Source of the DNA: Octopus vulgaris
Lineage: Eukaryota
Assembly (NCBI GenBank): GCA_951406725.2
Contig: OX597824.1
Location: forward strand, 19,716,001 to 19,780,000
Direction of reading: 5' to 3'
Length of the DNA: 64,000 bases
A model generated the notes under the pieces. It saw nothing but the letters and a program-made list of their open reading frames with translations, made no database searches and had not been told where the DNA came from. Positions 1 through 64,000 of the stretch are shown here, piece after piece (position 1 is the stretch's first letter; the number at the start of each line of letters is the position of its first letter). The position numbers and the translations under genes are program-made.

Positions 1-299
1 ACACCCATAAAAAAAATACACATGTCAAGCAACACCCGGTATTGAATACTACCTTTATTTAATTTTATATCTAGAATATTACAATACCATAATTATACAA
101 TGTGTTTTGCTTCTAAAACGCATGGAAACGTACTCTGACTGCTCTGATTCCGTGCGGAGCACTCAATACCTGAACGAAATGAGACTTCATCGTAATTGCT
201 GAACTTTCCACAGTAGTTACTCAACGACGGAAAGTGCAGTTCGATACGTGATTTTCAAATGAATGACTATAATAAAGCCAAGTCGGTACTCGGTTCGTA

Positions 300-11000
<10,701 letters not shown>

Positions 11001-11488
11001 ATGAACATAACTGTATGTATTTGAACCAAAGTAGGAAAAAAAAAAACCCTCAATATGACAGACGGTAAAAGAGAATATACGATGACGGTTAGTAAAAGGG
11101 ATACTTCGAAGTCACTGTCAGCCGTTTCTTTGTAAAAAATTAATAATGGTACTCAAGTGAAAAAAAAAATAATAAATAGATAAATAAATAAGTGTGTTGG
11201 GTAATTCTTCAATTTAATGTTCGACTGCTTTTATATATATAACTTTACTTTAGAAACCAACGTTGTGAGATTGACTGTGTGTGTGTGTATGCAGAGGGGG
11301 AGGGTAGGGAGAAAGTGGAGATAGATGAAAGAGTGGAGGGATTTTGAGGTGTGTGTGTGTGTGTGTGTGTGTGTTTGAGTAATCTGACAAAATGATGTAC
11401 AAGACAGAAGGAGGTAGGAGGGGTGACTGGTGGATAGAGTTGGTGTTGGAAGGGGCCAAAACAAGAAGGTATCTGTGCATTATGTGAA

Positions 11489-11530
<42 letters not shown>

Positions 11531-11744
11531 TGTGTGAGGAAATCAAGCAAGCAAGAAAGAAAGAAAGAATGAATGAATGAATGAGAGAGAGAGAGAGGGA
11601 GGGCGGGAGGGAGGGATGGAGGGAGAAGGAGGTGGTGTACAAGTATAGGGTTAGAGGTGAGAGAAAGAAAGGGTGGGGGCTAAGTGCTGGTTAGAGTTAA
11701 GTAGAGAAAGAAAGAGGGGGGAGGGGGTTAAAGTGTAGTAAGAC

Positions 11745-11779
<35 letters not shown>

Positions 11780-12281
11780 CAAAAGAGGAGAGAAAGAGAG
11801 AGATGGAGGAAAAAGACAAAGAGAAGGAGACAAATATTAAGAATTGGTGAAAGATTAAATAACAGCAAAAAATTAAAAAAAAAAAAAACAGAAATGCAAT
11901 ATATATATATATGTATATATATGCATATACATACACATATATAAAATACATATGACAACAAAAAAAAAAAACAAACAAAAAAGACATTTCAGTAACCAAG
12001 TTTAAAACAAACAAACAAATATTAAAAAAATGTGAACGAAAATTCTTCAAGACAGTGTAGGAACTGTACAGAAAGAGTGAGATGTCACTTTTGCCATTAA
12101 AATCGATTTGCTCCTCAAAAGTGGTCCTTTATAACATAGGCTGCCAAAACGCCGCCACAGAGTTGTGATAACAAGGAGGGAATATCTTGTGATTTTTCCC
12201 GAGTTTCGCCTTTCCAGTTCAGCGTTAACCGTTTAACTTTTGTTTTGCTTTTTGCTTTGTGTGGTCTTGGTGTATTTTTTC

Positions 12282-12322
<41 letters not shown>

Positions 12323-12375
12323 TTTTTTTTCTTCTCTCTCCCCGTTTTTCCCATTTTTAAAAAAATATATATATC

Positions 12376-12428
<53 letters not shown>

Positions 12429-12722
12429 GTCCAGCAGAACTTCGTTCGTTCGTTCGTACGTACGTACGTTCGTCCGGGGGTGTGTGTTGTTGTGCGTGTT
12501 TCGAAGACAGAAAAATATTATCAAAAACAGAAACAATTCACATCAACAACAACAACAACAACAGCTACTGCTACTACTACTACTACTACTACAACAACAA
12601 CAACCACAACAACTAACAACAGTAACAGCAACAACATCAAAGCGAACAAGCAAGAACATGTAATATATATATATTTATATAAATTTTTATAAACATACAT
12701 TTCTTGTCATATATATATATAC

Positions 12723-12786
<64 letters not shown>

Positions 12787-12896
12787 GTATGTATATATAT
12801 AAGCAGAAATATTTTTAAGGGATTTTACCGAAGCTAAGAAATGTAAAGTTGTGAGAAATACGGAGACACAATACTGAGCAGGAAGTAACAACGAAA

Positions 12897-12960
<64 letters not shown>

Positions 12961-13100
12961 GTGTGTGTATGTATGTATGTATGTATGTATATGCATATAT
13001 ATTGATGAGTGCTAATAAGAGAAGAGGATTGTTGCGTGTATAACAAATTTTGGTGTAAAAGGAAGAAAGGAATCAAGCAAATAAGGGATGATATAAAAGG

Positions 13101-13145
<45 letters not shown>

Positions 13146-13619
13146 AGAGAGGGAGGGATGTGGAAGAACTTCTGACAGTGGGAACTAAGGACTCCTTGAA
13201 AGAGAAAGAGAGGAATAAGGAGGAAGGAAGAAATTTTCTGTGTGTGAGGGGAACCGAAAGAGAGAATGTGATAGACGGAAAGACAGTGAGGGAGAGAGAG
13301 AGACAGAGAGAGAGAAAGAGAAAGAGAGGGAGAAAGGAAAGATGTGAAAAGTACAAAAAAATATATATATAAAAAAAAAAGAAAAGGGGAATTAAAGAAA
13401 ATAAAAAAAAAAGGGAGTAAAAATACCAAAATAGCCAGTTGAAACGCTAAAAAAGGGGACAAGAAAAGGATGTAGGAAAAAAATCCCCTCTAAAACCAGG
13501 AAGAACAATACAAATGGATCGGTAAATTCCAAAATAGAAGCGTGAAAGTAAAAAGATGATATGGAGAAAAAACATTTACACTTCCTCTTTTTCGCCGTGA
13601 AGAACAAAATCGTTTAATT

Positions 13620-13795
13620 TTTGCTAAAAACTAGCCAGAGGCGGCAACTGTACAGAAAGAAGCTTCCACCCCTCTGTCAGGAATAGACTGTACCGGGCGG
13701 GAAGGTCATTTGCCTCAACCATCAGTACGGTCCACCTCACTCCAGTTGACCGCCGCTTCTCAGGGCGTGCTGACGGCTTTTAAGCGGCCAGTTTT
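13620..13795 (+). promoter_or_regulatory. Candidate core promoter / proximal regulatory island of the BCL11-like gene
   Basis: GC/CpG-rich unique island with GGGCGGG (GC box), AGGTCA half-site and Inr-like ATCAGT. It lies at the switch from purine-rich to pyrimidine-rich + strand, ~1.7 kb upstream of the ATG. Confidence 0.4.
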
Positions 13796-14919
13796 TTTTT
13801 AATGGAAAAAACTGGATAAAGAAGAAAAAAAAGAAAGAAAAAGCAACAAAAAAAAAGCAAGAAAAGATAAGAACATATTCTATACACAATATATATATAT
13901 ATACAAATATACACACACACATATATACACACGCACACACATATATGAAACCCTACACAAAATCTACACCCATGTACCTATATTATATAGATATATAAAT
14001 ATAGATACAATATATATATATATATACATATATATATGTATATATATATATATATGTAATTACAACAAAAAAAAAAACAATAACCAAAGCACCGTATCAT
14101 CATCATCATCGACATTAGCACCAGTAACAACAAGAGATCTATGCGAGCATATCAAAGATCGATCGTTTAACAGTAGTAGTATTGGCACCAAATTCTCTTT
14201 TCTGCCAGTGACGGCTGTGGCTGTACGACCCTCACAACTTTGAACCGTACTCCTGGCTCGCTTCAACTTTTTTTTTTTTCCTTCCTTCTTCTTCTTCTTC
14301 TTCTTCTTCTCTCTCTGTGTCTGTCTGTCTGTCTCTTTATTTCTCGCCGTGGTTCGTCTTCACTCGACCCGATTTTATTCGGCGGCTGTTGTGGTTATCG
14401 TTTCCATACTTGAAGGACCCGTTCACTTTTTTTAAAGTCATTTTTTTTTTTTGTGAAAGAAAGAGAAAGAAAAAAAAAAAAACACAAAACTTGTTGTTGT
14501 TGTTGTGTTGTGCTTGTCACATGGCGATGGAAAAAGTTTACTGATATACATATATATACACAGATACGAGCACACACACACACACAAACGTATATCGATA
14601 TATATTATATGTATATATATATGTAAATATACATACTTACTGTTATATACATCCTACAAGGAGACGTCGACAACCAAGAAGGAGATATATTTACCATCAC
14701 GAAAAGGAATTAAAGGAAGAAAGAAGAAAAAAAAGGATATCTATCTACGTATATAATTGTATACACACACTCACAAATATATATACGCGCACGCAAACAC
14801 ACACGCATATATACATATATATTTATGTACTGTCCATTGTGAAGAATAATAAGGGGGGGAAATCGGGGTGTGTGGCGTGTGTGTCTATACATTCTTCTCT
14901 CTCTCCCTCTCTCTCTCTG

Positions 14920-14967
<48 letters not shown>

Positions 14968-15166
14968 TTATACACATGTTGGTGTGTGTGTGTGAGTGCG
15001 TGCGTGTGTATATATGCATATGAAGGAGGGGGCACTGCTGCCTGGGCCCCATCAAACTTCCATTCCTATCCTTGCTGACCTGGGGGGGAAAAATAACGAG
15101 AGAAATCTCTCTCTCTTTCTCTTTCTCTCTTCCCTTATTTTTTCTTCTCTCTCCCTCTGTCTCTCC

Positions 15167-15197
<31 letters not shown>

Positions 15198-15199
15198 TC

Positions 15200-15417
15200 G
15201 TCAAGAGGTAGAGTGAGTGACCTTCGGTGAACCGTAGTGGCCAGACAGTTCGTGACCTGGGACTAGAGAGAAGAAAGGAGTGCGAGCCGCACAGCAGGTG
15301 CTCGGGGGGAAAAGTTTCCCATGATTCAGCAGACACCGCGGCCATCTTACTTGTTATTCTTTGTCCAGATGTAAAGCCGTCGTCCGGATCGAGATATTTT
15401 AGAAGCTGTCTGGCAAC
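15200..15417 (+). promoter_or_regulatory. GC-rich 5' leader region with YY1-type motif, TGACCT half-sites and a candidate splice acceptor
   Basis: GCGGCCATCTT (reverse AAGATGGCCGC) at ~15338-15348; TGACCT at ~15228 and ~15253; pyrimidine tract plus CAG ending at 15368. Confidence 0.45.
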
Positions 15418-15469
15418 ATGTCTCGGAGGAAACAGGGCAAACCACAGCAAAGGAAAACCATTGACTCAT
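15418..15469 (+). CDS. BCL11: First coding exon of a BCL11-like (CTIP/Chronophage) C2H2 zinc-finger repressor; encodes the N-terminal NuRD-binding motif MSRRKQGKPQQRKTIDS
   Basis: ATG in GGCAACATG context; in-frame TAG at 15400-15402 upstream; 17 codons + 1 nt followed by GTAAGT (15470-15475). The first 10 aa are identical to BCL11A MSRRKQGKPQ (SALL has A and FOG has S at position 7). A short phase-1 first exon matches vertebrate BCL11 structure. A spalt/SALL or FOG identity cannot be fully excluded from 17 aa. Confidence 0.8.
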
Positions 15470-17137
15470 GTAAGTACCTGTTGTCGCTAGTACTATTATA
15501 TTCTTGGGCACTGTCTTGTCCGAATATTCTTACATCTCTCTCTGTTTCTCTCCTTTTTTTCTTTTTTCTATCTTTCCATCTCTCTCTCTATCCCTGCCTT
15601 TTTTTCCTTTTTAATGTACATAAATGTGTTTTCCCAATATTGTTATTCAATGTCGATGCTACATCACCCTCCTGTATTATTGTACATTACATATTAGTCG
15701 ACACTTTCGCGTCGTTCCTTCTGATCCTACATAGATCTCCACTTGCGTGTGTGTGACCGCCACCTCCCTCTGGTCAGAGAAGGGTGGACGGCAACTATGG
15801 CCACACTATGTTAGCTTCACAACTGCAACTGTTACAGCATACGAAGCACATGCATGCACACACACACATACACAATCTTTATTTCTCTCTCTCTCCTTTT
15901 CGTTTATATACACACATCTTTCTTAATTTCTTTCTCTCTCTCACCCCCATTCACATATTACTCTATCTAATTCCTTTCCCACCCTCATTCACATATATAC
16001 ATATATACACTTACAAATTACTCGTTCACACACATCGAGTTTTATTTCTCTCTCATTCATACACACACACACACACTTACACACGTATATATATACATTT
16101 ATAATTCTTGTTCTCTTTTACTCTTTCCATCACATAATCACCACACATCGGTCTTACTCTATCACTCTTTCCATACATACACTTGTCTTTTTTTTTCCTC
16201 TTTTCTTCACATAAACATATATTTCTGCTTCATTACTCTTCCCTCGCATTTACAAATATATTTACACATATATTTACATATATATTTCTCTGTGAATTTT
16301 GTCTCTCGTTCTCTGTTTCACTCTATCTTCCACTTTATATATACACGCACACGCATCTATTTTGGTATATATATATATTTTCTGCTTCTCTCTCATTCAT
16401 TAAACACACGCTTGTACATTAATGAAATACTATTTACGATCGTTAATGAGAGAAAAAAACAACACTACACACATAATATATATGTATGTTTTACATGAAT
16501 TCATGTACTTAAAACTGTATAAACAAATGTTATTAGATGGTGAAGTGTATATTGTTTGTAAGACACAGAACCATGTGAGATATATAACCCAATAGTGCTG
16601 TCTTTCTACACACTCCTCTATTTCTGCTTTGTTACTTAAAATAGAAGGGTAAATATATTACTACTACTAATACTTCTGATCGTCATGTTAGGGGGGAAAC
16701 CATGCTGTACTCCCCCCGATGTACATAAATGAAAAGTCCAATCTCTATAACATTACGTGTTTTGTTGTTATACACACACAATGTATATTATATGAGCAAT
16801 GTGCGTGTGTGTGTGTGTGTACTGTCGTAACATAGCATTTTTCCTGACTCCCTAATATAACATTTTTCAAAATATATTTCTCATCTACTCAGGCCTAACC
16901 CTTATCCCTCTGTGTTACCATTATTTATATTCCGATCCCTCTTCATATTGCCTATGTGAGTGTATATACATATATATATAACATATAAATTATTTACATA
17001 GTTATATGTAAATTATGTTTTGTGTATATTTTCTGTGGTTAAGTCTCGTGTGTTGTTGGTTCGTCTCTGCTTTTTTATTACACTCCAACCTCAACTTCAC
17101 AAATTTTTTAAATCTATTATTCAACTATTCTTCTAGT

Positions 17138-17178
<41 letters not shown>

Positions 17179-20100
17179 ATGTCCTAGTTTAGCCCCTCCC
17201 CCGCATGCTGTATAATTCTTTATTCACTGGTCCTGCACTGTATATATATATATTATACATACATACACACACACACACACACAACACATACATATACATG
17301 CGTTACTGTCAAGTGTGTGAAACATTCGACATGGACTAAATTGTATTTCAACCAAACTGGATCATGTTTTAATGGTCTTTTGTAATCGTTTGGTCACTTA
17401 ATTCACACACACACATCATTTATATATTCTCTCACACCCTCGTTGTAATGTCTACTCTCTTCTCTGACAAATATATATATATATATATATAATATGGTTT
17501 TGTTAAAACACCACCTTTCTCTTTTTTCCCTCCTCTATACTTCTCTGTCTCTCTCCTTTTCTGACACACACTCACATAACCATCAGAGATCCACACACAT
17601 ACACACAAACACAACCCTACAACTAAATCCACACACTCTCTGTCTGGCGCTGCTAGGCATCGCACGTGGTCTTTAAGTATTTCTAGTAACGAGGTTAAAA
17701 TTTAATATTATCCCTCAACTACCGTTTTCCATTTATAGACATTAGGTGCCTTGGAAATACCCTCTGTATTTTTTTTTACAAGCTTTTTTTTTTTAAATAA
17801 TATTTCTTTTCTTTCTTTCCCATTTTCTGTTACCGAAATTGTTACTTTTTATTTTCACACACACACACTCTCTCTCTCTCTCTCTCTATCTTTACAATAA
17901 TATCGGAGCAAATTCATGTTTTTGTAGGCCTCATTTTTTTATCATTTTCCCCTGTTATTCAATATAGTTCTCCTTTTGTTGGGTGGAACTCACATATATA
18001 CAGAAAGGAAAGCATCATCGCCCCCCACGAAAAGAGAAAAAAAAAAGATCATCTCTTTTACTCTTATTCCATACACGTTTGTGAAGACTAATTTTTTCTT
18101 TAAAAAAAAAAAGACAAAAAAATGTATTCAAAACTTGGTGCTTTTTCTGGCATCGAGGTGGACTCCAATGTATCTTCTTCTACTTATTCTTGATAATGAT
18201 GCTGTTGTGTGTGTTTTACGGTTGTAAATTCCATTCTAACGCTCTAAAAAAAAATGGTCTCATTAAAAAACTAACAATCAAAAAAAAAAAAATGCTAAAA
18301 CAGACCACATTGCAGGTTTGTCTTCTGTATACTCCGAGTAACTGTGATTCTAAATGTCTCTTTATTATGGAACCAAATTGAAAAAAAGAAAATTACTAAA
18401 GCTGTTGTTATTATTATTTATTCTGCTTATTTCATTTCATTTCATCTCTCTCTTCATTGTTCATGTTTTTTTGCGTAAATGCTAACCAAAAAAATAATAA
18501 TAATAATAAAGACCCAAAGAATCGTCTTTTTTTTCGTAAGCGCTGGTATTTCTAACTATGTAAATAGTAGTCTTAATAATTACAGAATAATTTTTGCCAT
18601 CTGTAAATGTTTTAAGAGAGAAAAGAGAAAGAGATTTCTCTTGGAGAGGAAGTCAGGGTTTTTTTTCTTTTTTGGTGTCTCGCTTCTCGTTTTTTAGTTC
18701 TTCGAATCGCTGATGTTGGCAGCTCTTTCTCTCACAAGCACAGAATACATTTTTTATTTATTTATTTGCCGATTCTACTAAAAAAATACATGAATGCAGC
18801 GAATTTCATTGTTCTGTAATTGTGATATCCTTTATAAACATCAGCTTTTTTTCTCTCTTTATTTATAAATATACTCTCACACGTGGGTGGGTGTATATAC
18901 ACGTTTTTAGTTTTTGAAATGGAATTCTTTACAAGGGGTTAGTTAGAACATTACTGTGTCTAAAGCATATTTTTTGCGTGTTTGTCTGTCTGTTTTGGTC
19001 TAGCAGTTCTTGAGAATTCTAATATAATGGTATAATATACCGTTTGTCTTGCTTCCTTCTGAATAGTTACCGTTTTATTTTCGGGGTCTAGCAGTTGGAA
19101 AATAAGATATTTTTAACGTTTATTCCCTTGGTCTTTGCAAACGGTAAATAAAAGTAAAGATTGGACTATAATTCCTCGCTTCGCATTAAACAAAAAAATC
19201 TATAACCCCTCATAACACGATTAACACATGCATTCGGCTTCATAGTTTTATTGTGTCGCAAATATTTGGTACCAGAACCTCCACGGAATCATCAGCTATT
19301 TTTTGTTTATTTTTGTAACTCCAAGAGAAAACATATTCAGCACTTCATACATCCTCTATGTGTGTGTGTGTAAAATACACATTTCTTAACTAACTGGACC
19401 CAAACTATTAGCCTTCTATTTATCTGAACATTTCGTGTCGATATAGTCTTGCGCTGTGTGAATGTATGTATAATAAATAAACACACGCACACTTTCACTC
19501 TGTGTGTGTGTAGTATATATATATATATATACCAATTAAGGACTGAACACGAAAAGTGGACAGTCAACATGCTAGATATAGACGTCAAATCGCCATTCTC
19601 CACAAAAGATTATGTTCTCAGATCTTATATATATAATCTATATATACACGCGCGCACCACATTGGAATATATATATATATTGAAAGCTATTAATCTCGAA
19701 TTCTTCAGTATTTTGGGGGTAGTTTTTCCTTTTAATTCTCTTCCTTGTCGCCTCTCTATCTCTCTCTCTTATATACACACATAAAGGCTCCTTCTTTGTA
19801 ACATTTCACAAGATAGAAGCGACGACGTATAACCCCTTTCTTTTCACATCAGGTATTTTTTTCGAGGGGGGAGGGTGTTGTTGCTGCTGTTGTTTTTGTT
19901 GTTGTTGTATGTCGTCACACCCTGCCCCCCATCGCCACCTTACTCCCACTTCGCCCCCCCGTGCGAAAAAAACCCCAAACCCTCCCTCCATCCCACTTTC
20001 TCTCTATCTATCTATCTATCTATCTCTCTCTCGCTCGCTCTCTACGTAATGTCTGTGTGTCTGCTGGCCTCCCCCCTTCTCGCTCTCTGATTATGTGTGT

Positions 20101-21529
20101 GTGTGTGTGGGGCAATGAGCTCATTTGTACAAGCTGGCTTTTACAGACACACATGCGTGTTGTATCATTTGTACGTACGACAAGGCTCAGAGACGATTTC
20201 ATTTCCATCTCTTGTCATACCTTCCACCAAAAAATTTACTTACACTTGTCTGTCCTAAACACACACACACACACATTCACACCCGCTCACACACTCCACA
20301 CATACATTTCTATTAAGATTAGAGGAGGGTGCGGGGACACGATCGCATGTTATCAATGCTTACGGCTAATCCTATTTGACCCAAAGTTCCCACACAAATT
20401 ATTTGTTATATATGCGTGTGTGTTAAGGGAATAGCCAAATATTTCTCCAAACTTTCTCCCCCTACCGTAATAGTTAACTTGTAACTTATTTTATGGACGT
20501 CAGAAAGATAAAAAAAAAACAAAACAAAACAAAGTTGACTGCGGTAGGATTCGAACTCTGAACGTAAAGAGCCCGAACCAAATACCGTACCACAAGGCCG
20601 TATAATAAAACTATACACTATCTGACATGCGATAGTCTCCGGCACCTTGCTAACGTGTGCGTGTGTGTTTATATATAAACCAGGGATGTGTATTTTATCA
20701 GAATTTACTTCTTGATGGTGAATTCTTGAAGTATTTTCTTTTATATTGAAAAGAGGGAGAAAACAATCGAAAGGAAATCGACCCCGCCTGTGGTTCGATC
20801 CTTCCGTTGGAAATCTTCAATGGTTAGTTATAAGCCCCCAGATAACTAATATTGGACACTACGGACATATAGATATATATATAACTAATAAAATTGGTTA
20901 GAATTTACTCTGCTCGTAGCATGTGTGTATAGGAAAATGTGTTCGTGGAATGAATAATTGCCGGTGACATGTGCGTGTGTGTGTGTGTGTGCTACTAATT
21001 CTTTCAAAAATATTTTAATCTCTTCATTCTGGCCTGGTTTGTTACTTATGAAGTGTGTGTGTGTGTTAAGATATTACTTCAGATGCGTGTGGATTTACTG
21101 TGAGGCGATGAGGAGGGCCCCTTGTGTGACACACACACACACACACACGTACATATATTTCACACAAGACCCCAACCAACTCACAGTAAAAATCTTACAC
21201 TAGTTTGTATGCATGAAATATGAAAGAAATCTTTGTATGTATGTGTGTATGGATGTATGTAAGTATGTGTATAATAATTGTGTCAATGTTTATGTGCGTG
21301 TGTGTGTGTGTGTATATTTATGTTGGGAAATATTTGCTTTTGTCTGTGGTCAATGTGTATGTTGAAAAGTGGGGGGGGGAAGGAGGTTGCTTTTTCTTTT
21401 TTCTTTCTTTCTTTATTGTTTCTCCCTACTTTGATATGATCTCTTTCACGTGGAGTCTCAACGTCGTGGCAGTAATAGTAGTATAGCCGCGATAATTGTG
21501 TGGTGGTGGTGGTGGTTGTCTTTCAAGTC

Positions 21530-21574
<45 letters not shown>

Positions 21575-21801
21575 AGATAGATATAGTTTTTCGCTGTTTG
21601 CCTACTGCTTGTTCGGTCGTTCGTTCCATTTACCTACTGTCCGTGAGATTCTCTCTCTCACTCTCACACACACACACAATTACATACATACATAGAGGCT
21701 TGCTTACATAGGCGAACGAACGGCCAGTACACACACACACACACATACACACCCACATAAAGACCCTCCCCTCTTTCCTTCGTCAATGCTTTGGTTCACC
21801 T

Positions 21802-21852
<51 letters not shown>

Positions 21853-22247
21853 GTGTGTTCTCTGTCACTCATATATCTGTGTGCGTGTGTCAGGCTTGCC
21901 TATCTCTCTCTCTCTCTCCCTCTATCTCTCTCTTCCTCCCTCTCTCCCGCGTTATTTTATACACTCTTGCCACCACCCCTCTTTCCTCCTTTCTTCTCGT
22001 GTCACACAACTGTGTTCGTGTGTTCGCGCCCGTATCGCGATCTCGGTAATGTCACTCCCCCTTTCTGTTGTTCCTTGTGTGTGTGCGCGCATATTTTTTT
22101 TTTTCCCGCGCGCATGTAAAATTTCATCAACTTCATGTGTTCAACACACACACACACACTGTATGTTGTTTCGTTGTTAGCAACTGCTAGTATACCATGA
22201 AAGGGGAGTTCGTTGTAAGACCTGAGCCCCTGTTGCTATAAGGTTCA

Positions 22248-22278
<31 letters not shown>

Positions 22279-22484
22279 TTGAGAGATATGTGTGTGATAC
22301 AGCTAAAACATATTAAGGGGATTCTTACAAAGATCACACACACACACACACACCCACACACATATATATATATATAACTGATATTTCTCAACGTTGGATA
22401 AAGAGATATGCTTGATTCTGGCGATATTTCAAATGCTCTGGGCATTTTCCTCTCCTGAAAATGCAATATATATATATATATATA

Positions 22485-22517
<33 letters not shown>

Positions 22518-24262
22518 CATTTATATATGTATATATATTATGATGCTGCTAACTACCATCAAGTGAGGCTGCCCATTTCAAAAAGTGGTCATTGCTTTAC
22601 GTACAGGCATCTATGTATGTGTATATATATGTGTGTGTGTGTCTATCTGAATTATATACGCACACCCACTCTCTCCTATGGAAGTATGCCATATCTGCTG
22701 AAAGCACCGTCCTTTCGCCATACTCCTCTCATGGAATTCTGCCATATTTCCGCCTCTAACACGAATCTCTGCTCTTTTTTTTTCTCTTTGTAGCACCGCC
22801 CTTATTCCTCCCCCCACCCACCATACTGCTCTCTCTCTCTCTCTCCCTCCCTCCTTCTCTCTCTCTCTCTCTCTCGAATGTGATCTAATGATCTTGGCAT
22901 GAATGACACACAATCTCATCCGTCCTTAGTCTTTTGTCTTTTTTACCCACTTTGAAATATTTTTCTCTTGAGCTTATTTTATATATATTTCTCGTAAAAA
23001 TACTAATATAAGACTGTATTCAGAAAAGAATAAGCTTATCCGTTTCTCCAGCTCTCATTCTCTCTTATTTGGTCAATTCCCCCCACCACCCCCCAAAAAA
23101 TTTTCGAACTCACATCTAAAAATTTAAGGTACGTCACACATGAAGGTCTACCCGAGTTCTCCTTTCGCCCTTATTCATTCATTCCAGAGTAAAGATTAAA
23201 TCACAACCTACCCTAGGTCCAAGATCCAATTTCTATTTTCTTCTGGAGAAGTTTTAACTGTACATGCTCTGTTTTTCTTTGGAAAAGAAGAAAAACGCAG
23301 AAGAAAAAACGCATCTTACACAGACCTTTAATAAAGTATAAACTGTCTCCTTGGTAGGGGCCCCCACAACGATGTTTTTGTATGATTTTGGTTGTTAACC
23401 CCGGATTAGCTTTGATCGAGAGGGCCCTTATGTCGATCGTGTGATCGATTGACCCACTGTATCTTCTTCTGCTTTTGAAACGTTAGTGTTTTTTTCATTG
23501 CGAGAAACTTAGCTGCTATTTTCAGCAAAATGTGGGACCGCTTAGAGCTTGCGATAAAAAGGAAATGTGAAATGAGGGCTCTTCCATGTGTGTGTGTGCG
23601 TGTGATAGCTGTTAATATCGATATTGACATAGGCGTATTTCAAAACATTATGTGAATACAACATGCTTATGGATCTCCATCGCTTTCGACGATCAGTTTT
23701 CCAGCTGATCGATCGACAGAACTACCTACGGTGCGTGGACATATGTATGTATGTATGTATGTATGTATGTGTGTGTGTTTAAGTAATTCAATATTTCACA
23801 CATGCACCCTTAATTTACTGGACAAAATCAGCAACAACACAATGTGGCTGGCTAGGTTGGTCCCTGTAAAATAAAAGAGACAAGTCTATCCGAATTGCAT
23901 AGGGCTTCCATACAGTTTCTATCTGCCCCCTACACAAAAAGTAATGGTAAATAAGTCACTTGACCAAAGATGTCACCTGATTGATGATACCTCAAGATTG
24001 TGAAGCCAGCCTCTTCACTAACCCACACCTGCATCCACGTTTTCACAGGTATGCACACACACATGCGTGCACATACATGTACACGCATGGCAAAAGTAAA
24101 TAGATTCCAGCCCCCTTTTTTTCGAAAGGTTAATTTCTAGAAACAAAATGTCGTGTGATACATCTAAACCCTTAAGTATTTAATAGACCTGCTTTGTGCA
24201 ATTTCCAATGATTTAACCCCTTTTTAGGACATTGTAATGATGGGCAGTGTCCGTGCAAATAA

Positions 24263-24670
24263 AAAAGCCATAATTAGGGGTGTCTTAATCCTTAAATCCT
24301 TAAAAATGTTTTAGCCCAAAGGCCGCAGCCATGCTGGGGCACCACCGCTGAAATTTACTATTTCTATTTACTTTCGATACACACTGTAAAGTGGTTGGCG
24401 TCAGGAAGGGCATCCAGTTGTAGAAACCAAAAGCCATAATTAGAGGTGTCTTAATCCTTTAAAATGTTTTAGCCCAAAGGCCGCGGCCATACTGGGGCAC
24501 CACCGCTGAAATTTACTATTTACTTCTATTTACTTTCGATACATACTGTAAAGTGGTTGGCGTCAGGAAGGGCATCCAGTTGTAGAAACCAAATCAAAAC
24601 AGACTGAAACCTGGTGCAGCACCTGTCAAACCGTCCAACCCATGCCAGCATGGAGAACTGACGTAGAAGG
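24263..24670 (+). repeat. ~165-bp tandem duplication running into a family C SINE (GTGGTTGGCGTCAGGAAGGGCATCCAG...CCCATGCCAGCATGG)
   Basis: AAAAGCCATAATTAG...TAGAAACCAA is present twice (~24263-24430 and ~24429-24593). Confidence 0.85.
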
Positions 24671-25144
24671 GTGATATATTTATTATACATAGTAATAAGG
24701 CATCTGTGCACGTGCATACTTTTATGTATGCCACTATACACACGTGTCTAAGATTGAGTATTGATGAAGAACATCAGAGAGTACAAATGCTGACTTGGTT
24801 GGGTTTGTTACCAGAGTTATATCCACCAAATATAAGGAGGAGGATCAGCTGTGTGCTGACTCGGAGTGGAAGCTGTGGCTTTCATTCGTTCGTTCATCGT
24901 TTTTCCCGTGGTGTTGCAGTAAGTGAAAAATAATGGGAATAAAATTATAAAATAGAGAAAGGAACTGGATCGCCAGCCATAGGCTTTATCAGAAAATGGA
25001 TACCATCTATGTCGTACAGTACTTATACTAAACACGGACAGACATACCCTGGATTCTCACGACGACTAAGGTTCGAAACATGACAGACTGTGCACATACA
25101 CACACACACAGACGTTAAATGATTATATGTATATGTGTGCGTTT

Positions 25145-25292
25145 GAGGTCGACTTTGCCTTTCATCCTTTCGGGGTCGATAAATAAAGTACCAGTTTTGC
25201 ACCGGGGCGGGGTCGATGTAATCGACTTAATCCCTTTGTCTGTCCTTGTTGTCCCCTCTATGTTTAGCCCCTTGTGGGTAGTAAAGAAATAG
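25145..25292 (+). mobile_element. SINE family B, 5'-truncated
   Basis: GAGGTCGACTTTGCCTTTCATCCTTTCGGGGTCGAT...GCCCCTTGTGGGTAGTAAAGAAATA shared with many copies in the window. Confidence 0.85.
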
Positions 25293-25294
25293 AT

Positions 25295-25326
<32 letters not shown>

Positions 25327-25475
25327 CATACAATTCTCTTTCTCTATATGGTTGTTAAATGCTAATGTGGGTATACAAATACACATACTCTCTTTACAAA
25401 AAAATGCTCACATTCTCTCTCTTTCTTTCTCTGTAAATACATTCATACAGACACACACTCACTCTCTCTCTATCT

Positions 25476-25511
<36 letters not shown>

Positions 25512-25675
25512 CTCTCACATTGCTGTATTAGATATAATCTGTTATATATATTTCTGATTGTGTTTATCAGGTCAGGTAGAACTTCTAAACCAATCGTTTC
25601 CTTTGTCAAGATAGCACACCGCTTTCAAAAGCTTTTCATGTCACAAACCTACACCCTGTTATCTAACACCACAAT

Positions 25676-25992
25676 CTCAAGTGGTCAGCTATGCCCTAAA
25701 CTCAACCTCAGCCAAGCTATGTCCCAGAACTTAACCTCAAGTGGTCAGCTATGCCCTAAACTCAACCTCAGCCAAGCTATGTCCCAGAACTTAACCTCAA
25801 GTGGTCAGCTATGCCCTAAACTCAACCTCAGCCAAGCTATGTCCCAGAACTTAACCTCAAGTGGTCAGCTATGCCCTAAACTCAACCTCAGCCAAGCTAT
25901 GTCCCAGAACTTAACCTCAAGTGGTCAGCTATGCCCTAAACTCAACCTCGGCCAAGCTATGTCCCAGAACTTAACCTCAAGTGGTCAGCTAT
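25676..25992 (+). repeat. 60-bp minisatellite, ~5.3 near-identical units
   Basis: GTGGTCAGCTATGCCCTAAACTCAACCTCAGCCAAGCTATGTCCCAGAACTTAACCTCAA x5 plus a partial unit; a single A>G in unit 5. Confidence 0.98.
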
Positions 25993-26261
25993 ATTCCATG
26001 TACCCTTTACATCACCGAAACGAACTGTAATTACTACATTCCGTAGCTTTTGTTTGTTTCTTTTCTTTTCTTTTTTTTTTTATCTGACCTGGAGTTCTGT
26101 CACTCTTTCAATCTTTAATCATGCTGGACTGACCGGTCAGCTGGCATCAATCTTCAGTATGTTGTGGTTTTGGTTTGCATGTATAATTAAAACAAATAAG
26201 CAATACAGGTTCGATCCTGACACACAGACTTACATTTTACTTAACATTATTAAAAGCCATT

Positions 26262-26403
26262 GGTGTGGCTGTGTGGTAAGAAGCTTGCCTCCCAACCACA
26301 TGGTTCCAGGTTCAGTTCCACCGTATGTACCTTAAACATGCATATTCTCCAATAGCCTCAGGCCAAACAAGGATTCAGTAGCAGAAACTGAAGGAAGCCC
26401 ATC

Positions 26404-26445
<42 letters not shown>

Positions 26446-27020
26446 TTTACGTGTTTCAGTCATATGACTGCGACCATGCTGGAGCACAGCCTTTAGTCGA
26501 GCAAATCGACCCCAGGACTTATTCTTTGTAAGCCTTGTACTTATTCTATCGATCACTTTTGCCACACCAACATCGGTTGTTAAACAATGGTGGGGGGGGA
26601 CAAACACAAACACACACACATATATATATAATATATGAGAGGCTTCTTTCAGTTTCTGTCTACCAAATCCATTCACAAGGCTTTGATCGGCCTGGGGCTA
26701 TAGTAGAAGACACTTGCCTAAGGTACCATGTGGTTGGTAAGCAACCTATGTACCACAGCTATCGGATAAATCTCAAAAATTAATATAATACCATGTACCC
26801 ATCATATTGTCACCCTATATGTGTGTATGTCTGTGTGTGTTTGTCCCCCACTGCTGGTGTTGCTGTGTCTACGTCTTTGTGACTTAGCAGTTCAGCAAAA
26901 AAAACCAACAGAATACATTCCAGGCTTAAAAGAAGTGAGTACTGGGGTCAACTTTTTCAATTGAAAATTCTTCAGGGCAGTGCCCCAGCTTGGCCGCAGT
27001 CTGACTGAAACAAGTAAAAT
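26262..27020. mobile_element. Nested family A SINEs: minus copy (26442-26760) inside a plus copy (head 26262-26405, tail 26815-27020)
   Basis: Head and tail of a plus-strand copy flank a reverse-complement copy that begins right after the internal (TA)n. Confidence 0.75.
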
Positions 27021-28269
27021 ATGTAAAAAAAAAAATTAAAGGTATGAATGAATGTCACTAATATTCATTCAGATTTTTCTTAGAACGTGGGGGGAAGACA
27101 GAGAACTGGTTTCTAACCCCAGCCCCAGGACCAGTAATGGTTCTGACAGAGGTAGAAAAGCAGTTTACAGCTTACTTTGGTGAGATTTGAGATAGAGAAA
27201 TGAAATTAAATAACTGTATTGTATTTAGTGAAATTTAGTTTCTGATATCTGCAATCTTAACTGTTGTTAAAAATCATAAATATTTTGTGTCTTAGATTGC
27301 CACCATGTTGAGGACAAAAGCTATGTACACACACACACACAGTTATTTAGACCCACACATCATGGTTGCAAAAATGGTGGTTTAGCAGATTCTGTAGAGT
27401 ATTGGAACCAAAATGTTACATGGTATTTTGGTTCCAATCCAGAGCATACAGTGATCAAATCCAACTTGGGTCGACTATGTCAGCTGTCCTTTTGAAATTA
27501 TGGTGCCGTGACATTCTAGGATTTAATACCAGCTGGGTTCTCTGAAGGTTGTTGGTTTGTTTACATCTATCTACAAAAAAAAAAAGAGAAAAAAAACAGA
27601 AAATTAAAGAAGAGAAATTTTACTTGGATATATTATTACAGATCCAGACATTATTAGATTTCCCATGTCTGCTGGAATGTTGATTTAAATTCCTTTGTGG
27701 ATTATGTTTTCATATCCTTCTTAAAATAACAAATTATCCCATGGGATTTTTATATATATATATATATAAGAACAGAATCGGTAGAGCATCAAACGATGTC
27801 TTTAGGGTATTTGATCATTCCGTAATATTTCAGAGTCCAAATTTGTTCTATGTCCATTTTCCGAAGTTACCGAAATAATTACTGAGATCAATGTGATAGA
27901 CTTATATTATATATACCTTAAGAATTACCTATGTATCGCTATACTCAAATGACTAGAAACAGTAAAAGACACATACACATGCATGCACACAGTATAAAAT
28001 TATTACATGTTTCATGTTTGAATGTATGTTTGATTAAATTTGGTGATAAATAAGCTTTCATTTTCTTAATATCGTGAATGAATAACCAAAACTCGTTTTC
28101 ATTTACACACACACACACACACACATGTTTATTTAGCTGATAAACTACAATAGTGACTCGAGCGATGAGAGATTTGTTTGTTGCACTTTTAAGCACAATA
28201 GTGAAACTGTTAGCCTCTGTGTAGTTTTACAACTAAATAGATATACGTATGTATAAATCTGCTTTGCAA

Positions 28270-28870
28270 CCCTGTGCTTTTGAGTTCAAGTCACGCTGTG
28301 GCACTCTGGGCAAGTGTCTTCTACCATAGCCCCAGGTCAGCCAGTGAGTGAATTTGATAGATGGAAACTGTGTGGAAACCCGTCGTGTGTATATTTGTCC
28401 CCCCCACCCGCCCACCATTTCACAGCCAGTACTGGTTTGTTTATATTACTGTAACTTAGCAGTTTGGCAAAAGAGATCAATAATATAAGTACTAGATTTC
28501 AGTATAAGTACTTGAGTTGTTTTATTCTCTCATCGCAGTGCCCCAGCGTGGCCACAGTCCAGTAAATGCAGCAAGTAATAGATAAATAACGCGTGTAGGC
28601 ATAGCTGTGTGGGTTCAGATGTTTTCTTCGCAGCCACAAGGTTTCCAGTTCAATCCCACTCTGTGGAATCTTAGGCGAGTGCTCGACACAACCAGTGCCT
28701 TTCTTTGTGGAATCTACCAGATGGAAACTGGATGAAACCTCGTCCTTCCCCGTGCCTATGTAATTTAAGTGCCTGACTGAAATGTGTGCAGGGTTAACAC
28801 GGTCCACTACAACCCTCGTTGGTGGTGCTCCAGCATGGCTACAGTCCAGTGACTGAAAGCAATCTATAAA
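28270..28870 (+). mobile_element. Two diverged tandem family A SINEs
   Basis: CTCTGGGCAAGTGTCTTCTAC...GTGCCCCAGCGTGGCCACAGTC, then a second head AGGCATAGCTGTGTGG...GGTGCTCCAGCATGGCTACAGTC. Confidence 0.7.
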
Positions 28871-29059
28871 ATTGTGCATTCCTCTATTTCTTCAAATCAT
28901 AGGATACTGTCTTTATTATAAACACACACGCACATCTAGATATGTATCTGTTTATTTAAGGACATATCCATTAAATCAATATTATATACATCAACTCAAT
29001 GATGGCCACATAAATTTGCTCATCCTGAATTTCCAGGTGTGTGTGTATATATGTTGGAT

Positions 29060-29232
29060 CTTTAGCCCCTACACGCAATTTTTTTCTCTCCTTGTTTCTT
29101 TTCTGTGTATCTTTCTGTCGAAGAGCGTAGGCTCGAAACGTAAAAGACTTGTATGAGCGCCATACTAATACATTGTTTGTTTGTACTCCACCTGCCTTCA
29201 TCTTTTGTTTATTTTCGTATACCTTCCCGTTA
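29060..29232 (+). mobile_element. Putative Penelope-like element terminal fragment with degenerate hammerhead-like motif (29110-29147)
   Basis: TCTTT-CTGTCGAA-GAGC-GTAG-GCTC-GAAAC-GTA-AAAGA; ends in a (TA)n run. Confidence 0.45.
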
Positions 29233-29429
29233 TATATATATATATATCACCATGACCGACCAGGCCATCAGATGTTGCTACACGTCACTGGTCACAATGC
29301 GCTTCGCACTGCCTTAGCCTTCAAATGACGCCACCCTGCAGGCTAAGCGAGCAGGCCAATATATATGTATATATATATATATATACATACATACACACAC
29401 ATCACAACACACTTGTCCCAACATCCCGT

Positions 29430-29650
29430 TTACTTTTGATAAATGTATTGCCTATGTATTCACATTGTTTTTGAATTAACCAAAAATTAACCACGCCTTG
29501 TCTTGGGGGGGCTTTAAGATTTCAATGATGTGATTGTATATTTTTAGAACGGCATTGTAGGGTCAACGCGAGACGCCAGATCTGGCCAGTTTGTACACCA
29601 AAACAGAATATTTGTGCCAGTTTTGGTCGGTTTAGAAACTAAAGGGTTAA
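29430..29650 (-). mobile_element. piggyBac-type MITE family 2, diverged copy
   Basis: Ends in CTAAAGGG-TTAA; reverse complement resembles 32982-33234. Confidence 0.6.
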
Positions 29651-30162
29651 AGTGTGTTTGTGTGTTTATTTGTATATTTTCTTAGAGTCCTCACCAAGTG
29701 CCCCTTGGATGTAGCTAAACAGAGCGTTTTAGTTTTCTCACAGCCCTTGACATTATGCCCAAACCCCCATTCAATGCCATTTTTGCCCTTAATTCCTTGG
29801 AGGGGAGCATGCATAGAATACAGCATGGGAATAACATGAATGCTTAAAAGTTCCATTTACTACATACCATTATTATTATTATTGTTATTATTTGTTTTTT
29901 CCTCTCATAACCGTTCAAGGGAAACCTTACATTTTGTAAGACAGTATGAGAATTCGTAATGACTAGAATTTAAGGAGTCCTATTTCTGTCTGCGGTGCCT
30001 TGGAGCCAATTGATGAAAAGATCATGTTCTCCATAGTAAGGACCCTGCCCGAAATGTTAGTCAGGTTTTTATCCTCATGGTATTGGTAGAAGTACCATAG
30101 CGCTCTCCCTCTTTACATATTATACAGATTATGTTACTGGCTGTATGTTGCATGCTTAATAC

Positions 30163-30194
<32 letters not shown>

Positions 30195-30259
30195 AAATAT
30201 GTATGTATCTGTCTATGAGTATATTATATTTCTGTATAGAATTGTGAATTTCTGTGTAT

Positions 30260-30303
<44 letters not shown>

Positions 30304-31931
30304 TTTGGCAGTATGTGTATGTTGAATGCTTACAAATATGCATATGTCTGTATATGAATATATATATATATATATTTCTGTGTGGAATTGTGTTTGTATA
30401 TTACTGGCAGTGTGTGTGTGTGTATATATGTATATATATATATAGACTGCTTATGTATGTCTGTCTGTGTGTATATATATATATTTCAATTTGGAAATGT
30501 GTGTGTATAATATATATATATAAAAGTGCGTGTGATTGTTTGTCTAGGTGAATGTGTGTGTATGTATGTATGTATGTATATATATATATATATTGACATA
30601 CATACACACATATTTTCATCACTTTATGTCCAATTTCCAGTGTCTAATATGGTATGTATGTATTTGTATGTCTAAAGGGAGTCGAGTAAATTAGGGTCTT
30701 TTGATGTCCGTGCCTTTCCTAAGGACATCAGAAAAGGCCCGTTCACTAATGATGTAAATTGTATATATCATAAATGTTACACGATTTAAATGGACAAGAC
30801 ACTACTAGTATATAATATGTATATTGATATATGTGTATGTATGTATATATATATATATATATGTAGTATTTATATAAAATTTACAATATATGTATTTATA
30901 AAATTATGTTTGATGTATATGCAATCATGTATAAATATATAAATACAATGTCTGTATAATATGTATCATTATATACATATTAATATAATGTGTAAATATA
31001 TACATACATTTAATCTATAAATGTAAAGATATCTAATGAATAAATGTACGTGTACATCAAATGTGGATCATATGTACGTATAATGGAAATCGTATTATAT
31101 AATCTATAAGTTCATGTGTATATCATGAACCTATGTATAATGTATATTTTGTGTTTGTATATTTATATATATATATATATATATATATGTCTATAGTGTG
31201 GGTTATAGATATATTTGATAGTTATGAAATGTAGATTTATATATATGATACATGGATACAAAATATAAATTGTGTATATGTGATGTTGATGTGTCAAAAT
31301 ATATATCTTGCACATGTGATGTATAAAATGTAAGTTTTAAATATATGATATAATTACATATATATACATACATACATATATTATCGTCATCATCATTATA
31401 TGTATGTATATATTACATATTATATGTATGTATATATTACATATTTTATGTATGTACATAGATAGATATATGTGTGTGTGTACATAATGTATATTTTATT
31501 TTTAAATGTATCATGAATTTTATGTGTGTATATATATATTTAATATGTATATATATATATATTTAATGTGTATATATATATCTATACAACACTAGTTTCA
31601 ATCATGTACTTAATGAACTTCTGGAGCTATTTCAGTTTACCATGGGGTATGTGTGTGTGTGTATATATATATACTCATATATACACAAACGCACACAATT
31701 ATTGGTCATTGCAGACCTGTAGTAGTAGTAGTAGTAGTAGTAGTAGAGAACCAATGTGCAGTTGGCTCAAACCTGGTGCCACATGTTTGGTTGCAGAGTT
31801 CTTTAACCAAACAGCAATAACCATAAATATATATATTATTGTGTGTATACACACACTCACAAACATTAATACATAATAATTATAGGGTTTGATATTTCAT
31901 AATATATCTTGCACATACTGTTAAACAAAGC

Positions 31932-31972
<41 letters not shown>

Positions 31973-32981
31973 TATATATACATACACACACACACCATAC
32001 TCTATTATATATATGTGTGTGTATATATATATATATGATGATTTATAAATTTTATATACTTTGTATGTATATGTATGTATTTTTGTGTTGTGTGTGTGTA
32101 GAATATATATGGTGTTGAGTGTATGTGTGTGTAGAATATATATGGTGTTGTGTGTATGTGTGTGTGTCTATATATATATATTTACGCTTTATCAACTACA
32201 AATATTTCCACATAATTGGTGTTTCTTTTTAGTTATTTGTTGTTTTGCCATACCTATGATCAAATACATTCATGTGTGTCCATCCTAGTTTTCCCATGCA
32301 TTATATATCTAGAGCTGTGTTATTTTGTGCGTTATTTTGAGCTGTGCGCGTACACCTAACACACACACACACGCGCATACTATAAGCATTTATTTATTTA
32401 AATTGGTATGTCTATTTATTTGACTGCAGACATGCATCAACGCTACTTTCATGGAATTTAGTCAACCACATCAACACCCCCATTAATGTGGAGTGCATTT
32501 TATCAGTTTTTATTTGTTGGACTGCTCAGTTACATAGTATATAATAAGACACATACATAGTGTACCTGTGGGTATACAATATATATGTAAATAAAACATG
32601 GTTGATTGCTGGACTCTGGGTTAAGATGCCCCAAATCAAGATTGATTTTAGAGCCATGTAGTTCTGGAGTAAACCTCTTGGCCATGTTGCTCATCTTTGC
32701 ACTTATTTTGTGATTGATTTAAAGAATAGAAATAGGACCCAGTTATTCATGATGTAATTTCAGTATTGATTGTTATAAAATTCCCACTATATATAACTGG
32801 TGTTCATTCTAAGTGACTTATTGTAGGTACAACACACACCTCAACATATCCCGCCTTATGTCCCTCTCTTCATTTTTCTCACACACACACGCACAGTGAT
32901 TTGTGCAAGTGTGTATGAAAACCCATTCAAGGACCCTTATTTAGTCATTCAGTTAGCTAAATATAACAGCTAAATCTCTTT

Positions 32982-33234
32982 TTAACCCTTTAGCATTTAA
33001 AACTGGCCATATCCAGCCAAAATATCTCGTCTGTTTTTTGGGTTTTTTTTTTTTGTTCAAACTGACCAGATCAAGGCTCTCATATTTACCCTTTAATGTT
33101 GTTTAATGTTATTCTACGTTAAATAATCACATCTTCGAAATCTCAAAGATATGAGATAATGCATGATTAATTCAAAGCTATGTGAATCAGTAAGGATTAC
33201 ATCGAATAGAATGAGCCGAACACTCAGGGCTTAA
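32982..33234 (+). mobile_element. piggyBac-type MITE family 2
   Basis: TTAA-CCCTTTAGCATT start and degenerate CTCAGGGC-TTAA end. Confidence 0.65.
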
Positions 33235-33394
33235 ACCACAACCATTATATTAAAAAGAATATGGAATGACACGTTGGACAATGTATTCTTGGAGCCAATG
33301 GGATGTGGTGGCTGTAATGCCTTTTGGTTATAAGTTCTCTCAACTATGACTGACTTGAAAGAATATAAATACTTTAATTCTTGTTTCTTCCCCA

Positions 33395-33782
33395 ATGTTA
33401 AGTTTTGAATTAAAATCTTCTACCAAACCTTAGTCACGATTTATGTTCCAAACACTAGCTTAACCCTTTCGTTACTGTATTTATTTTGAGATGCTCTGTG
33501 TGTTTCTTTCAATTACTTTAAATATAACAAAGAATTTAGTAAAATAAGTTAGTTATCATTCAGCTAGTGTTAGGAACATAGATTGTGACTAAGATTTATT
33601 GGAAGATTTTAATTCAAAACTTATGAAAACGAGACATTTGTACTCAGAGCCAGAGCCGGTTTCAGCCGGGTTGGTAACAAAAGGGTTACAACTAAGTTAT
33701 TTTACTAAATTCTTTGTTATATTTAAAGTAATTGAAAGAAACACAGAGCATCTCAAAATAAATACAGTAACGAAAGGGTTAA
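33395..33782. mobile_element. piggyBac-type MITE family 1: plus copy (33461-33690) nested in a minus copy
   Basis: TTAA-CCCTTTCGTTAC...GTAACAAAAGGG; flanks are the reverse complement of the same element ending GTAACGAAAGGG-TTAA. Confidence 0.85.
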
Positions 33783-33967
33783 ATCGGAAAGATATAAGAT
33801 AAGGTAAAAAAGAAAAGAAGCAAAAGTCCATAAAAGTTCTTTGGCCTTGGTGATGTTAATTTAATTCACTGGGTGCAGTTATTTACCAACACTGTTCAAG
33901 AACAAAATGCTAACTCAAAATCAGGTGTTTTACTAGAAATACATATGATGTGTGTGTGTGTGTGTGT

Positions 33968-34321
33968 GCATGGCAGTGGGGCGTAGGTAAGAAGTTTGTT
34001 TTCCAACTACATGGCTCAGGGTTCAGTCCAACTGCATAGCCCTTTCGGCAAATGTCTCCTACTATAGCCTCAGGCCGATCTATCGTTTGCCTATCTAAGT
34101 GTATGTGTTTGTGTCTTTGCGTTTGTCCTTCGTTACTATTTGACAACCGGTATTGGTGTGTTTACATCCCAGTAGCTTAGCAGTTCAGCAAAAGAGACCG
34201 ATGGAATAAGTACCAGACTTTAAAAAGAAGAAAGTACTAGGGTTGGTTTGTTTGACTAAACTCTTGACGGCAGTGCCCCAGCATGGCCACCGTCTTATGA
34301 CTGAAATGAATAAAGGATAAA

Positions 34322-34324
<3 letters not shown>
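33968..34324 (+). mobile_element. SINE family A
   Basis: tRNA-like head (GGTAAG...GGTTCAGTCC), body and CAGCATGGCCAC...TGACTGAAA tail. Confidence 0.8.
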
Positions 34325-34363
<39 letters not shown>

Positions 34364-35692
34364 CAGTTACCAAGTTTATAATGTGCCTGTGTGTTGCTGT
34401 TATTCATCCTCTAGAAACACTTTCAATCATAGGCTTTCTACCCATGACCCTCCTGTCTTTTACTACATCAGAGACCATTGCAGAGACCTATTTAAAATGT
34501 TAGTGTGACGGGGAGATTTGACTGCTGTTTCTAAGAGGCTGAACACCAGCACGGTGGTTGCAGGTTGATACGTGTGTATGCATGTATGTGTGTGTGTGTC
34601 ATTTGTATATATGTATATATATATGTGTGTGTGTGTGTGTATACATATAATTAGATAGTTGATGGTCGAATCCGTAGCACCAGACATGAGGTGGAATTCA
34701 GTTTTGTCCCTCTTATATTGTGAGTTCAAATCCCCTACCAGGTCGTTACTTTCTTTCGTGATTAATTTAAATATGGAACACAGACCACTTATAATAAAAT
34801 TGTTAAATATAATCATAGGTTGTCTTTGAATTTACAGTCTGTCTTGACATAGCTCATTAGTGTAAACTGATTGCTATATTACTTAACTGTTATTGTATAT
34901 AATTACTGAAAAAAAAATAATAATAATAAAAATCTATAAATTTATAGACCTAGCCAACTCTTGCAAACTTACTGTCAGCAGAACAATTATTGATATGAAA
35001 TGAATTTTAATTATTTTTCTTTAAATAATACAAGAAAAAAATTTTTAAAAACCCCAGCAGAAAAATTTTTTTTTTTTTGCTTTTTATATTTATTAAATAT
35101 GTAATTAAAACATTATTATTAATGTTAGAGTTAGAGGCAAGGAAACCAACCAACCAACCAACTACAGTGCCATATTGAATGTGTTTGTCATGTTTAGTTA
35201 TGTCCCTTTATATTATGGGTCCAAATTCAAAAACGGTGGTGGTGGTAGTGGTGGGGTCGTTATGGGTTGGTTGAAAAGTTGCAGCTATATTGTTGAGAAT
35301 CAATCCTGTCGGCTGCTATGCTCTTCCCTTTGTCAATTTTATCATGACACTGTAAGACATTCTGTATTAGCACCTACAATCTTTGCTGTGCCGACATCTT
35401 ACCATAAACCCTAACACGCGTTTAAAGAACACTACCGTTTTTTTTCCTTCATCTGTGTAAATTTTCCTTGTAGCATTCTCATTTTGGGGGTTTTTTTTTT
35501 AGCCAAATTTTTTCCGAAGCTTCTTTATTATTAATTACAGAAATCAATCTTTATTAATGAAAAATAAGAAGTGAGCAACGACAGAATCTAATGTCACACA
35601 AAAATGCCTCGCTTTATTCATTTACATTCTTTTACAATCAAATTTCAAAAACTTCGTCTTTTTTTTTATTTTTGGTGTTATCTTTTTATCAA

Positions 35693-36050
35693 ACTGTTTG
35701 TCATTAAACTGTGGCCATGCTGGGGCACAGCCTTGAAGAACTTTATAGTCAAATGAATCAAGCCAATTACCTGTTTTTGTTTTTTCTAATCTGTTTCTAG
35801 TTCTATCAGTCCCTTTAGTCAAACTGCTAAGTTACAGAGATGTAAACACACCAACACTGGTTGTCAAGCAATGGTAGGGGACACACACGTGCGCACACAC
35901 AAATACAGGCATACATACATGATGGGTTTCTTTCGGTTTCTCTTTGTGAAATCCACTCACCATATTACTGGAGATGCCATACAGTAGGACTGAACCCGAA
36001 ACCATGTGCTTGGGAAGCAAACTCTTTACCATGCAACCACCTCTTCGCCT
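35693..36050 (-). mobile_element. SINE family A, diverged
   Basis: Reverse complement of the family A tail, body and head. Confidence 0.75.
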
Positions 36051-36477
36051 GTCGATGAGATAAGAATTGGCGCAGAACTGGGGCTTGATATATTTGATGG
36101 TACCCTTTTCCTTCTCTCGGGGCCTTTGTATTTATTTGTTTTAGAAAAATCATTTTTATCTGAAGAGGGGTATGCACCTTTCCAGAAAGTTTGCTGAAAA
36201 AGGGAGCGAGAATAGCAACAATGGGCTTATATTCTGTGGATATTTCGGTAAAATGAAGAATACACCCAGGAGAGGACATTACCCTTCGTGATCCTGGTAA
36301 TTCTGTGTCTGTTGGTGTGGGGCAGGGTTCCTTGGTCAAACTCTGAACTAACCCCTTATAGGACATCTCATTTTAATACCTTAATATACTATCGTTTTCC
36401 TTCCACATCATTTCTAGTGTTCCCTCATCCATTGCCTTTCTGGCAAAAAAATACTACTCCTGTCTCATAACTATTTA

Positions 36478-39400
36478 GACAGTGAGCTGGCAGAATTGTT
36501 GGCGCATCAAACAAAATGCTTAGCAGTATTTCTTCCTGCTCTTTAAGGTCCTGAGATCAAATACTGCCAAGGTCAGTTTTGCCTCTCTTCCTTATGGGGT
36601 CGATAAAATAAGTATTTGTTATGCACATGGATCAACGTAATCAACTGAACTTTTGCCTCCTGCTAAAATTGCAGGCTTTGTGCCAAAATTTTAAACCCTA
36701 CTTTTACTACTAATCTTCTTGTTTTTCTCTAAATGATTCTGCATAAATCCCCATTCAATTTTTTTCTCATTTGTCCTTCTCGAGAACCTCGTTAAGAAAT
36801 AGCAATATAGAACAAGATTGCCTGTTGGTCAGCTGTGATGTTCCGGCCTTGTAGTAAATAACAGAAATCACTCTTGTATTACTGTTTTTTTTCTACTCTA
36901 GGCACAAGGCCTGAAATTTTGGGGGAGGGGGCTAGTTGATTAAATCGACCCCAGTATGCAATTGGTAGGTACTTAATTTATTGACCCTGAAAGTATGAAA
37001 AGCAAAGTCGACCTCGGCGGAATGCTCATGTATTAATTATTACAAAGGCAAAGGCGGTGAGCTGGCAGAATCGTTTGCATACTGGACGAAATGCTTAGTG
37101 GTATTTCGTCTGCCGCCACATTCTGAGTTCAAATTCCACCGAGGTCGACTTTGCCTTTCATCTTTTCAGGGTCGATTAATTAAGTACCAGTGAAACACTG
37201 GGGTCGATGTAATCAACTAGTCCCTTCCCCACAAATATGAGGTCATTTTGCCTCCAGTAGAAAGGATTATTATTACAAAGGCAGCAAACTGGCCGAGTTG
37301 TTAGCACACCTGCCGAAATGCTTAGTAGTGTCTCTCCTAGCTTTAGATTCCGAGTTCAAATTCTACTGAGGTTGCTTTGGCCTTTTCATCCCTTCACAGT
37401 TGATGAAATAAGTACCGGTTGAGCATGGGGGTTGATGTAATCAGTCAAACTCTTTTTATCAAAAATTTCGGGTCTTGTGCTTAGAATAGAAAAGAAAGGG
37501 TTATAGTTACACTTCTCCTTGGGGATGATCATTTCATGCTACTTGACTGATCCTACTTCCCCCTATCTGTGAAAACATCATTATTACTCTTACACTTTAT
37601 ATCATCCATCATACTTGATAAAATATATACCAATATATATATATATATATATCAAATACTGGAAGTTAATATCATTAATTACTTCTTCAGAAAGTTTCCT
37701 ACAAACCTTCCACAAAATAGTTGGATAGTGGGATCAAAATAATCAACTAATCCCTTCACCCACAAATTTCAGGCCTTGTGTCTATAGTAGAAAGGATTAT
37801 CATCGTTATTGTTCAATGCTGTGCCCTGTTATATTCAGGGTTCAATTCCTACTGATGCCGATGTTTCCTGATATCTTTTGAATGGTTGAAAATTACTACC
37901 AGTCAAATACTGTTTTATAAGAATTCCTTATGTCAATGCTGTCGATAAAATATCTATATTCAACCTACCCCATGCTTATAAACCCTTGTTGACCATGTTG
38001 GTATTGTTTCATAAATTTACATTTAAAAAAAAACTTGGAGTATATTTGTTTTTTTATGTAGTGCTTTAGTTGAAAAAATTCCCTAAGGTTTCCCTACCAT
38101 GTACCGTAATTTTGTAAATTTATTTAAAGCGTTCATCTTGTGTGTGCATGTCCTGCATATAGGAGGCGGTTCTTTATTAGGGTCATTCATATCCACTAGT
38201 ATCTACAAATACATAATATGTATACCTGCCTCCATACATATATATTCACACACACACAGTGTTTGATACTAATGAACTCACCTCAGTAAAAATATTCTGT
38301 TTTGTGTAAAGTTTTATTGCATATTAAATATTGCCATCATTGAAAGTGGCTGAATAAGAACTGTGGCTCAAATGAATAAATGGAAAAAAAAAAAAAAAAA
38401 AAAGGAAAAAAAAACCTTCGGTATTTGGTCATAATTTTCTCTTCTGGGTTCAGGTCACACCGTGATTAACTATCCTCCTTTTCATCCCTCTAAAACAGCT
38501 ACTTGTAAATATACTGTGATTGATGTAGAGAAAATAAATAGTTGCTATGCTCCACCTCTTTCAAAAAAAAAAAAAGACAATATTATCATCGGTATCTGAA
38601 ATCACCGATGCCGTGTTTATAGAGACTAATGATTCTTAGAGTTATTTTCATATGTATTATTATTATTATTATTATTATCGTTATTATTATTCCACCAAGG
38701 TTCACTTCACCTTTCACCCTTTCTGAGGTCGATGTAATTGGATTATCCCCACCATGAAACTACTGGCCTTGTGCTAAAATTTGAAATGAAATCATCATTA
38801 TTATTATTATTATTAAGGCGACGTGCTAGCTGAGTCATTAGCACGCTGGACTAAATGCTTAGTACTATTCCACTTGTCACTACATTCCGGGTTCAAATCC
38901 CACCAAGGTTGACTTTACCTTTTATCCTTTGAGGGCCAGTAAAATAAATACCAGTTAAACCCTGGGGTTCGATGTAATTGACTTAATCCCTTCTCCCAAA
39001 TTTTGAGGCTTTGTGCTTCCAGTGGAAAGGGTTGTCGTTGCTAAGGTGGCGAGCTGGCAGAAACGTTAGCACACCGGGCGAAATGCTCAGCAGTATTTCG
39101 TCTCCCGCTACGTTCTGAGTTCAAATTCCGCCGAGGTCGACTTTGCCTTTCATCCTTTCGGGATCAATTAAATAATTACAAGTAACACACTGGGGTCGAT
39201 GTAATCGACTTAATCCATTTGTCTGTCCTTGTTTGTCCTCTCTGTGTTTAGCCCCTTGTGGGTAGTAAAGAAATAGGTATTTCGTCCATCACTACATTCT
39301 GAGTTCAAATTCCACCAAAGTCAATTTACCTTTCATCTTTTCAGGATCGATAAAATACTGGGGCTGATGTAATTGACTTATCCCTTCTCTCAAAATTTCT

Positions 39401-40445
39401 GCCCTTGTGCCAAAATTTAAAATCATTTGTTGTTGTTATTATTTAGGGAACTTTTGCTATGAACAGGGTTTAACTAAATATGTAGTTTTTTTTTGGGGGT
39501 GGGGTGGGGGGTTGTATATAGATTTTCATGTTCAACAAGTCTTGGATAACTTTTGACTGATTCGTTTTTCTATCTCCTTTTTACTGAGTTGGGTACGAAG
39601 TACTTTTATAATTACCAGCTGTATGTATTAATTAGGTTTGTGTCATTGAATTAATATCAATTCAAGTAACATTTACGATGTCTCAATAAATAACTGTCCG
39701 GAACAATAAATTATTATTAGTGCTTTAGCCAAGTTGCTTCACTAATGGATGAAAACGGTTCATAACCACTACAAATTCATACACATACCATTTGATGTTG
39801 AATATACACTTGGGAAAGAATTAAGAGATTCTTACCAGGGATGTGTTTAATTTGGAACTAATAATAAGTATTTCCCGGGCAATGATAGATTGGTAAGACT
39901 TTGCCTCTCATCCTTTCGGGGTTGATAAATTAAGTATCAGTTTATGTACTGGGGGTCAATCTAATCAACTGGTCCCCTCCCCAAAAATTTCGGGCCTTGT
40001 GCCTAGAGTAGAAAGGAATAATAGATTGTCCAACACTCTAATAGTTTTACCAATGTGCAGTATTTCTTCCAGCTCATTGCGGTCTTGGTTCAAGTTTGGT
40101 CGAGGTTTACTTTACTTTTTGTTCCTCCAGGGTCGATTAAATAAAGTACCAGTCAAGTACAGAGATTTGATGGTTATCAACTTATCTTTCTCCTTCCAAA
40201 TTGCTGACCTTGTACCTAAATCAGCCTTGTTGTTTGGGTGGTGTATTAGCAGAATCATTAGCGTATCTGACGAAAGGCATTCCGAGTTCAAATCCCATGG
40301 AGGTCAACTTTGCATTTTGGGGTCGATAAAATGAAATCCTAATGAAGTACTTGACTCTGGTACTCCAATGCTTGACTGGAGGTGATGTAATCAATTTTAC
40401 CCTCCTTCTAAAAAAAGTGCTAACCCTGTGCCAAAATTTGAAACC
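36478..40445. mobile_element. Dense cluster of about 10 or more family B SINE copies (e.g. 36480-36700 +, 36895-37023 -, 37051-37270 +, 37280-37495 +, 38816-39030 +, 39043-39275 +, 39276-39420 +, 39895-40020 +)
   Basis: Repeated GAGCTGGCAGAA..GTTAGCA (A box-like), GAGTTCAAATTCC (B box-like) and GAGGTCGACTTTGCCTTTCATCC. Confidence 0.85.
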
Positions 40446-41550
40446 ATTATTATTATTATTATTATTTCTAACCTTATTTTACCACTGCACCCTAATAATA
40501 ATTGAAATAATTAGGTGGAAAGCAAATGATGATGGCAAAAGTGAATCTGATAGATTCTGTGATTTTGTTCTGAAGTGGCTTCTCTAAGTTTATACCAGTT
40601 ATATACTGAGGGTTAATTCGATCCATTACATCCTGCCTATCACAAACTTATCAGTGTTGTGTTTTATTGTTGTTTATAAAGAGAAAGAGTTTATAGAATT
40701 GGTGGAGCAGTGGATAGAAAGACATTATTTGTCATATACAGTTATTCCCCTTTGCATTTTGAGTTCAATTCCTGATGAAGCTGATTTTGCTTTTTATCTG
40801 CGTGGGCTTCATCAAAAAGAAAAAAAAGTACCATTCTTAGATACTGGGATTGATTTAATGAACTACACAGCTCTTCTTCTTGTTGTGCTTAAGTATGTTT
40901 GAATTGATTATGAGCTAAACGAGGCATGGATAATGTTTTTTCTGGGAATTAAATTAACCAGGGACTAAGCAACTATGATTAACAGAGTGGACTGTTTTAA
41001 ACATAGATGACCAATGCCACATTTACTACCAAGAAGAAAAAAAAATCTAAGGTAATCTTTTGTTAGGCTTTGCCATTAAGTTTCACACAGGCCACAGTTG
41101 ACCAGCCAGCCAGCTTGTGGCTGTGTTAAAACCCTTATGATTCGTGTTTATATTATAAACCATTGTTGACTTTTTAATAACATCCCTAGTTCTCTGGGTT
41201 ATATTAAAGAACCGCATTGTGGGTTTTTTTTTTAGCATTGGATGTCCATTGTCTGTTGGTAGAATTACCTGTTTAGTGTACTGGAATCAGTTTTGGAAAT
41301 TTTTTTTTTTTTACCAATTTCATAACAGGTTTCCAACCTGCTTTTAACATATTTTTGTCCTGGGTTAATTTAATCACCTCATAACCTACCCCCAACACCT
41401 GCTCTCTCACTCTACCACCACTGCTGTTGGTACACTACACCTAGCTATACCACTACCGCTACTACTACTACTACTATTTAAATCTATCTTGTGCATTGGT
41501 CATCTATATTTCAAGCAGTCCTCTCTATCAATCATAGTTTAGTCTTTGGT

Positions 41551-41923
41551 CAGGCTGATTCGTTTCAAGGGAGAGATTTGGTTGCTATTTCTAGCACGTC
41601 GAAGCGACCGTGTTGCCGCTCCTTCGCTGAATCCCGCTACACAGTCCGTCCAATTATTTATCTATCAGTCGTTAATCATAGTTGTTTAGTCCCTGGTCAG
41701 TCCTATTCCATCAGACTTATGATGAAAAGCCCTCCAACCGTGACCATGTGGGAGTATCCATTATTTACATTATCCAACGAAGTCTCCTCACTTGTTTTAA
41801 GGCTGGTTCGTTTCAAGGGAGAGATTTGGTTGCTATTTCTAGCACGTCGAAGCGACCCGTGTTGCCGCTCCTTCCGCTGAAATCCCGCCACACGGTCCAT
41901 CCAATTATTTATCTATCAGTCGT
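41551..41923 (+). repeat. ~120-bp direct duplication containing a further repeat family (GGGAGAGATTTGGTTGCTATTTCTAGCA)
   Basis: Copies at ~41551-41672 and ~41800-41923; related motif also near 34510, 45165, 48078 (-), 49675 and 61030. Confidence 0.85.
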
Positions 41924-41949
41924 GGTACCAATCCAGCTTGAAACTAGTT

Positions 41950-42225
41950 GTTTCCATGGAGACACCGCTGTCACAGTTCCTGCCTCTCTACCTATGTCAA
42001 GTGGTCCTGGCCCCATGTAGCAGCGATTCCCCCACACACACACACTTGTCTTACCTGTCAAGCTATGCCAGTCGTTGTCAATCCCAACTGTCCATCTCCG
42101 TTGTCTTACATGGACTGGGTTGGTCAGGGCGTCGTGTGTTAGCTGCTGTCATATCGGTTATAAATCTGTCCATTCAGCTGTCCACTCTGTTTGCCTGTCA
42201 AAGCACGTAAGCTGTGTAGCTGTCA
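41950..42225 (+). promoter_or_regulatory. Candidate intronic enhancer: RFX X-box plus homotypic CTGTCA (Meis/Hth/TGIF) cluster
   Basis: GTTTCCATGGAGAC at 41950-41963; CTGTCA at 41968, 42055, 42146, 42195 and 42220; extra TGTCA at 41995 and 42076. Confidence 0.5.
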
Positions 42226-42592
42226 ACTCTGTTATATATCTCTTTTTACCTAGTTTGTCCAACAACACAGGCCACACCCAAACCTCGCCTTTGTCGTTCT
42301 GCTTGTCCACATTAAATTTCCTTACACATATTAATTCACCAACACCTTTCTCTCTATCTCTCACCATTCTCTTCATATTCTCTGCTTTCTGTCTTTCCAC
42401 ACTTTTCACCCATCAGCTTTTTTTCTGTCTCTCCGGAACACTAACGCATAATTACGGAGTAACGCATAAGGCCAGTCAATATCCATAACTGGATATATTA
42501 GCCGTTGTGTACATGGTATATATATTGTGTGTGCATGTGTGTGAATGCACGTTGAAATATATGTATGTTTTTATGTATCACTATTATCACAC

Positions 42593-42824
42593 GGGCTGGC
42601 AAAATGGTTAGCACGATGCCAAAAAGTGCTTCGCTGCATTTCGACCGTTTTTGTGCTCTGGGTTCGAATTCCGCCGAGGTCGACTTTTCCTTTTATCTTT
42701 TCGGGGTCGATAAAATAAGTACCAGTTACGCAACTAGGGTTCGATGTAATCGACTTAAACCGTTTGTCTGTCCTTGTTTGTCCCCCTCTGTGTTTAGCCA
42801 GCCCCTTGTGGGTAGTAAAGAAAT
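42593..42824 (+). mobile_element. SINE family B, near full length
   Basis: Head GCTGGCAAAATGGTTAGCAC, B box GGTTCGAATTCC, tail GGGTAGTAAAGAAATA. Confidence 0.85.
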
Positions 42825-42946
42825 ATATATTGTGTGTGCGCATGCTCGTTGAAATATCTGTATATATTTTTATGTATCACTAATCGACTTAAAACCCAGT
42901 CCTTCGAAATTGCTGGGCTTTTTCTAAAATTTGAAACTATTACGTA

Positions 42947-42985
<39 letters not shown>

Positions 42986-43536
42986 CGTGTCATTTAGAAT
43001 AACGATACCTTTCCAAAACGCCTGGTTAACTAAGGTGTGTGTGTGTGTGTATGTGTGTTATATACTTCCATGATGAAATAAAGTTTGCGATCGATATTCT
43101 GTTTAATTGATTCTAATAGCTTTCACTCTGGAAGCTGATTTTTCTCCATGATAAATTCTTGGAGAGAGAGAGAGAGAAGCAAATAACAAAAAGAAAAAGA
43201 AGAATTCATACACATACACACACACCCATCTTGTTCAACAACGAACAACAACAACACTAAAAACAAAAAAAAAATTTCAAATAAAAGAATCAGATTTGGA
43301 AAATTGACAATTCCTTCATTTTTGGAACTGATTCCACTACTCGTATGCAAATTCGAAATCTAAAACCCATTATCAACACCGCTACCACCTCCACGACATC
43401 GTGTGTATGTGTGTGTGTGTGTATACGTAGCCTTTTCTCTCTTTTTTTTTTTTTTTCTTATGGCAAGTGTGAAAGTTTTTCAGGATGTCCTTTGATTAGC
43501 ATCGCAAAATTTCCAAGTGTTTGTTGTGAAAAGTAG

Positions 43537-43571
<35 letters not shown>

Positions 43572-43632
43572 TTTTGGTAGCAGCTCCGATTAGAGAGCGC
43601 CAGCTATAAAATTTACCAAAAGGCTCCTTTTC

Positions 43633-43723
<91 letters not shown>

Positions 43724-43725
<2 letters not shown>

Positions 43726-43857
43726 CGCAGGAGTGGCTGTGTGGTAAGTAGTTGCTAACCAACCACATGGTTGCGGGTTCAGTCCTACTGCGTGTCTTCT
43801 GCTATAGCCCCGGGCCGACCAATGCCTTGTGAGTGGATTTGGTAGAAGCCTATCGTA

Positions 43858-43910
<53 letters not shown>

Positions 43911-44119
43911 TTGTGTGTCTGTGTTTGTCCCCCTAGCATTGCTTGACAACGGATGCTGGTGTGTCTACGTCCCCGCCACTTAGTGGTTCGGCAAAAGAGA
44001 CCGATAGAATAAGTACTGGGCTTACAAAAAGAATAAGTTCCGGGGTCGATTTGATCGACTAAAGGCGGTGCTCCAGCATGGCCGCAGTCAAATGACTGAA
44101 ACAAGTAAAAGAGAAAAGA
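43724..44119 (+). mobile_element. SINE family A, near full length
   Basis: GGCGCAGGAGTGGCTGTGTGGTAAG (A box), GGTTCAGTCC (B box), tail GACTGAAACAAGTAAAAGAG; inserted in (TA)n. Confidence 0.9.
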
Positions 44120-44149
44120 TATATATATATATATATATATTTATTTATT

Positions 44150-44385
44150 TATTTATCGACCCCGAAAGAATGAAAGGCAAAGTCGACCTCGGCGGAATTT
44201 GAACTCCTCAGTCCGCCGCTTACTTTCTGAGTTCAAATTCCGCCGAGGTCGACTTTGCCTTTCATCCTTTCGGGGGTCGATAAATTAAGTACCAGTTACG
44301 CACTGGGGTCGATGTAATAGACGTAATCCATTTGTCAGTCCTTGTTTGTCCCCTTTATGTTTAGCCCCTTGTGGGTAGTAAAGTA
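44150..44385. mobile_element. Head-to-head family B SINE fragments
   Basis: 44150-44206 is the reverse complement of ~44229-44285. Confidence 0.85.
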
Positions 44386-44414
44386 TATATATATATATAT
44401 ATATGTATATACAT

Positions 44415-44548
44415 AGCGTATGGGTGAGTGGTTAGGGTGTTGCACTTAGGATCGCAAGGTTATGATTTCGATTCTTAGTCTGGTAGAGCATCATGTTCTT
44501 GAACAAAACACTTCATTACACGTTGCTCCAGTCCAGTCCAGTCAGCTA
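44415..44548 (+). mobile_element. Diverged tRNA-derived SINE of another family
   Basis: TGGGTGAGTGGTTAGGG (A box-like), GATTTCGATTC (B box-like), then TTCTTGAACAAAACACTT...GTTGCTCCAGTCC. Confidence 0.5.
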
Positions 44549-46062
44549 TAAGTTCGCAACCCTAAATGTGTGTGTGGGTGTGTGTTTCCGTCCAGTTTGG
44601 CTTGTCCGAAAAGCGGGTTAGACGCCGTAAAAATACCCCCAAATGACAGGACACTCGAATAGGATGGCCGAAATAGATTTGGGAAGGGTCATTTTACTAT
44701 TTTGTCTCTCTTTGTTGTTGTTGTTAGTTGAGCAGTTAATCGATAGCTTGACCGATCATTTGGTCGATCAAGCAGTTTTGTCGGTCCTTTTGTTACCATT
44801 TGCAACCCCGTCAACAACGAACCCTCGTCTGCTCCAAATCTCTTACCACACAGATACACACACACTTCTATAGTATATATTGGTGGTCTGAGTAGCTGTG
44901 TGTATGTATGCGTGTGTTTCATCATGAGTTATCAGTGATAAAAGGTTTCTGCAATCCCCGAGTTCTTACGATGTTCTAATAAATATCTTTACGCATACGG
45001 ACCGTGGGAGCCCTCGCCCTCGCCTTTGCTTATTCCGCTCTCGTGTTTGTTTGCTAGTTGCTGTTCTTCTTTAGTTCCAGGTCAGCCCCGACCAAGCAAA
45101 CCACTTTAATTCAATCCAATCCAATGCCTTCCTTATATTCTAAAACAGTACGGTGTGGGTTGCGGAGCAATTTGGCTGTTGTTTCTAACCGGCCGATCGA
45201 CCAAACCACATAGGTGTTGTAGCTTGCTGGTTTTATGCTGTGTCAATATTGTTATACTATGGCACGTGTTTGTATGTTTGTTACATGTTTATAAACTACG
45301 AAATTATCTCTTCTCAAGCGCTGTAATTTATACGAAAAGTGCTAGATTAATTTAAGCATTTGTTCATAGTATACGTGTGTGTGTGTGTTCATGTATGTAT
45401 ATATACATATATACGTATATAAGCACATATACACCCAGATGTAAATGAATCTGCTCTGAAACTCAGAACACACACACTCTAATTGACGAATTTACATATT
45501 TTTTAATATCAGGTGTTTACTACATAGCGATATATATATAATGTATAATTAGTCCGGTATACACACATACACAGAGATGAATGCAAGTAGACCAGGACTT
45601 CGATGTCACTATCAACACTATTGTAGAGAAAATAAAATATGTACTCTGCCAAAAAAGTATTAAGTAATCCTTCAGTTTAATTTAAAATTGCTTCTTAAAA
45701 AGCAAACTATATATATATATATATATATAAAATTATGGAGTTCTTACATATTTTCATGTTTTGCTTGGCAATTGTTAACACCTTTCGTTCGCAATGTCTT
45801 CATCTGCTGACAGAAGAAAGAGGAAGCGAATGGAGAAATGTTTATTTGCTAAGAATGTGTTGGTGGATATAAGCTAATTCAAAAGACAACCTTCGATTTG
45901 TGACAATAACAGTGGGTTGTTTTTTTTTTAAATATAAACTCAAGACTAGAAAATTAAAGGGAGATATATAAGGCAAGGGTGTAAAATCGATTTTTACAGA
46001 CCATAGTACTTGACCGATATTCGTTTTGAACCTGGAAATTATTATTTTTTAAATTCTTATTA

Positions 46063-46520
46063 AAGGTGGCTTGCTGGCAGAATCGTTTGCGTGTCGGATG
46101 AAATACTTAGTGGCATTTCATCCGGCTCTTTATGTTCTGAGTTCAAACGCCACCGTTGCCGACTTTGTTTTTTGGAGTCGATATAAGTATCGGTTGAGCC
46201 CTGGGTTCGATGTAATCGATTTCCACTCAACCACCCTCCCACACACTCAAATTCCAGGCCTTGTGTCTGTAGACGAAAGAATTATTCCTAATTTAGGCAC
46301 AAGGGCTGCAATTTTCATGGAAGAGTTTAGTCGAAATCCTCGCGACCCAAGTGCTAGACTGGTACTTTATTTTACTTACCAACCTCTGAAAAATGAAAGG
46401 CAAAGTTGGTCTCAGCAGGGGTTTGAACTGGGGAAAGTAGAGTCGAGACAAATAGTGCTCTTTACGTTCTGAGTTCAAATCTCGTCAGAGTCATCTATGC
46501 CTTTCACACTTCCGGGGTCG
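46063..46520. mobile_element. Family B SINE copies in alternating orientation
   Basis: Plus copy 46063-46290, minus copy ~46295-46430, plus fragment ~46462-46520. Confidence 0.7.
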
Positions 46521-47348
46521 CTATGGTAGACTAACCTCTCCCTCAATGTCTCTCGCCTTGTGTGCGTGTGTGTGCGCGTGTATGAGTGTCTTACTATTCA
46601 CCGGTGGTGAATAGTTATAAATTTTTAATAATAATGATTTTATAATTTATATTTAAAAGAAAATATTTTAATACGTTTTTAATCCATAATCATTTCTCTA
46701 TTTGCCACAAGGGCGACGGACGTGTGGACGTTATATAATAAATAAAAGGAGGGAAAACACAATACACACTTAGATATGTACTACGTATCCCTGCTTTAAA
46801 ATATATACCATTCATTGTATGTATGTGTATATATATGCGTGTGTATACCGCGTACTCTATGCACATGGCGTTTATGGATATATGCGCGAAAATAATGGTA
46901 AAAGTACATGTATGCAAAAACAACTGGTTGTTAATTGTCCAATTTTATGTTTATGAAAAGTAAAAGAGAAAGAAAATTGAAAGAAACAAGTGAAAAAAAA
47001 TAAACTAAATAAATTTTCTAAAAAAAAAAAAAAGAAAAGAAAAGAAAGAAATCTTCTAAACAAGTTTGAAAAGCTTCGGTTCTGTTCTGTTCTTTCCTGC
47101 CTACCTTACAATCAACTCTTTTATTATTGTCTACAAGCTATTGCCAATTCTGCTCTGCTAGCCCTCAAATTCAAAACGTGCCTCCCCTCCGTCACCACCA
47201 TCTTTTTTCTCAAACTGAACATTTTACAAGCCTGCTACTGTCACAGTAGAAACAGGCTGAAGAATTTTAGATTTTTAGAAAACTGGTTTGAATATTGATT
47301 ATTTTTTGGCCTTAACACGCGTGCGGTCTATATACGTATATGTATGTA

Positions 47349-47388
<40 letters not shown>

Positions 47389-48359
47389 TGACAACATCCT
47401 TAAAGATGCTGGTCGTATCGCTCGTGTTGAATGAAGCGAGTGCGTTGCATGTATGAATGTATGTATATGCATGTGTGTATATATATATATCTATGTGTGT
47501 GTGTAGGTTAATTTACACGTATACGTGTGCGTGCATTTGAATATATATATATATATGTATATATATTTAGTTGTCTATATAAAATGATTCCTTTCTTGAC
47601 CATATTTTAAATCTAATAAATGTCAGCTGCACTGATCTCTATCTGTTTCTTCCTCTTCTACCTCTCTGTTAACACACACTCACACACACACAAAGACACA
47701 CACGTACGCGCACACACACAAGCACGCACACGCGCGCACTCGCACGCCAGTTCTCCCACTCACACGACGATTCTGTGTGTGTGTGTGTGTGTGTTTGTAT
47801 ATATGTTATTCCATTTTCGAAAATGGGAAGAAAGTACAAGTTGCTGAATATAGATAATTTCTTTTTTTCCGTACTTGTTTATTACCAAATTTCATTTCTC
47901 TTCCACTTCCTCTTTCTCTCTATTTCTTGCTGACCATTTTAGAAAAGGTGCCAACGTCACACATTCCTTATTTTTCCTCTCTCTCTCTCTTTTTCTCTCT
48001 CTCTATCCCTCTCTCTCTCTCTTTCTACAAGGAACCTCACGGGGGAAGCTTGCTTCTTTCTTTCTATGTGGCCATTCGACCTGCTAGAAACAACAGCCAA
48101 ATGACCTCCCTCGAATCACCCCCACACACCAACCACACAAGCTTGTCTTCAGAAACACACACCGGATAATAATATGATCTGTGCTTGGTTTCTGTGTGAA
48201 AAAGACGAGATGGTCACGTCTGGAAGGAGGAATGCCTTGTTCGTTCGTTCGGTTCCGACCTGGGAGTTAAATTACAAAAATCTTCCTTACATACATACAG
48301 ATAGATAGATAGATGTATATCTGTACGGCTTTCAATTTTACATTAATTCTCTCAATGAC

Positions 48360-48480
48360 CTCTCCTCTCTCTCTCTCTGGCTCTATCTCTCTCTCGTTCC
48401 CCTCCTCTCTCTCTGGCTCTTTCTCTATCTCTATCTCTCTCGTTCCCCTCCTCTCTCTCTGGCTCTATCTCTCTATCTTT
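48360..48480 (+). repeat. Pyrimidine-rich ~40-45-bp tandem repeat
   Basis: CTCTCTCTGGCTCT x3 interleaved with CTCGTTCCCCTCC x2. Confidence 0.8.
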
Positions 48481-49856
48481 CTCTCCCTCTGTTCCTTGTC
48501 TCTTTATCTCTCTTTCTCTTCTGCCCTCACCTCACCGCCATGTTTAAATACTCATGTATTTCCTGTTTATCTTCGTCCCTTCTCTTCTCTCACATTTTAG
48601 ACTTTTTGTGTGGGTCGTTTCCTCCTCCTCCTCCCTTTCTCCTCTTCTGAATGCCTCATCTCTCTCTCTTCTTTCTACTCTCCATTTCTTCCACACACAC
48701 ACACACAACTGTCCACTCTATACACACGTGTGTGTATATACATACTTCATACACACACACATATATCTACACATATATATATATAAACCACATGGTCGCC
48801 GCACATACATACACACACACATTTATTGCTAGGTTGTTACCTTTTTGTTATTATATTCCGTATGTTTGTTTTGCTTGGCTGCTTATTCTATCAATCTCCA
48901 CCTTCCTTCCTCTTTCTTTCCTCATTCATACACACACACACATCTCTTCATTTCTTCTTCTTCCTCCTTTTCTCTCTCACTCTTTCCGCCTTGACTCTTT
49001 CTCTCTTTTTTTTTCCCGCCACCACTCCTCCCTCTTCATAACACTGTCTCTTTCTTTCTCTCTCTCTCTCTCTGCCTGACCACGATGAATTTGTCAGCCT
49101 AATGTTTGACACTGTTTTCCTGTGTGTATATATATATATATATATGTGTGTGTCTGTGTGTCCACTGTTGTGATACAATGGCCTCAGTCAGGTCAGGCTA
49201 AAGCAAGAACAAGCTTTAAATTTTGGACAAGGTTTGTTGGCCGTCGTAGTCGTCGTCGTGGTGATAGTTATCAGCAGCAGCAGTGGTGGTGGTGGTCGCG
49301 GTGGTAGTAGTAGTATTGGTAACTGCTACTTTGGCAGCAGCGGCGGCGGCGGTGGTGGTGGTGTTTAAAGTCCTCGGTCAACCTTAATAGAGCTAACAAC
49401 ATGTGACCAAGAAGCGTTCCAGTCACGACCATCCTGTCGTTTTAAAGTGCATCCTTCCTTTTTGTTTTTTTTTACCCCTCTCATGACTTGTGATTTTTCA
49501 AGTAGCTTTCTCAATTTCTGACCATCAAATAAATATTGTTTACTTCCCGAATCAACCTTGAATAGTGTGGACGTGTAATGAAAGCAAATCCAAATGAGTT
49601 CTAACCGTAACCATCCCATCGTTCTATATATATATATATTTAGGTCTACGTTATGCAATGTGACCTTATTTGATGGAGAGACTTGGCTGTTATTTCTGCC
49701 GGGTCGGTTGATCTCATAAAAGACTCCCTCTTTGACTCGAAAAGTGGGTGATGTGGAAGAAAGGACTTTGGAGCAGTCGTATTTGCTGTAGATTCAATGA
49801 TGAAACACTGTGGCTGTTTCGAATAGACCTGTAGTCACAGACGTGTCATACATTGT

Positions 49857-49892
<36 letters not shown>

Positions 49893-50596
49893 CCTACATT
49901 ATCTGATGTATATCTCTGTTTTTATACATGAGATGAACCCTAGCATTTGACGAAAGTCTAACTGCTATTTCTAGCATGACAACACTGTTACAGTCGTGCA
50001 GTGGTTCGAGTATTTTAGAAGTGATGATGTTCATGCCTTTCCTTGTATGACATTGCTTTAAAACTTGCAATTGGGTCGTAAATTCGGTTCGCCAAGTGCT
50101 TACCACCGTCACACCCAACGCAATGATCATAATGTTACCCTTTTCGATTAGATACAGCGCCGGGGTTTTTTGGGGTTTTTTTTTTTTAAGGATCGGTCAC
50201 AGTATATTACTGGTATTATTTTGTCATACACTAACGTCTATGGTGATGCCGACGACGACAATAATAATAATAATGATTCTCGTTTGTATGACTACGAGGC
50301 ATTCATTCATGCCTTTTTGGTGAGCTGAGCATCGGGATAAGGAACAGTAAAAGTGGAACAAGAATCGAGCTTGATTTTGGAATAATATTAATACCGAAAT
50401 AGAGATGTTTATGCTATGATAGGAGACACAGAAAAATATGATCAGCTGTGATCGTATTCCACTAATTCTCTCTCTTGCTTTTTTCTGTCTTTCTTTCATT
50501 ACTTTCGTTCGTCTGTTTAGCACTTCTGTCTCTCATTCACTCTGTCACACACACACACACGTTCGGTGATTTCTTATATGTACTATTCTCCAATAC

Positions 50597-50599
<3 letters not shown>

Positions 50600-50646
<47 letters not shown>

Positions 50647-50779
50647 ATGGTGTATGTATGTATGTATGTGTGTGTATATATATATATATATATATAATGT
50701 GTGTATATATGAGACCCAGATTTCCAAAGATTTTATTTTAAAGATCTCAGCAAGGAAACTTTGCTTTCACTTATTCAAT

Positions 50780-50813
<34 letters not shown>

Positions 50814-50956
50814 ATGGTGTATGTATGTGTGTGTATATGTATATATATATATGTATGTATATATATGAGACCAGATTTCCAAAGATTCTATTTTAAAGAT
50901 CCTCAGCAAGGAAACTTTGCTTTCACCTATTCAATAGCTCTTTCTCTTTCTTTTTT

Positions 50957-51015
<59 letters not shown>
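50600..51015 (+). repeat. ~170-bp tandem duplication delimited by (CT)n tracts
   Basis: TTTATGGTGTATG...CAGATTTCCAAAGATT...CAAGGAAACTTTGCTTTCAC..TATTCAATAGCTC occurs twice. Confidence 0.9.
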
Positions 51016-51019
<4 letters not shown>

Positions 51020-51483
51020 AAAATCGCTTCCTCTCATAAACAGGAAGACTACAAGAAGTGTCGTCCCAGCTGTGAATTTCTTTACTCACTCTTGTGTGGT
51101 TGTTGTGTGTGTATTATTATTATTATTATTATTGTGTGATGCGGTGATTAGGACCGAATCAGAAAATTTGATAGATAGGTAGATAGATGATTGAAATAGA
51201 AAATAATAATAATAATAATGATAATAATAACGTGTGAGAGAGGACGAATGAAACTAGAAGATAAATAAGATCGTCGTCAATTAAGCAGGAACAACAGTGC
51301 TAGAAACGTAGATAGTGTATGTATTAAGAGATAGAGGTGTTGGTGGCAAAGTATTATAGCAGTTGTGGAAAATCTGCCTTGCCAGAGACCGACCGACGAC
51401 CACTGTCAGTTGCATCCAGGCTTTTGCGTGTGTGTGTGTGTGTACCCTCTTCCATTTCACTCAATCTGTTTACAATTTGAACA

Positions 51484-51519
<36 letters not shown>

Positions 51520-52490
51520 CTTCCTAAAGTGTTGAGAATCTTACTTTGTAATCAGTAGTGCTTGTTCTAACGAACAAAACACGCGGGAATATGCGTATGT
51601 ATGTATGTATGTATGTACATGTATATTTCATGGCGGTTGCTCCAGCGTGGTCGCGGTCTAATGACTGAAACAAGTAAAAGATTGTGTGTGTGTGTGTGTG
51701 TGTGTGTATGTATAGCTGTGGTTTCTAATAAAGATTTTTTTGTATTTGAGTATTTTTGCCTATTTGGTTGTCAACATAAAACCATTTGTATATATGTGTG
51801 TGTGTGTTTCTACGAATGCTCTGTGTGTGTGTGTGTGGCTGTAATTTTAAAGCCCTCTCCGGGATCGGCTACCTTGTGGTTACTTTGTTTGTTGATCATA
51901 AATGTGGTGGTGGTATCTCTGAAATTTACTTCCAAGCACGAACACTCCGATTTATGAAGAGGTCAGTTGAAAACGTGATTGTGCCTATCCATCTTCAGGC
52001 AATTAACAACAAAAAATAGTGGTTCTAAACTGAATATTTTTTAATAATAATAATAATAATAATGATAATAATAATAGTGGGTTCAGATTTCTCGGAGTAG
52101 CAGAAATGGTAATGTTGGGTCATGTAAGGGAGTTTGTTAAATTTGAGTTGAAATAATTTTTCGTGTTACAGTGTTTTTAAGTCCAGGGTGGAGAGAAAAC
52201 GGGAGCTCGTGGGGTTCATCTTTATCTGTGTGTGTGTGTGTGTCTTCATGTAAAAGTGGTTGTAACAATGAATCGTAATTGAAATTAATTTACACGCTCC
52301 TCCATGCACGTTCGCGAGAGCGTGTACGTGCGTGCGTGCGTGTGTGTGTGTGTATATGCATGGGCAAATATGTATATGAATGGATAAATTTATGTGTGTG
52401 TGTGTGTATACACGCACTTTGAAATGCGTTTTATGAATTTGTACGTCAATAAACAAGACGTGTAAATATCTCTTATATATATATATATGC

Positions 52491-52525
<35 letters not shown>

Positions 52526-53496
52526 CATACACACATTCGTATGTGTGTGTATGCTTTGTTGTCTCCGTGGTCCATGCGTCTATATTAATGACTCATACCA
52601 AACGACAAAACACCTGACCCAACTCTAAGGCCCCCAGACAGACATATAATGGTTATATAGAGAGGATTTAGCTAGGCAGGTCACGCCTTCGGGGGTTACA
52701 CAAGCTTGTATAATTTCAGATAAGCAAAGGTCATATTCCTGTTAGCCTGGCACGTCACTTTTTGGGCCGAGAAAAATAGCACACACACATGTAAGCATAA
52801 TGTGTGAGAGAGACTGGGTTAGTGTGAGAGATTTATATAGAAGTAGAGGGGCCAGCTTCGGTTTTGTTTTGTCCTATATGTATGTAGATTACTTTAAGGC
52901 GTGTTTCTGTTATGCAAGCAATGGACTGACTGCTATGCAGGATACTTTTCAATCCCCATATGTCAACCTACCTTCTCTCGTGTGTGCTCCACGCTGCCAT
53001 CTCCCTGCAAACACACCAACAGAGCCATACTACACACATACATATCTAAACACACACACATACATACACACTTATATAATATATATTCTCACTACTGTCT
53101 TGTGACATAAGGGTGTGTGTGTGTTAATGACATGAAGAACAGAAGTTCTATGTGAAAATTCTAATGTTGCGATTCAAAATTGTAAACGAAAACCTTAGCT
53201 GCTTACAGAAGGTTTGTCCCATTCTTAAATTAAAAGAAAAACGAAAAAAAGCAAAACATTTCTTTATCCTTTTTGTGTTTTACCAAAATCTTCCACGTGT
53301 CCAATTCTTAATTAAGAAAAAAAAAAAATCTCTTTTTTTTTTTTTTTTACCAAAATTTTATTCTTGTCCTATTCTTAATTCTAAAATAGAAAAGAAAAAA
53401 AAAATCGCCTTGTGTATATGTGGGTGTTGAAACTGGATAGAGTAATTTCAACGGATTGTTTCGCTCTTGTCTTAAAAAAAATGGCTTGCTTACCAT

Positions 53497-53868
53497 TACC
53501 AACCACATGGTTCTGGGTTCAGTCCCACTGTGTGGCACCTTGGGCAAGTGTTTTCTTCTATAGCCTCTGGCCGACCAAAGCCTTGTGAATGGATTTGGTA
53601 GACAGAAACTGAAAGAAGCCCGTCGTATATATGTATATATGTATATGTATGTATGTGTGTGTATGTGTGTGTCTGTGTTTGTTCCCCCAGCATCGCTTGA
53701 CAACGGATGGTGGTGTGGTTACATTCCTGTAACTTAGTGGTTCGGCAAAAGAGACCGATAGAATAAGTACTAGGCTTACAAAGAATAAGTCATGGGGGTC
53801 AATTTGCTCGACTAAAGGCGGTGCTCCAGCATGGCCGCAGTCAAATGTCTGGAACAAGTAGAAGAGAG
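53497..53868 (+). mobile_element. SINE family A
   Basis: TACCAACCACATGGTTCTGGGTTCAGTCCC...CCTTGGGCAAGTG...CCAGCATGGCCGCAGTCAAATG. Confidence 0.9.
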
Positions 53869-54563
53869 TATATTGGAATTATTAAATAAAAAAATCATGA
53901 AATGGAAGGACTCTCCTTAAACTGGTAGATTCTTCCTCCTCCATAAATGAATTCATTACTTTTGTATAATGGCACTGGTTAGTGATTGTACTAGCTGTGG
54001 TGCGTTTAGGTTAATAGTTCTACCCAGGTCAGCTTTCATGCCATTAACTTAAGATCAAAGGCAAACCAGCTGTGACCAACAATCTATATCTTTTTTTTTT
54101 TTTTTTTTTTTTATTATTATTATTTCAGACATATTGTAAGTCTATATTATTCAACATATATATATTTCGCCCCCCCCCCTCCCAGCCCCAAGCCAGTCAG
54201 CTGACTCGGTTGAGGTCTTCCTTGGCAATCCCATGATTTAGTGTGTTTGCCTTGTGTGTGCACTGAGGTAAGCAGTTGGGCTGCACCCATATATACATAA
54301 CCTGCACTCGCGCTGACTCAAATTTATTGGTCATATCCAACACACAATGAAAACACTGTGGTTGTCCTTTCAGAGAGCAGAACAGTTTTGTGTGGGTGAT
54401 ACCTTGTATATTAATGATTGGCTGGAGAGAAAACCAGGAAAACACAAAAAGAAAAGGTTATTTTTCTATAGTCACATACACGTTGTTATTTTTAGGTTCC
54501 TGCTCCATTATGGCCACAGCCTTTTGGGCTAAAACATATAAAAGAATGTGTGTGTGTATATAC

Positions 54564-54600
<37 letters not shown>

Positions 54601-54651
54601 CAAACATCCATACATACATACATACATACATACATACATACATACATACAT

Positions 54652-54795
54652 ACGGAGTCCACTCTATAAGATGGTTGGTGTTAGGAAGAGCATCCTGCTG
54701 TAGAAACCATGCCTGAATAGACAGTGAAGCCAGGTGCAGTCGTCTTCCAAACCATCCAACCCATGCCAGCATGGAAAACAGACATTTGATGATTA
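54652..54795 (+). mobile_element. SINE family C fragment
   Basis: TGGTTGGTGTTAGGAAGAGCATCC...CCAACCCATGCCAGCATGGAAAACAGACATT. Confidence 0.75.
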
Positions 54796-54876
54796 TATAT
54801 AAATATATATAGATATATATACATATATAGATATAGATATCTGTAAATGTAGTATGTGACAGTTATTCAGTAGCCA

Positions 54877-54939
54877 TGATAAAACTCCGAGTTTCTGATG
54901 CCTAGGTGGAAATCCACGCCACCATCTCTTCAGTTATCA
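54877..54939 (-). ncRNA. Minimal type I hammerhead-ribozyme motif in a Penelope-like fragment (~54842-55035)
   Basis: Minus strand reads TGATAA-CTGAAGA-GATG...CATC-A-GAAACTC-G-GAGT-T-TTATCA: stem I TGATAA/TTATCA, core CUGAAGA and GAAA, stem II GATG/CATC, palindromic stem III, NUH=GUU; fragment flanked by (TA)n. Confidence 0.6.
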
Positions 54940-55032
54940 GATTAATTGTCACATATTACATTTACAGATAAATTCCTCTATTTACACAATATCGAGGTCT
55001 CTTTCTTTCTTTTGTTGTCTTACTATTTTTAT

Positions 55033-55089
<57 letters not shown>

Positions 55090-55091
<2 letters not shown>

Positions 55092-55490
55092 CTTTCTATA
55101 GGCTCAAGGCCTGAAATTTTTTAAGGGAGAGGGACCAGTCGATTACATTGGCCCCACTTCTTGACTTGTAATTATTTTATGACCCCCGGAGGGATGAAAG
55201 GCAAAGTCAATCTCAGTAGAATTTGAGCTCAGAACGTAGCGGCAGACGAAATTTAATAATAATGATAATAATCCTTTCTTACTATATGCACAGTGCCTGG
55301 AGTTTTTTTTAAGGATGGGGACTAATCAGTTACACCAATCCCCAGTACTCAACTGGTATCTATTTTATCGCCCTCAAACAGATAAAGGCTAAAAAAATCA
55401 ACCTCTGCAGAATTTGAACCCAGGACATAAACATGCATAAAATTCCAGAAAATGTTTTGTCCAGCTTGCTAATAACAATTCTGCCATCTC
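55090..55490 (-). mobile_element. Two diverged family B SINEs
   Basis: GATGAAAGGCAAAGTCAA...GAATTTGAGCTCAGAACG, followed by a second similar copy. Confidence 0.7.
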
Positions 55491-55769
55491 ACCATCTCAC
55501 CATCTTCATAAGAATATAAATATAATAAACATTAAAAGAAAATATTTCATTTAATATTTCTTCTCCTTTGATCATATCTTAGCTGATTTGGTTTTATAAG
55601 TATGAATCGATTTGAATATCTACTTATTATGAATTTTTGCACTTTTAGTGAAATGCTTAAAGTACAAATCTCAATGGTAGATTTCTTGAAATAATCGGAA
55701 TCAGAATTCTTTGTTTGTTTAAAACATTTATTATTTCATGATTTGTTGGTATTTTATTTCCTATCTCCG

Positions 55770-55963
55770 CCGTGCCGATGGCTCATAAAATGCATCGACT
55801 ACACTCTTGGAGTGGTTGGCATTAGGAAGGGAACCCAGCTGTAGAAACCTTGCCAACACAGGGCTGGAACCTGGCGCAGCTCCCTGGCTTACGGGTTTTC
55901 AATCAAACTGTCCAATCTATACCAGTATGGGAAGTGGACATTAAATGATGATGATGATGATGA
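55770..55963 (+). mobile_element. SINE family C with (TGA)n tail
   Basis: GAGTGGTTGGCATTAGGAAGGG...GGACATTAAATGATGATGATG. Confidence 0.75.
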
Positions 55964-56089
55964 TATCTGTGAGTGGGTGTATAGGAAAGACAGTTTTTTA
56001 GTTTTTCACTTGAAAAACCACATGGTACCTGGTTCGGTCACTAATGATATGTTTTTCTTTCTCTTTTTTTGTTTGTTTTTGTTACCATT

Positions 56090-56527
56090 TGGTGTGGCTG
56101 TGTGGTAAGTAGCTTGCTTACCAACCACATGGTTCCAGGTTCAATCCCACTGCGTGGCACCTTGGGCAAGTGTCTTCTACTATAGCCTCGTGCTGACCAA
56201 AGCCTTGTAAGGGGATTTGGTAGACGGAAACTGAAAGAAGCCTGTCATATGTGTGTGTGTTTGTGTCTGTGTTTGTCTCCCCCACCCCCCAACATTACTT
56301 GACAACTCTTTCTATTGCTAGATACCCTTTCTGATACCAACCATTTTACAACCAATGCTGGTGTGTTTATGTCCCCATAACTTAGCGGTATGGCAAAAGA
56401 GACTGATAAAATAAGTACTAGGCTTACAAAGAATAAATCCTGGGGGCGATTTGCTCGACTATAGGCGGTGCTCTAGCATGGCCGCAGTCAAATGACTGAA
56501 ACAAGTAAAAGAGTAAAGAGCAAGAGT
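56090..56527 (+). mobile_element. SINE family A, full length with a short internal insertion
   Basis: TGGCTGTGTGGTAAG, GGTTCAATCCC, CCTTGGGCAAGTG and GACTGAAACAAGTAAAAGAG tail. Confidence 0.9.
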
Positions 56528-56837
56528 ATGAAAGAAGGGAGACAACCAATTTCTCTTAAAATCCTTAAAATTTCACTTCGAGAGGGGGATGAAGGTGTTG
56601 TTCAGTGAATTAGTTGAAAGGTATATGAAATTGGCAAGCATGGGTTACATGAATGGGTCTCCTTTGAACATGCACCAGTAGGTTAAAAAATATTGCTGGG
56701 TGAGGGTTCCCTTTGTAGTCAAAGTTAACCTGGATTTGTGGGGCTTGTAAATTGCTCTTGACTGGAGGTCCTTCTTTCAGGATTTTATTGTTTCCTGTCA
56801 ACCACCTCATTAATTTTTTTCATTTCATTCTATTTCA

Positions 56838-57240
56838 TCTCTCTCTATATATATATATAAAGCTGAAGTTGTCTGTGTATGGCAGGTTCGGTAGCCTTCA
56901 ACTAACACTATCTCCTCCGAGACCCTGCAGCGCAAGTTGACCAAAATTGAGAGTATGATAGAAGAAGGCTTGCTCTTCCTTCCGTAGAAGAAAAAATTCA
57001 AATTGGACCATGTTAAGACCAAAAATTATTTACATCAAAAAGGTGCTTTTTTTTTTCTATGAAAATCCCTGTTTTTTACGATTTTTTGACTGCCGTGTCG
57101 CCATTTTTCGGTGTATTTCAACCAGAAAAATGTTCACTTAAAGAGAATAACAAGCTACATAATGCAGAATTTTTACTTTTCAAAAATTCCAATTCTAAAG
57201 GGTCGAAACAAACCCGAGCAATGCCGGGTGATACTGCTAG
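56838..57240 (+). mobile_element. Non-autonomous Helitron-like element
   Basis: Inserted between A and T; 5' TC(TC)nTATATATATAAA; subterminal GC hairpin CCCGAGCAATGCCGGG; 3' CTAG; no TSD. Confidence 0.75.
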
Positions 57241-58785
57241 TTTCTATATAAATCCTATCATTTTTTTGGAACTTGCTCATCTAAAATCCTCTTTATCTTT
57301 GCCTCTGTGACAATAATAAAGAAGATATTATGAGGGCAGTCAATTGACAAAATTGTCAGAGCATCAGGCAAAATACCTTGTAGAGCTTCTTTCAAATCAT
57401 TGCATTCTGAGTTCAAACCCTGCCTGGATCATCTATGTCTTTCATACTTTTGCAATTGATAAATATGTACCAGTCAGGTAAACCCTTCCCCTCAAAATTA
57501 CTAGCCTCGTACTCCAAGGTGGATGTTGCTTTCTGTTTTACTGTGATTACTGAAATTAATATCAATATATGTCTTGCAAACAACTTGCACATGCAAGTGC
57601 TACTAGTCAAAAGCTCCGTTAACCGGAAGCCAGCAAGTGTATGGGGTCATCAGGAGAGAATGCGCGCCGTTTCGGGGCCTACCTCTCGACGGCATCAATG
57701 CGCACCAGCCCCCCTCATTGATATGAGGCCCTGCTTGCTAGATCAGCTGGTTATGAAGTTAAACTCAATATCCTTCTAGCCATTGCTCATCGTCTCTTTT
57801 TAACCAAATCCAGTGGCTAGCCTTCTCCACTGTAGATTGGATGTCAGTCATGGTGGTATTGACTTTACGATGAGTTAGGCCTAGCGATAACAACAGTCAA
57901 ATCTTGTCTTTTAGTTTTGATCTGTCAGTCTCACACCAAACTAAGTAACTCTTCTTGATTTTAGTAAGAATGCACGAAAGCGCCAACACCATTCCATCGT
58001 CATTATTTTTGGGACTTTTTGTTTGGTTTTCATTAATATTATTTAATTTGTGAATTTGGTTTTGGTTTACAAAAAAAAAAAATGAAGAAAAATCTAAAAA
58101 CTGCTGTTCAGCTAACAGGCCAGACTTGTTCGAGTAAGCTTGTGGCTGTCATGAAGGAAATAGCTGCGACATCTATGGACTGGCCTCTAGAACTTTCTGC
58201 ATCTCTCCTATTTTGGTAGCAGGGTGTAGCTAACGTTGGAGCAAGCAACCTTGGTAAACGATAGCAAAGTTAACAAACAAAAAACAAAATGCCAAGCTGA
58301 GGAGTTAGACATGTAAAAAACGAAGATTGCAGGGAGTTGGTTGAGAATGAATGAAAGAAAGAGAGAGGAAGAGAGAGTGATGGTAGTGGCGGCGACGGCG
58401 AAGGAGACAGCGAGACAGTGGGTCGGGGGTGGGGAAGAATTGGTTGGTAGCTGTTGTGATGGCGGCGGTGGTGGTGGCGCCGCTGATGTTGGCGGGTGTT
58501 TAGTGGAAAGTACTTTACACATGCAGGTGAACACATGTATTACTGCCCAAAATATGATACCCCACCCCCACCCTACCACCACCACCACCACCACCATCAT
58601 AACCACAATCATCATTGTCACTGCATGTCATATTTAGGATATTTTCTCAGGTTTTTTTTGTTTTATGTATGTTTTTTTTTTTTTAAATATTGTCACCTGT
58701 TCATGCTTAATTCTTTGATGTACCACATCCTCATACACATTCATAGGTGCATGCGTCCAGGTAAACTACATACTTACACGTATAA

Positions 58786-59175
58786 GGCAGGCGAGCTGGC
58801 AGAAACGTTAGCACGCCGGGCGGGCGAAATGCGTAGCCGTATTTCGTCTGGCATTACGTTCTGAGTTCAAATTCTGCCGAGGTCGACTCTACATTTCATC
58901 CTTTCGGGGTCGATAAATTAAGTACCAGTTACGCACTGGGGTCGATATAACCGACTTAATCCGTTTGTCTGTCCTTGTTTGTCCTCTCTGTGTTTAGCCC
59001 CTTGTGGGTAGTAAAGAAATAAGTATTTCATCTGTCTTTATGTTCTGAGTTCAAATTCCATTAAGGTAGATAAAGTACCAGTTGTGTACTGGGGTCGATA
59101 TAATCGACTTAATCCGTTTGTCTGTCCTTGTTTGTCCTCTCTATGTTTAGCTCCTTGTGGGCAATAAAGAAATAA
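58786..59175 (+). mobile_element. Dimeric family B SINE
   Basis: Full copy 58786-59021 plus a truncated second unit; flanks CTTACACGTATAA / CTTACGTATAA resemble a TSD. Confidence 0.85.
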
Positions 59176-59269
59176 CTTACGTATAATTCACATTTCATAC
59201 ACACACACACACACACATCATACATACATACATCACACACACTCATGCATTTTCTTTTCTTTTTTTTCT

Positions 59270-60020
59270 TTTTCTTTTACTTGTACAGTCATATCAGAAT
59301 ATGGCCATGCTAGAGCACATCACCTTGAAGAATTTTTAGTCAAATGAACTGTCCCTAGTACTGTTTTTTTAAAAAAATTTTTATTTGAACCTGTTACTTA
59401 TTCTTTTGGTCTCTATTGCCAAACCGCTAAGTTACAGGGATCAAACACCTACATACACACACAGCTTCTTAGTTTCCTTCTACCAAATCCACCCACGAGG
59501 CATTGGTTGGCCTGGGGCTATAGTAGACACTTGCCCAAGGTGCCACTCAATGAAACTGGACTTGGAATCATACACACACACACACACATACATGTTATGC
59601 ATATTAACATTATTCTTTTACACATGTTACCAAAAACAAAACATTTTAACTCTCTCTATCAGTATATATGTATACAATTATGTGCCTTGACTAAGCATTA
59701 GAGCATTTTAGCTTCTATTTCTAGCAAAGTAGGTGTTCTAACACCCTTAGTAATTTTTAAGGACAATTATAGTTTTCCTTTACATACTGCTGTCTATAAA
59801 CATTTTTTTGTATATATGTTTTTGTCCCCCCCAACATCGTTTGACAACCGATGCTGGTGTGTTTACATCCCCGTAACTTAGCAGTTCGGCAAAGAGACCG
59901 ATAGAATAAGTACTAGGCTTACAAAGAATAAGTCCTGGGGGTCAATCTGCTCGACTGAAGGCGGTACTCCAGCATGGCCACAGTCAAATGACTGAAACAA
60001 GTAAAAGAGTAAAAAGAGTA
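59270..60020. mobile_element. Family A SINEs: minus copy 59270-59570 and plus 3' half 59815-60020
   Basis: Matches to the family A body and tail on opposite strands. Confidence 0.75.
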
Positions 60021-60247
60021 TATATATATATATAAACGTTCTTATACATATATGTGTATGTATAATTACCCTTTCGTTTAAGGGCCATAGCTTATCCCCT
60101 TTTCAATGTAGTCCCCATGTTTGTAAGTATTGTTAATAGGATTAAGCTTAGGACATTGTTAACAATGGGCTCCCAATTTCTGCCGTACATAACAGTACAG
60201 CGATGGATCATAGCAATGTTATAGAGAATGACAAAAGCACCTTGCTC

Positions 60248-60285
<38 letters not shown>

Positions 60286-60318
60286 ATCCCCACCCATTGA
60301 TTTTGCTCCATTTGTCGA

Positions 60319-60742
60319 TACGTTCCGAGTTCAAATTCCGCCGAGGTCAACTTTGCCTTTCATCCTTTCGGGGGCCGATAAACTGAGTACCAGTTACGCA
60401 CTGGGGGTCGATGTAATCGACTTAATCCCTTTGTCTGTCCTTGTTTGTCCCATCTCTGTGTTTAGGCCCTTGTGGGTAGTAAAGAAATAAATTTACAAAC
60501 AACAACACTTATTTATTTACTGCCCACAAGGGGCTAAACATAGAAGGGACAAACAAGGACAGACGAACGGATTAAGTCGATTACATCAAGTCCAGTGCGT
60601 AACTGGTACTTAATTTATCGACCCCGAAAGGATGAAAGGCAAAGTCGACCTCGGCGGAATTTGAACTCAGAACATAACAGCAGACGAAATACCGCTAAGC
60701 ATTTCACCCGGCGTGCTAACGTTTCTGCCAGCTCGCCGCCTT
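60319..60742. mobile_element. Tail-to-tail family B SINE pair (plus 60319-60490, minus 60510-60742)
   Basis: Reverse-complementary copies ~20 nt apart; the minus copy is flanked by TSD-like TTTACAAACAAC(AAC)ACT. Confidence 0.9.
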
Positions 60743-61297
60743 TACAAACAACACTGGTCCCTTGCAACAACATTCTCCCTATCTGTAGACAATTCTAGCG
60801 ACAAGCAGCTACTTTCCTAATATTATATTCTGTGACTGACCACAAAGAATCTCCTCTCCTGTGTTGATCAATTACCACTTATTGGAAAGCAGGAGGGATC
60901 TGGACTATTTCCGTTTGATTCTGTTCTGCTCCAGGTCATCCGTTACCAAGGATTCCCATGACTGCAAACCTTTCAGCCATGACCAACTAATCTCTCTTTC
61001 AATCTGTCCTTGCTTTTTCCCAAGGTTTCTGGTTGTTATTTCTAGCAGATTAATCAAACATAAAGATACCTCGCCTTTGTTTGGACATGGGTTGTTGCTC
61101 CTCATACATTGTTGATGCTTTCCGTTTTTATTTACCGTTTTCTAAAACTCATTTCCTAAACCAATGTACATTCTTTGTTTCATTTACTCAGCAGCTTACG
61201 CATTTATACACCCCACAAACAGATCCAATGTGGTCAGTGACGTGGTTGGTTTCTTCTCTCTCACAGTTCTTGTTTTAGCAATATATTTATATATTTA

Positions 61298-61672
61298 CTA
61301 GCACTGTGACCCTGCAACGCCAGGTCATAGTGCTAGTGCATGCATATACAGCTGCGTGTGTGCGTGCACACATACATGCGAGTACTGTCCAAATCTCCGA
61401 CCAATCACATACAGCTAGCTGGCATGCAATTGGTGTATCAAGTTTCGAGCATTTCGATTGGGTTTTGGATAGAAAATTCACAAAAAAAGTAACTTCTATT
61501 GATTTTTTAATGGCTTTGTGGGGTGACTGGGGAAAGGTAAAGATGTGCGCGACCACCATTGGACGTTTTTGAATGACCATAGAAAGTGCGAGCCCTCTAA
61601 CTGAAAAATTGTGGATTTGTATAAAGGGCACACACACACAAACAGACATTTTGCCGTTTATATATAGAGAGA
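61298..61672 (-). mobile_element. Non-autonomous Helitron-like element, second family
   Basis: Minus strand: A|TCTCTCTATATATAAACGGC... ending in hairpin CTAGCACTATGACC-loop-GGTCACAGTGCTAG|T. Confidence 0.75.
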
Positions 61673-62277
61673 TATTTGCACTGGCAAGGCTGTGTGCAAA
61701 GAAGTTTGATTCCGAATCACATTGTTATGGGTTCAGTCCCACTGTGTGGCACTCTGGGCAAACGTCTTCTTCTATAGCCCCAGGCTGACCAAAGCCTTGT
61801 TAGTGAATTTATAGACAGAAATGGCAAGATCGCTTATATCATAGAACTTCAAAAGCCTTGATAGTTTGCTATTCCATACACCCATATAAATAGCTTCTAG
61901 GCACATTTGAATAACCGTCATTATGTTGCCTAGCACATCCATAATGGCCTTACTCGTGATAACAAGGACAATGTCATTCCTTAACGAGGTAAGAGCGGAC
62001 TTCATAAAAATGGTTATTTTTGCTCATCTGTCGATGCTGCTTGTGGTGCTGCATATACAAAGATCACCATTACTCTGACGTTGTGATTAGTTTGAGCTTA
62101 ATTATTCTGTCACATGCTCTGACTACTTCCATTCATCATCATCATCATCATCATCATCATCGTTTAACGTCCGCCTTCCATGCTAGCCCATTACTTAATT
62201 CATTTCTATGCTAATGATGAACCTATCCCACCTGATTCCTACTTAGTTACACATTCACAAGAATTTGTACATAATCC

Positions 62278-62784
62278 TTAACCCTTTCGTTACCATATTT
62301 ATTTTGAGATGCTCTGTGTTTCTCTCAATTAATTTTGAATATAACAAAGAATTTAGTAAAATAACTTAGTTATCATTAAGCTAGTGTTAGGAATATAAAT
62401 TGTGACTAAAGTTTGATGGAAGATTATAATTCAAAACTTATTAAAAGAATTTTTGTTGCGTCTTGCAACCTTTTCAGTAGTCTTAACTCTGTCCGTTATT
62501 TGAAATAACGGACAGAGTCAAGACTATTGAAAAGGTTGCAAGACGCAACGAAAATTTTAGGAAAATAAAAATAAGAAATAAAGTGGAAATTTTACCAGTG
62601 AGTGTGTTACCTTATAAGACACAAAAAGAAAATGACTCTCCCCAGACACAGCAGAATATGCTTCAACACACCAACTCATATAAAGAATCTTGCAAACCAA
62701 ATCCAAAAACGAAATTATTAAAAGAAGATATTTGTACTACAGAGCCAGAGCCAGTTTCAGCCGGGTTGGTAATGAAAGGGTTAA
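62278..62784 (+). mobile_element. piggyBac-type MITE family 1 interrupted by a 265-bp insertion (62450-62714)
   Basis: TTAA-CCCTTTCGTTACC...GGTAATGAAAGGG-TTAA; insertion flanked by the 12-bp duplication TTATTAAAAGAA. Confidence 0.85.
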
Positions 62785-62949
62785 CTGTGATGTATCTTAC
62801 TGAATCACACCTGTAATTTACCACTTGTACGCAAATACACATCCATATCTCCATTCCGGCATCTTCACGGTCTTCCCAGATCTACTTTCTATTGTTCTGA
62901 CATCAAACTGTTTTAAGTACTTGGAATTCCTTGTATTAGTTTGTAGCTT

Positions 62950-63345
62950 CTGAATTTATTAGTATCCGAAGTAAGTGTTCTGAAAGTGTGGTATTCAAAG
63001 TACGGAATGAAAAAATGTTCAAGGTGCTGTTACGTCTGATGGCAACAAGAGGATTCTCTGTCAGTGAAGAATTAGATTGTATGATATCTGTGAATGACTG
63101 CATTGTTGCATGGTAGCATGGTAATAAATCAAGCGCTTTGCGGGGTTGATTGTGGGCAAGTGGAGCAAATATGCTCAGCTGGACGTATAGTTTTAATATG
63201 CAGGGCAGAGCTGGGAGAAAAGTTGGGTATAATAGGAATCTGAGGGATTGAAAGGTCTTACCATCAAGGGTTAAGTGAAGTATTCGTTAAGTGTGTGTGA
63301 GTTGGTTGAGGGCAGGGTTTTGGTGTACAAATGAAATTTGGAGCA
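62950..63345 (-). pseudogene. Possible highly decayed Penelope-like RT C-terminal/linker remnant
   Basis: Frame-shifted minus-strand peptides LYTK..STNSH, IP..YTQL and YH...II..N...NPLVAIRRN loosely resemble PLE motifs in the expected order; weak. Confidence 0.25.
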
Positions 63346-63411
63346 GTGCTGGAAGTAACGTATATGTAATATTAGAATCTTTGATAGTTATGAAGTAAAT
63401 TGTACTCTATC

Positions 63412-63590
63412 AACATTTAATGTCCATTTTCCATGCTGGCATAGGGATTGGATGGCTTGACAAGAACTGGCAAGACCCGGGGCCACACCAGATTCCATAT
63501 TCTGTTTTGGCTTCGTTTCTACTGCTTGATCCCCTTCCTAATACCAACAATCTTACAGAGTGTACTGGGTGCTTTTTACATGGCACCATG
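63412..63590 (-). mobile_element. SINE family C
   Basis: CATTTAATGTCCATTTTCCATGCTGGCAT...CCCTTCCTAATACCAAC; a short fragment also at ~62133-62187. Confidence 0.7.
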
Positions 63591-63694
63591 ATTCTAGGTT
63601 ATCGATTCTGTTATAGAGGATGGGTCTTTCTGTGTACAGAATTGTGCCTTATAAAAACAATAATGAATTTTATATGTAAAGTTGTTCATGTGGC

Positions 63695-63914
63695 TTAGCC
63701 CTTCTGTTACCATATTTCTGTTGAGAGATGTTCTAAGTTCCTTTCAATTAATTTTAAATATAAGAAAGAGTTTAGTAAAATAACTTATCATTAAGCTAGT
63801 GTTAGGAACATAAATTGTGACTAAGGTTTTATTTTAATTTAAAACTTATGAAAACAAGACATTTGTACTCAGAGCAAGAGCCAGTTTCAGCCGGGTTGGT
63901 AATGGAAGGGTTAA
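63695..63914 (+). mobile_element. piggyBac-type MITE family 1, diverged copy
   Basis: TTAG-CCCTTCTGTTACC...GGTAATGGAAGGG-TTAA; body matches the 33461 and 62278 copies. Confidence 0.85.
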
Positions 63915-64000
63915 ACAGTAAAAATGGATTAAAATACCAGCAATAAGAATTATTCATACACTGATCTTGTATATATGCATGTAAAGAATTACAATTATTA

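What the first reader, a model, noticed from the sequence alone, without database searches (positions are those of the whole stretch)
15418..15475. Isolated 52-nt exon carrying the NuRD-recruiting motif of a cephalopod-type BCL11/CTIP gene
Seen: ATG-MSRRKQGKPQQRKTIDS-T|GTAAGT, with an upstream in-frame stop and no further exon for at least 48 kb. Known: MSRRKQxxP binds RBBP4/NuRD in BCL11A/B, SALL and FOG, and vertebrate BCL11 also isolates it on a short phase-1 first exon; BCL11/Ctip and fly Chronophage control neuronal identity and timing. Inference: exon architecture is conserved. Such a tiny, remote exon is easily missed by gene predictors, so existing models may lack the repression motif.
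Basis: partly seen in the sequence, partly recalled or inferred. Interest (0 to 1): 0.7.

Follow-up and report, generated by a model that had tools for sequence, protein, structure and literature searches.

The report
Octopus BCL11 with recursive splice site
This is the already annotated first coding exon of the octopus BCL11 gene, whose peptide is predicted to recruit a gene-silencing complex; RNA from one sample also joins it to a site midway along its 270,000-base intron, which likely lets that intron be cut out in steps, as is known in flies and mammals.

Summary
In detail: ATG at 15418, 52 coding nt, phase-1 GTAAGT donor. RNA contigs from 4 of 4 runs splice 15469 to an exon 270,575 nt downstream that encodes the BCL11 CCHC finger. 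The three-exon, 803-aa model equals an existing O. vulgaris protein (CAI9729794.1), so the exon is known. 3 of 6 named octopod models in that cluster lack the motif. The exon is at least 265 nt long; only its coding part is 52 nt. The 52/55-nt phase-1 layout recurs in 7 of 7 BCL11-like loci from other animals. New: in 1 of 6 RNA runs a contig joins the same donor to a polypyrimidine-TAG|GTAAGTAT site 129,875 nt into the intron. That is the layout of a recursive splice site; 2 of 171 acceptor-like sites in the intron have it. The site lies in a ~470-bp cassette copied once more in this intron and nowhere else in the genome. Recursive use about 0.65; the main rival is an alternative last exon. 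The scan earlier noted a sea-urchin Bcl11 52-nt exon and an octopus ratchet-point candidate without RNA, both on other DNA.

The parts
15205..15417 (+). 5' leader of exon 1; true start further upstream, in or beyond a CT repeat
   Evidence: RNA contigs X1, X6, X8 cover 15205-15469
15321..15374 (+). 17-codon upstream ORF ending in ATG-TAA; contains GCCATCTT at 15341-15348
   Evidence: use in translation untested
15418..15469 (+). coding part of BCL11 exon 1: MSRRKQGKPQQRKTIDS plus 1 nt
15470..15477 (+). phase-1 donor GTAAGTAC, start of intron 1
15470..64000 (+). first 48.5 kb of the 270,575-nt intron 1 (G000:C11:19731470-20002044). The remaining parts lie beyond the window on C11, + strand: cassette copy 1 at 19861317-19861785 with TAG|GTAAGTAT at 19861345 (RP1; weaker donors at +185, +245, +322, AATAAA at +447); cassette copy 2 at 19964070-19964526 with RP2 at 19964098 (94% identical, no RNA junction seen); exon 2 at 20002045-20002455 (CCHC finger); coding exon 3 at 20043627-20045575 (six fingers, stop)

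Best explanation
This is the first coding exon of the octopus BCL11 gene, spliced across a 270,575-nt intron to the CCHC-finger exon; its MSRRKQGKP peptide is predicted to recruit NuRD through RBBP4/7, and in at least some transcripts the intron is likely removed in steps through an acceptor-donor site 130 kb in. Shown: exon1-exon2 junction in 4 runs; exon1-RP1 junction in one run; RP1 reads polypyrimidine tract, TAG, GTAAGTAT. Inferred: after step 1 the join CAT|GTAAGTAT rebuilds a donor (10 of 11 matches to the U1 target, against 9 for the native donor and at most 7 for donors further into the cassette). That donor would then be used to remove the remaining 141 kb, leaving no trace in the mRNA. 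Inferred: if a downstream donor were used instead, the included piece would bring a stop at codon 32 in this assembly's allele and likely send the RNA to decay. Confidence: BCL11 exon 0.98; NuRD binding 0.85; recursive use of RP1 0.65; RP1 as the main route 0.35.
For: Gene: PF25491 E 4.9e-15; PDB BCL11A 9bv0 and 9b4p; six fingers; model identical to P0122, 2 differences from P0002. Motif function in mammals: PMC8079813 passages. Recursive site: X6 loose end after 15476 maps once, at C11:19861352; on the RP1 locus the X6 contig starts exactly at the GT, L025:1345, while the DNA run X17 has depth on both sides of that point. This meets the junction criterion of PMC6110457 (passage). 2 of 171 sense acceptor-like sites are followed by GTAAGT, 0 of 83 antisense; any other acceptor used would have shown as a loose end at 15469. 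An X6 contig runs unbroken through the +245 and +322 donors (record 21). X7 has cover from +13.
Against: The junction is in 1 of 6 RNA runs laid (X1, X6, X8, X11 on exon 1; X6, X7, X5 on RP1) and in one contig. That contig has 30 letters on the exon side (23 exon, 7 shared with the native donor), one short of the tool's 31-letter rule; an overlapping 37-nt record extends it. X1 and X11 hold unspliced intron-start contigs but no RP1 junction. No donor with 7 or more U1 matches lies within 184 nt of RP1, whereas fly cryptic RS-exons are about 50 nt. Both cassette copies have an AATAAA near their end (+447, +477), as a last exon would. Genome-wide enrichment of the motif was not shown: 13 hits against 4 for a shuffled hexamer, backward controls 7 and 2. 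Sawtooth cover and second-step lariats could not be tested.
Confidence: 0.65

Rival explanations
1. RP1 opens an alternative last exon: exon 1 splices to a ~470-nt terminal exon polyadenylated at the AATAAA. This would cut BCL11 output or give a 31-residue peptide carrying only the NuRD motif (about 124 residues in the allele seen in X6 and X7).
For: Similarity between the two copies runs from the likely branch region to just past the AATAAA. No short RS-exon donor. Junction depth 20 against 193 for the normal junction in X6 (depth is a poor measure).
Against: A last exon has no need to start with a perfect donor; GTAAGTAT occurs 6 times in 270 kb. X6 contigs reach +499, 47 nt past the hexamer. 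AATAAA occurs 0.94 times per kb in this intron. X6 and X7 carry a base change that removes the stop, so the peptide end is not fixed.
Confidence: 0.22
2. The junction is rare splicing noise at a strong cryptic acceptor, or comes from a poison cassette exon, with no role in removing the intron.
For: One run, one contig. The cassette looks recently copied (94%, close to the differences between alleles and to organism D), and deep conservation is not shown.
Against: Noise would pick a GTAAGT-followed acceptor about 2 times in 171 (2 in 37 among the strongest). No contig break at the +245 or +322 donors in X6.
Confidence: 0.12
3. The exon belongs to a spalt- or FOG-type gene.
For: The motif is shared: 8 of 13 genomic pattern hits read MSRRKQxxP.
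Against: RNA joins it directly to the CCHC_BCL-11A exon, and the named top hits are BCL11.
Confidence: 0.01

Closest known systems
Octopus BCL11A-like proteins CAI9729794.1 (O. vulgaris) and XP_052827882.1 (O. bimaculoides)
   Same: 803 aa, start with MSRRKQGKPQ; 0 and 2 differences from the model built here
   Different: Nothing at protein level; protein records say nothing on how the intron is removed
Mammalian BCL11A/BCL11B (CTIP1/CTIP2)
   Same: N-terminal MSRRKQxxP, CCHC finger, six fingers. Fish-like loci have a 55-nt phase-1 coding exon 1. The BCL11B isoform pair ELITPEA/ELITQA fits a phase-1 tandem acceptor after residue 19 (inference from the codon table)
   Different: 52 coding nt here. 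One CCHC-bearing BCL11 locus found in this genome; a second PF25491 hit on C20 is a different sequence. I found no report of recursive splicing in mammalian BCL11 and did not search for one specifically
Drosophila intronic ratchet points with cryptic RS-exons (kuz, Bx, Ubx; PMC8605326, PMC6110457)
   Same: Acceptor fused to a strong donor inside a long intron, a junction from the upstream exon, a regenerated donor stronger than downstream donors, premature stop if included
   Different: No ~50-nt RS-exon donor; sawtooth and conservation not shown; the site sits in a locally duplicated cassette with AATAAA; host is a mollusc
Drosophila Chronophage (CG9650)
   Same: Six fingers, the sixth C2HC (PMC9482335 passage; here the last finger also ends in Cys)
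   Different: The RL isoform primer does not encode MSRRKQ; the deletion spanning the RL transcript is 46 kb; not among 539 recursive sites of PMC6110457

Membership tests
BCL11/CTIP | MSRRKQxxP at the initiator Met | tested here: met
   in-frame stop at 15400
BCL11/CTIP | N-terminal CCHC finger (PF25491) | tested here: met
   55.7 bits against cut-off 27; PDB BCL11A hits
BCL11/CTIP | Six C2H2-type fingers grouped 1+2+3 | tested here: met
   exon 3 translation
BCL11/CTIP | Best database relatives are named BCL11 | tested here: met
   (best 120 of 888 listed); no tree built
BCL11/CTIP | Binds RBBP4/7 and NuRD | not tested
   inferred from PMC8079813 passages; no complex prediction run, since a textbook pair would pass by likeness
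Spalt / FOG | Motif exon joined to spalt- or FOG-type fingers | tested here: not met
   junction leads to the BCL11 CCHC exon
Recursive splice site (ratchet point) | Acceptor directly followed by a donor inside a long intron | tested here: met
Recursive splice site (ratchet point) | RNA junction from the upstream exon's donor to the AG|GT | tested here: met
   one contig in 1 of 6 RNA runs; 30 letters on the exon side
Recursive splice site (ratchet point) | Cryptic RS-exon closed by a weaker downstream donor | tested here: inconclusive
   donors at +185, +245, +322, none near 50 nt
Recursive splice site (ratchet point) | Sawtooth cover in total or nascent RNA | not testable with these tools
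   only contigs were served
Recursive splice site (ratchet point) | Second step from the regenerated donor (lariat) | not testable with these tools
   no raw reads served
Recursive splice site (ratchet point) | Conserved across species | tested here: inconclusive
   DNA run X17 (organism D) covers the cassette at about 94-96% and has depth across the AG|GT, but 49 difference rows were not shown

The most novel reading that the evidence does not exclude
Octopus removes the 270-kb first intron of its neuronal regulator BCL11 mainly by recursive splicing, and ratchet points spread along the intron by copying a whole branch-acceptor-donor cassette. This would be the first RNA-supported recursive splice site in a mollusc, and a switch that decides whether the NuRD-recruiting exon reaches the DNA-binding exons.
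Probability: 0.3. Interest if true: 0.65.

Novelty: new member of a known kind. Interest (0 to 1): 0.42.

Why it matters
The exon as flagged is ordinary and already in current models; the practical point is that the O. sinensis RefSeq protein and some other mollusc models lack it. The recursive-type junction matters more. The papers read describe recursive splicing in flies and mammals, and the searches found no study of it in cephalopods or molluscs. A site with RNA support gives a direct test of whether a third lineage with long introns and a large brain uses the same solution. The duplicated cassette gives a used and an apparently unused copy to compare. bcl11a/b is expressed in most dopaminergic cell types of the octopus brain (PMC9712504 passage).

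Tried and rejected
No listed run is on record as RNA; X1, X5, X6, X7, X8 and X11 are 'RNA?' guesses, and the spliced junction shows RNA content in X1, X6, X8 and X11. Missing cover, not used as evidence either way: X6 has none just upstream of RP1 (L025:1249-1304) and almost none in the unique stretch at RP1+744 to +799 (depth 0.59), which would fit a last exon; X5 has none at RP1; the unspliced branch in X6 was not listed. The second laying used likeness 88 and SINEs flooded the tables, so loose ends and joints at RP1 were cut from view. A third AG|GTGAG site at C11:19792683 lies in a repeat and has 6 of 11 U1 matches: rejected. An X6 contig first read as coming from RP2 runs past the end of the duplication, so it is an RP1 allele; RP2 use is not shown. 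The cassette is not a dispersed repeat: 2 full copies; the other 38 of 40 hits cover its CT/T tract only. Genome-wide motif enrichment was inconclusive. 5' leader conservation: 1 of 4 leave-out profiles ranked the leader first, at E 0.74, so it is a lead only. Rfam gave 9 hits, all below gathering score and outside the exon. CG9650 was not found in the PMC6110457 supplements. Duff 2015 and Joseph 2018 are not held; their site tables could bear on whether the fly gene has ratchet points. One search was uninformative (25 of 7,138 listed, none with the term). No structure or complex prediction and no tree were run.

Full report
1. Observation. The sequence is as described: ATG at 15418, 52 coding nt, GTAAGT at 15470-15475, in-frame TAG at 15400. 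It is the only such motif in the window; chance expectation is 2.4e-5. The 113 stop-to-stop frames of 100 aa or more are largely microsatellite read-throughs by inspection. The window is G000:C11:19716001-19780000.

2. The gene. Contigs of X1, X6, X8 and X11 (4 of 4 runs, 4 studies) leave the genome at 15469 with the same loose end, and three of them cover 15205-15469, so the exon is at least 265 nt. The loose end maps once, to C11:20002045, behind a long T tract and CAG: intron 1 is 270,575 nt. Exon 2 (411 nt) carries PF25491 at E 4.9e-15 and matches two solved BCL11A fingers. Exon 3 starts 41,171 nt later and holds six fingers. Both introns are phase 1, and the joined frame is 803 aa without stops. 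It is identical to P0122 (CAI9729794.1, O. vulgaris) and differs at 2 residues from P0002 (XP_052827882.1, O. bimaculoides). The animal is therefore an Octopus and the gene is BCL11. The exon2-exon3 join rests on this identity, not on RNA laid here.

3. Do models miss the motif? In the octopod cluster 3 of 6 named entries have it (O. vulgaris, current O. bimaculoides, Argonauta). O. sinensis XP_029642734.2 (620 aa), XP_014773721.1 and A0A0L8HBE8 do not, nor does Sepia CAE1304128.1 in the neighbouring cluster. Among named invertebrate hits, 19 of 46 have it, and 9 of 20 molluscs. Vertebrate and unnamed rows were left out of these counts, and the set includes partial models and insects that may truly lack the motif. 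The brain atlas PMC9712504 (passages) mapped to the O. sinensis assembly and reports bcl11a/b in most dopaminergic types.

4. Exon architecture. A degenerate scan of metagenome contigs gave 17 loci, about 13 distinct. 14 of 17 have a GT[AG]AG donor 30-120 nt after the ATG, all phase 1. The 7 loci with at least 13 of 17 residues identical to BCL11 N-termini in hand have it at 52 nt (L073 bivalve-like; L076, L080, L082 mite-like) or 55 nt (L075, L079, L081 vertebrate-type). The taxon labels are inferred from peptide likeness, and the BCL11A name for L075 and L079 is recalled. In this genome 8 of 13 pattern hits read MSRRKQxxP, and 6 of the 8 have a phase-1 donor at 40-70 nt, so the layout is shared by several genes with this motif. 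NuRD recruitment is inferred from mammalian data, in which the motif is required in vivo and R3S breaks it (PMC8079813, passages).

5. The unexpected junction. X6 has a second loose end after 15476, that is, after the GTAAGTA that follows the exon. It maps once, to C11:19861352. The genome there reads a 90% pyrimidine tract, TAG, then GTAAGTATCC. So the contig is exon 1 joined to an acceptor whose next letters are themselves a donor (RP1, 129,875 nt into the intron). On the RP1 locus the same 176-nt contig starts exactly at the GT; further X6 contigs run to +499, one of them unbroken through the +245 and +322 donors. X7 has cover from +13 without the junction, X5 shows none there, and DNA run X17 has depth on both sides. 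Of 171 acceptor-like sites on the sense strand of the intron 2 are followed by GTAAGT, of 83 antisense none. The rebuilt donor matches the U1 target at 10 of 11 positions, the native donor at 9, downstream donors at 7 or fewer (the target consensus is recalled). By the donor-competition model of PMC8605326 (passages) this predicts skipping. Inclusion would place a stop at codon 32 in this assembly; X6 and X7 carry an allele that leaves the frame open for about 124 codons.

6. The duplicate. The second GTAAGT site (RP2, C11:19964098) is a 94% copy over 469 bp, starting 28 nt before the AG|GT. By eye the likeness extends over the TAATGA branch region and, across a microsatellite, to just past an AATAAA. 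The core motif occurs twice in the genome and the cassette has two full copies. The sites cut the intron into 129,875, 102,753 and 37,947 nt. No exon1-RP2 junction was seen.

7. Against. X1 and X11 show unspliced intron starts without it. There is no short RS-exon, an AATAAA closes both copies, and the motif shows no proven genome-wide excess (13 against 4 hits; backward controls 7 and 2). Sawtooth, lariats and deep conservation are untested. I put recursive use at 0.65, an alternative last exon at 0.22 and noise at 0.12.

8. Comparison and novelty. It is a BCL11 member on all four sequence features tested. RP1 works like a fly ratchet point and meets the junction criterion of PMC6110457 (passages), but not yet its high-confidence sawtooth criterion. 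Searches: 'recursive splicing' + 'octopus' gave 0 papers; 'recursive splic' + 'cephalopod' gave 1, with both terms only in its reference list; 'recursive splic' + 'mollus' gave 2 listings with one mention each, not opened. The library lacks most subscription papers. Other papers seen as passages only: PMC9482335, PMC13324515, PMC10735318 (no BCL11 in the main text, supplement not read), PMC2781166, PMC5126111. PMC6110457 supplements were searched by term. Duff 2015 and Joseph 2018 were not available.

9. Verdict. The flagged exon is real, conserved and already annotated; alone it would score about 0.15. The RNA-supported recursive-type site in its intron, in a locally duplicated cassette, is a new member of a known kind with thin but direct evidence. 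Interest 0.42.

Noticed in passing
window 15321-15400; L073, L078, L079, L075: The 5' leader shares GCCATYTT (a YY1-like motif, name recalled) and nearby blocks with 3 of 8 candidate orthologue leaders and 0 of 14 other leaders; local alignment p 0.043, 0.030 and <0.004 among 22 comparisons. An ATG-stop lies at -49 here, -36 and -37 in two fish-like loci, -94 in L078, but also at -94 in the control L006. The motif was picked after looking, and leave-out profiles were weak. Possible ancient leader element.
   Followed up: partly
L002, L004, L006, L007, L008: Five more octopus loci start with MSRRKQxxP followed by a phase-1 donor at 40 nt (four) or 70 nt (one); likely the other NuRD-motif genes, identities not tested.
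   Followed up: partly
L087 (G000:C20:40305905-40305988): Second PF25491 CCHC finger in the genome, on a short exon of another gene.
   Followed up: no
G000, 13 places listed: Strict T-tract-YAG|GTAAGT sites, candidates for further ratchet points; gene context not checked.
   Followed up: no
window 10001-14000: The + strand is purine-rich upstream of exon 1 (pyrimidine share 0.28-0.32 in two 1-kb bins) and pyrimidine-rich downstream, with a GC-skew flip near 14 kb; could mark a divergent transcript.
   Followed up: no
window 25676-25992: 60-nt tandem repeat, 5.3 copies, 99% matches, inside intron 1.
   Followed up: no
P0066, P0088, P0090, P0104, P0109: The 5 named insect hits lack MSRRKQ while many chelicerate hits have it, which hints at loss or replacement in insects; incomplete models are not excluded.
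   Followed up: no
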